From the NCBI RefSeq assembly GCF_030384885.1, contig NZ_CP128613.1: a DNA stretch of 64,000 nt; one strand, 5' to 3'. The notes beneath the pieces were generated by a model, which saw only the letters and a list, made by a program, of their open reading frames with translations, was not told where the DNA came from and did no database searches. A program made the position numbers and the translations under genes. Positions 1-64,000 of this stretch are shown here, in pieces. The stretch is from Escherichia coli. GTDB lineage: Bacteria > Pseudomonadota > Gammaproteobacteria > Enterobacterales > Enterobacteriaceae. How positions within the stretch are numbered: position 1 is the first letter of the stretch; each line of letters starts with the position of its first letter.

Positions 1-271
1 ACTGGCGTCTCAAGGCACATAAACACAAAAAAAGATTAATATTTTACTGTTTTATTTTGATGCGGGTTGAAAGAGGTAGAATCAAATCCTCGTAAATTGA
101 AATATATATTGATAGAGTGAATGTATTTTAGGTAAATAATAAATGTTATTTATTTGACGATTTATAGCAACTCAATATTAGCCTCTCGTATAAATATACA
201 TTAGGTGATAGATTAACCTTCGCTATTTTCTCATCCTGTGTCGAATATATTTATTTCCTGAATAATTAATC

Positions 272-934
272 ATGGCAAAAAGAACCAAAGCTGAAGCCCT
301 GAAGACCCGGCAAGAACTGATTGAAACTGCCATCGCCCAGTTTGCGCAGCATGGCGTAAGCAAGACGACGCTCAACGACATTGCCGACGCCGCTAACGTT
401 ACGCGTGGCGCTATCTACTGGCACTTCGAGAACAAGACCCAACTGTTTAATGAGATGTGGTTGCAACAGCCTTCATTGCGGGAGTTAATCCAGGATCACT
501 TGACTGCTGGGTTAGAGCATGACCCGTTTCAGCAATTGCGTGAAAAATTGATTGTTGGCTTGCAATATATTGCCAAAATTCCCCGCCAGCAGGCGTTGCT
601 GAAAATCTTATATCACAAATGTGAATTTAATGATGAGATGCTGGCAGAGGGAGTGATACGCGAAAAGATGGGCTTTAATCCGCAGACTCTCCGCGAAGTA
701 TTGCAGGCATGTCAGCAACAAGGTTGTATAGCAAATAATCTCGATTTAGATGTTGTGATGATTATTATTGATGGTGCCTTCAGCGGAATTGTTCAAAACT
801 GGTTAATGAATATGGCGGGTTATGATCTTTATAAACAAGCACCCGCACTGGTCGATAACGTATTAAGAATGTTCATGCCAGATGAAAACATAACGAAATT
901 AATTCATCAAACGAATGAATTAAGTGTCATATAA
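272..934 (+). CDS. envR: TetR-family transcriptional repressor (EnvR/AcrS)
   Basis: 220 aa ORF with an N-terminal TetR-type HTH (TLNDIADAANVTRGAIYWHF); position next to yhdU-yhdJ-fis matches the envR locus by recall. Confidence 0.88.
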   Translation: MAKRTKAEALKTRQELIETAIAQFAQHGVSKTTLNDIADAANVTRGAIYWHFENKTQLFNEMWLQQPSLRELIQDHLTAGLEHDPFQQLREKLIVGLQYIAKIPRQQALLKILYHKCEFNDEMLAEGVIREKMGFNPQTLREVLQACQQQGCIANNLDLDVVMIIIDGAFSGIVQNWLMNMAGYDLYKQAPALVDNVLRMFMPDENITKLIHQTNELSVI

Positions 935-936
935 AT

Positions 937-1116
937 TCACATTCTGTCCTGAAAATTCAGTTCGTCACAGTTAACCAGTTTTAGTGGATTAACTGAGTTC
1001 ATATTGCGACATTTGTCTGTTTCTGTTGCCAGCAGTTCAATCCACTGCATCAGTAAGGTATCAAACAGAAAAACAGAGATAGCGAAAACGACGAGCCACC
1101 AATACTTGCGAATCAT
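937..1116 (-). CDS. yhdU: small inner-membrane protein YhdU
   Basis: ORF 937..1143; internal start chosen to give 59 aa (MIRKYWWLVVFAISVFLFDTLLMQW...) with one hydrophobic helix; start assigned from memory of the K-12 length. Confidence 0.55.
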   Translation of the reverse strand: MIRKYWWLVVFAISVFLFDTLLMQWIELLATETDKCRNMNSVNPLKLVNCDELNFQDRM

Positions 1117-1199
1117 TACCTGAGCCTGCGCATGTTTAACCAAGTCTGGCAGGAAATATACACGAAATGAATAATCTGAAAACCAGGCTTACACTTCCT

Positions 1200-2084
1200 T
1201 TACTTTGCAATGAGATCGGGGTCAACTTCGCTTAACCGGCTTCGTTTTGACAGGTTGCCGGTCTTTCTTTTTTTCACTTTCGCCAGTTCTTCCGCAGAGT
1301 AATGCGACGCGACATCCAGCCGTCGAAGCCCCATCTTGATGTACTCACTGTTAATCTCAATACCAATAAATTTTCGCCCGCTGGCGGCGGCTACGGCACC
1401 GGTAGTAAAGCTACCGGCAAACGGGTCGAGAACGATATCGCCTGGGTTGGAAGAGGCGAGAATAATGCGTTTCAGTAAGGCTTCCGGTTTTTGCGTCGGG
1501 TGATTCTCATATTCATCCATCAAATAACGCACGCGCGGAAAATCCCAGACGTTACCCGGTACTTTTTGATGATTGTAAGGCTGTGGAGGATTTTTGCGAT
1601 AATCGATCAACGCGCGCTGCGATCCGGTTTTGGCTTCTACCAGAATAGCATCACCGTTGAACGTGTAGTTCTTTGCGTCTTTCACCATCATCAGGATGGG
1701 TTCGTACATGGAGCCGTAGTGTTTTTTCGCCTGCACTCCAGAACTGTCATATGACCAGACGATGCGACTTTTGATGGTAAAAAGCTTGCGGCACTGGAGA
1801 TCGATAAAGGGCATGTTTTCCGTGCTGTTCATGATGTACATGCTGCCCTGCTTTTTCAGAACGCGGTGGCACTCTGCAATCACTTCAAACAGCCAGTCGA
1901 TAAACAGATCTTCTTTCCAGGCTTCGATCAGACCATCAAAATTTTTACCGATGTTATACGGTGGGTCGGCAAAGATTAGATCTACACTTTCGGCGGGGAT
2001 CTTTTTAAGTTCGGTTAATGCATCACCCTGGATGATGGTCTTTGCTTCATTACCAAATCGGGTCGGTTCACATCCTGTTCTCAT
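1200..2084 (-). CDS. yhdJ: DNA adenine methyltransferase YhdJ
   Basis: ORF 1200..2090; N6-adenine methyltransferase motif DPPY (IFADPPYNIG) and SAM-binding region (VLDPFAGSFTTG); start taken at the third codon to give 294 aa. Confidence 0.85.
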   Translation of the reverse strand: MRTGCEPTRFGNEAKTIIQGDALTELKKIPAESVDLIFADPPYNIGKNFDGLIEAWKEDLFIDWLFEVIAECHRVLKKQGSMYIMNSTENMPFIDLQCRKLFTIKSRIVWSYDSSGVQAKKHYGSMYEPILMMVKDAKNYTFNGDAILVEAKTGSQRALIDYRKNPPQPYNHQKVPGNVWDFPRVRYLMDEYENHPTQKPEALLKRIILASSNPGDIVLDPFAGSFTTGAVAAASGRKFIGIEINSEYIKMGLRRLDVASHYSAEELAKVKKRKTGNLSKRSRLSEVDPDLIAK

Positions 2085-2109
2085 GGTCACTCCCTTTGTG
2101 ACACTTATA

Positions 2110-2147
2110 AAAAAGGCGCTTCCCCATGCCGAGTAGCGCCTTTTTAA
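2110..2147 (-). terminator. Rho-independent terminator downstream of fis
   Basis: GC hairpin aggcgct...agcgcct flanked by A/T runs (aaaaaggcgcttccccatgccgagtagcgcctttttaat), just beyond the fis stop. Confidence 0.6.
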
Positions 2148-2169
2148 TCAAGCATTTAGCTAACCTGAA

Positions 2170-2466
2170 TTAGTTCATGCCGTATTTTTTCAATTTTTTA
2201 CGCAGCGTACCACGGTTGATGCCCATCATCAGCGCAGCACGGGTCTGGTTACCACGGGTGTATTGCATCACCATGTCCAACAGGGGCTGTTCTACTTCAG
2301 CCAGTACCAGCTCATAGAGGTCATTCACATCCTGACCATTCAGTTGAGCAAAATAGTTCTTCAGTGCCTGTTTAACCGAGTCACGCAGGGGTTTTTGGGT
2401 TACCTGATCCTGAGAGTTAACGGTAGAAACGGTCAGTACGTCAGAATTTACGCGTTGTTCGAACAT
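2170..2466 (-). CDS. fis: nucleoid-associated protein Fis
   Basis: 98 aa; the sequence [98 protein letters not shown] matches Fis by recall. Confidence 0.97.
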
Positions 2467-2491
2467 AGTTCTGTCAGCTCTTTATTTCTGT

Positions 2492-3457
2492 TTACGCAAA
2501 ATTTTCGAAGTATGCCTCCAACGCCTCCAGCTGTTCGCTGGCATCCTCAATGGCGTTGAATGTGCGCCGAAACTGGTCATTTGGAGCGTGTTCCTGGAGA
2601 TACCAGGAAACGTGTTTACGTGCAATTCGGTACCCTTTTGCCGGACCATAAAAGTCATGCAGTTCCCGAACGTGCGCGCAAAGCAAGCGCTTAACCTCTG
2701 CCAAAGGCAGCGGGGGCAGCAACTCCCCAGTGTCCAGATAATGCTGGATTTCCCGAAAGATCCAGGGTCTTCCCTGAGCTGCGCGGCCTATCATCAGGGC
2801 ATCCGCCCCTGTATAGTCGAGCACAGCTCTGGCTTTAAGCGGGTCAGTAATGTCGCCATTCGCGATAACCGGAATGGAAACTTTCTGCTTAACTGCCCGA
2901 ATACTGTCGTACTCAGCTTCTCCATTGAACAAACAGGCGCGTGTTCGGCCATGAATGGTCAGAGCCTGAATGCCACAGTCTTCAGCCAGTTGGGCAATCT
3001 CTTCGCAGTTACGGTGTTCCGGCGCCCAGCCGGTGCGAATCTTCAGGGTAACAGGAACGTCCACTGCATTGACGACCTCGGTAAGGATCGATTTAACGAC
3101 ATCCGGGTACTGCAAGAGGGCTGAACCTGCGAGCTTGCGATTCACTTTTTTAGCCGGGCAACCCATATTGATATCAATAATCTGGGCACCGCTTTCCACG
3201 TTAATACGTGCTGCATCTGCCATTTCTTTCGGATCGCTACCAGCAATTTGCACGGTGCGAATACCGGGTTCATCAATGTGCACCATCCGTAAACGAGATT
3301 TGTCGCTTTCCCAAACCTGTGGGTTAGAAGACATCATCTCGGATACTGTCAATCCGGCTCCCATCTCGTAGCACAACGTCCGAAAAGGTCTGTCTGTAAT
3401 GCCAGCCATGGGCGCTGCGATCAGGCGATTTCTGAGCTGATATTGTCCGATGCGCAT
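2492..3457 (-). CDS. dusB: tRNA-dihydrouridine synthase B
   Basis: 321 aa TIM-barrel Dus family ([26 protein letters not shown]...); directly upstream of fis as in the dusB-fis operon. Confidence 0.95.
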
Positions 3458-3785
3458 GAGTTAAGAAATGACCATACTGTGACTGCAAGGCGGCGTATAT
3501 TACGCATTTTTTGCACGAGATGAAAGGCCAAACTTTGACCAATCCTCTGAGATGGATCAAAGAATTGCATTTAAAATGAGCTTAGCGCGATAATTACTCA
3601 TAAAAATCATTATATTAGAAAATAGTGACTAAAATTTACACTCCAAGAAATTTGAGTAAGTTCTCAATTTTTCTTTATGAATGAAAATTTTGGCACGCAA
3701 ATCTGCGTAAATAATCGGCAAATTAACGTGCCTTTTGTGACCTTGCTCGCACTTCGCCTTGCGTCACCATACGGCGATGCGAAGG
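3458..3785 (-). promoter_or_regulatory. dusB-fis promoter / upstream regulatory region
   Basis: 328 bp intergenic region upstream of dusB with an A/T-rich stretch (about 3560-3700); known from the literature to carry the Fis-autoregulated promoter. Individual sites not mapped here. Confidence 0.5.
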
Positions 3786-4667
3786 TTAATTCTTACGACC
3801 GGTAATGCGGCACCACTCTTCTTTTTCCACGACCGGGTCCAGAGCGAAGCTGTCGGCATAAGCTTCACAAACGCTCTCTGCCTGGCTTGCCAGAATACCG
3901 GAAAGGCCCAGCAAGCCACCTGAAACCGGCAGGACGCTGATTAACGGTGCCAGTTCACGTAATGGGCCTGCAAGGATGTTAGCGACCACCACGTCGGCTT
4001 TCATTTCTTCTGGCTGATCTTTAGGTAGGTAGAGCTCCAGACGGTCAGAAACGCCATTACGTTCGGCGTTGTCGCGGCTGGCCTGAATCGCCTGCGGATC
4101 AATATCAATACCAATGGCTTTTGCTGCACCCAGTTTCAGCGCCGCGATAGCCAGAATGCCGGAACCACAGCCAAAGTCGATGACCGTTTTACCGGTTAAA
4201 TCGAGGCTGTCGAGCCATTGCAGGCACAGAGAGGTGGTTGGATGAGTCCCTGTACCAAACGCCAGCCCTGGGTCTAACATCACGTTAACGGCGTTTTCGT
4301 CCGGCACATCACGCCAGCTTGGGCAGATCCACAGTCGTTCACCAAAGCGCATCGGGTGGAAATTATCCATCCATTCGCGCTCCCAGTCTTTATCTTCCAG
4401 TTGTTCGATTTTGTGCGCGAAGCCTGCGCCGAGCAGCGGATGATTCTCCAGAATCGCCACTACTTCATTCATGTCGGTTTCAGCATCGAACAGACCAATC
4501 ACATCGGTGTCGCCCCACAGGCGCGTTTCGCCCGGAAGCGGCTCAAATACAGGCGTATCGTGGGTATCCTGAAAAGTGATAGAAACGGCACCCGCTTCCA
4601 TCAGCGCATCGCTAAGATCTTCAGCATTCGCGCCGGTAGTGTTCAGTTTCAGTTGGATCCAAGGCAT
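3786..4667 (-). CDS. prmA: ribosomal protein L11 methyltransferase
   Basis: 293 aa with a SAM-methyltransferase motif ([20 protein letters not shown]); conserved position downstream of panF. Confidence 0.95.
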
Positions 4668-4678
4668 GGCAAAACTCT

Positions 4679-6130
4679 TTATTTATCAGTAGTCAAAACG
4701 GTAGCTTGCGGGACGGACGTACCGAAACGGTTTCCGACCAGGAAAGCCAGCAAACTTAGCAGTAACGAGGGCACGATAGGGTGGAAGCCCAGGTACTGAA
4801 TATTCAGGGTCGCAAGTACGGCATACAGCACGCCGCCAACGATCATCGCACTTAGCGCGCCTTTGGCGTTAGCGCGTTCCCAGTAAAGACCCAGCACCAG
4901 CGGCCACAGGAAGACAGCTTCCAGCCCACCGAAGGCCAGCAAATTCAGCCAGATGATCATTTCAGGCGGCTTCCATGCAGCAAGCAGCAGCAACGCGCCG
5001 AGAATCAACGTAATCACCGCCGACATCCGCTTCAGGCGCGTCTCGTTTTGCATTTGATCCGGACGGATATTCAGATAGAGATCTTTAATGATCGTAGCGG
5101 AACTTTGCAGCAATTGGGCGTTGATCGTCGACATGATCGCAGCCATAGGAGCTGCAAGGAAGATCCCGGCAGCAAATGGTGGCAATACTTTTACCATCAA
5201 CGTCGGGATCACCAGGTCCGGTACGGTGAGATCGGGGATCACTGCACGACCTAATGCTCCGGCCAGGTGCATACCGAACATCAGGATTGCGACCACAATC
5301 GTACCGATGATGATCCCCCGATGTACGGCTTTGCTGTCTTTATAAGAGATACAGCGCACCGCAGTATGCGGCAGGCCAATCACGCCAAAACACACCAGCA
5401 CCCAGAACGACGTCATAAACGCAGGTGACAGAATATCGTCAGCGCCTTGTGGCGTAACCAGTTGCGGATCGATGGTTTGCAGCGTCTCTACTGCATTGCT
5501 TAAGCCGCCAGCAGCATGGACCACGCCAATAAGCAGCACAATGGTGCCAATCAGCATCACCAGCCCTTGCATGGTGTCGTTCAGCACGCTGGCGCGAAAG
5601 CCGCCAAAGGCGGTGTAGAGCGCAATGCTGATGCCAAAAATCAGCAAACCTGTTTCATAAGGGATACCCGCCGCGGTTTCCAGCAGGCGCGCACCGCCGA
5701 TAAACTGCACGGTCATCGCACCAACGAACGCAACCAGCAAACTCAAACTCGCCAGCCACACCAGCAGGCGACTCTGGTAGCGGGCAAACAGCATATCGTT
5801 CAGCGTCACCGCATTGTAGCGGCGCGCGAGAATCGCGAACTTCTTGCCGAGAATACCGAGCGAAAGCCAGACCGCAGGTAGCTGAATCATTGCCAGCAAT
5901 ACCCAACCCAGGCCGTATTTATAAGCAGCTCCTGGCCCGCCGATAAACGAACTGGCACTGATATAGGTCGCGGTGAGCGTCATCGCCAGCACAATACCGC
6001 CCATAGAACGGCTGCCGAGGAAATACTCATTGAGGAAGGTGCCGGTGTTCCGTTTACGCATTGCATAAACTGAAATCCCGAACACCACCACCAGATAGGC
6101 GACCAGCGGTAGAATCACTTCAAGCTGCAT
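4679..6130 (-). CDS. panF: sodium/pantothenate symporter
   Basis: ORF 4679..6136; multi-TM SSS-family transporter; start taken at [13 protein letters not shown] to give 483 aa. Confidence 0.9.
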
Positions 6131-6380
6131 CGTCATCCTCCAGCGGGATATCGCGATAGATAAATTTCACCATCGCCCAGCACAGTCCAATAAACAGCAG
6201 CGGCGTCAGGATGCAAGCCATCTCAAACCAGCGTGGAAAGCCGGTAAAACCGGAGGTAACGCCAGGTAAGTAAGCGGCTACTAACCATACCGCCAGATAC
6301 AAAAGGGTCAGCCCCAGCGCCCAGCGCGCCTCTTTATGGGCCTGAACAAAACGAGTGTCCACGGAAGGGGTCCTCCTCAT
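6120..6380 (-). CDS. yhdT: small membrane protein YhdT (DUF997)
   Basis: Small two-TM ORF overlapping the panF start; an alternative GTG start at 6362 would give 80 aa. Confidence 0.75.
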   Translation of the reverse strand: MRRTPSVDTRFVQAHKEARWALGLTLLYLAVWLVAAYLPGVTSGFTGFPRWFEMACILTPLLFIGLCWAMVKFIYRDIPLEDDDAA

Positions 6381-6454
6381 GGGGGGATACGAGAAACGGG
6401 CAATTCTACGGCAACTCTTCAGGCAGGGAAAATAATCTGACAGAAAATTGCCGT

Positions 6455-7411
6455 TCAGTGCTCCTGCAAAAAGTCTTCAATGTCAGCCAGTGAGGATACC
6501 CCTTCCATCGGACCTTGCCGCATTACCGCGAGCGCGCCGCTGGCATTTGCATATTGCAGCGCCTTGTGTGCCGGGATACCGGATAAGAAAAGAGTGACAA
6601 ACGTTGCGCCAAAGCAGTCGCCTGCACCCGTTGGATCGATTATTTCGATATCGTGGCCTGCAACATGCTTGGCGTGTAATGTTCCGTTTTTAAGCTTGTA
6701 ATAGCTGGCCCCACGCTGGGCGCGTTTTATCGCCACATGTTTTACGCCGCCGTGGAGAAGATCGCTAACAATCTGTTCTTCTGACAGATTTTTGTGACGC
6801 GCGAAGAAAGGGAGTTCGCTTTCGCTGGGGATAAAAATATCCGTATATTCAATCAAATAATCGAGAGCCTGCGCCATTTCAGGAATACTCAGCATCTCTT
6901 TGCGAATATTGGGATCGAAAGAAACGGTGCCGCCAGCCGATTTGATCGTCGTTATTGCTTTACGCATGACATCGATCATGCGAAATGAGAACAATGATGA
7001 GCCCACAATATGCAGATGGTTACACTGTTTTAGCAGATCCTTATCAATGTGCTCGGCAGTAAACAAACCGCAGGCGCTGTTAGGGATATTAAAGACGAAA
7101 TCCCGCTGCTGTGGATTTTGATAACTTACGAACGCCGTACCTGTCACGGCATTGTTCATCACGTGGATCCCATCGGTAATGACACCTTCATGACGAAGAC
7201 GTTCTACAATGAGTCGGCCAAAATCATCATTACCAACACATCCGAAGAAGATGGCCCGATGGGACAGTTTTGCCACTTGAGCTGCAAAAATTGCAGGCGC
7301 ACCGCTAGGAAATGGCCCGATAAACTCCCCCGGCTGAGTGAATTTTTGATGTGGGTTGCGGGACAAAAACTCGGCCAGCAATTCGCCCATAGCGCAGATA
7401 GTTATTGTCAC
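6455..7411 (-). CDS. pfkB-family carbohydrate kinase (island kinase 1)
   Basis: ORF 6455..7465; GTG start at 7409-7411 preferred because it has a GAGAGGGG Shine-Dalgarno and aligns with the paralog at 12944..13906; ribokinase/pfkB signature DPTGAGDCFG near the C-terminus. Confidence 0.8.
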   Translation of the reverse strand: MTITICAMGELLAEFLSRNPHQKFTQPGEFIGPFPSGAPAIFAAQVAKLSHRAIFFGCVGNDDFGRLIVERLRHEGVITDGIHVMNNAVTGTAFVSYQNPQQRDFVFNIPNSACGLFTAEHIDKDLLKQCNHLHIVGSSLFSFRMIDVMRKAITTIKSAGGTVSFDPNIRKEMLSIPEMAQALDYLIEYTDIFIPSESELPFFARHKNLSEEQIVSDLLHGGVKHVAIKRAQRGASYYKLKNGTLHAKHVAGHDIEIIDPTGAGDCFGATFVTLFLSGIPAHKALQYANASGALAVMRQGPMEGVSSLADIEDFLQEH

Positions 7412-7421
7412 AAAACCCCTC

Positions 7422-8252
7422 TCATTCCTGAAGCCTTTCGCGATTGGACCAGGTAAAGCACTCATTACTGGTATAAAGGATAACGAAATCAGCCGACTGC
7501 AATTGTTGCTGATATTGTTCGTTAATGCTGCGGCTGACGATCACATTTTCTGCCTGATGCAAATGTCCAATGGCTGCCGTTGATGGCGCAGGATCGGCGG
7601 CAACGATAACTGTCTTATTCTGGGCATTATCGAAACAGAGCTGCCAGGCAGCGGCAAGTCTGGGAACGTTGATATTTAAAGTACCATCAGCATCCAGATG
7701 GCTGATTTCCAGAATGCTGTGTGTAATGGTGAAATGCTGAAGTGCCTGTTCGAGCGGTTTTCCGGCCAGTGCGGTGTCGGGGCGCAGCATTTCACTGCCA
7801 GCCAGTATTATTTCGCCATCAATAAACTGATTTGCCAGCAGCGCATGTTCGGGATCGTTGGTGATCAGACGCAGTTTTTTCACTTCGCTGAGCAATGGAA
7901 TGATCTTACGGCAGATTGTCCCATGTCCAAGAAATAGCGTGTCACGATCCCGAATTAACCGTGCGCAATGTCGTGCTATTTCCATTTGTTGTGCCAGAGA
8001 CAATGGCGCGATCGGTTGTATCGCTTCTGGTTCAGAGGAGAGTGGTGTCGCAATAGCACCGCCAAATGATCGCTTTAAATATCCCTGTTGCTCCAGATAA
8101 CTGAGATCGCCGCGGATCGTCACGCCAGAGACACCAAGTTGCGCAGATAAGTCATCAACTTTGATTTCACCCTGGGCGGCAACAATTTCTGCAATTTTTA
8201 ATCTGCGTTTCAGTAGGTTAGACGATTTTCTCGGCACGTTAACACTCTTCAT
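7422..8252 (-). CDS. DeoR-family transcriptional regulator
   Basis: 276 aa; N-terminal DeoR-type HTH region (RRLKIAEIVAAQGEIKVDDLSAQLGVSGVTIRGDLSYLEQQGYLKRSFGGA) followed by a DeoR-C sugar-phosphate-binding domain. Confidence 0.85.
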   Translation of the reverse strand: MKSVNVPRKSSNLLKRRLKIAEIVAAQGEIKVDDLSAQLGVSGVTIRGDLSYLEQQGYLKRSFGGAIATPLSSEPEAIQPIAPLSLAQQMEIARHCARLIRDRDTLFLGHGTICRKIIPLLSEVKKLRLITNDPEHALLANQFIDGEIILAGSEMLRPDTALAGKPLEQALQHFTITHSILEISHLDADGTLNINVPRLAAAWQLCFDNAQNKTVIVAADPAPSTAAIGHLHQAENVIVSRSINEQYQQQLQSADFVILYTSNECFTWSNRERLQE

Positions 8253-8420
8253 TGGCCTTTAATGCGTAACACTATAGCCCCTTGTATTTTTCTTTGAAAG
8301 TTACCCTTCAATAATATCGACAATTCGAAAATAAAAGCATAGGGCAAAAATTGCAGCAAAAATAGCTTAATGCATTGAAAATAAATGAATATTTCCATAT
8401 CTGTCCAAAGGCATCATTGG

Positions 8421-9447
<1,027 letters not shown>

Positions 9448-9481
9448 GACGTTGTACCCTACAAAACAATGAGGATTGTTT

Positions 9482-10372
9482 ATGAAAAATATTAAATTAC
9501 TTGGTTCCGCTATGATGGTGAGCCTGGCATTGTTCTCGCAAAGTTCATTGGCAAAAGAGTATAAAATTGGAGCTTCATTATTAACACAGCAACACCCTTT
9601 TTATATCGACCTCGCAAATGCAATGAAAGAAGAGGCGAAAAAAGACAATGTCAATTTAAGTGTCTCTATTGCCAATCAGGATTTAAACAAACAGCTTTCT
9701 GATGTTGAGGATTTTATTACTAAAAAGGTAGATGCCATTATTATCTCTCCAGTCGATTCGAAAGGTGTCCAGGCAGCGATAATTAAAGCCGATAAGGCTG
9801 GTATTCCCGTTATCACCGTTGACGTTGCCGCGGAAGGCGTTCCGGTCGTATCGCATGTTGCGACCGATAATTACGCGGGAGGCGTTGAAGCTGGTAAGTT
9901 AATGGGCAAACTTTTGAATGGTAAAGGTACTGTAGCCATTATTTCTTATCCTGCACTACAATCGGTGGTTGCGCGCGTTGATGGTTTTAAGAAAGGGTTA
10001 AGCGAGACACCGGATATTAAAATTGTTGCTGAACAGCTAGGTATAACGCGGGCTGAAGCGTTAACGACTGCGCAAAACATTATGCAGGCCAACGCCAACC
10101 TGAATGGTCTGTTTGGCTTTGGTGATGATGCGGCGTTGGCAGCGGTTATCGCAGCGAAATCTGCGCATAACGACAACATCAAAATCATTGGTTTTGACGG
10201 CATGAAAGAAGCGCGTGATGCCGTTGACAGTGAAAAAACGTTTGCGGCCGTGATTCGGCAATATCCCTATCAAATGGGTGCTAAAGCCATTGATGCTGCT
10301 GTTGATCACCTCAATGGTAAACCGGTAGAAAAAATGATCCCGGTACAACCCGGCGTTTATACAGGTAAATAA
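9482..10372 (+). CDS. periplasmic sugar-binding protein of ABC transporter (PBP1, CUT2 family)
   Basis: ORF 9476..10372; ATG at 9482 has a GAGGA Shine-Dalgarno; signal peptide MKNIKLLGSAMMVSLALFSQSSLA followed by a ribose-binding-protein-like fold. Confidence 0.85.
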   Translation: MKNIKLLGSAMMVSLALFSQSSLAKEYKIGASLLTQQHPFYIDLANAMKEEAKKDNVNLSVSIANQDLNKQLSDVEDFITKKVDAIIISPVDSKGVQAAIIKADKAGIPVITVDVAAEGVPVVSHVATDNYAGGVEAGKLMGKLLNGKGTVAIISYPALQSVVARVDGFKKGLSETPDIKIVAEQLGITRAEALTTAQNIMQANANLNGLFGFGDDAALAAVIAAKSAHNDNIKIIGFDGMKEARDAVDSEKTFAAVIRQYPYQMGAKAIDAAVDHLNGKPVEKMIPVQPGVYTGK

Positions 10373-10387
10373 TAAACATCTTCATTT

Positions 10388-10418
10388 CACAACAAAACGT
10401 TATCGACGTTTTGTTGTG
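10388..10418 (+). other. inter-cistronic stem-loop between binding-protein and ATPase genes
   Basis: Perfect 12 bp inverted repeat cacaacaaaacg / cgttttgttgtg with a 7 nt loop, 15 bp downstream of the binding-protein stop. Confidence 0.45.
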
Positions 10419-10432
10419 ACACCGAGGTCATT

Positions 10433-11932
10433 ATGACGGATGTTATTCTTGATGTTTCGCATATTGCGAAGACATTTGGTCATGTTCAGGCATTAAAAGA
10501 TATTACCCTCTCTTTACGTAAAGGGCGGGTGCATACTTTATTAGGCGAGAATGGTGCCGGTAAATCGACATTAATGAAAATACTCGCCGGTGTTTATCCG
10601 CCAACCCAGGGAACGATAACACTACGTGGTGAAACCATCACCATTAATAATCCGCAGCATTCTCGCCAGTTAGGGATTGCGATTATTTTTCAGGAACTGA
10701 GCCTGAGTAATAATATGACCGTGGCGGAAAATATTTATGCCAATAATGAACCGCGACGTTTTGGCATTATTAACGATAAAAAAATGCTCGCAGATTGCCA
10801 GAATCTCCTCGCGGAACTGGGCATCCCACTGGATCCGCTGGAAATGGTCGGCAATATGTCGATGGCACATAGGCAACTGGTAGAAATTGCCAAAGCCTTA
10901 AGCTATGCAGCAGATGTCGTGATTATGGATGAACCGACATCTTCGCTAAGTGATAATGAAGCAGAGATTCTGTTTAACATTATTGAGAAATTAAAGCAGC
11001 GAGGTTGTGCGGTTATTTATATCTCTCATCGCATGGATGAAATTATGCGGATTTCAGATGATATTTCGGTGATCCGCGACGGTGAGTATATCGCTACGCA
11101 TGAAAAGAAAAACAGTGATATCCAGCATTTGATTGCCCAAATGGTTGGTCGGGAAATGAAAAATATTTGGCCAGCACGTCTTGGGGAAAAGCCGGATGAA
11201 AATGTTCCTGCAAAACTGGAAGTAAAAAACCTTTCCCATCCTTCGCTTTTTAAAGAGGTCAGTTTCGCTGTGCGTCCGGGGGAAGTCCTCGGATTTTTTG
11301 GCCTGGTGGGGGCCGGGCGTTCCGATGTGATGAAGGCGCTATTTGGCCTCGTTTCGTATCACGGGACTGTGTTGATTGATGGTAAGGAAGTCAGGATCGC
11401 TAATCCCAAACAGGCTATTGATCATGGCATTGCTTTTGTGACCGAAAACCGCAAGGAAGAAGGGTTAGTGCTGATGCACGACGTCAATATGAACACGCAC
11501 CATGTGGCGTTTCAATATAACGCTTCGCGGATGGGACTCATCAATCACCGACAAGAAGAGGCGAAGACGCTGCAATCTATTGCCAGAATGAACACTAAAG
11601 TGAGTTCAGTACATCAGGCAGTGGGAGCGCTGAGCGGCGGTAATCAACAGAAAATCGTGTTATCCAAGTGGCTGGAGAAAACTCCGCGTATTTTATTGCT
11701 CGATGAGCCAACGCGCGGAGTGGATGTCGGCGCAAAATTTGAAATCTATAACGTGATACGTCAACTGGCTGCGGCAGGGACAGCAATTATTCTGGTGTCC
11801 TCTGAACTGCCAGAGGTCATGGCACTTAGCGATCGTCTGGTGGTAATGCGTAATAAAACGATTGCCGATATTTATTCATGTGAAAATTTAACGCAGACAC
11901 AGGTAATGACCGCTGCAACAGGAGTACGTTAA
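10433..11932 (+). CDS. sugar ABC transporter ATP-binding protein (duplicated NBD, RbsA/AraG-like)
   Basis: 499 aa; two Walker A motifs (GENGAGKST, GLVGAGRS), ABC signature LSGGNQQK and Walker B LLLDEPT. Confidence 0.9.
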   Translation: MTDVILDVSHIAKTFGHVQALKDITLSLRKGRVHTLLGENGAGKSTLMKILAGVYPPTQGTITLRGETITINNPQHSRQLGIAIIFQELSLSNNMTVAENIYANNEPRRFGIINDKKMLADCQNLLAELGIPLDPLEMVGNMSMAHRQLVEIAKALSYAADVVIMDEPTSSLSDNEAEILFNIIEKLKQRGCAVIYISHRMDEIMRISDDISVIRDGEYIATHEKKNSDIQHLIAQMVGREMKNIWPARLGEKPDENVPAKLEVKNLSHPSLFKEVSFAVRPGEVLGFFGLVGAGRSDVMKALFGLVSYHGTVLIDGKEVRIANPKQAIDHGIAFVTENRKEEGLVLMHDVNMNTHHVAFQYNASRMGLINHRQEEAKTLQSIARMNTKVSSVHQAVGALSGGNQQKIVLSKWLEKTPRILLLDEPTRGVDVGAKFEIYNVIRQLAAAGTAIILVSSELPEVMALSDRLVVMRNKTIADIYSCENLTQTQVMTAATGVR

Positions 11933-12922
11933 ATGACAGAGAAAACTCTTGCCAGTCCGAAACCTTCGGAAATTCCCATTGCAAATAATTTTAAAAAAGT
12001 CTTCAGGCAATATGGCGGTATCCTCAGTGGAATGGTGGTGTTAATCATTCTGTTCAGTTTTATTAATGACAGTTTTTTTACTGCCAATAACATTACTAAT
12101 ATTATTCTTCAGGTTTCGATAATTGCAATTACCGCCTATGGAATGACTTATGTACTTTTGCTTGGCGATATTGATTTATCGGTCGGTTCAACCATTGCAT
12201 TGATTGGCACATTTGCTGCGCTTGGGGCTTCATGGGGAATTCCATTTATTTTATTGGTCCCATTATCCATTATTGCAGCCCTGGCTTTGGGGATGATAAA
12301 TGGTGGCTTGACGGCTATAGCGGGTATCCCTTCGTTTATTGTCACCGTTGCTACTATGGGGATCTTCCGTGGTATCGCTTATATAGTGACCGATGGTATG
12401 CCCATCATGATTAAAGATGATGCCTTTCTGGCGCTGGGGAATGGAGAATTTCTCTATATACCTATTCCTATCTGGATATTAATCATCTTATTGCTGATTA
12501 ACCACTTCATTCTTACTAAAACAACCTTTGGACGAAAAATTTATATCACTGGTGGTAATAAAGAAGCGGCAGTTTATTCAGGGATAAATGTCACCCGCTT
12601 GAAAATTAAAGTCTTTATGATTACAGCCGTGCTGGCAGGTATCAGCGGGATGATCCTCGCCTCACGCCTCTATTCCGGGCAACCGAATTCCGCGTTGAGC
12701 TACGAACTGGATGCTATTGCCGCGGCTGTACTGGGAGGCACCAGCCTGAACGGCGGCTATGGAACCGTGGTGGGGACGGTGATCGGCGCATTAACCATCG
12801 GCGTTATTAATAATGGCATGAACTTAATGAATGTTCCCTATTTTTACCAGATGGTGGTTAAAGGATTAGTCATTCTTGTAGCCGTTTATTTTGACGTAAG
12901 AAATAAAAGAAAACGCAGCTAA
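11933..12922 (+). CDS. sugar ABC transporter permease (RbsC-like)
   Basis: 329 aa polytopic membrane protein; ATG immediately after the ATPase stop codon. Confidence 0.85.
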   Translation: MTEKTLASPKPSEIPIANNFKKVFRQYGGILSGMVVLIILFSFINDSFFTANNITNIILQVSIIAITAYGMTYVLLLGDIDLSVGSTIALIGTFAALGASWGIPFILLVPLSIIAALALGMINGGLTAIAGIPSFIVTVATMGIFRGIAYIVTDGMPIMIKDDAFLALGNGEFLYIPIPIWILIILLLINHFILTKTTFGRKIYITGGNKEAAVYSGINVTRLKIKVFMITAVLAGISGMILASRLYSGQPNSALSYELDAIAAAVLGGTSLNGGYGTVVGTVIGALTIGVINNGMNLMNVPYFYQMVVKGLVILVAVYFDVRNKRKRS

Positions 12923-12943
12923 TCATTTCAAGGAATTAATCAT

Positions 12944-13906
12944 ATGAGTAAGGTCTTCACAATTGGAGAAATTCTGGTTGAAATTATGGCGAGTAAAATC
13001 GGCCAGCCATTTGATCAACCAGGTATCTGGAACGGCCCTTATCCCAGTGGTGCGCCCGCTATTTTTATCGACCAGGTGACACGTCTTGGCGTTCCGTGCG
13101 GCATCATTAGCTGTGTGGGGAATGATGGCTTTGGTGATATTAATATACATCGTCTGGCTGCTGACGGTGTGGATATCAGGGGGATTTCAGTCTTACCTCT
13201 GGAAGCTACCGGGAGTGCCTTTGTTACTTATCATAACTCTGGCGATCGCGATTTTATTTTTAATATCAAGAATGCCGCTTGCGGTAAATTATCGGCGCAG
13301 CATGTTGATGAAAATATTCTGAAGGACTGTACCCATTTTCATATTATGGGTTCATCCCTGTTTTCATTCCATATGGTAGACGCAGTAAAAAAAGCAGTAA
13401 CCATCGTTAAAGCAAATGGTGGCGTTATTTCTTTCGACCCTAATATTCGTAAAGAGATGCTCGATATTCCAGAAATGCGTGACGCCCTCCACTTTGTTCT
13501 TGAGTTAACAGATATCTATATGCCCAGCGAGGGAGAAGTGTTGCTCTTGTCGCCACACTCGACACCGGAGCGTGCAATCGCTGGTTTTCTTGAAGAAGGT
13601 GTTAAAGAGGTGATTGTGAAGCGCGGCAATCAAGGTGCCAGTTACTACTCCGCGAATGAGCAGTTTCATGTTGAGAGCTATCCGGTGGAAGAAGTTGACC
13701 CGACCGGTGCGGGAGACTGCTTTGGTGGCGCGTGGATTGCCTGCCGCCAGCTAGGGTTTGACGCCCATCGGGCATTACAATATGCCAACGCCTGCGGTGC
13801 ACTGGCGGTAACCCGACGTGGCCCAATGGAGGGAACGTCTCGCCTTGCGGAAATCGAAGCGTTCATCCAGCGCCATGACATGTCCATTCGGGAAGCAGCA
13901 CAATGA
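12944..13906 (+). CDS. pfkB-family carbohydrate kinase (island kinase 2)
   Basis: 320 aa; N-terminal GEILVE motif and C-terminal DPTGAGDCFG; clear paralog of the kinase at 6455..7411. Confidence 0.85.
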   Translation: MSKVFTIGEILVEIMASKIGQPFDQPGIWNGPYPSGAPAIFIDQVTRLGVPCGIISCVGNDGFGDINIHRLAADGVDIRGISVLPLEATGSAFVTYHNSGDRDFIFNIKNAACGKLSAQHVDENILKDCTHFHIMGSSLFSFHMVDAVKKAVTIVKANGGVISFDPNIRKEMLDIPEMRDALHFVLELTDIYMPSEGEVLLLSPHSTPERAIAGFLEEGVKEVIVKRGNQGASYYSANEQFHVESYPVEEVDPTGAGDCFGGAWIACRQLGFDAHRALQYANACGALAVTRRGPMEGTSRLAEIEAFIQRHDMSIREAAQ

Positions 13907-14949
13907 AAAACGAAATTTGGTCGTGGATTGGCGATCTCTCGCAGGTTGCCGGAATTAAACACTATGAGTTATGTAGTGGCAGATCAAAGGGGACAGAAGC
14001 GTTTGATGTCCGTACTGGTGCGGGATTGGCATTTACGGTGGTAAAAGATCGCGCGCTGGATATTGCATGGGCCAGCTACAAGGACACTGCGCTCTCTTTT
14101 ATCACCCCCAACGGCATTGTCGCCCCCGCTTTTTTTGAGTCTCAGGGCAACGGGTTTTTACGTAGCTTCTACGCGGGGTTACTGACTACCTGCGGACTTA
14201 GCTACATTGGCACGCCCTGTGAGGATAACGGAGAAACGCTGGGATTACACGGACGTTTGGCTGCGACACCAGCGGAAGAGGTGGGATATCGCACAGAACG
14301 GACCGACGACGGCATTGAATTTGTCATCAATGGCAAATTACGGGAAACGCGATTGTTCGGTGAAAATCTGACGTTGGAAAGGACCATTCGCTGCCGCTAT
14401 GGCGAAAATGTGCTGCGCATTGAAGACAAGGTGACTAATCATGGTTTCACCCGCCAGCCGCTGCAAATTCTTTATCACTTTAATTACGGCTGGCCTTTAT
14501 TATCGCCACAGGCAGAAATCTTGCTGTCGGCTAAAAGCGTAACGCCACGAACCCCGCATGCGGCGGAAGGGTTAACCAGTCATCTGGAGATTTGTACCCC
14601 ACAGCCCGGTTTTGACGAGCAGGTTTACTATCTCACGTTGAATAGCGACAGTCAGGGGATGAGTAAAGTTGCGCTGGTGAACGCCGAACTGGGGTGGGGA
14701 ATTTACGAGAAATTCGACACCATGCAGCTACCCAACTTTATCCAGTGGAAAAATTTAGGCGCGGGTGAATATGTTATGGGGCTGGAGGTCAGCAATAGTT
14801 TTCCTGACGGTCGTGATAAAGAACGAGCGCAGGGGCGTCTGCCCTTTATAGAGCCAGGGGAAACAAAGACATACTGCTTTGAGCTGGGAATTGTTGATGG
14901 CGATGCTGAAATTAGCGCGTTGAAAGCGGAAATTGCAAGCTACCGTTAG
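13903..14949 (+). CDS. DUF4432-like / mutarotase-like protein of unknown function
   Basis: 348 aa; start overlaps the kinase 2 stop (ATGA); family assignment from recall only and tentative. Confidence 0.65.
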   Translation: MKNEIWSWIGDLSQVAGIKHYELCSGRSKGTEAFDVRTGAGLAFTVVKDRALDIAWASYKDTALSFITPNGIVAPAFFESQGNGFLRSFYAGLLTTCGLSYIGTPCEDNGETLGLHGRLAATPAEEVGYRTERTDDGIEFVINGKLRETRLFGENLTLERTIRCRYGENVLRIEDKVTNHGFTRQPLQILYHFNYGWPLLSPQAEILLSAKSVTPRTPHAAEGLTSHLEICTPQPGFDEQVYYLTLNSDSQGMSKVALVNAELGWGIYEKFDTMQLPNFIQWKNLGAGEYVMGLEVSNSFPDGRDKERAQGRLPFIEPGETKTYCFELGIVDGDAEISALKAEIASYR

Positions 14950-14965
14950 CTAACGGCAATAAAAA

Positions 14966-14992
14966 CGCCGGGCAGCGTTAACAGGCCCGGCG
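14966..14992 (-). terminator. Rho-independent terminator downstream of accC
   Basis: Hairpin cgccgggc-N11-gcccggcg; on the minus strand it is followed by a T run (tttttattgcc), appropriate for ending accBC. Confidence 0.5.
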
Positions 14993-15040
14993 TTGATTAC
15001 GTTCTTTGCTAAGCGCGATGAAAACACCGCGCGTCACAAA

Positions 15041-16390
15041 TTATTTTTCCTGAAGACCGAGTTTTTTCTCCAGATAGTGGATGTTAGTGCCACCATGCTG
15101 GAAGTTCTCGTCATTCATGATGCGGATCTGCAGATCAACGTTGGTTTTGATACCGTCGATGATCAGCTCCTGCAGCGCATTCTTCATGCGGGCAATCGCC
15201 ACGTCACGGTTTTCACCGTAGCAAATCAGCTTACCGATCATTGAGTCATAGTACGGCGGTACGGTGTAGCCCGCGTAGATATGAGACTCCCAACGCACGC
15301 CAAAACCGCCAGGTGCATGGAAACGGGTGATTTTGCCCGGACTTGGCAGGAAGGTGTTCGGATCTTCGGCGTTGATACGACATTCCACCGCATGGCCGCG
15401 AACGTGAACTTCTTCTTGCTTGATCGACAGCGGCTGACCGGCAGCGATACGCAGCTGTTCTTTGATCAGGTCAACGCCAGTGATCATTTCGGTAACCGGG
15501 TGTTCTACCTGAATACGGGTGTTCATTTCGATGAAATAGAACTCGCCGTTTTCGAACAGGAACTCGAAAGTACCCGCACCGCGATAGCCGATATCAACAC
15601 ACGCTTTAGCGCAACGTTCGCCGATGTAGCGACGCAGTTCCGGGGTAATGCCCGGTGCTGGCGCTTCTTCGACCACTTTCTGGTGGCGGCGCTGCATGGA
15701 GCAGTCACGTTCCGCCAGATAGATAGCGTTGCCCTGACCGTCAGCCAGTACCTGAATCTCGACGTGGCGAGGATTTTCCAGGTATTTCTCCATGTAAACC
15801 ATGTCGTTATTGAAAGCGGCTTTCGCTTCCGCACGGGTCATGGAGATGGATTGTGCCAGTTCAGCGTCGCCGCGTACTACACGCATACCACGACCGCCGC
15901 CGCCGCCGGAGGCTTTGATAATCACCGGGTAACCAATGCGTTTTGCAATGGCGCGGTTTTTATCCATATCGTCGCCCAGCGGGCCGTCAGAACCTGGTAC
16001 GCAAGGAACGCCCGCTTTTTTCATCGCGGCGATTGCGGATACTTTGTCACCCATCAGGCGAATGGTGTCTGCTTTCGGGCCGATGAAGATAAAGCCGGAG
16101 CGTTCAACCTGCTCGGCAAAATTGGCGTTCTCGGAGAGGAAGCCGTAACCCGGATGGATTGCTACTGCGCCGGTGATTTCAGCGGCGCTGATGATTGCCG
16201 GGATGTTCAGATAACTTTTTACTGACGGAGCAGGGCCGATACAGACCGTTTCATCTGCCAATAATACGTGTTTTAGATCGCGATCCGCGCTGGAGTGCAC
16301 AGCGACAGTCTTGATGCCCAGTTCTTTACAGGCACGAAGAATACGCAATGCAATCTCGCCGCGGTTGGCAATAACAATTTTATCCAGCAT
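15041..16390 (-). CDS. accC: biotin carboxylase subunit of acetyl-CoA carboxylase
   Basis: ORF 15041..16429; start taken at [27 protein letters not shown] to give 449 aa; ATP-grasp motifs present. Confidence 0.95.
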
Positions 16391-16400
16391 GTTCGCCTCG

Positions 16401-16871
16401 TTACTCGATGACGACCAGCGGCTCGTCAAATTCTACCGGTTGTCCACTTTCGACCAGAATTGCTTTCACGGTACCGGATTTGTCCGCTTCGATCTGGTTC
16501 ATCATTTTCATGGCTTCAACGATGCACAGGGTATCGCCCACGTTGACTTTCTGACCCACTTCGATGAACGCTTTTGCGTCCGGGCTTGGGGTGCGGTAGA
16601 AAGTACCAACCATCGGGGAACGTACGATGTGACCACTGATTTCCGCTGCTGCTGGCGCTTCCATGGAAGGAACGGTCGCCGGAGCGGCTGCGTTAGATTG
16701 AGCTGGCTGCTGCATCATTGGTGCAGCGTAAGCTTGTTGCATCACAGGGAAACTTGCGGCAGGAGCTGCACGGCTGATGCGTACTGACTCTTCGCCTTCG
16801 GAGATTTCCAGTTCGGAGATGCCTGATTCTTCAACCAGCTCGATCAGTTTTTTAATCTTACGAATATCCAT
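16401..16871 (-). CDS. accB: biotin carboxyl carrier protein
   Basis: 156 aa; Ala/Pro-rich linker and biotinylation motif [10 protein letters not shown]. Confidence 0.95.
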
Positions 16872-17879
16872 GAGTGGGTTCCGTACTCTTTGTTTAGTGT
16901 GATTGTGACAGGCGTTTCACCGCCGTCTGTAAAGCGTATGCCCCGACAGCTGTATGCATAGCGATAAATTCCAGCAGGCCGGGACGCCGGTCTATTTTGC
17001 CCCAGAGTGTCAATGTTAGACTTGACGGACATTGTGCAGCGATCTGCTGCTATCCTCCGGCAAAAAACAAAATATACCTTCGTTGCGCCAATGTCACCTT
17101 TTCCGCAGCGCAAAAACTGCGTCAGGGAGGACGAGGTCGCACATTATAACGATTTCGTAGCAATTGGCAGCTAAATACTGGTCTTATCAGGGAAGATAAT
17201 CAACAGCTAACATGTAAATAACCTTCAACACCGTGTAATTTGCAACAAGCCGCACAATTCACGAAATTAGCGCTATCGTCGACGGAACTTCTTATAACGT
17301 AAGGCTAAAAGCTGTAAAGCCAGCCCTGCGAAGATGAGGGGCTGCAATGAGATAATCTTCACAGACCACAAATAATGTAGGGATGTCAGGATCGCGGCAA
17401 GATAGACGACATTACGCAGCGGTTGCTGGTGATTACTCAATTTTCACTGCATCGTCTGGATAAACGTCAATGCTAAAGCACGCAAAATCAACAAACTGAC
17501 AATGCTCAGCATCAAATAGCTTTGAGTGGTTAATTTATAATCAAATAAAATCAGATTATTCACCCCTGGGATCCGAGTTAAGGTACAGATTAAGCGTAGC
17601 GTCACCCAGGCAAAGCGCCTTAAACCTAACAGACGACGGGACGTATCAATAATGACTATTTAGTGGAGTATCAAGGGGGTTTTCCACCGTTTGGTGACCC
17701 GTATCAATGCGCATCAATTTATGGTCAGTCGAAATCATGACTTTCCAGTTTGGATGATGTTGTACAACTTCATGACCAAGATGTTCGACGAAAGCTGTCC
17801 GGCTAACCGCTTTTCCCGTTAACCGATTGAATAATGATTTCAAAATGAGTTCCCTCTCTTATTATTCCCTGCTAAATGG

Positions 17880-18854
17880 TTAGTTAACCTTCACCAGCGT
17901 GCGACCCTGGATCTGGTTATTAATGATGGCCTCGGCAAATTTCGGTGCCTCTGCCAGAGATATCTCTTTTGCCGCCTGGGTATAGAATGATTCCGGTAAA
18001 TCGGCGACCAGTCGCTGCCAGGCTTGTGCGCGGCGTGCTGGTGGCGTCATCACTGAATCCACCCCCTGTAAACGGACATTACGCAGAATAAATGGCATGA
18101 CCGTGGTTGGCAGAGTAAAACCACCCGCCAGACCACAGGCCGCCACGCAGCCGCCGTAATTCATTTGCGCCAGCACTTTCGCCAGCACTTTGTCGCCAAC
18201 GGTGTCAATTGCCCCAGCCCAGAGTTGTTTTTCCAGAGGACGGGATTCGGCAAACTCATCGCGAGGGAGAATACGGCTGGCACCTAAACTTTTCAGATAT
18301 TCATGGGTACTTTCGCGACCGGAAACGGCAACGACCTGATAACCCAACTTATGCAGCAGCGCCACGGCGGTACTGCCGACGCCACCACTGGCACCCGTTA
18401 CGACAATCTCGCCGTCCTGCGGGCGAACACCGGCATCTTCCAGCGCCATCACACACAGCATGGCGGTAAAACCGGCAGTACCGATAATCATTGCTTTACG
18501 CGCGTCCAGCCCTTGCGGCATGGCAACCAGCCAGTCACCTTTCACTCGCGCCTGCTCCGCCAGCCCACCCCAGTGGTTTTCACCAACGCCCCAGCCAGTG
18601 AGTAATACGTCCTGACCGGCATGAAAACGCGGATCTTCGCTGGTGCGTACAGTTCCGGCAAAATCGATCCCAGGAATCATCGGAAAATTACGGATGATTT
18701 TTCCCTTACCGGTAATTGCCAGCGCATCTTTGTAGTTCAGGCTCGACCAGTGAACATCAACCGTGACATCGCCCTCCGGCAGGCGACTTTCGTCCAGAGT
18801 CTGTACCGATGCGAGAGTTTTGCCGTCCTGCTGTTCTAAAAGTAACGCCTGCAT
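17880..18854 (-). CDS. acuI: acrylyl-CoA reductase / MDR-family NADPH oxidoreductase
   Basis: 324 aa zinc-independent quinone-oxidoreductase-like protein (YhdH); Rossmann motif GASGGVGS. Confidence 0.88.
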   Translation of the reverse strand: MQALLLEQQDGKTLASVQTLDESRLPEGDVTVDVHWSSLNYKDALAITGKGKIIRNFPMIPGIDFAGTVRTSEDPRFHAGQDVLLTGWGVGENHWGGLAEQARVKGDWLVAMPQGLDARKAMIIGTAGFTAMLCVMALEDAGVRPQDGEIVVTGASGGVGSTAVALLHKLGYQVVAVSGRESTHEYLKSLGASRILPRDEFAESRPLEKQLWAGAIDTVGDKVLAKVLAQMNYGGCVAACGLAGGFTLPTTVMPFILRNVRLQGVDSVMTPPARRAQAWQRLVADLPESFYTQAAKEISLAEAPKFAEAIINNQIQGRTLVKVN

Positions 18855-19005
18855 AAGTGGTCCTCATGTGCATGATGGATTGGAAAATAATTTCTGAAGA
18901 CTATACTCGCTAATGGAAAAGCAAAGCCGATGAAGCGCAATAAATTGCGAGATAAATCTGATTTGCTAGTATGCCCGCTTCCTCACTATCGGAGTTAACA
19001 CAAGG

Positions 19006-20946
19006 ATGAGATTAACGACGAAATTTTCGGCCTTTGTTACGCTGCTCACCGGGTTAACAATTTTTGTGACTTTGTTGGGCTGTTCGCTAAGTTTCTACAA
19101 CGCCATTCAGTATAAGTTTAGTCATCGCGTTCAGGCGGTGGCGACGGCGATTGATACCCACCTTGTGTCGAATGACTTCAGCGCATTAAGGCCACAAATT
19201 ACCGAATTAATGATGTCAGCAGATATCGTTCGTGTAGACCTGCTGCATGGTGATAAACAGGTTTATACCCTCGCCAGAAATGGTAGTTATCGTCCGGTTG
19301 GCACCAGCGATCTGTTTCGCGAACTGAGCGTTCCGTTGATAAAGCATCCGGGGATGTCGCTGCGTCTGGTTTATCAGGATCCGATGGGCAACTATTTCCA
19401 TTCGTTGATGACCACCGCGCCGCTCACGGGGGCGATTGGCTTTATCATTCTTATGCTCTTCCTGGCGGTACGCTGGTTACAACGGCAACTTGCCGGGCAA
19501 GAATTGCTGGAAACCCGGGCTACTCGTATCTTAAACGGTGAGCGTGGCTCTAATGTGTTGGGAACCATCTATGAATGGCCGCCCAGAACCAGCAGTGCGC
19601 TGGATACGCTGCTTCGTGAAATTCAGAACGCACGCGAACAACACAGCCGTCTTGATACGCTGATCCGCTCTTATGCCGCCCAGGACATGAAAACCGGCCT
19701 CAATAACCGACTCTTCTTCGATAATCAGTTAGCAACGTTACTGGAAGATCAGGAGAAAGTAGGTACCCACGGGATCGTGATGATGATTCGTCTACCGGAT
19801 TTCAATATGTTGAGCGATACCTGGGGGCACAGCCAGGTTGAAGAACAGTTCTTCACTCTGACGAATCTGCTGTCGACATTTATGATGCGCTACCCTGGCG
19901 CACTGCTGGCGCGTTACCACCGCAGTGATTTTGCTGCGCTGTTGCCGCACCGGACGTTAAAAGAGGCTGAGAGCATAGCCAGTCAGTTAATCAAAGCCGT
20001 CGATACCTTGCCGAACAATAAAATGCTCGATCGCGACGATATGATCCACATTGGTATCTGTGCCTGGCGTAGTGGTCAGGATACCGAGCAGGTAATGGAA
20101 CATGCAGAGTCTGCCACGCGTAATGCGGGATTGCAGGGCGGCAATAGCTGGGCTATTTACGATGACTCGTTGCCTGAAAAAGGACGCGGTAATGTTCGCT
20201 GGCGTACGCTTATCGAGCAAATGCTGAGTCGCGGCGGCCCGCGCCTTTATCAAAAACCTGCGGTTACTCGCGAAGGTCAGGTTCATCATCGCGAACTCAT
20301 GTGCCGCATCTTCGATGGTAATGAAGAGGTTAGCTCGGCGGAGTATATGCCGATGGTCTTGCAGTTTGGCTTATCGGAAGAGTATGACCGCCTGCAAATC
20401 AGCCGTCTTATTCCACTATTGCGTTACTGGCCGGAGGAAAATCTGGCGATTCAGGTTACCGTTGAGTCGCTGATTCGCCCGCGTTTTCAGCGTTGGCTGC
20501 GCGATACGTTAATGCAATGTGAAAGATCGCAACGAAAACGCATAATTATTGAACTTGCAGAGGCCGATGTAGGTCAACATATCAGTCGTTTACAACCTGT
20601 TATTCGTTTAGTGAATGCTTTAGGGGTGCGGGTAGCCGTCAACCAGGCTGGTTTGACGCTGGTAAGCACCAGTTGGATCAAAGAACTTAATGTTGAGTTA
20701 CTCAAGCTCCATCCGGGGCTGGTCAGAAACATTGAGAAGCGAACGGAGAATCAGCTGCTGGTTCAAAGCCTGGTGGAAGCCTGCTCCGGGACCAGCACCC
20801 AGGTTTACGCCACCGGCGTGCGTTCGCGAAGCGAGTGGCAGACCCTGATTCAGCGCGGTGTTACAGGTGGGCAAGGGGATTTTTTCGCGTCCTCACAGCC
20901 ACTTGATACTAACGTGAAAAAATATTCACAAAGATACTCGGTTTAA
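19006..20946 (+). CDS. csrD: RNase E specificity factor CsrD (degenerate GGDEF-EAL protein)
   Basis: 646 aa; N-terminal TM segments followed by GGDEF-like and EAL-like domains; positioned upstream of mreB. Confidence 0.88.
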   Translation: MRLTTKFSAFVTLLTGLTIFVTLLGCSLSFYNAIQYKFSHRVQAVATAIDTHLVSNDFSALRPQITELMMSADIVRVDLLHGDKQVYTLARNGSYRPVGTSDLFRELSVPLIKHPGMSLRLVYQDPMGNYFHSLMTTAPLTGAIGFIILMLFLAVRWLQRQLAGQELLETRATRILNGERGSNVLGTIYEWPPRTSSALDTLLREIQNAREQHSRLDTLIRSYAAQDMKTGLNNRLFFDNQLATLLEDQEKVGTHGIVMMIRLPDFNMLSDTWGHSQVEEQFFTLTNLLSTFMMRYPGALLARYHRSDFAALLPHRTLKEAESIASQLIKAVDTLPNNKMLDRDDMIHIGICAWRSGQDTEQVMEHAESATRNAGLQGGNSWAIYDDSLPEKGRGNVRWRTLIEQMLSRGGPRLYQKPAVTREGQVHHRELMCRIFDGNEEVSSAEYMPMVLQFGLSEEYDRLQISRLIPLLRYWPEENLAIQVTVESLIRPRFQRWLRDTLMQCERSQRKRIIIELAEADVGQHISRLQPVIRLVNALGVRVAVNQAGLTLVSTSWIKELNVELLKLHPGLVRNIEKRTENQLLVQSLVEACSGTSTQVYATGVRSRSEWQTLIQRGVTGGQGDFFASSQPLDTNVKKYSQRYSV

Positions 20947-21124
20947 CCTGCCGTTTAATCCGTTTTCACGTAGAATAACGCGCGCTGCGTCTCATGGGAG
21001 TGTGCTTGTCTGCTCGCCAGATTGTTGCAGCACATATGCAGATGAATGACCTTACGCGGTTGCAAACAGGCGAGGAATGCTGCTGATGCATTAAGCCTTT
21101 CTGGACTCAGGCAGAGATTTGTAA

Positions 21125-22294
<1,170 letters not shown>

Positions 22295-22359
22295 TCGGAT
22301 ACAGGCAGGGGAAGCGTCTGTTTACCCTGCCTGGTCTGATACGAGAATACGCATAACTT

Positions 22360-23960
<1,601 letters not shown>

Positions 23961-23968
23961 AGGTTTCT

Positions 23969-24562
23969 ATGACTTCTCTGTATTTAGCTTCCGGTTCTCC
24001 GCGTCGTCAGGAGTTACTTGCGCAACTTGGCGTGACCTTTGAACGTATTGTTACGGGCATTGAGGAGCAGCGTCAGCCGCAGGAGAGCGCGCAGCAATAT
24101 GTTGTGCGTCTGGCGCGCGAGAAAGCACAGGCGGGTGTCACGCACACGGCGCAGGATCTCCCGGTGCTGGGTGCGGATACTATCGTTATCCTGAATGGAG
24201 AAGTGCTGGAGAAACCGCGCGACGCAGATCATGCGGCGCAGATGTTGCGCAAACTATCGGGTCAGACCCATCAGGTGATGACGGCAGTGGCGTTGGCCGA
24301 CAGTCAGCACATTCTCGATTGCCTGGTGGTCACCGATGTGACGTTCAGAACGTTAACAGACGAAGACATCGCGGGCTATGTCGCCAGCGGAGAACCGTTA
24401 GATAAAGCAGGTGCATACGGTATTCAGGGGTTGGGTGGCTGTTTTGTCAGGAAGATAAATGGCAGCTATCACGCCGTAGTCGGCTTACCGCTGGTTGAAA
24501 CGTATGAATTATTAAGTAATTTTAACGCACTGCGTGAGAAAAGGGATAAACATGACGGCTGA
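23969..24562 (+). CDS. yhdE: Maf-like nucleotide pyrophosphatase YhdE
   Basis: 197 aa Maf family ([17 protein letters not shown]...). Confidence 0.9.
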
Positions 24563-26021
24563 ATTGTTGGTAAACGTAACGCCTTCGGAAACGCGAGTGG
24601 CGTATATTGATGGCGGTATTCTGCAGGAAATTCATATTGAACGTGAGGCGCGACGCGGAATAGTAGGCAATATCTACAAGGGTCGTGTAAGTCGTGTACT
24701 TCCGGGTATGCAGGCGGCTTTTGTAGATATTGGGCTGGATAAAGCCGCGTTTCTTCATGCATCCGACATCATGCCGCATACTGAGTGTGTGGCGGGTGAA
24801 GAGCAAAAGCAATTCACGGTGCGCGACATCTCGGAACTGGTCCGTCAGGGGCAAGATCTGATGGTGCAGGTGGTGAAAGATCCGCTTGGTACTAAAGGTG
24901 CGCGCCTGACCACCGATATCACTCTGCCATCTCGCTATCTGGTTTTTATGCCAGGTGCTTCTCATGTTGGGGTTTCCCAACGTATCGAAAGCGAATCCGA
25001 ACGTGAACGCCTGAAAAAAGTGGTCGCGGAGTATTGCGACGAGCAGGGCGGGTTTATCATCCGTACTGCAGCGGAAGGTGTTGGTGAGGCTGAACTGGCC
25101 TCCGATGCCGCTTATCTGAAACGTGTCTGGACCAAAGTCATGGAGCGTAAAAAGCGCCCGCAGACCCGTTATCAGCTATACGGCGAACTGGCGTTGGCGC
25201 AGCGTGTTCTGCGTGATTTCGCCGACGCCGAGCTGGACCGCATTCGCGTTGACTCGCGCCTGACTTACGAAGCATTGCTGGAGTTTACCTCGGAGTACAT
25301 TCCCGAGATGACCAGCAAGCTGGAGCATTACACAGGCCGCCAGCCGATTTTCGATCTCTTTGATGTCGAAAACGAAATCCAGCGAGCGCTGGAACGCAAA
25401 GTAGAACTGAAATCCGGTGGTTATCTGATTATCGACCAGACCGAAGCGATGACCACCGTGGACATCAATACCGGGGCGTTTGTCGGTCATCGCAATCTGG
25501 ACGACACCATCTTCAATACCAATATTGAAGCGACGCAGGCTATTGCTCGCCAGTTACGGTTGCGTAACCTGGGCGGGATCATCATTATTGATTTCATCGA
25601 TATGAATAATGAAGATCACCGTCGCCGCGTACTGCATTCGCTGGAACAAGCGTTGAGCAAAGACCGGGTGAAAACCAGCGTTAATGGTTTTTCGGCGCTG
25701 GGGCTGGTGGAGATGACACGTAAACGCACCCGTGAAAGCATTGAACACGTATTGTGTAACGAATGTCCGACTTGCCACGGTCGCGGAACGGTGAAAACCG
25801 TGGAAACGGTATGCTATGAAATCATGCGCGAGATTGTTCGTGTACACCATGCTTACGATTCCGACCGTTTCCTGGTCTATGCTTCTCCGGCAGTAGCCGA
25901 AGCCTTGAAAGGTGAAGAGTCACACTCGCTGGCGGAAGTGGAAATTTTCGTTGGCAAACAGGTTAAAGTACAAATTGAACCGCTCTATAACCAGGAGCAG
26001 TTTGACGTCGTAATGATGTAA
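24552..26021 (+). CDS. rng: ribonuclease G
   Basis: ORF 24534..26021; start [22 protein letters not shown] gives 489 aa; S1 domain plus RNase E/G catalytic domain. Confidence 0.92.
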
Positions 26022-26088
26022 ACAGATGCTGGGCCGCCATCCGGCAAAGGGTTTTTGAGTCACATTTTTAGCAGACAAGGAGTGACGG

Positions 26089-29000
26089 GTGAGGCGATTG
26101 CCGGGGATTTTACTGCTTACTGGAGCCGCGCTCGTTGTGATCGCTGCCCTGCTGGTTAGCGGCCTGCGTATTGCTTTACCGCATCTTGACGCCTGGCGTC
26201 CGGAAATCCTTAACAAAATAGAATCCGCGACTGGCATGCCGGTAGACGCCAGCCAGCTCTCAGCCAGCTGGCAGAATTTTGGCCCGACGCTTGAAGCGCG
26301 CGACATCCGTGCAGAGCTAAAAGATGGCGGCGAATTTTCGGTTAAACGCGTTACTCTGGCGCTGGATGTCTGGCAAAGCCTGTTACATATGCGCTGGCAG
26401 TTTCGTGATCTCACTTTCTGGCAGCTGCGCTTTCGCACCAACACTCCTATCACCAGCGGTGGTGGTAATGATAGCCTGGAAGCCAGTCACATCAGCGATC
26501 TGTTTCTTCGTCAATTCGACCATTTCGATCTCCGCGACAGTGAAGTCAGTTTCCTGACGCCATCCGGTCAGCGTGCTGAGCTGGCGATTCCACAACTCAC
26601 CTGGCTGAACGATCCACGTCGACACCGTGCGGAAGGCCAGGTAAGCCTCTCCAGCCTTACCGGTCAGCACGGCGTGATGCAGGTGCGCATGGATTTGCGT
26701 GATGACGAAGGGCTGTTAAGCAACGGTCGCGTCTGGCTCCAGGCGGATGACATCGACCTGAAGCCGTGGCTCGGTAAATGGATGCAGGACAATATTGCGC
26801 TGGAAACGGCGCAGTTCTCCCTTGAAGGCTGGATGACGATCGATAAAGGCGATGTAACCGGCGGCGACGTCTGGCTGAAACAGGGCGGTGCCAGCTGGTT
26901 GGGCGAGAAGCAAACGCATACGCTGTCGGTGGATAATCTGACCGCGCATATTACGCGTGAAAACCCGGGCTGGCAGTTCTCTATTCCCGACACACGGATC
27001 ACGATGGACGGCAAACCCTGGCCGAGCGGAGCATTGACGCTGGCCTGGATACCGGAACAGAACGTTGGCGGCAAAGACAATAAACGCAGTGACGAACTCC
27101 GGATTCGCGCCAGTAATCTGGAGCTGGCAGGCCTGGAGGGCGTACGCCCGCTGGCCGCGAAACTTTCACCTGCACTTGGTGATGTTTGGCGCTCCACACA
27201 ACCGAGCGGCAAGATAAACACGCTGGCGCTGGATATCCCGCTTCAGGCAGCAGACAAGACCCGTTTTCAGGCATCGTGGAGCGATCTGGCCTGGAAGCAA
27301 TGGAAATTATTACCGGGTGCGGAACACTTCTCCGGGACGCTTTCCGGCAGCGTAGAAAATGGTTTGCTTACCGCGTCGATGAAGCAGGCAAAGATGCCTT
27401 ACGAAACGGTATTCCGTGCACCACTGGAAATCGCCGACGGCCAGGCAACTATAAGCTGGCTGAACAATGACAAAGGTTTCCAGCTGGATGGGAGTGATAT
27501 TGACGTTAAAGCCAAAGCCGTCCATGCGCGCGGCGGTTTTCGTTACCTGCAACCTGCTAACGATGAACCCTGGCTGGGTATTCTGGCTGGCATCAGTACC
27601 GATGATGGTTCACAAGCCTGGCGCTATTTCCCGGAAAACTTGATGGGTAAAGACCTGGTTGATTACTTAAGTGGCGCGATTCAGGGCGGTGAAGTGGATA
27701 ACGCGACGCTGGTTTATGGTGGCAATCCGCAACTCTTCCCCTATAAACACAACGAAGGTCAGTTTGAAGTGCTGGTGCCGCTGCGCAACGCGAAGTTTGC
27801 CTTCCAGCCGGACTGGCCTGCATTAACTAACCTTGATATTGAACTGGACTTTATTAACGACGGTTTATGGATGAAAACCGATGGCGTTAATCTGGGCGGC
27901 GTGCGCGCGAGTAATCTCACCGCAGTGATCCCTGACTACTCAAAAGAAAAACTGCTGATTGACGCTGACATTAAAGGTCCGGGTAAAGCCGTTGGCCCTT
28001 ACTTTGATGAGACACCGCTGAAAGATTCCCTGGGTGCGACCCTGCAAGAACTCCAGCTCGACGGCGATGTGAATGCTCGCTTACATCTTGATATCCCGCT
28101 GAACGGCGAGTTGGTAACCGCGAAAGGGGAAGTGACGCTGCGTAATAACAGTCTGTTTATCAAACCACTCGACAGCACCCTGAAAAATTTGAGCGGTAAA
28201 TTCAGCTTTATCAATGGCGATCTGCAAAGTGAACCACTGACAGCAAGCTGGTTTAATCAGCCGTTGAACGTGGATTTCTCCACCAAAGAAGGGGCAAAAG
28301 CCTACCAGGTCGCGGTGAATCTCAACGGTAACTGGCAACCAGCGAAAACCGGCGTTCTGCCTGCAGCGGTGAACGAAGCATTAAGTGGCAGCGTGGCGTG
28401 GGATGGTAAAGTGGGCATTGAGCTGCCTTATCATGCTGGCGCGACGTATAACGTAGAGCTAAACGGCGATTTGAAGAATGTGAGCAGTCACTTACCTTCA
28501 CCGTTAGCCAAACCTGCGGGTGAACCACTGCCGGTAAACGTTAAGGTTGATGGCAATCTCAACAGTTTTGATTTAACCGGACAGGCTGGTGCGGATAACC
28601 ATTTCAATAGCCGCTGGTTGCTTGGTCAAAAGCTGACGCTCGATCGTGCTATTTGGGCGGCAGACAGTAAAACGCTCCCGCCGTTGCCGGAACAAAGTGG
28701 CGTTGAACTCAATATGCCGCCGATGAATGGTGCCGAGTGGCTGGCCCTGTTCCAGAAAGGTGCGGCGGAGAGTGTCGGTGGTGCAGCGAGTTTCCCACAA
28801 CACATAACGTTACGTACGCCTATGTTGTCGCTGGGAAATCAGCAATGGAATAACCTGAGTATTGTTTCGCAACCGACGGCAAATGGCACCCAGGTTGAGG
28901 CGCAAGGGCGTGAAATCAACGCCACGCTGGCGATGCGTAATAACGCGCCGTGGCTGGCGAATATCAAATATCTTTATTACAACCCGAGCGAGGCGAAAAC

Positions 29001-29889
29001 TCGTGGTGATTCAACGCCGTCATCACCTTTCCCGACAACGGAGCGCATTAACTTCCGTGGCTGGCCGGACGCACAAATACGATGCGCAGAGTGCTGGTTC
29101 TGGGGGCAAAAATTCGGTCGTATTGACAGTGATCTCACTATTTCTGGCGATACGTTAACACTGACTAATGGACTGATTGATAACGGTTTTTCGCGGCTCA
29201 CTGCCGATGGTGAATGGGTTAATAATCCGGGGAATGAACGTACCTCGCTGAAAGGAAAACTGCGCGGGCAGAAAATTGATGCCGCCGCAGAATTTTTTGG
29301 TGTCACGACGCCCATACGGCAGTCGTCATTTAATGTGGATTACGATTTACACTGGCGTAAAGCACCGTGGCAGCCAGATGAGGCGACGTTGAATGGCATC
29401 ATTCATACTCAACTGGGCAAAGGCGAAATTACCGAAATCAACACCGGACATGCAGGGCAATTGCTGCGCCTACTGAGCGTTGATGCCCTGATGCGTAAGC
29501 TGCGTTTTGATTTCAGAGACACCTTTGGCGAAGGGTTCTATTTTGACTCCATTCGCAGCACCGCGTGGATTAAAGACGGCGTTATGCACACCGACGACAC
29601 GCTGGTGGATGGCCTGGAGGCGGACATCGCTATGAAAGGGTCGGTAAATCTGGTACGTCGCGACCTGAATATGGAAGCGGTTGTCGCACCAGAGATTTCT
29701 GCGACGGTGGGTGTGGCTGCGGCCTTTGCGGTTAACCCCATTGTTGGCGCGGCAGTGTTTGCCGCCAGTAAAGTGCTGGGGCCGCTGTGGAGCAAAGTCT
29801 CCATTTTGCGCTATCACATTTCGGGTCCGCTGGACGATCCGCAAATCAACGAAGTGTTGCGACAACCGCGTAAAGAAAAAGCGCAATGA
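26089..29889 (+). CDS. yhdP: AsmA-like envelope phospholipid transport protein YhdP
   Basis: 1266 aa with an N-terminal TM anchor (LLLTGAALVVIAALLVSGL); conserved position between rng and tldD. Confidence 0.9.
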   Translation: MRRLPGILLLTGAALVVIAALLVSGLRIALPHLDAWRPEILNKIESATGMPVDASQLSASWQNFGPTLEARDIRAELKDGGEFSVKRVTLALDVWQSLLHMRWQFRDLTFWQLRFRTNTPITSGGGNDSLEASHISDLFLRQFDHFDLRDSEVSFLTPSGQRAELAIPQLTWLNDPRRHRAEGQVSLSSLTGQHGVMQVRMDLRDDEGLLSNGRVWLQADDIDLKPWLGKWMQDNIALETAQFSLEGWMTIDKGDVTGGDVWLKQGGASWLGEKQTHTLSVDNLTAHITRENPGWQFSIPDTRITMDGKPWPSGALTLAWIPEQNVGGKDNKRSDELRIRASNLELAGLEGVRPLAAKLSPALGDVWRSTQPSGKINTLALDIPLQAADKTRFQASWSDLAWKQWKLLPGAEHFSGTLSGSVENGLLTASMKQAKMPYETVFRAPLEIADGQATISWLNNDKGFQLDGSDIDVKAKAVHARGGFRYLQPANDEPWLGILAGISTDDGSQAWRYFPENLMGKDLVDYLSGAIQGGEVDNATLVYGGNPQLFPYKHNEGQFEVLVPLRNAKFAFQPDWPALTNLDIELDFINDGLWMKTDGVNLGGVRASNLTAVIPDYSKEKLLIDADIKGPGKAVGPYFDETPLKDSLGATLQELQLDGDVNARLHLDIPLNGELVTAKGEVTLRNNSLFIKPLDSTLKNLSGKFSFINGDLQSEPLTASWFNQPLNVDFSTKEGAKAYQVAVNLNGNWQPAKTGVLPAAVNEALSGSVAWDGKVGIELPYHAGATYNVELNGDLKNVSSHLPSPLAKPAGEPLPVNVKVDGNLNSFDLTGQAGADNHFNSRWLLGQKLTLDRAIWAADSKTLPPLPEQSGVELNMPPMNGAEWLALFQKGAAESVGGAASFPQHITLRTPMLSLGNQQWNNLSIVSQPTANGTQVEAQGREINATLAMRNNAPWLANIKYLYYNPSEAKTRGDSTPSSPFPTTERINFRGWPDAQIRCAECWFWGQKFGRIDSDLTISGDTLTLTNGLIDNGFSRLTADGEWVNNPGNERTSLKGKLRGQKIDAAAEFFGVTTPIRQSSFNVDYDLHWRKAPWQPDEATLNGIIHTQLGKGEITEINTGHAGQLLRLLSVDALMRKLRFDFRDTFGEGFYFDSIRSTAWIKDGVMHTDDTLVDGLEADIAMKGSVNLVRRDLNMEAVVAPEISATVGVAAAFAVNPIVGAAVFAASKVLGPLWSKVSILRYHISGPLDDPQINEVLRQPRKEKAQ

Positions 29890-29963
29890 TTTGACGAGGG
29901 CGTGTAATTGCCCCAATCTCATATGATAATCGTTGCCAAAGGCCAACGAGCCGGAACATAACC

Positions 29964-29997
29964 GTAGGCCAGATAAGGCGTTCATGCCGCATCCGGC
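29964..29997. repeat. REP (repetitive extragenic palindromic) element
   Basis: gtaggccagataaggcgttcatgccgcatccggc matches the REP consensus GCCGGATGCGGCGTGAACGCCTTATCCGGCCTAC (reverse complement). Confidence 0.55.
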
Positions 29998-30032
29998 AGC
30001 CGTAAAAAATCCTCTACCGCAGTAACTAATGA

Positions 30033-31490
<1,458 letters not shown>

Positions 31491-31504
31491 TCTATCCAGG
31501 CAGG

Positions 31505-31565
31505 TAAGCGCCGCATCAGGCATTGGTTGCCGGATGCGGCATAAACGCCTTATCCGGCCTCCGCA
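31505..31565. repeat. REP element(s) downstream of tldD
   Basis: gccggatgcggcataaacgccttatccggcctcc preceded by a partial copy gcgccgcatcaggc. Confidence 0.55.
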
Positions 31566-31571
31566 CATGAA

Positions 31572-32501
31572 TTACTTCTCTTTCCCGCGCCCGTGCATTT
31601 CCTGAAACAATTTACCGACCTCAACAAAATAATCCGTCAGTGAGTTGATCACGACCTGTACCTTCAGCGGCAGCTTATCTTTTTCGGTATACAACGCATA
31701 AACCGGGCGTGGATCTGACTGGTAACGCGGCAGCAGGATCTCGAGTTCCCCGCGATTGATCTCGTTGATCACCCACATCAGCGGCACGTAGGCGATCCCA
31801 GCGCCTGCAGTCAGCCAGCGCACCAGCGTCATCGGATCATTAGTCACAAATCTCCCTTGCGGGATCAGGCGAGTCGAGATCCCTTCCGGTGCGATCAGTT
31901 CAAATTCATTGTCGGGCCGCACGCTGTATTCAAGCCATGAATGGCTACTTAAATCGGCGGGTTTTTCCGGTATGCCGTATTGTGTGAGATAGCTTTTTGC
32001 GGCGCACACCACCATTGGCATCGCGCCCAGACGGCGGGAAAACAGGCTGGAATCTTGCAACGCGCCGACGCGGATCACCACATCCAGACCGTCGGCAATC
32101 AGGTCGGGGGCAGGAATTCCGGTAACCAGATTAACGCTCAAACCTGGGTATTCTTTCAGCATTTTGGCTGTTAGCCCGGCGAGAACATTTTGTGCCATAG
32201 TTGAAGAACAGCCAATGCGCAGCGTCCCGATGGGGGTGTTATTGAAGGCATACAGTTGCTCATGAACATCCTGCACTTCATGAAGCATCCGACGGCAGCC
32301 CTGGTAGTAAATTCTACCGGCTTCGGTCAGGCCAATGCTGCGTGTGCTACGGTTTAACAGCTTTACCTGCAACTCATCTTCCAATTTTGACACCGTCTGA
32401 CTGATGGACGAAACGCTCATCTGTAGCTGTCTGGCGGCGGCGGTAAAAGAGCCAAATTCAACTACTTTGGCAAACACCGACATGCGTTTTAGTCGTTCCA
32501 T
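31572..32501 (-). CDS. aaeR: LysR-family transcriptional activator AaeR
   Basis: 309 aa; LysR HTH FAKVVEFGSFTAAARQLQMSVSSISQTV; divergent from aaeXAB. Confidence 0.9.
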   Translation of the reverse strand: MERLKRMSVFAKVVEFGSFTAAARQLQMSVSSISQTVSKLEDELQVKLLNRSTRSIGLTEAGRIYYQGCRRMLHEVQDVHEQLYAFNNTPIGTLRIGCSSTMAQNVLAGLTAKMLKEYPGLSVNLVTGIPAPDLIADGLDVVIRVGALQDSSLFSRRLGAMPMVVCAAKSYLTQYGIPEKPADLSSHSWLEYSVRPDNEFELIAPEGISTRLIPQGRFVTNDPMTLVRWLTAGAGIAYVPLMWVINEINRGELEILLPRYQSDPRPVYALYTEKDKLPLKVQVVINSLTDYFVEVGKLFQEMHGRGKEK

Positions 32502-32683
32502 TATTCACTCTGACTTAAAAGTGATTTAGATCACATAATATAGATAACAGCATAACAGTTACGTTAATATATTAAATATCAATCTACAGCAATGTTGCTC
32601 TCGCCCGGCTTTCCATGCCCTTCTCTGCGGCGACAGATGCTGAAAATAATAACGCCTGCTCTCTCTATACAACCAAGGTCAAC

Positions 32684-32887
32684 ATGAGTCTGTTTCCCGT
32701 TATCGTGGTGTTTGGGCTGTCCTTCCCACCGATATTTTTCGAATTGCTTTTATCACTGGCGATTTTCTGGCTGGTGCGCCGGGTACTTGTGCCAACAGGT
32801 ATCTACGACTTTGTCTGGCATCCGGCGTTGTTCAACACCGCGCTCTATTGCTGCTTGTTTTATTTGATATCGCGACTGTTCGTTTGA
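32684..32887 (+). CDS. aaeX: small membrane protein AaeX
   Basis: ORF 32615..32887; start [31 protein letters not shown] gives 67 aa. Confidence 0.8.
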
Positions 32888-32894
32888 GGTTGAA

Positions 32895-33827
32895 GTGAAA
32901 ACACTAATAAGAAAATTCTCCCGTACGGCCATCACGGTCGTATTAGTCATTCTGGCCTTCATCGCAATTTTTAATGCCTGGGTCTATTACACCGAATCCC
33001 CGTGGACGCGTGACGCGCGCTTTAGCGCTGACGTCGTTGCGATCGCGCCGGACGTTTCTGGACTCATTACCCAGGTGAATGTTCATGATAACCAGCTGGT
33101 GAAAAAAGGACAGGTACTGTTCACCATCGACCAGCCGCGTTATCAAAAGGCGCTTGAGGAAGCGCAAGCCGATGTTGCTTATTATCAGGTACTGGCACAG
33201 GAGAAACGCCAGGAGGCCGGACGTCGTAACCGTCTCGGTGTGCAGGCGATGTCTCGCGAAGAGATCGATCAGGCCAACAACGTACTACAAACGGTTCTGC
33301 ATCAGTTAGCGAAAGCGCAGGCGACCCGCGATCTGGCAAAACTGGATCTTGAACGCACGGTGATCCGCGCGCCAGCAGATGGCTGGGTGACCAACCTCAA
33401 CGTCTATACCGGTGAGTTTATTACCCGTGGATCAACGGCGGTTGCGCTGGTGAAACAGAACTCCTTCTATGTACTGGCCTATATGGAAGAAACTAAGCTG
33501 GAAGGGGTGCGCCCTGGGTATCGTGCAGAGATCACGCCGCTTGGCAGTAACAAAGTGCTGAAAGGGACTGTTGATAGTGTTGCCGCTGGGGTCACCAACG
33601 CCAGCAGCACGCGTGACGACAAAGGGATGGCGACCATCGACTCTAACCTTGAATGGGTGCGTTTGGCGCAACGTGTTCCGGTTCGTATTCGTCTCGACAA
33701 CCAGCAAGAGAACATCTGGCCTGCGGGCACTACTGCTACAGTGGTGGTCACTGGCAAACAAGATCGCGACGAAAGCCAGGATTCGTTCTTCCGTAAAATG
33801 GCCCATCGCCTGCGTGAGTTTGGTTAA
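32895..33827 (+). CDS. aaeA: p-hydroxybenzoic acid efflux pump membrane-fusion subunit AaeA
   Basis: 310 aa HlyD-family protein with an N-terminal TM anchor. Confidence 0.9.
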
Positions 33828-33832
33828 TCACG

Positions 33833-35800
33833 ATGGGTATTTTCTCCATTGCTAACCAACATATTCGCTTTGCGGTAAAACTGGCGACCGCCATTGTACT
33901 GGCGCTGTTTGTTGGCTTTCACTTCCAGCTGGAAACGCCACGCTGGGCGGTACTGACAGCGGCGATTGTTGCCGCCGGTCCGGCCTTTGCTGCGGGAGGT
34001 GAACCGTATTCTGGCGCTATTCGCTATCGTGGCTTTTTGCGCATCATCGGCACATTTATTGGCTGTATTGCCGGACTGGTGATCATCATTGCGATGATCC
34101 GCGCACCATTATTGATGATTCTGGTGTGCTGTATCTGGGCCGGTTTTTGTACCTGGATATCCTCGCTGGTACGAATAGAAAACTCGTATGCGTGGGGGCT
34201 GGCCGGTTATACCGCGCTGATCATTGTGATCACCATTCAGCCGGAACCATTGCTTACGCCGCAGTTTGCCGTCGAACGTTGTAGCGAGATCGTTATCGGT
34301 ATTGTGTGTGCAATTATGGCGGATTTGCTCTTTTCTCCGCGATCGATCAAACAAGAAGTGGATCGAGAGCTGGAAAGTTTGCTGGTCGCGCAATATCAAT
34401 TAATGCAACTCTGTATCAAGCATGGCGATGGTGAAGTTGTCGATAAAGCCTGGGGCGATCTGGTGCGACGCACCACGGCGTTACAAGGTATGCGCAGCAA
34501 CCTGAATATGGAATCTTCCCGCTGGGCGCGGGCCAATCGACGTTTAAAAGCGATCAATACGCTATCGCTGACGCTGATTACCCAATCCTGCGAAACTTAT
34601 CTTATTCAGAATACGCGCCCGGAATTGATCACTGATACTTTCCGCGAATTTTTTGACACGCCGGTAGAAACCGCGCAGGACGTCCACAAGCAGCTCAAAC
34701 GCCTGCGGAGAGTTATCGCCTGGACCGGGGAACGGGAAACGCCTGTCACCATTTATAGCTGGGTCGCGGCGGCAACGCGTTATCAGCTTCTCAAGCGCGG
34801 CGTTATCAGTAACACAAAAATCAACGCTACTGAAGAAGAGATCCTGCAAGGCGAACCGGAAGTCAAAGTAGAGTCAGCCGAACGTCATCATGCGATGGTT
34901 AACTTCTGGCGAACCACACTTTCCTGCATTCTGGGGACGCTTTTCTGGCTGTGGACGGGCTGGACTTCCGGCAGTGGTGCAATGGTGATGATTGCGGTAG
35001 TGACGTCACTGGCAATGCGTTTGCCGAATCCACGCATGGTGGCGATCGACTTTATTTATGGGACGCTGGCGGCGCTGCCGTTAGGGCTACTCTTCTTTTT
35101 GGTGATTATCCCTAATACCCAACAAAGCATGTTATTGCTGTGTATTAGCCTGGCAGTGCTGGGATTCTTCCTTGGCATTGAAGTACAGAAACGGCGATTG
35201 GGCTCGATGGGGGCGCTGGCCAGCACCATAAACATTATCGTGCTGGATAACCCGATGACTTTCCATTTCAGTCAGTTTCTCGACAGCGCATTAGGGCAAA
35301 TCGTCGGCTGTGTGCTCGCGTTCACCGTTATTTTGCTGGTGCGGGATAAATCGCGCGACAGGACTGGACGTGTACTGCTTAATCAGTTTGTTTCTGCCGC
35401 TGTTTCCGCGATGACTACCAATGTGGCACGTCGTAAAGAGAATCACCTCCCGGCACTTTATCAGCAGCTGTTTTTGCTGATGAATAAGTTTCCAGGGGAT
35501 TTGCCGAAATTTCGCCTGGCACTGACGATGATTATCGCGCACCAGCGCCTGCGTGATGCGCCGATCCCGGTTAACGAGGATTTATCGGCGTTTCACCGGC
35601 AAATGCGCCGCACAGCAGACCATGTGATATCTGCCCGTAGCGATGATAAACGTCGTCGGTACTTTGGCCAGTTGCTGGAAGAACTGGAAATCTACCAGGA
35701 AAAGCTACGCATCTGGCAAGCGCCACCGCAGGTGACGGAACCAGTACATCGGCTTACGGGTATGCTCCATAAGTATCAACATGCGTTGACCGATAGTTAA
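33833..35800 (+). CDS. aaeB: p-hydroxybenzoic acid efflux pump subunit AaeB
   Basis: 655 aa FUSC-family polytopic membrane protein. Confidence 0.9.
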
Positions 35801-35803
35801 GTC

Positions 35804-35832
35804 AAAACCGACGCCAAAAGCGTCGGTTTTTT
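35804..35832 (+). terminator. Rho-independent terminator after aaeB
   Basis: aaaaccgacgccaaaagcgtcggttttttc: GC stem followed by a T run. Confidence 0.65.
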
Positions 35833-35891
35833 CATGGCTATACTTAGCAATGAACGGCAGAACTCGCCGCGAAACGTGACGGTGGCAACAG

Positions 35892-36164
35892 ATGAATATT
35901 TATACCTTTGATTTTGATGAGATTGAGAGTCAGGAGGATTTTTATCGCGACTTTAGCCAAACCTTTGGTCTGGCAAAAGATAAAGTACGCGATCTCGACT
36001 CTCTATGGGATGTGTTAATGAACGATGTCCTGCCGCTACCACTTGAGATTGAATTTGTTCATCTGGGAGAGAAAACGCGTCGCCGTTTTGGCGCGTTAAT
36101 ATTGCTGTTTGATGAGGCAGAGGAAGAGCTGGAAGGGCATTTGCGTTTTAATGTTCGTCATTAG
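35892..36164 (+). CDS. yhcO: barstar-like protein YhcO
   Basis: 90 aa ([21 protein letters not shown]...); conserved neighbour of aaeB. Confidence 0.8.
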
Positions 36165-36166
36165 CG

Positions 36167-36190
36167 CAAAAAAAGCCCCCGAACCGGGGG
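36167..36190 (-). terminator. Rho-independent terminator downstream of yhcN
   Basis: Hairpin gcccccgaaccgggggc with a T run on the minus strand. Confidence 0.5.
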
Positions 36191-36218
36191 CAATATCGTC
36201 GGACAAGACGATGAGGGT

Positions 36219-36482
36219 TTATTTGTACAGTTCAGCCGTAGCGTGCCAGGTGTCACCGCTACGAGCTTCAGTAATCTGGTAGGCCGTTGCGCCTTTCTCT
36301 TCCGCTTTTTTGTTCAGCATTTCACGCATATCCATTGGCGAAGACGCCACACCACTTACGGATACGGTCCCGATTGCTTCACGATTTTGTGCTTGTGCAG
36401 CATCAATGGAGTCGGCAGCGAATGCACCGAAAGAGAGAACAGAAAGTACGCTTAATGCAGCAACAGTGGTTTTGATTTTCAT
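36219..36482 (-). CDS. yhcN: periplasmic stress-response protein YhcN (DUF1471)
   Basis: ORF 36219..36533; start MKIKTTVAALSVLSVLSFGAFA (signal peptide) gives 87 aa. Confidence 0.8.
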   Translation of the reverse strand: MKIKTTVAALSVLSVLSFGAFAADSIDAAQAQNREAIGTVSVSGVASSPMDMREMLNKKAEEKGATAYQITEARSGDTWHATAELYK

Positions 36483-36846
36483 GATTTTTACCTCGACATA
36501 ATCTTTTAGCTGGGCCTTTGTTTCGTGACCCATATCACAAAATCAAGTATACACTAATTATTGAACTAATTAATACCACGCTAACTTTTTCAGTTGATAC
36601 TAAGTGTTAAAAGTGTGAGTTTTAATAACAAAAAAGAATTAAAAACACGGTTATTTATTATTAATTCTATTATTTTCAATTAGATAATAAATTTTGCATA
36701 ATGTGCTTTTTTTAACTTATGTATTCATTATGTGAATGATACGTCGCGCTAAAACGCACTATTCGTTAAATTAATCGTAGGAGAAAGCAGGGGGATGAGA
36801 GGGAAAAGCAACATTTTCCCCGCCGCCAGAAGCGACGGGGCAGAGA

Positions 36847-37320
<474 letters not shown>

Positions 37321-37351
37321 TCACCCGATATGGTGGTTGATACAACATTAT

Positions 37352-37378
37352 TGTGCATACAGATGAATTTTTATGCAA
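37352..37378 (-). promoter_or_regulatory. candidate ARG box in the argR promoter
   Basis: tgcatacagatgaatttttatgcaaa resembles the ARG-box pattern TNTGAAT(W4)ATTCANW; argR autoregulation is established knowledge. Confidence 0.4.
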
Positions 37379-37676
37379 ACAGTCAGCCCTGAAGAAGGCT
37401 GAAATAATGTTATGAAAGAGCGGGATTTTATCAAATTTCGTTATTGAGAAACATGCCTGCGTCACGACATGCAAATTCTGCTTAAAAGTAAATTAATTGT
37501 TATCAAATTGATGTTGTTTTGGCTGAACGGTAGGGTATATTGTCACCACCTGTTGGAATGTTGCGCTAATGCATAAGCGACTGTTAATTACGTAAGTTAG
37601 GTTCCTGATTACGGCAATTAAATGCATAAACGCTAAACTTGCGTGACTACACATTCTTGAGATGTGGTCATTGTAA

Positions 37677-38690
<1,014 letters not shown>

Positions 38691-38706
38691 TTGATTAGCG
38701 GATAAT

Positions 38707-38745
38707 AAAAAACCGGAGCACAGACTCCGGTTTTTTGTTTTGAGC
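38707..38745. terminator. bidirectional Rho-independent terminator (mdh / degS)
   Basis: aaaaaaccggagcacagactccggttttttgtttt: hairpin flanked by A and T runs between convergent genes. Confidence 0.7.
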
Positions 38746-38752
38746 GCACGAC

Positions 38753-39820
38753 TTAATTGGTTGCCGGATATTCCTGAATGGTGACCTGCAGCGTTAACTG
38801 CTTATCATCACGCATCACGACAACCGGGATCACCGAGCCAGGGCGAATTTCCGCCACCTGATCCATCGTCTCCAGAGCAGAGATGGCCGGTTTGTTATCC
38901 ACCGAAATAATCAAATCATTGACCTGTATACCCGCATTCGCCGCCGGGCCGTCAGGCGACACTTCATTAACTACGATACCTTGCAGTTGATCTATGCCAC
39001 CGCCCTGCGCATGCAGTGGTGCGATCTCACGTCCGCCGATACCAATGTAGCCGCGGATCACGCGACCATCGCGGATCAGCTTATCCATAATTTTGGTTGC
39101 TAACTGGAAAGGAATCGCAAAGCCGATGCCTTCCGGCGTTTCGCCATCGTTACTCTTATCAAACGACAGCGTGTTAATGCCCATCAGTTCGCCCAGCGAG
39201 TTCACCAGCGCGCCGCCAGAGTTACCGTGGTTAATGGAAGCATCGGTTTGCAGGAAGTTTTGCCGCCCGGTCGGGTTCAGACCAATTCGACCCGTGGCAC
39301 TAATAATCCCCTGGGTAATGGTCTGCCCGAGGTTGTACGGGTTACCGATCGCCAGTACCACGTCACCAATGTGCGGTACGCGACGTGCATTGATTGGAAT
39401 GGTAGGTAAACCGCCAGTGGCATTAATTTTAAGTACCGCCAGATCGGTTAGAGAGTCAGATCCCACCAGCAATGCTTCAAATACACGTCCATCTTGTAAG
39501 GCGACGATGATCTGATCGGCGTCGTTGATGACGTGTTTATTGGTGATGATATAACCGCGTTGATCCATGATTACACCGGATCCCAGGGTGCGGATCTCAA
39601 GCTGGTTGTGAGAGTTGGTGTTCAAACCACGGTTGTAAACGTTAACCACCGCTGGCGCGGCGCGGCGAACCGCCAGATTATAGCTGGCAGGCGTCTCATC
39701 GGTACTGTCAAATTGCGGAGTGGAAAGCGGGTTAAGGCTGCGCAGCGAAGGCATGGCAACCAGCAGAATAGCGCCGACAATTAATCCAATCGCAACGGAA
39801 CGTAAGAGCTTCACAAACAT
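38753..39820 (-). CDS. degS: periplasmic serine endoprotease DegS
   Basis: 355 aa; N-terminal TM anchor, trypsin-like domain (GNSGGAL) and one PDZ domain. Confidence 0.95.
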   Translation of the reverse strand: MFVKLLRSVAIGLIVGAILLVAMPSLRSLNPLSTPQFDSTDETPASYNLAVRRAAPAVVNVYNRGLNTNSHNQLEIRTLGSGVIMDQRGYIITNKHVINDADQIIVALQDGRVFEALLVGSDSLTDLAVLKINATGGLPTIPINARRVPHIGDVVLAIGNPYNLGQTITQGIISATGRIGLNPTGRQNFLQTDASINHGNSGGALVNSLGELMGINTLSFDKSNDGETPEGIGFAIPFQLATKIMDKLIRDGRVIRGYIGIGGREIAPLHAQGGGIDQLQGIVVNEVSPDGPAANAGIQVNDLIISVDNKPAISALETMDQVAEIRPGSVIPVVVMRDDKQLTLQVTIQEYPATN

Positions 39821-39909
39821 GATGGAGGCGTCATTAAAAAAGGGAACGGCAGCAGCATACCACGAGTTAACCGGACATCACACGTCAGCCTGATGCCCGG
39901 TTTACGACA

Positions 39910-41277
39910 TTAACGCATCAGCAAATAGATGCTTTCATTGCCGCGTACAATTTGCAGGGCGATGATGGCCGGTTTTGCCGCCAGCACTTTACGCATTTCA
40001 GCAATCGAGTTCACCCGATCGCGGTTGACGCCAATGATCACATCGTCTTTTTGCAAGCCTGCCTGAGCAGCTGGGCTTCCTTTGACAACCTCATCGATCT
40101 TAATACCTTTGCCGCCATCTTTTAGCTGACCATCGCTCAACGTTGCACCTTCAAGCGCTGGCGTGATCATTTCAGCGCTGGCCGACGAAGAGGTGCTGGT
40201 ATCGAGCGTCACTTCTACTTCCAGTGGTTTGCCGTTACGCAGCAGGCCAAGCTTCACTTTCGTGCCCGGCTCGGTGGTTGCGATACGAGAGCGCAACTCA
40301 GCAAAGCTATTCAGCGGTTTGCCGTTGAGGCTGGTAATAATATCGCCCGCTTTGATGCCCGCTTTTGCCGAGCCAGAACCTGGCAACACTTCGCTGACAA
40401 ACGCGCCACGCTGCACGTCAAGGTTGAAGGCTTTGGCGATATCGGCACTCATCTCGGTGCCTTTGATGCCTAACAGACCGCGTTTGATTTCACCAAAGTC
40501 GATAAGCTGCTGCGCAAGGGTACGCGCCATATTGCTGGGGATGGCAAATCCAATCCCGACGCTCCCACCGCCAGGCGCAAGGATTGCAGTGTTGATGCCA
40601 ATTAACTCACCGTTAAGGTTTAACAGTGCACCGCCGGAGTTACCGCGGTTAATGGAAGCATCTGTCTGGATAAAGTTTTCAAGACCTTCAAGATTCAACC
40701 CGCTGCGGCCTAATGCGGAAACAATGCCAGAGGTGGCGGTTTGCCCAAGGCCAAATGGGTTACCGACCGCCACGGCAAAATCACCGACGCGCAATTTATC
40801 GGAGTCGGCAATAGCGATTTGCGTTAATTTGCTCGGGTTTTGAATTTGCAACAGGGCGATATCGCTCTGGTCATCGCTACCAATCAGTTTTGCATCAAAC
40901 TCGCGCCCATCATTGAGCTGAATACTGATTTTCTGTGCCTGATTAATTACATGGTTGTTGGTCAGAACATAGCCTTTACTGGCGTTGATGATGACACCGG
41001 AGCCTAAACCTTCGAAAGGTTGTGCAGGTTGATCCGGTAAATCATCACCAAAAAACTTTTTGAATTCTTCCGGGATTTTCTGTCCCTGACTGGCCGTTCC
41101 TTCCACTCGTACGCTCACCACTGCCGGAAGCACTTTTTCCAGCATTGGAGCCAAACTGGGGAGGGGGGCCTGATCGGCAACCTGGCCTGGAATCGACGCG
41201 ACGGCCTGAAATGACGCCGAGAGAGTTAACCCGACACTTAACGCTAATGCACTCAACAGCTGGGTTTGTTTTTTCAT
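39910..41277 (-). CDS. degQ: periplasmic serine endoprotease DegQ
   Basis: ORF 39910..41319; start MKKQTQLLSALALSVGLTLSASFQAVA gives 455 aa; trypsin-like domain (GNSGGAL) and two PDZ domains. Confidence 0.95.
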   Translation of the reverse strand: MKKQTQLLSALALSVGLTLSASFQAVASIPGQVADQAPLPSLAPMLEKVLPAVVSVRVEGTASQGQKIPEEFKKFFGDDLPDQPAQPFEGLGSGVIINASKGYVLTNNHVINQAQKISIQLNDGREFDAKLIGSDDQSDIALLQIQNPSKLTQIAIADSDKLRVGDFAVAVGNPFGLGQTATSGIVSALGRSGLNLEGLENFIQTDASINRGNSGGALLNLNGELIGINTAILAPGGGSVGIGFAIPSNMARTLAQQLIDFGEIKRGLLGIKGTEMSADIAKAFNLDVQRGAFVSEVLPGSGSAKAGIKAGDIITSLNGKPLNSFAELRSRIATTEPGTKVKLGLLRNGKPLEVEVTLDTSTSSSASAEMITPALEGATLSDGQLKDGGKGIKIDEVVKGSPAAQAGLQKDDVIIGVNRDRVNSIAEMRKVLAAKPAIIALQIVRGNESIYLLMR

Positions 41278-41430
41278 TATTCCTGCTCTCGTACCTGAAT
41301 GATAAGAAAAGAGATTCAAAACAGTTTGATGTTATTGAATTTTCAGACGGCTAACAATGAGACACCAGATTAAATGATAGTCGGGGAGGGAAAGAAGAGG
41401 AGGGCGCAATGGCTGCGCCCGAAAAATAAA

Positions 41431-41829
41431 TTAGTCGCGCTTCGCGCCAGTACGCAGCAGGCCTGACGCGCCTTCAGAATAGTCGCGAGGCATCTGCACC
41501 GGTGCCTGATCGTTGCTGGCTTCAGACTCTGCCAGACGATTACGAAACGGGTTTGCTTCAGCAGACAGTTCCGGCAGCAGGCTGCTGGAGCTTTTCGCCA
41601 TGTGTTGATACAGCTGGCGATAGTCGTGCGCCATGGTATCCAGTAATTCCGCGCTGCGGGCAAAGTGGCTAACCAGCTCTTCGCGATACTCGTCCAGTTC
41701 AGCTTTATTCTTTTCCAGTTCGTACTGCAACGCCTGTTGCTGGCGTAGTTTACGATTACCAAAACGCATGGCCACAGCACCAATAATGATGCCGACGACT
41801 AACCCAATTAGCGCATATTCCCAGGTCAT
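41431..41829 (-). CDS. yhcB: cell-division associated inner-membrane protein YhcB/ZapG
   Basis: ORF 41431..41835; start MTWEYALIGLVVGIIIGAVAM gives 132 aa. Confidence 0.85.
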   Translation of the reverse strand: MTWEYALIGLVVGIIIGAVAMRFGNRKLRQQQALQYELEKNKAELDEYREELVSHFARSAELLDTMAHDYRQLYQHMAKSSSSLLPELSAEANPFRNRLAESEASNDQAPVQMPRDYSEGASGLLRTGAKRD

Positions 41830-42022
41830 GAACATCTCCCGTTGTCTTTTGTTTCCGTAGGGTGTTGGCTTCAGGCTCCATGCCTGCGGCTGATTATGCC
41901 ACTATAACCGTTAATTCCACAGAAGTGGAATCCCGACTGCATATCGCGTAGTGTAGAACGGCCTTTTTTTCGTCAACCGTGAACAACGGCGCACCGATTA
42001 TTCAAGGAATAACAATAAGATC

Positions 42023-43150
42023 ATGCAAAGCGTTACCCCAACATCGCAATACCTGAAGGCGCTCAATGAAGGCAGCCATCAACCCGACGACGTTCAAAAA
42101 GAGGCCGTCAGCCGCCTGGAAATTATTTATCAGGAACTCATCAATAGTACGCCTCCAGCCCCCAGGACGAGTGGGCTAATGGCGCGGGTCGGTAAGCTGT
42201 GGGGTAAACGCGAAGACACACAGCATACGCCAGTGCGTGGCTTATATATGTGGGGCGGGGTAGGACGCGGAAAAACCTGGCTGATGGACCTTTTCTATCA
42301 AAGCCTGCCGGGAGAGCGGAAACAGCGTCTGCACTTTCACCGTTTTATGCTGCGGGTACATGAAGAGCTAACTGCTTTGCAGGGGCAGACCGATCCGCTG
42401 GAAATTATTGCCGATCGCTTTAAAGCAGAAACTGACGTGCTCTGTTTTGACGAATTTTTTGTTTCTGATATTACCGATGCCATGCTACTTGGCGGCCTGA
42501 TGAAAGCCCTGTTCGCCCGCGGTATTACCCTGGTAGCGACGTCAAATATTCCGCCGGACGAACTTTATCGAAATGGCCTGCAACGTGCGCGTTTTTTGCC
42601 TGCAATCGATGCCATTAAACAGCATTGTGATGTAATGAACGTGGACGCCGGTGTTGATTATCGACTGCGTACGCTCACTCAGGCGCACCTGTGGCTTTCG
42701 CCACTCAACGATGAAACCCGGGCGCAAATGGATAAACTGTGGTTGGCGTTGGCGGGGGTGAAACGAGAAAATTCACCGACGTTAGAAATCAACCATCGGC
42801 CGTTGGCGACAATGGGGGTCGAGAACCAGACGTTGGCGGTCTCTTTTACTACGCTGTGCGTCGACGCCCGTAGTCAGCATGACTATATTGCGCTCTCACG
42901 CCTCTTTCACACGGTCATGTTGTTTGATGTACCAGTTATGACGCGGTTGATGGAGAGCGAAGCGCGGCGCTTTATTGCGCTGGTGGATGAGTTTTACGAG
43001 CGCCATGTCAAATTAGTGGTGAGTGCAGAAGTGCCGCTGTATGAAATTTATCAGGGCGATCGGCTGAAGTTTGAGTTCCAGCGTTGCCTGTCACGTCTGC
43101 AAGAGATGCAAAGCGAAGAGTATCTGAAGCGCGAGCATTTAGCGGGTTAA
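42023..43150 (+). CDS. zapE: cell division ATPase ZapE (AFG1-like)
   Basis: 375 aa; Walker A GGVGRGKT. Confidence 0.9.
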   Translation: MQSVTPTSQYLKALNEGSHQPDDVQKEAVSRLEIIYQELINSTPPAPRTSGLMARVGKLWGKREDTQHTPVRGLYMWGGVGRGKTWLMDLFYQSLPGERKQRLHFHRFMLRVHEELTALQGQTDPLEIIADRFKAETDVLCFDEFFVSDITDAMLLGGLMKALFARGITLVATSNIPPDELYRNGLQRARFLPAIDAIKQHCDVMNVDAGVDYRLRTLTQAHLWLSPLNDETRAQMDKLWLALAGVKRENSPTLEINHRPLATMGVENQTLAVSFTTLCVDARSQHDYIALSRLFHTVMLFDVPVMTRLMESEARRFIALVDEFYERHVKLVVSAEVPLYEIYQGDRLKFEFQRCLSRLQEMQSEEYLKREHLAG

Positions 43151-43281
43151 AACCTGCCACAAATCACAAAAAGGGGTCGATCTTTGACCCCGACTTCTCT
43201 ATAATCCTGCGACCCCACGTTACAAGAAAGTTTTTTTCCCAAAACTTTTTGTGTGCTGGCATAGGCTATTCGAAGGGGTAG

Positions 43282-43797
<516 letters not shown>

Positions 43798-43809
43798 TCG
43801 GGATTATAG

Positions 43810-44205
<396 letters not shown>

Positions 44206-44237
44206 TTGGCTTCTGCTCCGGCAGAAAACAATTTGCG

Positions 44238-44267
44238 AAAAAAACCCGCTTCGGCGGGTTTTTTTAT
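44238..44267 (+). terminator. Rho-independent terminator of the rplM-rpsI operon
   Basis: aaaaaaacccgcttcggcgggtttttttat. Confidence 0.75.
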
Positions 44268-44599
44268 GGCTAAAATCTGAATCAGCGTAAAAAAAGGAAT
44301 GTTGATTTTTGCTGTCGCCTGACAGACAGGAAAACAAAAACCACATCGCCGATAAGGGACTAAGTCAACCATTTCAGACTAAAGCGCATCTCTTTTTCCC
44401 CATTTCCGGCATCGACTCACCACAAAGGTCGCAAAATCTGGTAAACTATCATCCAATTTTCTGCCCAAATGTCGGGTATTGCTCATTTTTTGTTTGATTT
44501 TCGAACAAAGAGAGTCGTTCCTTACTGGGTAACACAACTTCTGACTGGCCACCTGGTGGCTGGTAGCAGTAAAAATTCTGACTATACCTGGAGGTTTTC

Positions 44600-45238
44600 A
44601 TGGCTGTCGCTGCCAACAAACGTTCGGTAATGACGCTGTTTTCCGGTCCTACTGACATCTATAGCCATCAGGTCCGCATTGTGCTGGCTGAGAAAGGTGT
44701 AAGTTTCGAGATCGAACACGTGGAAAAGGACAATCCGCCTCAGGATCTGATTGACCTCAACCCGAATCAGAGCGTTCCGACCCTGGTGGATCGTGAGCTG
44801 ACCCTGTGGGAATCTCGCATCATTATGGAATATCTGGATGAGCGTTTCCCGCATCCGCCACTGATGCCTGTTTACCCGGTAGCTCGCGGTGAAAGCCGTC
44901 TGTACATGCATCGCATCGAAAAAGACTGGTACACGCTGATGAACACCATCATCAACGGTTCAGCTTCTGAAGCAGATGCCGCACGTAAGCAACTGCGCGA
45001 AGAACTGCTGGCGATTGCGCCGGTCTTCGGTCAGAAGCCGTACTTCCTGAGCGATGAGTTCAGCCTGGTCGATTGCTACCTTGCTCCGCTGCTGTGGCGT
45101 CTGCCGCAACTGGGCATCGAATTCAGCGGTCCGGGTGCGAAAGAGCTGAAAGGCTATATGACCCGCGTCTTTGAACGTGACTCTTTCCTTGCTTCTTTAA
45201 CTGAAGCAGAACGTGAAATGCGTCTGGGCCGGAGTTAA
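44600..45238 (+). CDS. sspA: stringent starvation protein A
   Basis: 212 aa GST-fold protein (MAVAANKRSVMTLFSGPTDIYSHQVRIVLAEKG...). Confidence 0.96.
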   Translation: MAVAANKRSVMTLFSGPTDIYSHQVRIVLAEKGVSFEIEHVEKDNPPQDLIDLNPNQSVPTLVDRELTLWESRIIMEYLDERFPHPPLMPVYPVARGESRLYMHRIEKDWYTLMNTIINGSASEADAARKQLREELLAIAPVFGQKPYFLSDEFSLVDCYLAPLLWRLPQLGIEFSGPGAKELKGYMTRVFERDSFLASLTEAEREMRLGRS

Positions 45239-45243
45239 TCTGT

Positions 45244-45741
45244 ATGGATTTGTCACAGCTAACACCACGTCGTCCCTATCTGCTGCGTGCATTCTATGAG
45301 TGGTTGCTGGATAACCAGCTCACGCCGCACCTGGTGGTGGATGTGACGCTCCCTGGCGTGCAGGTTCCTATGGAATATGCGCGTGACGGGCAAATCGTAC
45401 TCAACATTGCGCCGCGTGCTGTCGGCAATCTGGAACTGGCGAATGATGAGGTGCGCTTTAACGCGCGCTTTGGTGGCATTCCGCGTCAGGTTTCTGTGCC
45501 GCTGGCTGCCGTGCTGGCTATCTACGCCCGTGAAAATGGCGCAGGCACGATGTTTGAGCCTGAAGCTGCCTACGATGAAGATGCCAGCATCATGAATGAT
45601 GAAGAGGCATCGGCAGACAACGAAACCGTTATGTCGGTTATCGATGGTGACAAGCCAGATCACGATGATGAAACGCATCCTGACGATGAACCTCCGCAGC
45701 CACCACGCGGTGGTCGGCCGGCATTACGCGTTGTGAAGTAA
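45244..45741 (+). CDS. sspB: ClpXP adaptor protein SspB
   Basis: 165 aa (MDLSQLTPRRPYLLRAFYEWLLDNQLTPHLVV...) with a C-terminal RGGRPALRVVK tail. Confidence 0.96.
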   Translation: MDLSQLTPRRPYLLRAFYEWLLDNQLTPHLVVDVTLPGVQVPMEYARDGQIVLNIAPRAVGNLELANDEVRFNARFGGIPRQVSVPLAAVLAIYARENGAGTMFEPEAAYDEDASIMNDEEASADNETVMSVIDGDKPDHDDETHPDDEPPQPPRGGRPALRVVK

Positions 45742-45743
45742 AA

Positions 45744-45771
45744 TGAAAACAGGCCCTGGCGGCCTGTTTTG
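45744..45771. terminator. bidirectional terminator between sspB and dcuD
   Basis: aaaacaggccctggcggcctgttttgtc hairpin between convergent genes. Confidence 0.6.
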
Positions 45772-45784
45772 TCTTCTTTATCGC

Positions 45785-47152
45785 TTAATAAAATAGCGTG
45801 ATTGTGGCAATCATATTCACCACGAAACCGACTGCCATGGGGATCGCTGTCCGCTTCACCACTGCAAAAGGCGAAACACCTGCAATTCCTGATGTAACGA
45901 CCACCACCGCAGTAATTGGCGAAACCGCGCGCGCCAGCGTCGTGGCAAAATGCATCGGCATAATCATTACCACCGCTGGTACATGTAGTCCGGCTGCGAT
46001 ATTCGGAATAAGACTGGCAAATGACATAAACGGCGCATTGCCTGAGCCCATCACAATGGCACAAATGGCAATGACCAGTGCCATAATAATCATCACGCCA
46101 ATACCGCCCAGACCAGAATGCTCTGCGCCCCTGATAACCGCATCGACAGTGCCAATTGTCGTTAAGCCCTTCGCAAATATTTCACCCGCGACCACCAGCG
46201 TTACCACGTTGGCAAACTGCGTACCCATGCCGTCAAAAAACGCCTGCACATCGTCCATTGTTTCGCGCAAATTATGCTTGCGGAAAAACTCAACAAACAT
46301 CGTCACCGTCAAACTCAGTAACATCACCACCACCAGATGCAGTTCTGACTGCATCAGTCCAGCGTGGGCGAGGAACAGCGAGCCGAGCATCAGGATTAAC
46401 GGCATCACCGGTAAAATGGCGTAATAGAGCGGCGGGACATTATCGAGAGCTTTTTGCTCCGCCTGTTCGTGATTGATATTTTTATCTTTTTTGTCAAAAG
46501 CGCGTTGCACGAAAAAGTGAGAGATCGCTACCGAGATAATGACGCAAGAGGCGACCGGAAGCTGGTAGTGGAAGAAGTAAGTGGCGATTTTCATTCCTGC
46601 CACCTGAGCCGCAAAAATAGAGTTCGTTTCCAGAATCCCCCACTCAATGGACATCGTGGTTGCGATAACTGCCACCGCAGAGAGGCGACTTACTCCCAGA
46701 CTCACTAGTGTTGGAAATAAGGTGACCATCAGCAACATACCCAGACCGGAGGCGCTGGTAATAAACTGCGCCATGATTTGGCCGATAACGTAAGTCGCCG
46801 ACAGAATAAGATACGGCGAGCGAATGAGTTTTAACGGGCGGCTTAACAAGCTCACCATCGCCCGACTGGCTCCTATGCGCTCCATGTAGCGGGCATACCC
46901 GCCCACCGCCATAATCGACAGCCCCAATCCGGCAATGCGGTTGGACAGCATGCGCAGGATTTCATTATAAATATCGACGATCAAGTAGCCGCTGCTTTTG
47001 GCGGGATCGAGTACACCACCGAACCCTAACCAGACACCGCACATCATCAGGAAGATACCTGCGGCAGCCAGCACCACCTGAGGTTTGTAGTTTTTCAGGA
47101 TCAAATAGCCCATCGTCATTAATACGATGACAGATATAATTATGCCGAACAT
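45785..47152 (-). CDS. dcuD: DcuC-family anaerobic C4-dicarboxylate transporter homolog
   Basis: ORF 45785..47170; start [23 protein letters not shown] gives 455 aa; polytopic membrane protein between sspB and nanR. Confidence 0.85.
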
Positions 47153-47531
47153 TGTTGAACTCCGTGTCAAAAGAAAACGGTCAATCCCATAAACGGCAGA
47201 TTGAAAACAATGATGTTATATTTTTTGCAAGGCTATTTATGGTGCGGATGTCGTGTTTTTAATTGTGGATGAGGTGATTTTTCATTAAAAAATATGCGCT
47301 TATGATTATTTTGTAAGAACACATTCATAATATTCATAATACTTGTTAATAGTCTTATGAATAATTCAATCGTGATGTTTTTATCTGCGTTACATTAATT
47401 TTTCGCAATAGTTAATTATTACGTTAATTATGATAATAATGAGACACAAAGAGAAAAAACCGCCATTTCCCCCTACTTTCAATCCTGTGATAGGATGTCA
47501 CTGATGATGTTAATCACACTGACCTTACAGA

Positions 47532-48323
47532 ATGGGCCTTATGAACGCATTTGATTCGCAAACCGAAGATTCTTCACCTGCAATTGGTCGCAACTTGCGC
47601 AGCCGCCCGCTGGCGCGTAAAAAACTCTCCGAAATGGTGGAAGAAGAGCTGGAACAGATGATCCGCCGTCGTGAATTTGGCGAAGGTGAACAATTACCGT
47701 CTGAACGCGAACTGATGGCGTTCTTTAACGTCGGGCGTCCTTCGGTGCGTGAAGCGCTGGCAGCGTTAAAACGTAAAGGTCTGGTGCAAATAAACAACGG
47801 CGAACGCGCTCGCGTCTCACGTCCTTCTGCGGACACCATCATCGGGGAGCTTTCCGGCATGGCGAAAGATTTCCTTTCTCATCCTGGCGGAATTGCCCAT
47901 TTCGAACAATTACGTCTGTTCTTTGAATCCAGCCTGGTGCGCTATGCGGCTGAACATGCCACCGATGAGCAAATTGATTTGCTGGCAAAAGCACTGGAAA
48001 TCAACAGTCAATCGCTGGATAACAACGCGGCATTCATTCGTTCAGACGTTGATTTCCACCGCGTGCTGGCGGAGATCCCCGGCAATCCGATCTTCATGGC
48101 GATCCACGTTGCCCTGCTCGATTGGCTGATCGCCGCACGCCCAACCGTAGCTGATCAGGCTCTGCACGAGCATAACAACGTTAGCTATCAACAGCATATT
48201 GCGATCGTTGATGCGATCCGCCGCCACGATCCCGATGAAGCCGATCGCGCGTTGCAATCGCATCTCAACAGCGTCTCTGCTACCTGGCACGCCTTCGGTC
48301 AGACCACCAACAAAAAGAAATAA
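47532..48323 (+). CDS. nanR: sialic acid operon repressor NanR (GntR/FadR family)
   Basis: 263 aa with a GntR-type HTH ([26 protein letters not shown]). Confidence 0.95.
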
Positions 48324-48386
48324 TGCCACTTTAGTGAAGCAGATCGCATTATAAGCTTTCTGTATGGGGTGTTGCTTAATTGATCT

Positions 48387-48409
48387 GGTATAACAGGTAT
48401 AAAGGTATG
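48387..48409 (+). promoter_or_regulatory. NanR operator (three GGTATA repeats) in the nanA promoter
   Basis: ggtataacaggtataaaggtatg immediately upstream of nanA; the GGTATA-repeat operator is established for NanR. Confidence 0.7.
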
Positions 48410-48444
48410 TCGTTTATCAGACAAGCATCACTTCAGAGGTATTT

Positions 48445-49338
48445 ATGGCAACGAATTTACGTGGCGTAATGGCCGCACTCCTGACTCCTTTTGATCAACA
48501 ACAAGCACTGGATAAAGCGAGTCTGCGTCGCCTGGTTCAGTTCAATATTCAGCAGGGCATTGACGGCTTATATGTCGGGGGGTCGACCGGTGAAGCCTTT
48601 GTACAAAGCCTTTCCGAGCGTGAACAGGTACTGGAAATCGTCGCCGAAGAGGCGAAAGGCAAGATTAAACTCATCGCTCATGTAGGTTGCGTCAGCACTG
48701 CTGAAAGCCAACAGCTTGCGTCTTCAGCCAAACGTTATGGCTTCGATGCCGTCTCCGCCGTCACGCCGTTCTACTACCCTTTCAGCTTTGAAGAACACTG
48801 CGATCACTATCGGGCAATTATTGATTCGGCGGATGGGTTGCCGATGGTGGTGTACAACATTCCGGCGTTAAGCGGCGTTAAACTGACCCTGGATCAGATT
48901 AACACTCTGGTTACGTTGCCTGGTGTCGGCGCGCTGAAACAGACCTCTGGCGATCTCTATCAGATGGAGCAGATCCGTCGTGAACATCCGGATCTGGTGC
49001 TCTATAACGGTTACGACGAAATCTTTGCTTCTGGTTTGTTGGCGGGCGCTGATGGTGGTATCGGCAGTACTTACAACATCATGGGCTGGCGTTATCAGGG
49101 TATCGTGAAGGCGCTGAAAGAAGGCGATATCCAGACCGCGCAGAAGCTGCAAACCGAATGTAATAAAGTCATTGATTTGCTGATCAAAACGGGCGTATTC
49201 CGCGGCCTGAAAACGGTCCTGCATTATATGGATGTCGTTTCTGTGCCGCTGTGCCGCAAACCGTTTGGTCCGGTAGATGAAAAATATCTGCCAGAACTGA
49301 AAGCGCTGGCCCAGCAGTTGATGCAAGAGCGCGGGTGA
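48445..49338 (+). CDS. nanA: N-acetylneuraminate lyase
   Basis: 297 aa DHDPS-fold protein ([34 protein letters not shown]...). Confidence 0.96.
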
Positions 49339-49446
49339 GTTGTTTCCCCTCGCTCGCCCCTACCGGGTGAGGGGAAATAAACGCATCTGTACCCTACAAT
49401 TTTTATACCAAAGCGTGTGGGCATCGCCCACCGCGGGAGACTCACA

Positions 49447-50937
49447 ATGAGTACTACAACCCAGAATATCCCGTGGTATCGCCATCTCAACCGCGCACAA
49501 TGGCGGGCATTTTCCGCTGCCTGGTTGGGATATCTGCTTGACGGTTTTGATTTCGTTTTAATCGCCCTGGTACTCACCGAAGTACAAGGTGAATTCGGGC
49601 TGACGACGGTACAGGCAGCAAGCCTGATCTCCGCAGCCTTTATCTCTCGCTGGTTCGGCGGCCTGATGCTCGGCGCTATGGGTGACCGCTACGGACGTCG
49701 TCTGGCAATGGTCACCAGCATCGTTCTCTTCTCGGTCGGGACGCTGGCCTGCGGTTTTGCGCCAGGCTACATCACCATGTTTATCGCTCGTCTGGTCATC
49801 GGCATGGGGATGGCGGGTGAATACGGTTCCAGCGCCACCTATGTCATTGAAAGCTGGCCAAAGCATCTGCGTAACAAAGCCAGTGGTTTTCTGATTTCAG
49901 GCTTCTCGGTGGGTGCCGTCGTTGCCGCTCAGGTCTATAGCCTGGTGGTTCCGGTCTGGGGCTGGCGTGCGCTGTTCTTTATCGGCATTTTGCCAATCAT
50001 CTTTGCTCTCTGGCTGCGTAAAAACATCCCGGAAGCGGAAGACTGGAAAGAGAAACACGCAGGTAAAGCACCAGTACGCACAATGGTGGATATTCTCTAC
50101 CGTGGTGAACATCGTATCGCCAATATCGTGATGACACTGGCGGCGGCCACTGCGCTGTGGTTCTGCTTCGCTGGTAACCTGCAAAATGCCGCAATCGTCG
50201 CTGTTCTCGGGCTGTTATGTGCCGCAATCTTTATCAGCTTTATGGTTCAGAGTACGGGCAAACGCTGGCCAACGGGCGTAATGCTGATGGTGGTCGTGTT
50301 GTTTGCTTTCCTCTACTCATGGCCGATTCAGGCGCTGCTGCCAACGTATCTTAAAACTGAACTTGCTTATAACCCGCATACTGTCGCCAATGTGCTGTTC
50401 TTTAGTGGCTTTGGTGCGGCGGTGGGGTGCTGCGTCGGTGGCTTCCTCGGTGACTGGCTGGGAACCCGCAAAGCGTACGTTTGTAGTCTGCTGGCCTCGC
50501 AGCTGCTGATTATTCCGGTATTTGCGATTGGCGGCGCAAACGTCTGGGTGCTCGGTCTGTTACTGTTCTTCCAGCAAATGCTTGGTCAGGGCATCTCCGG
50601 GATTTTACCGAAACTGATCGGCGGTTATTTCGATACCGACCAGCGTGCGGCGGGGCTGGGCTTTACCTACAACGTTGGCGCATTGGGTGGTGCACTGGCC
50701 CCAATCCTCGGCGCGTTGATCGCTCAACGTCTGGATCTGGGCACTGCCCTGGGATCGCTTTCGTTCAGTCTTACATTTGTGGTGATCCTGCTGATTGGGC
50801 TGGATATGCCTTCTCGTGTTCAGCGTTGGCTGCGCCCGGAAGCACTGCGTACTCATGACGCTATCGATGGCAAACCATTTAGCGGTGCCGTGCCGTTTGG
50901 CAGCGCCAAAAACGATTTAGTCAAAACCAAAAGTTAA
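49447..50937 (+). CDS. nanT: sialic acid MFS transporter NanT
   Basis: ORF 49417..50937; start [19 protein letters not shown] gives 496 aa. Confidence 0.92.
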
Positions 50938-50984
50938 TCCTGTTGCCCGGTCTCTGTACCGGGCCTTTCGCTAAGGGAAGATGT

Positions 50985-51670
50985 ATGTCGTTACTTGCAC
51001 AACTGGATCAAAAAATCGCTGCTAACGGTGGCCTGATTGTCTCCTGCCAGCCGGTTCCGGACAGCCCGCTCGATAAACCCGAAATCGTCGCCGCCATGGC
51101 ATTAGCGGCAGAGCAGGCGGGCGCGGTTGCCATTCGCATTGAAGGTGTGGCAAATCTGCAAGCCACGCGTGCGGTGGTGAGCGTGCCAATTATCGGGATT
51201 GTGAAACGCGATCTGGAGGATTCTCCGGTACGCATCACGGCCTATATTGAAGATGTTGATGCGCTGGCGCAGGCGGGTGCGGACATTATCGCCATTGACG
51301 GCACCGACCGCCCGCGTCCGGTGCCTGTTGAAACGTTGCTGGCACGTATTCACCATCACGGTTTACTGGCGATGACCGACTGTTCCACGCCGGAAGACGG
51401 CCTGGCATGCCAAAAGCTGGGAGCCGAAATTATTGGCACTACGCTTTCTGGCTATACCACGCCTGAAACGCCAGAAGAGCCGGATCTGGCGCTGGTGAAA
51501 ACGTTGAGCGACGCCGGATGTCGAGTGATTGCCGAAGGGCGTTACAACACGCCTGCTCAGGCGGCAGATGCGATGCGCCACGGCGCGTGGGCGGTGACGG
51601 TCGGTTCTGCCATTACGCGTCTTGAACACATTTGTCAGTGGTACAACACAGCGATGAAAAAGGCGGTGCT

Positions 51671-51674
<4 letters not shown>
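50985..51674 (+). CDS. nanE: N-acetylmannosamine-6-phosphate 2-epimerase
   Basis: ORF 50943..51674; start [23 protein letters not shown] gives 229 aa. Confidence 0.92.
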
Positions 51675-53007
<1,333 letters not shown>

Positions 53008-53027
53008 AACTTAGTTCGTTTTAAAGA

Positions 53028-53055
53028 TTCTGCAGACACTGTCTGCAGAATTCGA
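53028..53055. repeat. palindromic unit (core CAGACA-NN-TGTCTG) downstream of nanQ
   Basis: aattctgcagacactgtctgcagaatt, a near-perfect 27 bp palindrome; same family as three copies inside yhcG. Confidence 0.55.
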
Positions 53056-53066
53056 AACCGCTGAAA

Positions 53067-54194
53067 TTAACGGCGTCTATAGCCTTCCTCTAGCACCGCC
53101 TGTGTTCGAACGAGTTCATCCGCGAGTCGTTTTTCATCAGGTAGTTGCATCTTATATTCGCTTGCCAGAACGGTGTTAGGCAAACCTGCCAGCGCATAAT
53201 GCGCTTCTCCGGCTCCTTTCTCTGCACAGAGAACCAGACCGATGGGCGGATTTTCATCCGGTAGCGTCCAGTGCTCTTTGGCGTAGTTGAGATACATATT
53301 CATCTGTCCGGCATCGCTATAGCTGAATTTGCCCACTTTTAGATCGGCGATTAGCAGGCAGCGTAAACGGCGGTGGAAAAACAGCAGATCGACACGAAAC
53401 CAGTTGTCATCAATGCGTAACCTTCGCTGTCGACCAACAAAGGCAAAATCATCCCCAAGTTCCAGCATGAAATCCATCAGGTGATTGATCAGCGCCTCCT
53501 CAAAATCAGATTCTGAGTATTCATCTTTCAACTCCAGAAATTCGAGCACAAAGGGATCGCGTATCGCCTGTTGCGGAAGAATATGCATCTCGGCAGGAGC
53601 GTGTTGTTGCAGCATGGCTGATTTGTCATGTGACAGTAGTGTTCGCTCATAAAATTGGGTCGCAATTTGCCGTTCTAGCTGGCGAACAGACCAGCCACAG
53701 CGGAGCGTCTCTTTTTCATAAAAGCTGCGGGCGTCAGCGTTTTTAACGGAAAGTAGACGGACGTAGGTGGACCAGGGCAGGGGGAACGATTTGGCAGACA
53801 GCGTCTGCCAAATCTTTGCCGATGGGAATTCTGCAGACGGTGTCTGCGGAATTCCCAATGGTGTTAATTCGCCAGACACTGTCTGGCGAATTTCAACATG
53901 TTGAAAAAAGAGGTAAAAAAGCCTCATTTGGCGTAAGTTTTTTGCAGAGAACCCACGCTTATACCTTAGACTTAAATCCTTTGATAGTCGCTTGATTAGC
54001 TGCGCACCATACGCAGCTCTGGCCTCGCCACCTTGTTCAAATTCGACAATTCGTCGGCCAATTTCCCAGTATGTCGCGGTCATCAGCGCGTTAACACTAC
54101 GTACCGTTTCCGTCCTGGCGCTATCGACCAGATGAATAATGCCGTCGTGGATTTGCTGGTAGCCTGCTGTGGTTCCTTCTGAGAGCGATTCCAT
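53067..54194 (-). CDS. yhcG: DUF1016 / PD-(D/E)xK nuclease-superfamily protein YhcG
   Basis: 375 aa; family and K-12 length assigned from recall; contains an internal triplicated peptide motif encoded by palindromic DNA units. Confidence 0.75.
   Translation of the reverse strand: MESLSEGTTAGYQQIHDGIIHLVDSARTETVRSVNALMTATYWEIGRRIVEFEQGGEARAAYGAQLIKRLSKDLSLRYKRGFSAKNLRQMRLFYLFFQHVEIRQTVSGELTPLGIPQTPSAEFPSAKIWQTLSAKSFPLPWSTYVRLLSVKNADARSFYEKETLRCGWSVRQLERQIATQFYERTLLSHDKSAMLQQHAPAEMHILPQQAIRDPFVLEFLELKDEYSESDFEEALINHLMDFMLELGDDFAFVGRQRRLRIDDNWFRVDLLFFHRRLRCLLIADLKVGKFSYSDAGQMNMYLNYAKEHWTLPDENPPIGLVLCAEKGAGEAHYALAGLPNTVLASEYKMQLPDEKRLADELVRTQAVLEEGYRRR
53790..53897. repeat. three tandem palindromic units embedded in frame in yhcG
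   Basis: tttggcagacagcgtctgccaaa (53790-53812), gggaattctgcagacggtgtctgcggaattccc (53824-53856) and aattcgccagacactgtctggcgaatt (53867-53893); they encode the repeats IRQTVSGE / IPQTPSAEF / IWQTLSAK. Confidence 0.55.
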
Positions 54195-54377
54195 TATCTT
54201 TCCCTTTATATGGCGCAGTGTTGAATAATGGAATCAGCTATACGCCGGGCATCTGCCGGTAACAATCCAGATGTGCGTATTACATTGGTTTTCTTCAGAT
54301 TATGCGAGGCGCTTTCCAGAACGAAAGGAGAATTTCAGCGCCGACTCTTTTCTGAGGAGGCGGCGCTGGGACAGAGC

Positions 54378-55808
<1,431 letters not shown>

Positions 55809-58800
55809 TTACTGCGCCTGCACGCGCAACTCTGCTGCGCTACGACTACGGTGACCCAGCAGTGCTTTTACATCACTGGACTTCGGTTTAACCAGCGCAA
55901 ATTTCGTGGCGAAGGTTGACCAGTTAGCCAGAATCTCTTCACCACGCTGGGAACCGGTATGCTGAACATGCTCGGTGATAAGACCACGCAGATGCTCTTC
56001 ATGGATCGCCAGGGAGTCAACGCTTAAGACCTCGACCAGTTCCGGGTTAACGCGTTTGCGGAAATCGCCGCTTTCATCGAGAACGTAAGCGAAGCCGCCG
56101 GTCATGCCCGCGCCGAAGTTAACGCCGGTTTTACCCAGAATACAGACAATACCGCCCGTCATATATTCACAGCCGTTGTCGCCAATGCCTTCTACCACGG
56201 TGATAGCACCGGAATTACGCACGCCGAAACGTTCACCCGCGCGGCCTGCGGCATACAGACGACCACCGGTCGCGCCATACAGGCAGGTATTGCCGATAAT
56301 GCTTGCTTCATGGCTGCGGAAGGCTGAGCCAACCGGAGGACGAATGGCGATTAAGCCGCCCGCCATGCCTTTACCGACATAGTCGTTGGCATCACCGGTC
56401 AGGTACAGTTCCACGCCGCCCGCGTTCCACACACCGAAGCTCTGGCCTGCGGTGCCGTTGAAGTACGCTTTGATCGGATCGGCTGCCAGACCCTGATCGC
56501 CGTGCGTCTGGGCGATATAGCCCGAAAGCGATGCACCCACGGAACGGTCGGTGTTGCGAATATCGAACCAGAAGGTTTTGCTCTGACGCTCATCGACAAA
56601 CGGTTTCGCCTGTTGCAGCAACTGCGCGTTTAGCAGGCCATTATCAAACGGCGGGTTGTTTTCGGTGCAGTAGAGCGCCTTACCTGGATGCGGCTCGGCA
56701 GTCTCCAGCAGCTTCGACAGTGCCAGTTTCTGCTGTTTGGCGGTGAAACCGTCCAGCTCTTTCAGCAGGTCGGTGCGACCAATCAGATCCACCAGGCGCG
56801 TTACGCCCAGTTGCGCCATCAGCTCGCGGGTTTCACGGGCGATAAATTCAAAGTAGTTGGTCACCTTGAACGGCAAGCCGTGATAGTGGTTCTTACGCAG
56901 TTTGTCATCCTGAGTTGCTACACCGGTGGCGCAGTTGTTCAGGTGGCAGATTCGCAGGTATTTACAGCCGAGCGCCACCATCGGGCCAGTGCCGAAGCCG
57001 AAGCTTTCTGCGCCGAGAATCGCCGCTTTGATGATATCGACACCTGTTTTCAGGCCGCCATCGACCTGCAAACGGATCTTATGACGCAAGCCGTTGGCAA
57101 CCAGCGCCTGTTGTGTTTCAACAAGCCCCAGTTCCCACGGGCAGCCTGCGTATTTCACCGATGAAAGCGGACTTGCGCCAGTGCCGCCGTCATAGCCTGC
57201 GATGGTGATTAAATCGGCATAAGCTTTCGCTACACCTGTGGCGATGGTACCAACGCCCGGTTCGGACACCAGCTTCACGGAGATCATCGCTTTCGGGTTA
57301 ACCTGCTTGAGGTCGAAAATGAGCTGCGCTAAGTCCTCGATAGAGTAGATATCGTGGTGCGGCGGCGGGGAGATCAGCGTCACTCCGGGCACCGAATAGC
57401 GCAGTTTGGCAATGTAAGGAGTGACTTTGTCGCCCGGCAACTGACCGCCTTCGCCCGGCTTCGCGCCTTGGGCGACTTTAATCTGAATGACGTCAGCATT
57501 GACCAGATACGCCGGAGTAACACCGAAGCGACCGGACGCCACCTGCTTGATGCGCGACACTTTGTTAGTGCCGTAGCGCGCCGGATCTTCACCCCCTTCA
57601 CCGGAGTTCGAGTTACCGCCGATGCTGTTCATCGCTTCCGCCAGCGCCTCGTGGGCTTCCGGGCTTAATGCGCCGATAGACATCGCGGCGGTATCGAAGC
57701 GTTTAAACAGTTCGCTTGCCGGTTCAACATCAGCAATGTTGACCGCGTTTTCACCCGGCGTAATTGCCAGCAGATCGCGCAGCGTGGTTGCCGGACGCTC
57801 ATTAACCAGCTTCGCGTATTCCTGATAGTCGCTATACTCACCGCTCTGTACCGCCTGTTGCAGCGTGCGCACCACGTCCGGGTTGTAGGCGTGGTATTCG
57901 CCACCGTGCACATATTTCAATAGCCCGCCCTGGCTGATGGGCTTGCGCGCCAGCCAGGCACGTTTCGACAGATTCAGCAGATCCTGCTGGAAGTCTTCAA
58001 AGCTTGCCCCACCAATGCGGCTAACCGCGCCCTGGAAGCACAGGCCCACTACATCATCGTGCAGACCGACCGCTTCAAACAGTTTCGAGCAGCGGTAAGA
58101 CGCGATGGTGGAGATGCCCATTTTGGACATGATTTTGTACAAGCCTTTGTTGATGCCGTTACGGTAGTTGAGCATCACGGTACGATAATCTTTGGCAATC
58201 GCGTGGGTGTCTACCAGGCGGCCCAGCGTTTCATAGGCCAGGTACGGATAAATAGCCGTCGCGCCGAAGCCCAGCAACACGGCGAAGTGGTGCGGGTCGC
58301 GGGCGCTGGCGGTTTCGACGATGATATTGGCATCGCAACGCAGGCTTTGATCGACCAGACGAGTCTGGATCGCGCCAACCGCCATCGGAGCCGGAACCGG
58401 CAGGCGATCTTTAGCGATATTCCGGTCAGAAAGCACCAGCAGCACGGTGCCGCTGCGCACCATCTGTTCTGCTTTGTCGCACAGCTCTTTGACCGTCGCT
58501 TCGAGCGTGGTTTTAGTGACGTCAAAGGTGATATCCAGCGTATTTGCGCGGTAGTGCTCCTCTTTCATCGTCGTGAGCTGTTTGAAATCGGAGTAGAGCA
58601 GAATCGGCGATTTAAAGCTTAAACGGTGCGCCTGGCCTTCTGCTTCACAGAAGACGTTCATTTCACGCCCGATGCTGGTGGCGAGCGACATAACATGCGC
58701 TTCACGTAGCGGGTCGATTGGCGGGTTAGTGACCTGCGCAAACTGCTGGCGGAAGTAGTCGTAAATAATGCGCGGCTGGCTGGAGAGCACGGCGAATGGG

Positions 58801-60362
58801 GTGTCGTCGCCCATCGAACCGACGGCTTCCTGACCGTTTTCACCCAGGACGCGGATCACCGAATCCAGCTCTTCCGCGCTGTAGTTAAACTGTTTCTGGT
58901 AGCTGGCAAGCGTGTCGTCGTCCAGTTCGCGGCTACCCACTTCTTCATCGGGCAAGTCTTCAAACGGCACCAAACGGCGGACGTTTTTCTCCATCCACTC
59001 TTTATAAGGATGGCGGCTTTTCAGGTCGTCATCGGTTTCAGCAGAGTGCAGAATACGCCCACTGCGGGTGTCGATCACCATCAGTTCACCCGGCCCTACG
59101 CGGCCTTTTTCGACCACTTCGTCAGGCTGATAATCCCAGATGCCCACTTCAGAGGCGCAGGTGATGAGCTTATCTTTGGTGATGACATAGCGCGCCGGAC
59201 GCAGACCGTTACGGTCGAGGTTACAGGCGGCAAAACGACCATCGGACATCACGATGCCCGCCGGACCATCCCACGGCTCCATATGCATGGAGTTAAAGTC
59301 GAAGAAAGCGCGCAGCTCCGGGTCCATATCCGGGTTGTTCTGCCAGGCGGGTGGCACTAACAGACGCATGGCGCGGATGATATCCATCCCGCCCGCCAGC
59401 AGCAGTTCCAGCATGTTATCCATGGAACTGGAGTCAGAACCGGTTTCGTTGACGAACGGCGCGGCGTCGTGCAGGTCAGGGATCAGCGGTGTCTGGAATT
59501 TATAGGTACGCGCGCGCGCCCATTGGCGGTTACCGGTGATGGTGTTGATTTCACCGTTATGCGCCAGGTAGCGGAACGGCTGCGCCAGCGGCCAGCGCGG
59601 TACGGTGTTAGTGGAGAAGCGCTGGTGGAACAGGCAGATGGCCGATTCCAGACGCAGGTCCGCGAGGTCCAGGTAGAAGCGCGGCAGATCCGCCGGCATA
59701 CACAGACCTTTATAGATGTTCACCAGATTCGACAGGCTACAGACGTAGAAGTCTTTGTCAGCTTCGAGACGCTTTTCAATGCGGCGGCGGGCGATAAACA
59801 GACGGCGCTCCATATCGCGCGGACGCCAACCTGCCGGGGCGTTCACAAAAATTTGCTCAATGCGTGGCAGAGAGGAGAGGGCGATTTCACCCAGCACGCC
59901 TTCGTTAGTGGGGACATCACGCCAGCCGACAATCGACAACGTTTCGCGTTGCAGCTCTTCTTCAACGATGCGGCGTGCGGTCGCGGCGAGTTCAGGATCT
60001 TTATTCAGGAAAAGCATCCCGACGGCGTAGTTTTTCGCTAAACGCCAGCCTCGCTCCTGCGCAACAATGCGAAAAAAGCGATCCGGTTTTTGTAACAGCA
60101 AGCCGCAACCGTCACCGGTTTTACCATCGGCGAGAATCGCGCCACGGTGCTGCATACGGGCCAGTGCGTGTATTGCAGTACGCACTACCTTGTGGCTAGG
60201 TTCGCCTTCTATGTGGGCGATCAGGCCGAAACCACAGTTATCCCTCTCAAGGGATTTATCGTACAACATATCGTGAACCTCCCCCAGGCTCTGCGGGAAC
60301 CCCACTTCCGAACCGCTGCGCACGGGCACAGAAAGAGCGTGGCGACGGGGTTTGCGTTTCAT
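55809..60362 (-). CDS. gltB: glutamate synthase large subunit
   Basis: ORF 55809..60377; start MKRKPRRHALSVPVRSG gives 1517 aa; amidotransferase N-terminus with catalytic Cys (CGFGLIAHIEG). Confidence 0.96.
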   Translation of the reverse strand: MKRKPRRHALSVPVRSGSEVGFPQSLGEVHDMLYDKSLERDNCGFGLIAHIEGEPSHKVVRTAIHALARMQHRGAILADGKTGDGCGLLLQKPDRFFRIVAQERGWRLAKNYAVGMLFLNKDPELAATARRIVEEELQRETLSIVGWRDVPTNEGVLGEIALSSLPRIEQIFVNAPAGWRPRDMERRLFIARRRIEKRLEADKDFYVCSLSNLVNIYKGLCMPADLPRFYLDLADLRLESAICLFHQRFSTNTVPRWPLAQPFRYLAHNGEINTITGNRQWARARTYKFQTPLIPDLHDAAPFVNETGSDSSSMDNMLELLLAGGMDIIRAMRLLVPPAWQNNPDMDPELRAFFDFNSMHMEPWDGPAGIVMSDGRFAACNLDRNGLRPARYVITKDKLITCASEVGIWDYQPDEVVEKGRVGPGELMVIDTRSGRILHSAETDDDLKSRHPYKEWMEKNVRRLVPFEDLPDEEVGSRELDDDTLASYQKQFNYSAEELDSVIRVLGENGQEAVGSMGDDTPFAVLSSQPRIIYDYFRQQFAQVTNPPIDPLREAHVMSLATSIGREMNVFCEAEGQAHRLSFKSPILLYSDFKQLTTMKEEHYRANTLDITFDVTKTTLEATVKELCDKAEQMVRSGTVLLVLSDRNIAKDRLPVPAPMAVGAIQTRLVDQSLRCDANIIVETASARDPHHFAVLLGFGATAIYPYLAYETLGRLVDTHAIAKDYRTVMLNYRNGINKGLYKIMSKMGISTIASYRCSKLFEAVGLHDDVVGLCFQGAVSRIGGASFEDFQQDLLNLSKRAWLARKPISQGGLLKYVHGGEYHAYNPDVVRTLQQAVQSGEYSDYQEYAKLVNERPATTLRDLLAITPGENAVNIADVEPASELFKRFDTAAMSIGALSPEAHEALAEAMNSIGGNSNSGEGGEDPARYGTNKVSRIKQVASGRFGVTPAYLVNADVIQIKVAQGAKPGEGGQLPGDKVTPYIAKLRYSVPGVTLISPPPHHDIYSIEDLAQLIFDLKQVNPKAMISVKLVSEPGVGTIATGVAKAYADLITIAGYDGGTGASPLSSVKYAGCPWELGLVETQQALVANGLRHKIRLQVDGGLKTGVDIIKAAILGAESFGFGTGPMVALGCKYLRICHLNNCATGVATQDDKLRKNHYHGLPFKVTNYFEFIARETRELMAQLGVTRLVDLIGRTDLLKELDGFTAKQQKLALSKLLETAEPHPGKALYCTENNPPFDNGLLNAQLLQQAKPFVDERQSKTFWFDIRNTDRSVGASLSGYIAQTHGDQGLAADPIKAYFNGTAGQSFGVWNAGGVELYLTGDANDYVGKGMAGGLIAIRPPVGSAFRSHEASIIGNTCLYGATGGRLYAAGRAGERFGVRNSGAITVVEGIGDNGCEYMTGGIVCILGKTGVNFGAGMTGGFAYVLDESGDFRKRVNPELVEVLSVDSLAIHEEHLRGLITEHVQHTGSQRGEEILANWSTFATKFALVKPKSSDVKALLGHRSRSAAELRVQAQ

Positions 60363-60943
60363 ACGCGCGCCTCGCATTCGCCCCCTTGTTGTCCTTTTCG
60401 CATCGATTAATACGGTGAAGAGGGGATCTCAATTACTGCATAAATATGATGAGCAGGCTGCTCATCCAGAAAGCTTCCAGCGGATTTCCAACTTATCGGG
60501 AAAGCTGATACAGGTCAAATGGCAAGCTTATTGGTACAGAAATGTGCTTTAGCGCAAAATTCTTTATTAATTGTCTGAAATTAAAATAGATTTTCTCTTT
60601 ACGGCTAAAAGGGGAGTCGTTAGAGAAACTGCCAACTCCTGACTGTCATAAAGGCGTGTTAACCCTTATCCTGCCTTGAACTGATGAGAAAACCAGCATT
60701 TTATACTGCCTTAATTGGTAATGACGTTTCATGCTACTGTTTTTGCCTAAAATCCATAAGGAGATAAAAAAATCTGACACAAGATAAGCAAAAGTGATTT
60801 ATGTGATTATGAATGAAATCTCGGTAATTTTGATTGATTATGCATTTGATAAAGGCAGGCCGGGACGATTGATCCAGGTCATCGCCGAATTGAGCTAAAA
60901 ATGGCAGGCTTTGGCCTCTTTTCAAGGCGCGGTCTATCAGATT
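60363..60943. promoter_or_regulatory. divergent gltB / yhcC promoter region
   Basis: 581 bp intergenic region between divergent genes, A/T-rich in its centre; the gltB promoter with a long leader is established knowledge. Individual sites not mapped. Confidence 0.4.
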
Positions 60944-61873
60944 ATGCAGTTACAGAAATTAGTCAATATGTTTGGTGGTGATCTCACCCGTCGTTATGGG
61001 CAAAAGGTGCATAAGCTGACGCTGCACGGCGGTTTTAGCTGCCCTAACCGTGACGGTACCATCGGGCGTGGTGGCTGCACATTCTGTAATGTTGCCTCGT
61101 TTGCCGATGAAGCGCAGCAGCATCATTCCATTGCCGAGCAACTGGCGCACCAGGCGAATTTAGTTAACCGCGCTAAACGCTATCTGGCCTACTTTCAGGC
61201 GTATACCAGCACCTTTGCGGAAGTTCAGGTGCTGCGTTCTATGTATCAGCAGGCGGTGAGCCAGGCCAATATTGTCGGTTTGTGTGTTGGTACCCGCCCG
61301 GACTGCGTGCCGGATGCGGTGCTGGATCTGCTTTGCGAATATAAGGACCAGGGCTACGAAGTGTGGCTGGAGCTGGGGCTACAAACCGCCCACGACAAAA
61401 CGCTGCATCGCATCAATCGCGGTCATGATTTTGCCTGCTATCAGCGCACGACCCAGCTGGCGCGTGAGCGCGGGCTGAAGGTGTGTTCTCACTTAATTGT
61501 CGGCCTGCCTGGCGAAGGGCAGGCTGAATGTTTGCAAACGCTGGAGCGAGTGGTTGAAACCGGCGTGGACGGTATAAAGCTGCATCCGCTGCATATTGTG
61601 AAAGGCAGCATTATGGCGAAAGCCTGGGAAGCGGGGCGTTTGAATGGTATTGAACTGGACGATTACACGGTCACCGCCGGAGAAATGATTCGCCATACGC
61701 CACCGGAAGTGATCTACCACCGCATTTCCGCCAGCGCCCGTCGCCCGACGTTGCTTGCTCCGCTGTGGTGCGAAAATCGATGGACGGGAATGGTCGAGCT
61801 GGATCGCTATCTGAATGAACATGGCGTACAGGGATCGGCGCTGGGACGTCCGTGGCTACCTCCAACGGCGTAG
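60944..61873 (+). CDS. yhcC: radical SAM protein YhcC (TIGR01212 family)
   Basis: ORF 60911..61873; start MQLQKLVNMFGGDL gives 309 aa; cysteine cluster CPNRDGTIGRGGCTFC. Confidence 0.85.
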   Translation: MQLQKLVNMFGGDLTRRYGQKVHKLTLHGGFSCPNRDGTIGRGGCTFCNVASFADEAQQHHSIAEQLAHQANLVNRAKRYLAYFQAYTSTFAEVQVLRSMYQQAVSQANIVGLCVGTRPDCVPDAVLDLLCEYKDQGYEVWLELGLQTAHDKTLHRINRGHDFACYQRTTQLARERGLKVCSHLIVGLPGEGQAECLQTLERVVETGVDGIKLHPLHIVKGSIMAKAWEAGRLNGIELDDYTVTAGEMIRHTPPEVIYHRISASARRPTLLAPLWCENRWTGMVELDRYLNEHGVQGSALGRPWLPPTA

Positions 61874-61968
61874 GCCATTGAGGGGAATTCCGCATTTCTC
61901 ACACAATTTATAACGTAACTGTCAGAATTGGGTATTATTGGGGCAGGTTGTCGTGAAGGAATTCCCTA

Positions 61969-64000
61969 ATGAAGCAAATTCGTCTGCTGGCGCAGTATTA
62001 TGTTGACCTGATGATGAAGTTAGGTCTGGTGCGCTTCTCAATGTTGCTGGCGCTGGCCCTCGTCGTTCTTGCCATTGTGGTACAAATGGCAGTGACCATG
62101 GTGCTGCATGGTCAGGTCGAAAGCATTGATGTTATTCGTTCTATCTTCTTTGGTTTGCTGATTACGCCGTGGGCGGTCTACTTTCTATCGGTGGTCGTCG
62201 AGCAACTGGAGGAGTCACGACAACGTCTGTCACGGCTGGTGCAAAAACTGGAGGAGATGCGCGAGCGCGATTTGAGCCTCAACGTTCAGTTAAAAGATAA
62301 TATTGCCCAGCTAAATCAGGAAATTGCCGTTCGTGAAAAAGCGGAAGCAGAACTGCAGGAAACCTTCGGCCAACTGAAAATTGAAATTAAAGAGCGCGAA
62401 GAGACACAAATTCAGCTCGAGCAGCAATCCTCATTCTTACGTTCCTTCCTTGATGCTTCACCCGACCTGGTTTTTTATCGTAACGAAGATAAAGAGTTTT
62501 CCGGCTGTAACCGCGCGATGGAGCTGCTGACCGGAAAAAGCGAAAAACAACTGGTTCACCTGAAACCTGCTGATGTTTACTCACCGGAAGCCGCTGCGAA
62601 AGTCATTGAAACCGATGAAAAAGTGTTCCGTCATAATGTGTCACTGACCTATGAGCAGTGGCTGGATTATCCCGACGGACGCAAAGCCTGCTTTGAAATC
62701 CGTAAAGTGCCGTACTACGACCGCGTGGGTAAACGTCACGGTTTAATGGGTTTTGGTCGCGACATTACCGAGCGTAAGCGGTATCAGGATGCACTTGAAC
62801 GCGCCAGCCGCGACAAAACAACGTTTATCTCCACCATCAGTCACGAATTGCGTACACCGCTGAACGGTATCGTCGGCCTGAGCCGCATTCTGCTGGATAC
62901 TGAACTTACCGCTGAGCAGGAAAAATATCTCAAAACCATCCATGTTTCTGCCGTCACGCTGGGGAATATCTTCAACGATATTATCGACATGGATAAGATG
63001 GAACGGCGCAAGGTCCAGCTTGATAATCAGCCAGTTGATTTCACCAGCTTCCTTGCCGATCTGGAAAATCTCTCCGCATTGCAGGCGCAACAGAAAGGGT
63101 TGCGCTTTAATCTGGAACCGACGCTGCCATTACCGCATCAGGTCATTACTGATGGGACGCGTTTACGGCAGATCCTGTGGAACCTCATCAGTAACGCCGT
63201 CAAATTTACCCAGCAGGGCCAGGTTACCGTGCGCGTGCGCTACGATGAAGGCGATATGCTGCATTTTGAAGTGGAAGATTCCGGCATTGGCATTCCTCAG
63301 GATGAACTGGATAAAATTTTCGCCATGTATTACCAGGTGAAAGACAGTCATGGCGGTAAGCCCGCCACTGGCACCGGTATTGGTCTGGCCGTTTCTCGTC
63401 GTCTGGCGAAAAATATGGGCGGCGATATTACGGTTACCAGCGAACAGGGCAAAGGTTCCACCTTTACGTTGACGATCCACGCACCGTCGGTGGCTGAAGA
63501 GGTCGATGATGCGTTTGACGAAGACGATATGCCTTTACCGGCGCTGAATGTGCTGCTGGTGGAGGACATTGAACTGAACGTGATTGTCGCGCGTTCTGTG
63601 CTGGAAAAATTAGGAAACAGCGTTGATGTCGCAATGACCGGCAAGGCGGCGCTGGAGATGTTTAAACCGGGTGAATACGACCTGGTGTTGCTGGATATTC
63701 AGTTGCCAGATATGACCGGGCTGGATATCTCTCGTGAACTGACGAAGCGATATCCGCGCGAGGATTTACCACCGCTGGTAGCCTTAACCGCTAACGTACT
63801 GAAAGACAAACAAGAGTACCTCAATGCTGGAATGGATGATGTGCTGAGTAAGCCGCTTTCTGTTCCAGCGCTAACCGCGATGATCAAGAAATTCTGGGAT
63901 ACCCAGGATGATGAGGAGAGCACGGTGACGACAGAAGAGAACAGCAAATCTGAAGCATTACTCGATATTCCCATGCTGGAACAGTATCTCGAACTTGTAG
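61969..64000 (+). CDS. arcB: aerobic respiration control sensor histidine kinase ArcB (3'-truncated by window end)
   Basis: Starts MKQIRLLAQYYVDLMMKLGLVRFSMLLALALVVLAIV; HisKA motif ISTISHELRTPLNGIVGLSRIL, HATPase region and receiver domain (VLLVEDIELNVIVA); runs off the end of the window. Confidence 0.92.
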   Translation, partial: MKQIRLLAQYYVDLMMKLGLVRFSMLLALALVVLAIVVQMAVTMVLHGQVESIDVIRSIFFGLLITPWAVYFLSVVVEQLEESRQRLSRLVQKLEEMRERDLSLNVQLKDNIAQLNQEIAVREKAEAELQETFGQLKIEIKEREETQIQLEQQSSFLRSFLDASPDLVFYRNEDKEFSGCNRAMELLTGKSEKQLVHLKPADVYSPEAAAKVIETDEKVFRHNVSLTYEQWLDYPDGRKACFEIRKVPYYDRVGKRHGLMGFGRDITERKRYQDALERASRDKTTFISTISHELRTPLNGIVGLSRILLDTELTAEQEKYLKTIHVSAVTLGNIFNDIIDMDKMERRKVQLDNQPVDFTSFLADLENLSALQAQQKGLRFNLEPTLPLPHQVITDGTRLRQILWNLISNAVKFTQQGQVTVRVRYDEGDMLHFEVEDSGIGIPQDELDKIFAMYYQVKDSHGGKPATGTGIGLAVSRRLAKNMGGDITVTSEQGKGSTFTLTIHAPSVAEEVDDAFDEDDMPLPALNVLLVEDIELNVIVARSVLEKLGNSVDVAMTGKAALEMFKPGEYDLVLLDIQLPDMTGLDISRELTKRYPREDLPPLVALTANVLKDKQEYLNAGMDDVLSKPLSVPALTAMIKKFWDTQDDEESTVTTEENSKSEALLDIPMLEQYLELV

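Follow-up and report, generated by a model that had tools for sequence, protein, structure and literature searches.

The DNA upstream of accBC in Escherichia coli: a conserved promoter, a leader that appears to derive from a lost aroQ gene, and two pseudogenes

Results

The gap between accB and acuI

The window that we analysed is a 64-kb stretch of E. coli DNA in which accB (16871-16401) and accC (16390-15041) lie on the minus strand. A gap of 1,008 bp separates the accB start codon (ATG, 16871-16869) from the upstream neighbour acuI/yhdH (18854-17880, minus strand), whose stop is at 17880; beyond acuI is csrD, on the plus strand. The interval considered here, 16872-17645, is the accB-proximal 774 bp of this gap. 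The 1.1 kb around the gap are 100% identical to E. coli strain 2013C-4282 and present in 5,425 of 5,426 complete genomes, and the K-12 annotation of the locus reads yhdH, yrdF', yrdE', accB, accC. We found no intact gene in 16872-17645, and the five ORFs of the interval other than a pair that matches MsrQ gave no Pfam match. To that extent the preliminary description, which saw no convincing coding sequence here, was right, but an MsrQ/YedZ relic at 17638-17276 makes up 363 bp, or 47%, of the interval. Read on the minus strand, the interval is very probably a patchwork of a promoter (P1), a leader derived from aroQ, a dead msrQ-like gene and a dead DUF1444-like gene. It is mostly annotated, ordinary sequence that was largely known already, and the presence of a substantial regulatory RNA is unsupported, such that both the observation and the interpretation in the preliminary description hold only in part. 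Our additions are minor: the leader's probable descent from aroQ, the invariance of this relic across the species, and the likely mis-definition of the Yersinia RNA Ysr190.

The pseudogenes yrdF and yrdE

The ORF at 17646-17843 (minus strand, 65 aa), earlier treated as the nearest gene upstream, is a fragment of a pseudogene, yrdF (b4697), and is annotated as a pseudogene in K-12. It is the N-terminal part, about the first 58 codons, of a DUF1444-like gene: 56 of 58 residues are identical to the start of a 276-aa protein in strain CB7286, and the 276-aa gene is intact in both CB7286 and E. albertii. PGAP labels this gene fragment, in the strain studied here, as a 65-aa 'hypothetical protein'.

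The pseudogene yrdE (b4646) occupies 17273-17638 on the minus strand; a TGA interrupts its frame at 17446-17444, and a TAG closes it at 17275-17273. Its translation corresponds to about residues 77-196, the C-terminal 60%, of the haem-binding membrane subunit MsrQ/YedZ. The ORFs 17605-17444 and 17440-17273 share one frame, are parted only by the TGA, and jointly match the NCBIfam profile for MsrQ (NF003831; E = 1.3e-15; profile positions 106-195 of 212). The score is 57.5 bits, below the cut-off of 130, and a full-length MsrQ/YedZ (NF003831, PF01794) would be a six-helix protein of about 200 aa. The relic is 61% identical to residues 77-195 of E. coli MsrQ and lacks the N-terminal 76 residues. 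His91, His151 and His164 of E. coli MsrQ are conserved haem ligands; in yrdE the first two are replaced by Arg and His164 is kept. Given the stop codon in frame, the missing N-terminal 76 residues and the His91 and His151 replacements, yrdE is a dead msrQ-like gene. Indeed, the region is annotated as a pseudogene in K-12 and, by PGAP, as a partial 'YedZ/MsrQ' pseudogene in many genomes. In most Enterobacterales msrP-msrQ stand between acuI and aroQ, and yrdE, the dead msrQ, is at that place; the working msrPQ of E. coli is at the hiuH-zinT locus, and its MsrQ is 78% identical to the accB-linked MsrQ of Enterobacter.

In K-12, yrdE and yrdF have the same position and belong to the same sequence family as in the window. 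The window carries a rare allele, which retains a 33-bp stretch between TTGATAC repeats, absent from K-12, and nearly all other E. coli differ from its yrdE by 5-20%. Global-alignment identities of yrdF and yrdE to loci outside Escherichia were disregarded, being inflated by cheap gaps against a longer target. Between the yrdE stop and the promoter block is an unassigned 71-bp stretch (17205-17275, minus strand). Four E. coli strains are 98.6-100% identical over it, E. albertii matches it at 87%, and other genera do so at about 55-66%. The part of the interval upstream of the transcription start, described earlier as an unexplained remainder that might carry regulatory RNA, is instead made up of yrdE and this spacer of about 70 bp.

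The accBC promoter

The E. coli accBC promoter and leader were reportedly characterised by Li and Cronan in 1993 and by James and Cronan in 2004, with FadR control reportedly described by My and colleagues in 2015; the primer extension of Li and Cronan is said to have placed the promoter about 300 bp upstream. The region was correctly recognised in the preliminary description as accBC upstream DNA with a long leader, which is 263 nt, and the -10 element suggested there has also held up. On the minus strand, gttataatg occupies 17150-17142 and includes TATAAT (17148-17143), 272-277 nt 5' of the accB ATG; this is the real -10 box, since the same -35/-10 pair is given for a published start site at -263 and the hexamers are invariant across 45 Enterobacterales loci. 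This sigma-70 promoter, P1 (17143-17170, minus strand), consists of a -35 hexamer CTGCCA (17170-17165), a 16-bp spacer and the -10 hexamer TATAAT, with 10 of 12 consensus matches in our promoter scan. The scan returned five sites in the region against 2.3 +/- 2.0 expected from shuffles, a total that is not above chance, so the case for P1 rests on conservation and on the published start site. In a 454 map of 5' ends, accB has a start at -263, supported by 7 reads, with the boxes TAGCTGCCA / GTTATAAT and a spacer of 16 (Mendoza-Vargas 2009, PMC2760140, supplementary file 3). Since K-12 and the window have identical leaders, the published -263 is base 17134 on the minus strand, 9 nt past the last T of the -10, and this is where P1 would start accBC transcription. 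The position comes from one shallow data set of 7 reads, and the true start could deviate from 17134 by some tens of bases.

We assessed the conservation of P1 in 80 AccB loci, one genome per species, a sample without Salmonella, Shigella, E. fergusonii and E. marmotae. The block 17204-17134 has 78-92% identity throughout the Enterobacterales. The core of the block, about 17197-17141, can be made out in Plesiomonas, Grimontia, Photobacterium, Zobellella, Oceanisphaera and Aliiglaciecola, and P1 can be recognised in Vibrionaceae, Aeromonadales and Alteromonadales.

The most conserved part of the promoter block is a FadR-like operator, CTGATAAGACCAG (17178-17190), which has its centre about 50 bp 5' of the start site and hardly varies between orders. 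It is the sole match, at no more than two mismatches, to the palindrome CTGGTCNGACCAG in the 64 kb, where 1.43 matches are expected by chance; because the match itself is no better than chance, only the position and conservation of the site carry weight. Compared with the imperfect 17-bp FadR palindrome (half-sites CTGGTC/GACCAG), the site agrees at 11 of 13 positions (10 of the 12 specified ones), and its right half is perfect. The left half equals the left half of the FadR site in an E. coli fabB probe, CTGATCGGACTTG (PMC4537474). FadR has been reported to act directly at the acc operons, and positively on accBC (PMC11602165). Given the weak -35 hexamer and the FadR-type operator at 17190-17178, P1 is most likely activator-assisted, and from the sequence together with the published FadR genetics we read it as a putative FadR-assisted promoter.

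An apparent aroQ remnant in the accBC leader

In about 70 of 80 related genomes the promoter is followed by aroQ-accB-accC, with aroQ next 5' of accB (near-full matches in 56 genomes, matches of 122-129 aa in 13); this arrangement is found in most Enterobacterales and also in related orders. In Enterobacter and Yersinia, a type II 3-dehydroquinase ORF of 150 aa (DHquinase_II, PF01220; E = 2e-60) stands between the promoter and accB. The predicted distance from the transcription start to accB is 576-595 nt where aroQ is intact, 372 nt in Phytobacter, and 261-284 nt in Escherichia, Citrobacter and Superficieibacter. Against an aroQ-bearing locus (L008), the leader of E. coli gives two alignments, one on either side of a gap: query positions 79-289 match 2337-2547 (79% identity, E = 1e-47), and positions 361-441 match 2933-3012 (96%, E = 2e-31). 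The 5' segment takes in the promoter, the 5' UTR and the DNA to 20 nt past the aroQ ATG, with 79-85% identity to aroQ operons; the 3' segment, 81 nt with 95-99% identity to aroQ-bearing genera by blastn, consists of the last 47 nt of aroQ, the aroQ-accB spacer and the accB start.

Read from its 5' end, the leader meets the former aroQ start at 17012-17032 (minus strand), an ATG (17032-17030) and six further codons that read MSVKSNI against MADK(L/F)HI in intact genes. The DNA alignment to aroQ-bearing loci is unbroken from the promoter across this ATG. Intact operons have GGAG as the Shine-Dalgarno sequence of aroQ; E. coli has GCAG there, and Citrobacter GAAG. In other genera some 385 nt of aroQ follow, and in their place the leader has 71 nt of filler (16941-17011, minus strand), which showed no similarity beyond that of shuffles to internal aroQ or to the equivalent stretch of Citrobacter and Superficieibacter; within Escherichia, 17011-16927 is 96% identical to E. 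albertii. The 3' end of aroQ follows at 16894-16938 (minus strand), as the last 14 codons and a TAA stop, and its 14 residues are all identical to those of Enterobacter AroQ (tblastn, E = 4e-6). From this stop to the accB ATG is a 22-nt spacer (16872-16893, minus strand) with the accB ribosome-binding region AAGAGUACGGAACCCACUC; the spacer is 100% identical in E. albertii, Citrobacter and Superficieibacter, and its core, GAGTACGGAAYC, is kept in all Enterobacterales. The two surviving ends of aroQ are in different frames in E. coli. Leader ORFs of 39 aa and 89 aa had no Pfam match, and we found no DHquinase_II frame of about 150 codons. Demonstrable aroQ in the leader is confined to a 5' stretch of 21 nt and a 3' stretch of about 45 nt.

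Because both flanks of aroQ align and the last 14 codons persist, at the aroQ position between the conserved promoter and accB, we propose that the long accBC leader is the leftover of a deleted aroQ. An ancestral promoter would have driven aroQ-accB-accC, and aroQ would then have been destroyed in the Escherichia/Citrobacter lineage, leaving the aroQ 5' UTR, the first 7 and last 14 codons and the aroQ-accB spacer, with about 385 nt replaced by 71 nt and the aroQ ribosome-binding site mutated. Since the 71-nt middle has no aroQ similarity, an internal deletion cannot be distinguished from a deletion plus an insertion. Phytobacter massiliensis has a different, partial aroQ deletion, showing that decay occurred more than once; Escherichia, Citrobacter and Superficieibacter could have either one shared aroQ loss or several independent losses. 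Compared with the aroQ-accB-accC operons of other gammaproteobacteria, E. coli has the promoter block, 5' UTR, aroQ tail, spacer and accB start in common; about 315 bp of aroQ, net, are missing, and the ribosome-binding site of aroQ has been lost. The dehydroquinase of E. coli comes from aroD instead. The literature that we searched contained no statement of an aroQ origin for the leader, and the K-12 annotation has no aroQ pseudogene.

Conservation of the promoter and leader

We compared three adjacent 344-bp queries against complete E. coli genomes. The promoter and leader (16872-17215, 344 bp) are at least 99% identical in all 5,425 matching genomes, the worst being 99.4%, and are 100% identical in 8 of 12 evenly spaced rows. 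By comparison, the accB coding control reaches at least 99% in 3,327 genomes and falls at 95-99% in 2,098; for yrdE the corresponding numbers are 2 and 3, with 5,420 genomes at 80-95%. Similarly, four E. coli strains have zero differences over the 333 bp of 17204-16872, and the same strains differ by 0.6-8% at third codon positions of acuI, accB and accC and by 10-15% in the 5' half of yrdE. Invariance of this degree, tighter than that of accB coding sequence, argues that the leader, including the 71-nt filler, is under constraint in E. coli. Nonetheless, a low-diversity block may account for part of the conservation: between E. coli and E. albertii, third positions of accB differ by 4-6%, as against 17-25% for neighbouring genes.

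Conservation between genera is uneven. The promoter block has 96-99% identity, the aroQ tail 88-97%, the spacer 100% and parts of the 5' UTR 70-73%; the filler has 47-61%, and the middle of the leader, at 47-54% between Escherichia and Citrobacter, cannot be aligned.

Ysr190 and a candidate second promoter

A search of the leader against Rfam gave no family at its gathering score. The best match was Ysr190 (RF02764, Yersinia sRNA 190), at 17069-17168 on the minus strand, taking in the P1 spacer, the -10 box and ~66 nt at the start of the leader, with 25.3 bits (E = 0.09-0.37) against a gathering score of 66. Three Yersinia loci score 95-131 bits at the same place before aroQ, where the match covers the -10 box and the initial ~70 nt of transcript. 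The E. coli sequence is therefore at the orthologous position: the first 30 model positions, which are the P1 spacer and -10 box, match almost perfectly, and the part downstream has diverged. Ysr190 would accordingly be the orthologous promoter and 5' leader of aroQ-accBC rather than a free-standing sRNA. Its boundaries and drawn structure are doubtful, because the family begins 5' of the transcription start and so includes DNA that is not transcribed from P1. A match to Rfam STnc410 (13.4 bits, 17173-17300) was put down to chance, because the model consensus lacks the invariant FadR-site sequence, which would be expected in a syntenic RNA of Salmonella.

The most conserved feature of the 5' UTR is GTGACA-17-TATTTT (17069-17097, minus strand), two hexamers with a 17-bp spacer that score 9 of 12 in the promoter scan. 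The core, TGAC and TAT-TT, is invariant in 46 of 46 Enterobacterales 5' UTRs; the two hexamers keep a constant distance although the spacer sequence varies, and the element is missing outside the Enterobacterales. It fits the pattern of a second promoter, and we regard it as a candidate, P2, with no start site on record there. It is possible, if rather unlikely, that the element is instead bound by a regulator, or belongs to an attenuator with its end at the U-run 17076-17061. In favour of this, the element is invariant in all 46 sequences, Yersinia Ysr190 is drawn with its end at this U-run, and the published E. coli starts of accB are only at -263 and -40, with none near -190 (PMC2760140). 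However, that map is shallow; the hexamers, with A2 and T6 in the second, and a distance of exactly 17 bp despite the variable spacer sequence make up a sigma-70 signature, and no G+C-rich hairpin abuts the U-run. Indeed, our scan of 16700-18000 found no terminator-like site.

Discussion

If aroQ once sat between the promoter and accB, the distance between them is a historical accident rather than a purpose-built RNA. This would give a simple reason for a long-noted oddity, a promoter about 260 nt away from accBC, and the region needs no new RNA family. What has been reported for E. coli accBC, namely the same locus with a promoter far upstream, autoregulated by AccB, regulated by growth rate and activated by FadR, is nothing different in kind from what we see in the window.

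Since both promoter and leader hardly vary within E. coli, this relic has nevertheless probably been taken over for some function in accBC expression. Candidate roles include start-site-proximal control, mRNA stability, accB translation initiation and AccB autoregulation. We put forward only tentatively the fuller form of this idea, in which the leader is a co-opted aroQ relic whose 5' UTR, tail and filler are under purifying selection stronger than that on accB coding sequence. If so, AccB, growth rate or OmrA would control accBC by way of a cis element in the relic.

An alternative possibility is that the leader is a dedicated cis-regulatory RNA (an attenuator, an AccB operator or a platform for sRNA pairing), with its structure explaining both its length and its conservation. 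We consider this unlikely. There are several reasons to entertain it: the 263-nt leader is more conserved than accB coding sequence across the 5,425 E. coli genomes, the orthologous Yersinia segment has been catalogued as a small RNA, and some hairpins recur with compensatory changes. In addition, accBC transcription is repressed by AccB, which is without a DNA-binding motif, through a route that published accounts leave unexplained (PMC11602165, PMC3896788), and OmrA overproduction lowers accBC mRNA (bioRxiv 10.64898/2026.06.26.734639).

The recurring hairpins are hairpins 1 and 3. Hairpin 1 (17104-17121, minus strand; CGCAGU-UUUUGC-GCUGCG, transcript +14 to +31) has a counterpart of varying sequence at the same position in many Enterobacteriaceae, with a mean z of -0.85 and z < -1.5 in 18 of 46; it shows one compensatory change, A-U to G-C, between E. 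coli and E. albertii, and was not recovered by RNAalifold. Hairpin 3 (16907-16927, minus strand; GACGGCG-GUGAAA-CGCC(U)GUC), in the aroQ tail 35-55 nt 5' of the accB ATG, is paired in 91% of cells over 50 distinct sequences, compared with 27-36% in slid controls. One of its pairs changes from G-C to A-U in 13 sequences and is broken in 10 of the 50, and the support for this hairpin is modest. Hairpin 2 (17036-17050, minus strand; GCAGC-AGAUC-GCUGC), at the former aroQ Shine-Dalgarno sequence, was seen in the MFE fold and the alignment, in Escherichia only. The accB ribosome-binding region is predicted to be unpaired in the centroid structure.

Structure searches and predictions of the kind that the preliminary description had called for speak against a dedicated leader RNA. 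No Rfam family reached its threshold; RNAalifold gave zero consensus pairs for 46 orthologous 5' UTRs; the MFE z-score of the leader is -1.14, with 28 of 200 shuffles folding as well; and the leader is without a terminator-like site. Moreover, the leaders of Escherichia and Citrobacter cannot be aligned in their middle, the conserved 5' UTR elements are promoter-like (two hexamers at fixed spacing over a variable spacer) and unlike paired arms, and the Yersinia family cited in its favour includes a -10 box, leaving its own boundaries and Rfam structure doubtful.

Lastly, it is very improbable that the relic aroQ ATG at 17032 opens a 62-codon uORF that runs across the accB start, ends at 16844 and tunes accB by coupling or occlusion: the frame is open in E. 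coli, as part of an 89-aa ORF (16844-17113), and also in E. albertii, where two indels cancel out, but these species are so closely related that an open frame tells little, a hairpin holds the mutated former Shine-Dalgarno sequence, the frame is shut after 9 codons in Citrobacter, and the ORF has no Pfam match.

The places to seek AccB autoregulation are the ~100-nt former aroQ 5' UTR and the last ~55 nt before accB, which are candidates because they are conserved between genera. Suppression of synonymous-site variation at the 3' end of aroQ is mild, at 0.89 versus about 1.25 bits, and is similar to that at codons 61-70.

Apparent gene relocation, and decay, upstream of accB

From a comparison of the yrdE pseudogene (window 17273-17638, minus strand), an MsrQ fragment, with msrPQ of K-12 (1979-3619 of the K-12 msrPQ locus, L085), the msrPQ operon of Escherichia appears to have moved. 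A dead copy of msrPQ sits at the ancestral position between acuI and aroQ in Escherichia, and the functional Escherichia msrPQ adjoins hiuH and the hprRS two-component genes. The 5' half of yrdE (17444-17638) diverges by 10-15% among E. coli strains, roughly double what the adjacent genes show at third codon positions, and neutral decay is probably the explanation. This fast-diverging half adjoins the 333-bp stretch that carries the accBC promoter and leader (17204-16872), in which there are no differences, an unusually sharp contrast.

Between acuI and the msrQ fragment, E. albertii and about one in ten E. coli genomes (3 among 30 rows taken at even spacing) have an intact DUF1444-like gene of 276 aa (2438-3268 of comparison locus L002; 1308-2117 of the E. 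albertii locus, L005), with a terminator hairpin of its own. Genomes with the intact gene have a shorter yrdE than K-12; therefore, neither arrangement is simply derived from the other. At 17668-17707, the window retains 33 bp between two TTGATAC direct repeats, and a third copy of the repeat lies at 17643-17649. These 33 bp are missing from K-12 and most E. coli, and the allele of the window was found at an identity of at least 99% in only two genomes. It looks as though the common E. coli lineage lost the 33 bp by repeat-mediated deletion.

The accB leader and its surroundings in related species

Matches to Ysr190 (Rfam RF02764), catalogued as a Yersinia sRNA, score 95-131 bits at three comparison loci (L039 and L061, both 2380-2481; L041, 2238-2339). 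Since they cover exactly the -10 box of the aroQ-accB promoter and the ~70 nt with which the transcript begins, this "sRNA" is apparently the leader of an mRNA, with its 5' end drawn in the wrong place.

At third codon positions, the accB genes of E. coli and E. albertii differ by only 4-6% (window 16401-16871 against L005), as compared with 25% for acuI and 16-19% for accC. This similarity reflects either very strong selection on synonymous sites or exchange of a leader-accB block between the two species.

Phytobacter massiliensis (L024, 2629-3001) has a partial, independent deletion of aroQ, with 372 nt between the predicted transcription start and accB; a tblastn search with AroQ found no match at this locus. 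In Yersinia artesiana, Serratia oryzae, Hafnia and Edwardsiella (L041, L042, L045, L050), 60-150 additional nt separate aroQ from accB, and the start-to-accB distance is 637-731 nt. Yersinia artesiana and Serratia oryzae have a TATAAT-containing sequence directly 5' of the accB ribosome-binding region.

Follow-up and report, generated by a model that had tools for sequence, protein, structure and literature searches.

REP stem-loops are described as stabilising the mRNA located upstream of them, the malE-malF junction being the type (Newbury et al. 1987, cited in PMC12306157), and as brakes on translation when fewer than 16 nt separate them from a stop codon (Liang, Rudd & Deutscher 2015, as given in PMC12306157). 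The stem-loop dealt with here, hereafter hairpin 1, lies between nanA and nanT in a 64,000-nt stretch of Escherichia coli DNA (contig NZ_CP128613.1 of assembly GCF_030384885.1; hereafter the window). Like the REP/BIME stabilisers, it is a stable GC-rich palindrome that occurs 3' of the first cistron of a sugar operon and that is not followed by a U-tract. Unlike them, it does not display the REP consensus, is present in single copy and is only a putative stabiliser, although Salmonella, Citrobacter and Enterobacter have true REP-like elements at this very place between nanA and nanT. Hairpin 1 also shares with the REPs described as brakes a stop-proximal location, a placement that recurs in 71 of 82 loci (see below), but it differs from these in sequence and ribosome stalling is in its case only proposed. 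In kind, hairpin 1 is an ordinary stop-proximal intercistronic stem-loop of repeat-element origin.

The second system to which this locus compares is the small RNA Spot 42, which reportedly controls galK, an internal cistron of the galETKM operon, resulting in discoordinate gal control (Moller 2002; Wang 2015). As in gal, region I of Spot 42 is predicted to pair inside the intercistronic spacer of a catabolic operon; unlike in gal, where pairing takes place at the galK ribosome-binding site, the nan site is located well upstream of the nanT start codon and is flanked by a strong hairpin. A literature search revealed neither a description of the nanA-nanT junction nor any transcript mapping, expression, 3'-end or half-life data for it.

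Organization of the nanA-nanT junction

The location of hairpin 1 relative to the flanking CDS and to the other elements of the spacer is given in Table 1. Since nanA, nanT, nanE, nanK and nanQ all have the same orientation, hairpin 1 sits 3' of the upstream cistron within the operon. The spacer had earlier been given as 78-108 bp: the larger figure is the one that agrees with the nanA stop codon and with the ATG annotated in RefSeq as the start of nanT, the 78 bp being explained by an in-frame GTG at 49417 that is located within hairpin 2. No promoter-like site was found in a scan of the + strand of the spacer.

Table 1. Elements of the nanA-nanT junction, with positions in the window
Feature	Position	Strand	Basis or remark
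nanA CDS (N-acetylneuraminate lyase)	48445..49338	+	ORF list, RefSeq annotation of matching E. coli loci
nanA stop codon UGA	49336-49338	+	
Hairpin 1	49340..49380	+	folding, inverted repeat; 5' arm 49340-49356, loop 49357-49363, 3' arm 49364-49380
Hairpin 1, conserved 14-bp core	49343-49356 / 49364-49377	+	outer 3 bp variable among Escherichia
Spot 42 pairing site, UCUGUACCCUAC	49386..49397	+	perfect complement of Spot 42 nt 1-12 (GUAGGGUACAGA)
A/U-rich single-stranded linker AAUUUUUAUACCAAA, between Spot 42 site and hairpin 2	49398..49412	+	
Hairpin 2, GCG-U-GUGGGC AUC GCCCAC-CGC	49413..49434	+	in MFE and centroid structures
nanT Shine-Dalgarno GGGAG (49435-49439) and start ATG (49447-49449)	49435..49449	+	sequence
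nanT CDS (sialic acid:H+ symporter)	49447..50937	+	translation, RefSeq annotation

In silico folding indicated that the 9-bp inverted repeat initially noticed, in which tttcccctc (49343-49351) is the exact reverse complement of gaggggaaa (49369-49377), corresponds to the core of a longer stem that runs unbroken over 17 bp when G.U pairs are allowed, that begins 1 nt past the nanA UGA and that is closed by a 7-nt loop, CCCCUAC. The minimum free energy (MFE) of this structure is -26.8 kcal/mol and it accounts for 68% of the ensemble; shuffled sequences average -11.1 kcal/mol (z = -6.55) and none out of 200 folds equally well. The folding check put forward in the earlier note thus returned a stable, non-random stem-loop. 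The internal sub-hairpin (cccc...gggg) mentioned in the same place did not survive it: this is a competing pairing that reuses GGGG 49371-49374 and that is absent from the MFE and centroid structures.

Downstream of the Spot 42 site, the linker is unpaired in the MFE and centroid structures, with 4 of 13 columns variable in Escherichia, and may be a site for Hfq or RNase E. Hairpin 2, which directly adjoins the nanT Shine-Dalgarno, is conserved across genera, with 98.7% of cells pairing in 13 sequences from several genera. Compensatory changes were detected in two of its six pairs, one outer (G-C, A-U or G.U) and one inner (C-G, G-C or U-A), yielding a covariation score that was reached by none of 500 shuffles. 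The GGGAG Shine-Dalgarno itself is kept in 80 loci and is mostly paired in the predicted fold, with a probability of being unpaired of 0.07.

Assignment of hairpin 1 to the REP/BIME elements was considered and rejected. Its sequence, TTTCCCCTCGCTCG...CGGGTGAGGGGAAA, departs from the REP consensus (GCCGGATG...CATCCGGC / CCGGCCTAC tail), a motif classifier designates it as Box-C-like, and blastn searches (word size 11, E <= 10) locate it in a median of one place per E. coli genome. No repeat_region is annotated at hairpin 1 in K-12, and an Rfam search of positions 48300 to 50000 returned nothing except a chance sub-threshold match to an enterovirus family.

Conservation of hairpin 1 and palindromes found at the same site

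Of 5426 complete E. coli genomes, ca. 5408 have the 50-nt region of hairpin 1, each in a single place, and in 4419 of these the identity is 100%. Among the variants sampled in this species, some have the base of the stem altered by an inserted T or by a substitution, and in others a single A of the 3' arm is replaced by T. When 11 distinct Escherichia sequences were compared, 96% of the stem cells were found to pair. In the 14-bp core, changes in the 5' arm are all one-sided and pair-preserving (C-G to U.G, found twice, G.U to A-U, and U.G to C-G), so that pairing is maintained by four of the four substitutions observed, as against 32-43% expected by chance. Covariation within Escherichia was not significant by shuffle statistics, divergence in this genus being too low for such statistics to be informative.

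The variability of spacer columns was further compared to that of the 4-fold degenerate sites of nanA and nanT in eight Escherichia sequences, in which 235 of 392 such sites (60%) are variable. With 5 variable columns out of 36, the hairpin core varies about four-fold less often (p = 7e-8). Within hairpin 1, the 3' arm is invariant (0/14 columns; p = 4e-6), and few columns vary in the loop (1/8; p = 0.009) and in the 5' arm (4/14; p = 0.026). Low variability was also observed for the Spot 42 site plus flank (1/19; p = 1.5e-6) and for the stretch from the Shine-Dalgarno to the ATG (0/15; p = 1.7e-6). Likewise, only one of the 108 spacer positions differs between the window and K-12, as opposed to 24% of the 4-fold sites in nanA and 13% in nanT. 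The asymmetry between the two arms matches what selection on a sense-strand RNA predicts, since a C-to-U change in the 5' arm, which is rich in C, keeps a G.U pair while a G-to-A change in the G-rich 3' arm would break the pair. These sequence comparisons show that hairpin 1 is under purifying selection at the level of the sense-strand RNA, and it likely functions as an RNA structure. Purifying selection implies that hairpin 1 has a function, without telling which; because the stem-loop is real, conserved and under selection as RNA, it likely acts in cis in the nanATEK mRNA in some way.

Independently of hairpin 1, the nanA and nanT genes of the window (48445-50937) were found to differ from those of K-12 by ca. 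130 changes in 3 kb, with a patchy distribution, yet the products are nearly the same despite this synonymous divergence (ca. 100% identity for NanA and ca. 99% for NanT). A match to the junction of at least 99% was found in only 2 of 5409 genomes. This suggests that the nan locus of this strain is a mosaic or a divergent allele. A recombination mosaic could contribute to the contrast between the window and K-12, though not to the pattern seen in the eight sequences.

As regards conservation across the Enterobacteriaceae, which the earlier note had proposed to look at, hairpin 1 is kept in Escherichia, whereas unrelated palindromes occupy the site in other genera. For this comparison, 80 nanA loci were collected from other Enterobacteriaceae and 82 sequences were scored in total, a hairpin being counted when it had a predicted energy of <= -8 kcal/mol and started <=15 nt from the nanA stop. 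Such stop-proximal hairpins were detected in 71 of the 82 loci and derive from unrelated sequence families, the motif classifier recognising 38 loci as REP-like, 13 as Box-C-like and 31 as other. The 38 REP/BIME-like palindromes were found in Salmonella, Citrobacter, Enterobacter and Lelliottia, and the REP hairpins at this site range from -14 to -37 kcal/mol. A different element, CCCCTCACCCTAACCCTCTCCC-loop-GGGAGAGGGGAC, is present in Pseudocitrobacter, Kluyvera and Enterobacter sp. kpr-6, and further unrelated hairpins occur in Leclercia, Silvania, Atlantibacter, Siccibacter, Raoultella, Phytobacter and Edwardsiella. A stop-proximal hairpin was absent from Trabulsiella, in which the spacer is only 32-33 nt long, from one Enterobacter locus and from most Buttiauxella loci. 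Since Trabulsiella and the one Enterobacter locus have no hairpin at all, the hairpin is dispensable for operon function. One of the sequences examined (CACSKA010000008.1), labelled Chryseobacterium sp. 18061, carries an enterobacterial nanA-nanT locus with a spacer nearly identical to that of Citrobacter sp. 18056, and this assembly is probably mislabelled or contaminated.

E. coli genomes contain the CCCTC/GAGGG element found in Pseudocitrobacter and Kluyvera at dispersed places, numbering 17 in the median genome and 33 at most, including copies located after lldD and beside fabI/envM. We take this CCCCTCACCCTAACCCTCTCCC-loop-GGGAGAGGGGAC repeat to be the element known as 'Box C' (Bergler 1992; Bachellier 1999). 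Pseudocitrobacter faecalis has an inverted pair of the dispersed repeat at the nanA-nanT site, of which the outermost arms (CCCCTCACCC ... GGGGTGAGGGG) align with E. coli hairpin 1 and the flanks (TGAGTT..., AAACGCATC and TTCATACCAAAGCG) with those of the E. coli hairpin. The left-end motif of the Box-C-like repeat, TTTTCCCCTCACCC, occurs as GTTTCCCCTCGCTCG in the window and as CTTTTCCCTCACCCG in E. albertii. The copy proximal to fabI has TTTTCCCCTCACCC itself, and a degenerate copy near fabI reads CCCCTCGCTC, which is the 5'-arm variant of E. coli; an exact search for CCCTCTCCC...GGGAGAGGG in this area was empty and it was a relaxed search that found the repeat. The central CCCTCTCCC-loop-GGGAGAGGG hairpin is present at the nanA-nanT site of P. 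faecalis, of Pseudocitrobacter vendiensis and of three further loci (L009, L022 and L046) but is missing from the Escherichia spacer.

Hairpin 1 resembles the Box-C-like repeat in that it has the left-end motif TTT(T)CCCCTCaCcC as well as the inverted form of this motif, GGGTGAGGGGAAA, and full copies of the repeat are found at the syntenic site in Pseudocitrobacter, Kluyvera and Enterobacter sp. kpr-6. It differs by the loss of the central hairpin, because of which it is not a strict member of the family, and by its median of one BLAST place per genome. From these alignments, the Escherichia hairpin 1 is best read as a collapsed derivative of the composite repeat, kin to it by descent and no longer a strict member.

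Other observations were made on the dispersed repeat. In P. vendiensis (L008, 3395-3797), the nanA-nanT spacer reaches 403 nt and is composed of four to five tandem units of ca. 85 nt, each having the CCCTCTCCC/GGGAGAGGG-GGGTGAGGGG repeat, which corresponds to a local expansion of the element. In E. coli strain H6 (L088, 121-200), the copy located after lldD is followed by GCTGTATGTACTCCCTCAC, and GGTATGTACCCAGC is found after the repeat copy of P. faecalis. A GTAC-containing flank may thus travel with the dispersed repeat, and it resembles the core of the Spot 42 site (GUACCC).

The Spot 42 pairing site

The sequence of Spot 42 was read from the spf gene of K-12. Its complement in the spacer is located 6 nt 3' of hairpin 1 and 50 nt 5' of the nanT ATG, with all 12 nt pairing in a predicted duplex of -23.7 kcal/mol that was equalled by none of 200 shuffles, and the part of the sRNA involved is unstructured. 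The site is kept in all Escherichia species, in Leclercia, Silvania and Franconibacter and, in part, in Atlantibacter and Siccibacter; it is missing wherever REPs fill the spacer. Other regions of Spot 42 form only weak duplexes near the nanT start (-7.9 and -9.3 kcal/mol). Published lists of Spot 42 targets, drawn up after pulse over-expression, include nanT and lack nanA (PMC3295665, PMC12612679).

The loop of hairpin 1 includes CCCUAC, a hexamer that is also part of the Spot 42 site and that is complementary to nt 1-6 of the sRNA; based on composition, the probability of its chance occurrence in the loop is ca. 1e-3. No GUAGGG that could serve as an intramolecular partner of the loop was found in the nan mRNA region. 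The possibility that hairpin 1 acts as an insulator of the accessibility of the Spot 42 site was tried by partition-function modelling, which gave it no support.

Data sets on RNA 3' ends and on RNA-RNA contacts provided further observations on the operon. The Hfq-CLASH supplements have no entry for nanT, and they contain a chimera between cpxP (CpxQ) and nanA that maps to the nanA start codon. In term-seq data (Adams et al. 2021), a strong ORF-internal 3' end is located 45 nt into nanA, at ca. 48490 of the window (K-12 3373531, minus strand). This 3' end and the cpxP-nanA chimera hint at a 5'-proximal regulation of nanA. The supplements of an EPEC RIL-seq study have only ArcZ-nanE.nanT chimeras (17), which map to the nanT-nanE junction (ca. 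50938-50990) and which suggest another sRNA contact elsewhere in the nan operon.

Possible roles of hairpin 1

The reading that we favour, with a probability of about 0.4, is that hairpin 1 would be an intercistronic boundary in the nanATEK mRNA, that is, a retained repeat derivative that would serve as a 3'-exonuclease barrier for nanA. Starting from the structure, the selection, the placement and the adjacent sRNA site, all of which are observed, and from the published targeting of nanT alone, the following course of events may be proposed. Either pairing of Spot 42/Hfq at 49386-49397 or cleavage of the A/U-rich linker by RNase E would lead to the inactivation or degradation of the transcript from nanT through nanE to nanK. 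Hairpin 1, located at the new 3' end, would block 3'-to-5' exonucleases so that the nanA segment would outlive the remainder, and the levels of lyase and transporter would be set separately, as discoordinate operon expression. The REP stabilisers and the discoordinate control of gal by Spot 42 provide the analogies for such a course. Hairpin 1 could in this way act on the ratio of lyase to transporter, as the earlier note had supposed. Its position fits an uncoupling of nanA from nanT, since it abuts the nanA stop and precedes a perfect Spot 42 site by 6 nt. Besides the dispensability indicated by Trabulsiella and by one Enterobacter locus, two observations speak against the boundary. No RNA 3' end was found at hairpin 1 among the ends listed in the term-seq data of Adams et al. 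2021, which is weak evidence because the operon was uninduced in those media. The near-invariant loop counts against a simple exonuclease barrier, which needs no such loop.

In addition to its putative role as a boundary, hairpin 1 possibly acts on ribosomes, a function that is compatible with, and not exclusive of, the former. Ribosomes at the last nanA codons would stall on the stem, leading to mRNA cleavage, trans-translation and less NanA. The distance of the stem to the stop codon (1 nt) is within the <16 nt rule, its energy is comparable to that of the REP hairpins found at this site elsewhere, and a hairpin is kept within 15 nt of the stop in most loci whatever its sequence family. We nevertheless consider such a brake doubtful as the explanation of hairpin 1: the rule was established for REPs, of which hairpin 1 is not one, stop-proximal repeats may merely mark where insertions are tolerated, and the conserved loop is left unexplained. 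The loop might have a part in a two-site Spot 42 module, in which its CCCUAC would provide a kissing or toehold contact or a second docking site, or else the mRNA might trap Spot 42 in the way that the chbBC spacer traps ChiX; with the hexamer match in its favour, we still hold a module of this kind to be improbable. A further proposal gives hairpin 1 its main role in the regulation of nanT and not in the stabilisation of nanA, as a structure flanking a landing pad for Spot 42/Hfq, which it would insulate from the nanA coding sequence or where it would help Hfq to bind. For sdhC, repression by Spot 42 reportedly takes place from a pairing site located far upstream, through the recruitment of Hfq (Desnoyers & Masse 2012). 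Both the MFE and the centroid structure show a single-stranded platform of ca. 32 nt (49381-49412) between hairpins 1 and 2, which contains an A/U-rich tract together with the perfect and conserved Spot 42 site, and hairpin 2 is backed by covariation. The proposal seems unlikely when the site is modelled, since its unpaired probability is 0.51 with the hairpin, 0.51 with the hairpin deleted and 0.54-0.60 with the 5' arm shuffled; moreover, Leclercia, Silvania and Franconibacter have the site together with a wholly different upstream hairpin.

That hairpin 1 is a neutral relic, i.e. a palindromic repeat inserted at a permissive site and having no role of its own, would agree with several of the data described above: the outer ends of the P. 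faecalis inverted pair can be aligned with its arms and flanking sequences, the dispersed repeat is abundant in E. coli, the 5'-arm sequence CCCCTCGCTC recurs near fabI, some genera do without any hairpin at the site, and covariation within Escherichia is not significant. The selection data point the other way, with a core that varies so much less than synonymous sites, a 3' arm that is invariant, 5'-arm changes that all keep the pairs and a spacer that is almost the same in lineages showing 13-24% divergence at the 4-fold sites of the flanking genes, and they make neutrality unlikely. Finally, the GC-rich 17-bp stem immediately after a gene raises the question of a terminator. An intrinsic terminator was rejected, the tail AUAAACGCAUCUGU having no U-tract and the terminator scan making no call. 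A partial terminator or an attenuator between nanA and nanT is highly improbable on the same grounds, to which are added the term-seq result obtained with the operon uninduced and the fact that nanT, nanE and nanK need transcription to continue through the spacer from the nanA promoter, no promoter-like site being present on the + strand between the two genes.

The nan operon governs the use of host sialic acid by E. coli, which is a gut-colonisation trait. If hairpin 1 sets the lyase-to-transporter ratio or partners Spot 42, it would represent a compact and selectable means of discoordinate control within an operon and, at the same time, a decayed dispersed repeat that has been domesticated into a regulatory RNA structure. 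Should the two-site module prove true, the nanA-nanT spacer would act as a switch, operated by Spot 42, that makes the expression of the operon discoordinate. Overall, the recurrence of unrelated palindromes at one stop-proximal site in the Enterobacteriaceae constitutes a natural experiment, which could help to tell selection for a function from mere tolerance of such elements.

Follow-up and report, generated by a model that had tools for sequence, protein, structure and literature searches.

Known short palindromic units include the REP/BIME elements with their RAYT transposases, which are extragenic, occur in hundreds of dispersed copies per genome, have a GC-rich imperfect consensus and are served by an HUH partner enzyme. 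Integron attC sites measure 57–141 bp and are marked by RYYYAAC/GTTRRRY boxes and by extrahelical bases; they follow cassettes on the 3' side, beside intI, bound modules and are recognized as folded single strands. In the MS2/R17 replicase operator and the T4 autogenous repressor sites, which overlap the translation start, the bound protein controls the translation of a specific message. In the type III toxin-antitoxin system ToxI/ToxN, the non-coding ToxI repeats precede the toxin gene; they fold into pseudoknots, which the endoRNase cuts. Quasi-palindrome hotspots are local mutational phenomena, in which template switching creates perfect stems (quasipalindrome mutagenesis).

The palindromic units found in and beside yhcG of Escherichia coli resemble each of these systems in part. 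Like REP/BIME, they are short, have covarying stems and are possibly linked to a hairpin-adjacent nuclease-type protein. Unlike REP/BIME, they number 1–5 copies per genome, nearly all in one gene and in frame, and their partner is a PD-(D/E)XK protein. Membership in REP/BIME was rejected given that three of the four units described here are intragenic and in frame and that dispersed copies are lacking. The conserved ends around a variable self-complementary middle recall attC, as does the position of a few units next to tyrosine recombinase genes, although this amounts to two free-standing cases at the 3' ends of integrase genes (loci L091 and L093) with no general association. The yhcG hairpin is, however, 25–29 bp long (extended to 33), nearly perfect and mid-gene, with a CA-S-TG centre and ATT...AAT ends; because size, ends and centre differ and the window (i.e., the whole 64-kb stretch of DNA analysed) holds no integron context, attC was also rejected. 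A short stem-loop in which loop and base are sequence-specific while the stem may vary is common to the MS2/R17 and T4 operators and the yhcG hairpin, and the 5'-UTR copies near the ribosome-binding site (RBS) at loci L049 and L053 share the MS2-type operator layout, whereas the yhcG hairpin is normally found some 100 codons downstream of the start, frequently in tandem, and is a perfect DNA palindrome. Tandem short repeats of variable number on the transcript of a defence nuclease are reminiscent of ToxI, but those of yhcG are simple hairpins inside the ORF of a protein with a DNA-type nuclease fold. An antitoxin RNA of type III was therefore discarded, the repeats being coding and internal and the nuclease resembling the DNA nucleases NucS, MGME1 and Cas4. 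With the template-switch hotspots the units share near-perfect palindromes, arm-to-arm copying and hairpin-stimulated deletions; those hotspots are not, however, one-position elements of a protein family that are conserved across domains of life and have fixed loop and base nucleotides.

The units of the window and the YhcG protein

All four units of the window have the 25-bp pattern ATT-NNN-CAGAC-NNN-GTCTG-N'N'N'-AAT (Table 1). An earlier note on this DNA had correctly placed one of them in the nanQ-yhcG gap and three in tandem inside yhcG. The core that it gave, CAGACA-NN-TGTCTG, has 0 matches; the true core is CAGAC-NNN-GTCTG with an odd centre, which matches 4 times in the 64-kb window against 0.07 expected (full 25-mer pattern: 4 against 0.04). 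The only perfect 11/11 odd palindromes of the window are U0, U1 and U3. The starts of U1, U2 and U3 are exactly 39 bp (13 codons) apart and in frame within yhcG, and their translation from the minus-strand ORF bears out the triplicated peptide that had been read there (IRQTVSGE, IPQTPSAE and IWQTLSAK). From unit to unit the arm triplets vary yet stay complementary (CTG/CAG, TGG/CCA and CGC/GCG). The arms of U3 are perfectly complementary, with a stem that reaches 13 bp (53866–53892), and the palindrome of U2 can be extended to 53824–53856 (GGGAATTC...GAATTCCC), with one arm mismatch because of a synonymous Ala codon. RNA folding of the units gave −15.6 to −23.0 kcal/mol (z = −4.1 to −7.7). Intrinsic transcription terminators were rejected, as a T-run follows none of the four units and three of them lie mid-ORF. 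U0 and its flank share 75% identity over 40 nt with U3 and its flank, and U0 is translated in the read-through allele P0015. Just beyond the stop codon, U0 thus represents a relic of the hairpin segment "FQxxEI-x-QT-x-S-x-E".

Table 1. Positions of yhcG and of the palindromic units in the 64-kb window.
Feature	Position	Strand	Description
yhcG ORF, 375 aa	53067..54194	-	DUF1016_N at residues 19-184; YhcG_C PD-(D/E)XK nuclease domain at 208-360
U0	53027-53051	-	In the 59-bp gap from the nanQ stop (53007) to the yhcG stop (53067)
U0 plus 15 nt flank	53027..53066	-	Directly past the yhcG stop, in frame (RRR*FQRFRILQTVSAES)
78-bp (26-codon) segment with U1 and U2	53780..53857	-	
U1, last in gene order	53789..53813	-	I-W-Q-T-L-S-A-K
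U2, middle unit	53828..53852	-	I-P-Q-T-P-S-A-E
U3, first in gene order	53867..53891	-	ATTCGCCAGACACTGTCTGGCGAAT; codons I-R-Q-T-V-S-G-E

Pfam assigned to YhcG both domains of the DUF1016/YhcG family (PF17761 + PF06250), DUF1016_N with E = 1.1e-41 and YhcG_C with E = 1.1e-55, and of the profile HMMs for PDC-S02, which PADLOC lists as a phage-defence candidate, the best matched residues 9–370 with E = 4.6e-135. The units lie, as the earlier note had supposed, in an inter-domain segment: the stretch is about 29 residues longer than the Pfam DUF1016_N model, and AlphaFold models residues 102–118 and 121–123 as coil with pLDDT below 50. The units are thus predicted to encode a disordered linker. 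Foldseek, whose result is confined to the nuclease domain, placed that domain among NucS-type PD-(D/E)XK nucleases, with likenesses to NucS, MGME1 and Cas4. A PDB sequence search with YhcG found no relative, NCBIfam had no family for YhcG, and no relatives came to light when a profile from the enterobacterial alignment was run against viral contigs. The DUF1016/YhcG family comprises 24,399 clusters (50% identity) at E <= 0.001, and its members often sit within restriction-modification and defence loci. By fold recognition, the catalytic domain of YhcG was likened to Holliday-junction resolvases (PMC1189080), and DUF1016 genes are enriched beside the targets of programmed inversion (PMC9881135). 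According to a preprint, one PDC-S02 representative was among eight candidates challenged with T4, T5 and T7, of which four protected; the protecting candidates named in part of that list do not include PDC-S02 (10.1101/2024.09.26.614923).

Spread of the hairpin across the DUF1016/YhcG family

A scan of 100,044 species genomes, in which only the fixed bases ATT/CAGAC/GTCTG/AAT were specified, yielded at least 133 units in at least 120 loci of many phyla, archaea included. Among the matches listed, 95 of the 133 units lie within DUF1016 ORFs, and the 94 DUF1016 units found by the first, enterobacterial profile are all in the I-x-Q-T-x-S frame. A second sample consisted of genes picked for their C-terminal motif, GQMxMYxNY, with a degenerate DNA pattern. 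In this sample, a stem of at least 9 bp was present within the 120 nt before the W-motif (LSWSHY) in 64 of 79 genes, and the stem before the W-motif beat all other stems of the same ORF in 63 of 79. The density was 5.6 per kb before the W-motif, and distant flanks had 0.004 per kb. Of the 15 genes below the stem threshold, most bear the same motif with two mismatches, and the catalytic motif is kept in all 15, which rules out that hairpin-poor genes are those that have lost it. When the register was tested in an anchored and unselected manner, 20 of 75 fell at position −12 and 0 at neighbouring registers.

A proposed class, the DUF1016 intragenic hairpin, was defined as an odd palindrome with at least 9 of 11 pairs, an ATT/AAT base and a CA-S-TG centre, located in a DUF1016 gene no more than 120 nt ahead of the LSWSHY/PLPWS motif; U1, U2 and U3 show every one of these features. 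Hairpins so defined numbered 54 in 9.6 kb of linker and 2 in 529 kb of distant flank, and an extragenic copy within 300 bp of the ORF was found for 2 of about 76 genes. All orthologs that were examined possess U3, the first unit, and I-x-Q-T-x-S-x-E appears in the consensus of a diverse alignment. The hairpin is common to most DUF1016/YhcG genes of bacteria and archaea, at one position. The units are copies of a conserved stem-loop of about 11–13 bp with an odd centre within the DUF1016/YhcG coding sequence, located where the N-terminal domain ends, directly ahead of the LSWSHY/FPLPWS helix, with the consensus (A)ATT, 8 variable self-complementary nt, CA[C/G]TG, the complement, and AAT(T). The palindromes noted in yhcG are real, and they are no peculiarity of E. 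coli: they belong to a hairpin that is family-wide and deeply conserved. Rfam searches gave only chance-level miRNA/snoRNA matches far under the gathering scores, and the hairpins at 10 other loci had no match; a description of the hairpin was not found in the literature that was searched on the DUF1016/YhcG family and PDC-S02.

Selection, allelic variation and rival explanations

Covariation was tested at the arm positions left free by the search pattern. Arm-triplet complementarity was perfect in 63 of the 94 units, which contain 29 distinct arm triplets; when partners were shuffled, 6.1 units had it (at most 17 in 5000 shuffles). Cells changed on both sides numbered 162, compared to 66.5 ± 7.3 in shuffles (0 of 500 shuffles as high), and the covariation score was 0.304 vs. 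0.094. In a protein-only sample, 39 of 61 motifs were palindrome-compatible vs. 15.7 ± 3 in shuffles. Among 339 nine-codon windows, the hairpin alone had 9 of 9 codons identical in Salmonella, C. koseri and Kluyvera (background 41%); the 25-mer is identical in the three genera, an uncorrected G-G mismatch included, and elsewhere in the gene 59% of codons have changed at identical amino acids. Compensatory arm pairs were found as well (CAC/GTG in E. albertii and CGC/GCG in E. coli). On the sense strand, stem mismatches were G-U in 11 cases vs. A-C in 27 (9 vs. 15 in another count). The inference of a strand from these mismatches was dropped, given that few synonymous transitions are possible (CAG to CAA and TCT to TCC); the mismatch pattern lends no support to a sense-RNA structure, and limited synonymous changes can explain the bias. 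Two-fold symmetry holds for every conserved position of the hairpin, a pattern that suits DNA no less than RNA. Taken as a whole, selection on the hairpin at the nucleotide level is in our judgment highly probable.

That a repeated peptide motif is instead selected at the protein level, with the palindromy incidental, would agree with the I-x-Q-T-x-S-x-E motif being recognizable in many family members, but linker residue 2 covaries with residues 7–8 as Watson-Crick codon complementarity predicts, synonymous positions are fixed, the segment is predicted to be disordered, and the palindrome stays where the peptide at the site is wholly different. Thus, the peptide PIRDALRLES is encoded by the palindrome GATTCGAGACGCG-C-TGCGTCTCGAATC and EILHTLCGES by GATTCTCCACACG-C-TGTGTGGAGAATC, homologues with IRDSLRPEL or ILHTLCGES peptides have kept the palindrome with a different core, and a QKANQWLAN homologue has retained the CAGTG centre in another codon phase. 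Since the palindrome persists under different peptides, the target of selection is the nucleic acid, which sets the linker peptide (I-x-Q-T-x-S-x-E or a variant of it); selection for the peptide is scarcely credible. Covariation without selection for function could also be produced by template-switch repair of quasi-palindromes, and the hairpin might then be a functionless, self-perpetuating quasi-palindrome that is re-symmetrized by template switching during replication in a mutation-tolerant linker, mimicking compensation. Consistent with this are the many peptides accepted by the disordered linker, the pairing that often reaches the centre (k = 1 is paired in 77% of units, as copying predicts) and the absence of the strand asymmetry expected of RNA structure. 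We nevertheless consider a functionless palindrome improbable: it is kept at one position in bacterial phyla and archaea and in more than 80% of genes, its base (ATT/AAT) and tip (CA-S-TG) are conserved even in another codon phase, the 25-mer with its G-G mismatch stayed frozen in three genera whose codons changed elsewhere, and some copies are sited between promoter and RBS.

The number of units per yhcG varies from 1 to 3 in E. coli. The 78-bp segment with U1 and U2 is absent from 1-unit alleles (e.g., O157:H7), and the junction of this indel has CA microhomology only and no target-site duplication. In the truncated allele of the HS/BL21 type (726 genomes), homology ends exactly at the outer edge of U1 (53789), and on the left the HS-type replacement is bounded by the nanQ stop and not by U0; the 101-aa "transposase" ORF of this allele had no Pfam, PHROGs or PADLOC match and no NCBIfam family. 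One other strain has an IS1 insertion in the right arm of U1, and one deletion fuses U2 to the flank of U3. A fifth unit adjoins gltD, at the border of the gltF-yhcADEF island, and the arms of this unit and of U0 match those of U2 and U3. One unit (U3) is ancestral, and the 2–3 copies of E. coli come from old 39-bp tandem duplications followed by compensatory divergence; simple tandem duplication was rejected as a full account, since the spacers are no longer alike and the differences between arms are compensatory.

One suggestion of the earlier note was that the units might be mobile palindromic elements of small size, inserted into yhcG in frame; such elements would be REP- or MITE-like. The varying number of units among strains and the few copies outside DUF1016 genes would suit such elements. 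However, a genome search with a U0 probe found no more than 4 matching places per E. coli genome, all of those inspected being at the nanQ-yhcG-gltD locus, and no dispersed copies, with none elsewhere in the window; the indel left no target-site duplication; every enterobacterial ortholog examined has at least one unit at the same place, the first unit among them; and DUF1016 genes of bacteria and archaea share the segment, as the note itself had said they should if its proposal were wrong. MITE-like elements were rejected for the missing target-site duplication and the constant site and frame in distant phyla, and mobile elements of any such kind are very improbable. The other suggestion of the note, a recombinogenic or regulatory structure, agrees with the nucleotide-level constraint on the stem and with the E. 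coli structural variants that break at units. In its recombinogenic form, the hairpin would be a DNA-level recombination site that bounds exchangeable modules (N-domain, nuclease domain and flank) of a fast-evolving defence gene, or an integrase attachment/target site, cut by a recombinase or by the YhcG nuclease. The breaks at units in E. coli (the HS/BL21 edge, the U2-U3 deletion, IS1 in U1 and the 1–3 copies) and the matching arms of the outlying units argue for it, as do the free-standing units beside the two tyrosine integrase genes and 10 bp past a MobF relaxase gene, the proximity of DUF1016 genes to programmed-inversion targets (PMC9881135), and loci L049 and L053, where hairpins lie 5', inside and 3' of divergent gene bodies between conserved flanks. 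At these two loci, however, homology runs about 30 nt beyond the hairpins into the ORF, and therefore the crossovers were not at the hairpins. No recombinase generally co-occurs with the family, extragenic units are rare, the HS-type left boundary is not at U0, and palindromes are generic rearrangement hotspots, so that breakpoints are no proof of a programmed function. A recombination site as the role of the hairpin is thus rather unlikely, though less so than a functionless palindrome.

Self-control as a putative role of the hairpin

A conserved hairpin with YhcG as its putative reader, serving self-control, is the best explanation overall, and we give it an even chance. An intrastrand hairpin would form, be it in the mRNA of yhcG or in DNA that is unwound or extruded as a cruciform, and some factor would read its conserved base and tip. 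Given that DUF1016 genes spread horizontally as a system of one gene and occur from Proteobacteria to archaea, the only constant partner of the hairpin would be the gene's own product. The hairpin may therefore be a putative self-contained operator, by which YhcG would limit its own expression or activity whatever the promoter or operon; as a side effect, the hairpins would be fragile sites for deletion, duplication and replacement. The nuclease fold of YhcG speaks for this explanation, and so do hairpins in regulatory positions: at L049 and L053, hairpins lie between the −10 box and the RBS as well as right after the stop codon, and at L221 one lies 36 nt upstream of the start. The scarcity of extragenic copies (2 of about 76 genes) counts against it, as does PDC-S02 not figuring among the protecting candidates named in part of the list in the preprint. 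Recognition of the hairpin by the gene's own product for self-control, the binding being one that we purely infer, is plausible at somewhat less than an even chance. We propose more tentatively still, as a possibility that we doubt, that the hairpin is the putative cognate nucleic-acid ligand of YhcG, so that DUF1016 genes would carry their own recognition site in their coding sequence, where it would check the nuclease and/or drive the exchange of N- and C-modules. If this is true, the site would restrain a defence nuclease that is toxic and resembles junction resolvases, serving as an operator or as a decoy in RNA or cruciform form, and alternatively or additionally the hairpin would drive the exchange of N- and C-terminal modules; such an arrangement, in which part of a protein is forced to be a translated palindrome, would be without described precedent.

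A hairpin that dictates linker residues from E. coli to archaea means that the coding sequence also serves a function of the nucleic acid. It should be noted for annotation that the "repeat peptide" and the residues extra to the Pfam model are by-products of a DNA/RNA structure, and because the linker peptide is dispensable, the stem is open to synonymous recoding. The units also account for the recurrent truncations, copy-number variants and mosaic alleles of E. coli yhcG, including that of BL21. For the family, the hairpin offers the first concrete handle on what DUF1016 nucleases recognize or how they are controlled.

Palindromic units at the yhcG locus

The window covers the nanQ-yhcG-gltD region of E. 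coli and contains four 25-bp palindromes (U0-U3) with the consensus ATT-NNN-CAGAC-NNN-GTCTG-N'N'N'-AAT, one in the nanQ-yhcG gap and three, spaced by exactly 39 bp, in the yhcG frame. An earlier note that had described the four units was correct on the palindromy but one base off on the core: its CAGACA-NN-TGTCTG has no match in the window, while CAGAC-NNN-GTCTG has four (0.07 expected). Across the 64 kb, no odd palindrome other than U0, U1 and U3 is perfect (11/11), and RNA folding of the units gave energies between -15.6 and -23 kcal/mol, with z-scores from -4.1 to -7.7. The triplicated peptide and its inter-domain location were also borne out, with the internal units falling in a stretch that exceeds the DUF1016_N model by ~29 residues and is coil in the AlphaFold prediction (pLDDT below 50).

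Given that U0 is directly past the yhcG stop codon and in frame (RRR*FQRFRILQTVSAES), shares 75% identity with U3 and the adjoining flank across 40 nt and is translated in the read-through allele P0015, it is a relic copy of the hairpin segment. On the other side of yhcG, gltD is 183 bp from the yhcG start because the gltF-yhcADEF fimbrial island is absent from this strain. In island-bearing strains, a fifth unit, ATTCGCCAGACACAGTCTGGCGAAT, with the same arms as U3 marks the border of the island, 16 bp past the gltD stop. A GC-rich inverted repeat just downstream of the gltD stop (CAGCGCCG...CGGCGCTG) probably serves as the gltBD terminator where the island is missing. An antisense/divergent RNA, G0-10703, is reported to be transcribed in K-12 and to overlap the yhcG 5' UTR by 128 bp (PMC7967276); the yhcG 5' region is at ~54195-54330 in the window.

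Coordinates of the yhcG region and of related loci (L, retrieved loci; P, compared proteins)
Feature	Coordinates	Remarks
yhcG ORF	53067-54194, minus	375 aa
U0	53027-51	gap separating convergent nanQ and yhcG stops
U1	53789-813	inside yhcG; IWQTLSAK
U2	53828-52	inside yhcG; IPQTPSAE
U3	53867-91	inside yhcG; IRQTVSGE
Site without island	54195-54377	window
GC-rich inverted repeat	54337-54368	window
Fifth unit	L135 3153-3177; L004 3532-3556	island-bearing strains
One-unit allele	53780-53857	window segment absent
HS/BL21-type replacement	L001 2031-2500	stands for window ~53008-53788; nuclease domain and U0 gone
Mosaic yhcG alleles	L003 2150-2330	P0008, P0010, P0015 vs P0034, P0035
Clostridia MAG loci	L049 7500-8640; L053 560-1700	DUF1016 genes with 5' UTR, internal and 3' hairpins
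Integrase-tail units	L091 351-560, minus
L093 unit	7624-7648	85 bp downstream of another tyrosine integrase gene
L128 unit	4921-4945	10 bp past MobF/TraI relaxase gene
Abutting units	L011 4089-4136	Legionellales MAG

Conservation of the hairpin in DUF1016 genes

The element pairs within one strand, is constrained at the nucleotide level and encodes a linker predicted to be disordered. The gltBD genes are followed by yhcG in Salmonella, Citrobacter, Pseudocitrobacter and Kluyvera, and every ortholog examined had at least one unit, and some up to three, at the same place. Salmonella, C. koseri and Kluyvera have the identical 25-mer ATTCAGCAGACACTGTCTGGTGAAT, and of 339 nine-codon windows only the one at this hairpin has every codon identical (9/9), compared to codon identity at only 41% of identical amino acids in the rest of the gene. 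The arms CAC/GTG in E. albertii and CGC/GCG in E. coli are a compensatory pair.

A scan of 100,044 species (one genome each) with only ATT, CAGAC, GTCTG and AAT fixed identified at least 120 loci with at least 133 units; these counts, like those of the metagenome scan below, are samples whose sequences are not phylogenetically independent. The matches listed included Proteobacteria, Bacteroidota, Firmicutes, Acidobacteria, Verrucomicrobia, Planctomycetes, Cyanobacteria, Actinobacteria, Elusimicrobia, Gemmatimonadetes and archaea, with 2-3 tandem copies at several loci. Among them, 95 of 133 units were inside DUF1016 ORFs by a broader family profile, and the 94 from the first, enterobacterial profile were read as I-x-Q-T-x-S-x-x just ahead of the LSWSHY/PLPWS motif (W-motif). 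The six unfixed arm bases were perfectly complementary in 63 of these 94, compared to 6.1 in partner shuffles of the arm triplets (maximum 17 in 5000), and 29 different triplets were observed. At the five unconstrained pairs, both-side changes were found in 162 cells, a value reached by 0/500 shuffles (66.5 +/- 7.3), and covariation scored 0.304 (0.094 in shuffles).

Such pairing imposes a codon rule: with codon abc at residue 2, residue 7 is encoded by G-c'-b' and residue 8 by a'-A-A, and therefore L occurs with AK, G with DQ, V with AQ, R with GE, F with GK, W with AK and Y with DK. In a protein-level sample, 39 of 61 motifs satisfied the rule (15.7 +/- 3 in shuffles). Different peptides at the same site, PIRDALRLES and EILHTLCGES, are encoded by palindromes with other cores (GATTCGAGACGCG-C-TGCGTCTCGAATC and GATTCTCCACACG-C-TGTGTGGAGAATC, respectively), as is the site in an NCHTLCDKL homologue. 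What is conserved is the palindrome, not the peptide.

A hairpin-blind metagenome scan for the C-terminal motif GQMxMYxNY retrieved at least 120 loci, and 119 of the 120 listed were DUF1016. In this sample, a stem of at least 9 bp was found within 120 nt upstream of the W-motif in 64 of 79 genes, the linker stem exceeded every other stem of the ORF in 63 of 79, and most remaining genes had the same motif with two mismatches. Family-signature units numbered 5.6 per kb in the linker vs 0.004 per kb in distant flanks. Without palindrome selection, pairing was seen in 20 of 75 genes at one register only, -12 relative to the W-motif, with no gene pairing at neighbouring registers. The hairpin base (A)ATT/AAT(T) and centre CA-[C/G]-TG are conserved, also where the hairpin is in a different codon phase (QKANQWLAN).

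Allelic variation and copies outside DUF1016 frames

Across 5,426 complete E. coli genomes, the yhcG locus is polymorphic, with three units in ~60% of matching genomes and one in ~10%, O157:H7 among them. The one-unit allele is 78 bp shorter, with only CA microhomology at its junction. In the HS/BL21-type allele (726/5,426), the region from the nanQ stop to the U1 outer edge, exactly where homology begins, is exchanged for ~480 bp encoding a 101-aa ORF annotated 'transposase' (WP_000639208.1), which has no match in Pfam, NCBIfam, PHROG or PADLOC. In one strain, U2 is fused to the U3 flank by a deletion, another strain has an IS1 within U1, and the units of a divergent allele have arms CTC/GAG and GTG/CAC with complementarity kept. 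Some alleles are Pseudocitrobacter-like at ~residues 84-135 around the hairpins and E. coli-like in the remainder, a pattern suggestive of local gene conversion or import in the hairpin region.

Extragenic units are rare, being found within 300 bp of the ORF in 2 of ~76 genes. At two Clostridia MAG loci, the gene has one unit between the -10 box and RBS, another in its interior and a third immediately past the stop; identity is less than 69% across the divergent gene bodies and 81-88% in the flanks. The 3' unit of one (L049) resembles a hybrid of two stem types. At L091, a tyrosine integrase ORF ends in an in-frame C-terminal tail made up of units, and an additional unit lies just past its stop. 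L011 has two perfect abutting units with 2 nt in common (ATTCTCCAGACAGTGTCTGGAGAATTTGCCAGACACTGTCTGGCAAAT) and no recognisable DUF1016 ORF around them.

Possible roles of the hairpin

In PADLOC, YhcG matches PDC-S02, a phage-defence candidate, and its C-domain resembles NucS, MGME1, Cas4 and RecE nucleases; fold recognition had earlier indicated archaeal Holliday-junction resolvases (PMC1189080). Eight candidates, including one PDC-S02 representative, were assayed against T4, T5 and T7 and four protected, PDC-S02 not being among the protectors visible in the available passage of that source (10.1101/2024.09.26.614923). No Rfam family matches the hairpin, and the searched literature, which most subscription journals lie outside, has no mention of a DUF1016/yhcG palindrome or hairpin.

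The small mobile palindromic elements inserted in frame that the earlier note had proposed are essentially excluded, as is protein-level selection of the repeat peptide; a U0-containing probe finds at most four places per E. coli genome, and thus nothing indicates a dispersed family. DUF1016 genes are enriched alongside programmed-inversion targets, with examples within Type I and Type II R-M loci (PMC9881135); that the hairpin is itself a programmed recombination site seems unlikely to us. Still less probable is a functionless quasi-palindrome kept by template switching. A dimer reading duplex DNA is ruled out, because the units of one gene differ in stem and yet are each self-complementary. 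All conserved hairpin positions are two-fold symmetric; stem mismatches are asymmetric, but codon constraints confound this asymmetry as an indicator of RNA vs DNA.

From the conserved tip and base we infer a specific reader. Given that the family moves across phyla horizontally as a single gene, its own product is the only constant partner, and we therefore favour the hairpin as a self-contained operator or decoy, RNA or DNA. Through it, YhcG would limit its own expression or activity, and the hairpins would, as a side effect, act as rearrangement hotspots.

Follow-up and report, generated by a model that had tools for sequence, protein, structure and literature searches.

A gltD-yhcG junction without the gltF-yhcADEF fimbrial block is the commonest state of a variable locus in Escherichia coli

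Yhc is reportedly a member of clade β in the scheme of Nuccio and Baumler and is said to feature in the work of Korea et al. (2010). In E. coli K-12, the locus has the gene order gltB-gltD-gltF-yhcA-yhcD-yhcE(IS5)-yhcF-yhcG-yhcH(nanQ), which the original prediction on this DNA had given correctly, as we found on checking it against the K-12 locus. YhcD is the usher (PapC_N, Usher, and PapC_C domains), YhcA is the periplasmic chaperone (PapD_N domain), and GltF and YhcF are subunits whose proteins carry the Pfam domain DUF1120. The gltF-yhcADEF block has a G+C content of 43.1%, versus 55 to 57% in the gltBD flanks. We saw no integrase, tRNA, or att repeats at its borders in K-12, which instead fall on a family of palindromes, and the distribution of the block is patchy.

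Yhc has been described as the only β-class chaperone-usher locus of E. coli and, in the ETEC genomes studied, as present in phylogroup A only (PMC5216030). Wurpel et al. (2013) called it "sporadic" and "highly under-represented" and did not decide between an ancient remnant and a recent gain (PMC3559732). In BL21(DE3), gltF is missing beside gltBD (PMC6150544).

We analyzed this locus in a window of E. coli DNA, by which we mean the whole stretch of 64 kb. The plus-strand nan operon (nanR-A-T-E-K-Q, 47532 to 53007) converges on the minus-strand genes gltB, gltD, and yhcG, with nanQ as the conserved left flank of the variable gltD-nanQ interval and gltD, whose protein shares 99% amino acid identity with that of K-12, as the conserved right flank (Table 1). 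The gltD stop codon (TTA on the plus strand, 54378 to 54380) and the yhcG start codon (CAT on the plus strand, 54192 to 54194) set a gap of exactly 183 bp (54195 to 54377), as had been stated. Searches of the entire window by tblastn with K-12 queries found neither the usher YhcD nor the chaperone YhcA, and no homologue of the DUF1120 subunits GltF and YhcF. The absence of the block, which had been read from this gap, is therefore borne out for the 64 kb. The accompanying claims that the block was "expected here" and that the strain "has lost" it are K-12-centered assumptions and are unsupported for this strain; only about 21% of complete E. coli genomes have the block. An ATG-initiated open reading frame of 252 amino acids (54228 to 54986, plus strand), which is antisense to gltD and starts in the spacer, matches no family and is almost certainly spurious.

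Table 1. Features of the nanQ-gltB region in the window, with copies of its repeat family in comparison loci
Feature	Position	Strand	Remarks
nanQ (yhcH)	52543..53007	+	Last gene of nanATEKQ; NCBIfam NF040884, N-acetylneuraminate anomerase (E = 6.4e-71); RefSeq annotation of NZ_CP027579.1
T unit	53027..53066		Between nanQ stop and yhcG stop; perfect palindrome ATTCTGCAGACAcTGTCTGCAGAAT (53027-53051) plus 15 bp
yhcG	53067..54194	-	Intact, 375 aa; Pfam DUF1016_N and YhcG_C; RefSeq annotation of NZ_CP027579.1
R1, R2, and R3	53789..53892		Three in-frame tandem 39-bp units in yhcG
R1 palindrome	53789..53813		R1 to R3 palindromes are 25 to 27 nt, perfect or near-perfect
R2 palindrome	53827..53853		
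R3 palindrome	53866..53892		
yhcG-proximal spacer	54195..54321	-	yhcG leader/promoter region; K-12 alignment
Haplotype-specific 56 bp	54322..54377	-	Adjoins gltD stop, hairpin inside; no K-12 block match
Hairpin	54336..54368		12-nt arms, 92% complementary; 9-nt loop; 8 perfect G+C-rich pairs plus 3 inner pairs
gltD	54378..55796	-	Glutamate synthase small subunit; intact, 472 aa; TIGR01318 (E = 1.8e-270)
gltB	55809..60269	-	Glutamate synthase large subunit; 1486 aa per RefSeq annotation of NZ_CP027579.1; ORF list
Repeat copies in other loci	L001 9464-9488; L003 11963-11990; L005 9001-9110; L007 3423-3486; L090 14141-14291		

Alignment with K-12 divides the gap into two parts. The yhcG-proximal 127 bp are collinear with the K-12 spacer between yhcG and yhcF and occur in all yhcG-bearing haplotypes, with identity to K-12 falling towards the junction from 98% inside yhcG to 92%, 82%, and finally 57%. 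The gltD-proximal 56 bp, which contain the hairpin, gave no match to the K-12 block with blastn-short, and their sequence was found only in loci of the same yhcG-only type, namely, L002, L005 (strain PEC131), L006 (a divergent lineage discussed below), and L007 (the Escherichia albertii type strain). The two sequences become homologous again at about 54376, two bases before the gltD stop codon. At the site of the 56 bp, K-12 carries about 7 kb, comprising yhcF-yhcE::IS5-yhcD-yhcA-gltF, an AT-rich segment of 0.5 kb, and, beside the gltD stop, a different palindrome, ATTCGCCAGACAcaGTCTGGCGAAT, followed by 15 bp; this palindrome with its 15 bp is not in the window. Because each side has sequence that the other does not share, the two states differ by a replacement, 56 bp in one and about 7 kb in the other; neither a clean insertion nor a clean deletion connects them, and a simple deletion of the K-12 block is rejected as the origin of the window junction.

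The junction itself bears no deletion scar. We found no residue of the block and no IS remnant, a repeat search across the junction returned no direct repeats beyond chance-length matches, and both gltD and yhcG are intact. A 10-nt inverted repeat that brackets yhcG (53059 to 53068 and 54331 to 54340) was set aside, as chance alone would yield about one such pair in 1.4 kb. The idea that the gltF-gltD spacers of K-12 and Escherichia marmotae hold a decayed fragment of yhcG is likewise not established, since the palindrome alone matches significantly, with 5 to 6 additional nucleotides in E. marmotae.

We investigated the states of this locus in a sample of 5,426 complete E. coli genomes. The contiguous nanQ-yhcG-gltD junction of the window was counted where at least 80% of the segment from 53000 to 55900 was matched as one place, and it was found in about 2,543 genomes (47%). 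About 721 genomes share the gltD-proximal spacer and have a truncated yhcG followed by a small "transposase" open reading frame (the type of PEC131, BL21, and HS), and in about 948 (Nissle and other B2-type strains) nanQ converges directly on gltD, and yhcG and the block are both missing; yhcG is thus itself accessory. The gltF-yhcADEF block was counted with the K-12 yhcD-yhcA-gltF segment, using blastn settings sensitive to about 65 to 70% identity. Hits came from about 1,146 genomes (21%; 1,122 at a coverage of at least 80%), all at an identity of at least 99% with no divergent alleles, and the block is absent from the remaining 79%. Across the collection it lies on chromosomes only and, in nearly all cases, in one place per genome. 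Together the four classes cover 5,358 of 5,425 genomes. The commonest E. coli state is therefore yhcG without the Yhc block (47%, or 60% when truncated yhcG is counted), and the K-12 state, with both modules, is a minority represented by a single near-clonal allele.

The haplotype in the window, which we call yhcG-only, can be written as a contiguous nanQ, palindrome, yhcG, spacer of about 183 bp with the hairpin CAGCGCCG...CGGCGCTG, and gltD. As in K-12, gltB and gltD lie on one side and yhcG, nanQ, and nanK on the other, with order and orientation unchanged; the two loci also have in common the 127-bp yhcG leader and the palindrome that separates nanQ from yhcG. The yhcG-only haplotype differs in having the 56 bp with the hairpin where K-12 has its 7 kb, and the 5' end and leader of the K-12 yhcG are strongly diverged from those of the window. 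Loci of the BL21(DE3), HS, and PEC131 type resemble the window in the gltD-proximal spacer, the hairpin, and the lack of a fimbrial block, but the 3' two-thirds of their yhcG are replaced, from R1 onwards, by about 0.47 kb that include the 101-amino-acid "transposase" open reading frame. E. albertii NBRC 107761 also has the same spacer and hairpin beside gltD and no block, while its yhcG, unlike that of the window, is internally deleted. B2-type strains (Nissle 1917 and O6:K2:H1) have the same flanks and no block but, in contrast to the window, lack yhcG; their nanQ-gltD gap is 67 bp, with a single R3-identical palindrome and 15 bp, and its gltD-proximal sequence is of the K-12 type.

The spacer of the window is also found in other lineages. 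In the phylogroup-A-like strain PEC131 it is 96.7% identical over 183 bp, with 55 of 55 positions conserved in the haplotype-specific segment. In the E. albertii type strain NBRC 107761 it is 98.3% identical over 175 bp, and in L006, a divergent Escherichia lineage that is labelled E. coli and has about 92% gltD identity to everything else, it is 94.9% identical; in both, the haplotype-specific part is conserved at 48 of 48 positions. Among these lineages, gltD differs by 5 to 8%. The homologous spacer of K-12 is only 57 to 82% identical to that of the window and resembles a spacer of E. marmotae that also adjoins the block. Because the spacer, with the same hairpin beside the gltD stop, recurs in E. 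albertii (98% identity) and L006 (95%), the block-less haplotype did not originate in this strain, which it predates by far, and any loss of the block would lie in deep time; the two spacer types would thus be much older than E. coli. Recent transfer between species, instead of age, could also account for a spacer conservation between E. coli and E. albertii that exceeds that of gltD.

The block was traced in other species by searching with the K-12 YhcD protein and inspecting the genomic context of the matches. Some E. albertii strains have an orthologous gltF-yhcADEF (YhcD identity of 82% and GltF identity of 76%) between gltD and nanQ, without yhcG, and these strains and the block-less type strain share 99.5% identity in gltD. 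In E. marmotae we found a third allele of the block (YhcD, 67%; YhcF, 86%), followed by a decayed yhcG. β-class fimbriae are associated with the region downstream of gltD far beyond Escherichia: related operons (YhcD identity of 41 to 57%) abut gltD in Citrobacter, Kluyvera, and Enterobacter, in the opposite, convergent orientation. Such yhc-like β-class operons lie beside gltD in the Enterobacter, Citrobacter, and Kluyvera loci L015 (11467 to 17543), L016 (12009 to 15919), L093 (6465 to 11619), and L095 (4486 to 11601), and the operons of Kluyvera and E. asburiae include additional DUF1120 subunit genes. Klebsiella oxytoca has a yhc-like operon elsewhere, between corA and eamA. In several Enterobacteriaceae, gltD is directly beside nanQ or nanK (L008, L009, L020, L025, and L046).

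From these comparisons, the 183-bp interval is very probably the native, undamaged spacer of the yhcG-only haplotype at a multi-allelic hotspot where the gltBD and nan operons converge. As E. albertii has haplotypes with and without the block and E. marmotae has one with it, the sequences point to an old trans-species presence/absence polymorphism at the hotspot and not to a loss in the window strain or its lineage. All four combinations of yhcG and the Yhc block exist in Escherichia, which identifies them as independent modules. One, yhcG, is a candidate defence nuclease gene and the other, gltF-yhcADEF, is the chaperone-usher fimbrial operon of the β class, and each can occupy the site independently of the other. 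The mosaic identity profile between K-12 and the window suggests that homologous recombination within the conserved flanking genes, gltD at one end and yhcG/nanQ at the other, exchanges whole haplotypes.

A deeper history of loss deserves the most weight among the alternatives: the Escherichia ancestor, or that of a broader enterobacterial group, may have had a yhc-type operon beside gltD that was deleted before E. coli diversified, and the 56 bp would then be filler or a repaired end. The possibility had already been raised by Wurpel et al. (PMC3559732). It is a serious one, and we lean against it. Since yhc-like operons abut gltD in Citrobacter, Kluyvera, Enterobacter, and three Escherichia species, the block may be very old at this site and the block-less states may stem from deletion; within Escherichia, the orthologous blocks of phylogroup A-type E. 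coli, E. albertii, and E. marmotae have the same site and orientation, and the 127 bp upstream of yhcG are common to block-bearing and block-less haplotypes. Against it, the orientation is inverted outside Escherichia, gltD and nanQ are directly adjacent in several Enterobacteriaceae, the G+C content of the block (43%) is well below that of gltBD (55 to 57%), and the window holds no remnant of the block. Moreover, YhcD of E. marmotae (67%) is further from K-12 than that of E. albertii (82%), an order that contradicts the species tree, so that repeated horizontal arrival fits better than vertical descent. The converse idea, in which the ancestral locus was block-less and simply acquired the block by a recent insertion, was based on the E. 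albertii type strain, the prevalence of 21%, the identity of at least 99%, and the low G+C content; it is softened by the orthologous blocks in E. albertii and E. marmotae and the related ones in Citrobacter, Kluyvera, and Enterobacter.

That the window strain or its immediate lineage had a K-12-like gltF-yhcADEF and deleted it, as the original prediction held, is effectively refuted, and we regard it as very improbable. Beyond the expectation drawn from K-12, it can appeal to the recurrent deletions that this locus shows in other genomes (yhcG truncations, along with IS1, IS2, and IS5 insertions in the block). However, the junction is common to 2,543 genomes and to other Escherichia species, the 56 bp beside gltD have no counterpart in K-12, the K-12 yhcG leader is 18 to 43% diverged from that of the window, and there is no IS, flanking repeat, or truncated neighbor. 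As for the rest of the source genome, the absence of the block rests on a proxy, the nearest complete genome, that of E. coli 2013C-4282 (NZ_CP027579.1), which is identical at the locus and 99.5% identical over the first 50 kb; the source itself is a close relative of it outside the 5,426 complete genomes. The query joined the window junction to the reverse complement of K-12 yhcD'-yhcA-'gltF, which gives three places in K-12-type genomes; in 2013C-4282 it gave one match, the junction itself. Relocation of the block within the same genome, to another locus or a plasmid, is less likely still: the corA-eamA operon of K. oxytoca would be a precedent and a few E. coli with the window-type junction (e.g., NZ_CP098223.1) give a second chromosomal match to the chimeric query more than 12 kb from the junction, but the window lacks the block genes, the nearest genome has its single match at the junction, and the block is chromosomal, nearly always with a single place per genome.

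YhcG belongs to the PD-(D/E)XK nuclease family (PF17761, E = 9.2e-43; PF06250, E = 5.4e-56) and shares 98% amino acid identity with the K-12 protein. Its match to the PADLOC system PDC-S02 (PDLC04807; E = 4.6e-135) makes it a candidate single-gene anti-phage defence protein. DUF1016 genes are reported to be enriched beside restriction-modification and BREX loci (PMC9881135). The yhcG gene also contains three members of a family of 39-bp repeats, each with a palindrome, which we found by a combination of pattern search and repeat search and which Tandem Repeats Finder missed. The palindrome pattern has four matches in the 64 kb, with 0.14 expected. Outside the gene, the T unit is a further copy of the 39-nt repeat of yhcG and has the same sequence in K-12. 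The family (units of 39 to 40 nt with the core CAGACAnnGTCTG) is confined to the gltD-nanQ locus, with 1 to 5 copies per genome, and L006 has two of the 39-bp units instead of three. The palindrome at the gltD stop is identical to R3 in B2-type genomes (28/28) and nearly so in K-12 (25/26).

Several rearrangements of the locus end on these repeats. The yhcG truncation of the PEC131 type starts at R1 (53789), the deletion in the E. albertii type strain joins the extragenic T copy to R2, and the E. marmotae deletion ends at R3 (53865). Because four independent rearrangement end points fall on palindromes, we tentatively propose that the palindrome-bearing 39-bp units could be fragile or recombinogenic pivots that interconvert the states of a two-cassette hotspot kept as a trans-species polymorphism, with the window junction as one stable outcome. 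We hold this proposal to be doubtful.

The hairpin in the gap (cagcgccg...cggcgctg) exists as described. Folded in an 86-nt context, it has an energy of -23.2 kcal/mol (z = -1.67), and 14 of 200 shuffled sequences were as stable, so that its stability alone is not beyond chance. A consensus scan for intrinsic terminators returned 0 sites and no promoter, and the tail on the gltD strand, AAAUUCUCCUUUCGUU, has no U-run; for want of a T-run in the scan, a canonical intrinsic terminator is thus not supported. A search for known RNAs gave no Rfam family, the sole match being a chance miRNA (E = 0.16). The 33 nt of the hairpin are identical in E. albertii and in the divergent lineage L006, while the adjacent 9 bp between the hairpin and the gltD stop vary, which hints that it might serve gltBD as a 3' stem-loop or weak terminator in genomes that lack the block.

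On the other side of the spacer, yhcG might be expressed from the 127 bp that it has in common with the K-12 yhcG leader. The K-12 leader is reported to be transcribed and to be overlapped over 128 bp by the antisense RNA G0-10703 (PMC7967276), an overlap close to the length of the conserved 127-bp leader. An 11-nt perfect inverted repeat, GATTCCATTAT and ATAATGGAATC (54187 to 54197 and 54225 to 54235, 27 nt apart), spans the yhcG start codon and is largely conserved in K-12; with a likely ribosome-binding site in its loop, it could form a translation-control hairpin.

The segment from 53000 to 55900 is 100% identical to E. coli 2013C-4282. The window has 3 mismatches to this genome over 47000 to 61900 and is 99.5% identical to it over 1 to 50000 (223 mismatches plus small indels). 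The next-best genomes are about 97% identical at 53000 to 55900, versus 99.2 to 99.3% for the same relatives at 36000 to 39000, which suggests that the gltBD-yhcG segment of the window may be a rare, locally imported haplotype.

Other presence/absence differences were seen in the window. A C4-dicarboxylate transporter gene of the dcuC/dcuD family (45785 to 47152, minus strand), located between sspB and nanR, is another such polymorphism: it is present in the window and in PEC131, absent in the B2 type, in the E. albertii-type locus L089, and in E. marmotae, and a pseudogene in Z0117EC0005. Between yhdT and accC, which we take to be adjacent in K-12, the window has 8.5 kb (6418 to 14912) that encode two sugar kinases, a DeoR regulator, a tagatose-bisphosphate-type aldolase, an ABC transporter, and an aldose epimerase. 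This sugar-utilisation cluster is probably another accessory island.

The direct neighborhood of gltD and yhcG is an already documented strain-to-strain difference. As gltF-yhcADEF is accessory, phylogroup-restricted, and cryptic, and "gltBDF" is not a conserved operon, the absence of the block is unremarkable for this strain. The survey of 5,426 genomes puts numbers on the four states of the locus. Haplotypes with and without the block both appear to be older than E. coli, which bears on the question of remnant versus gain left by Wurpel et al. (2013), and yhcG, as a candidate defence gene, together with the palindromic repeats would be the locally unstable element of the locus.
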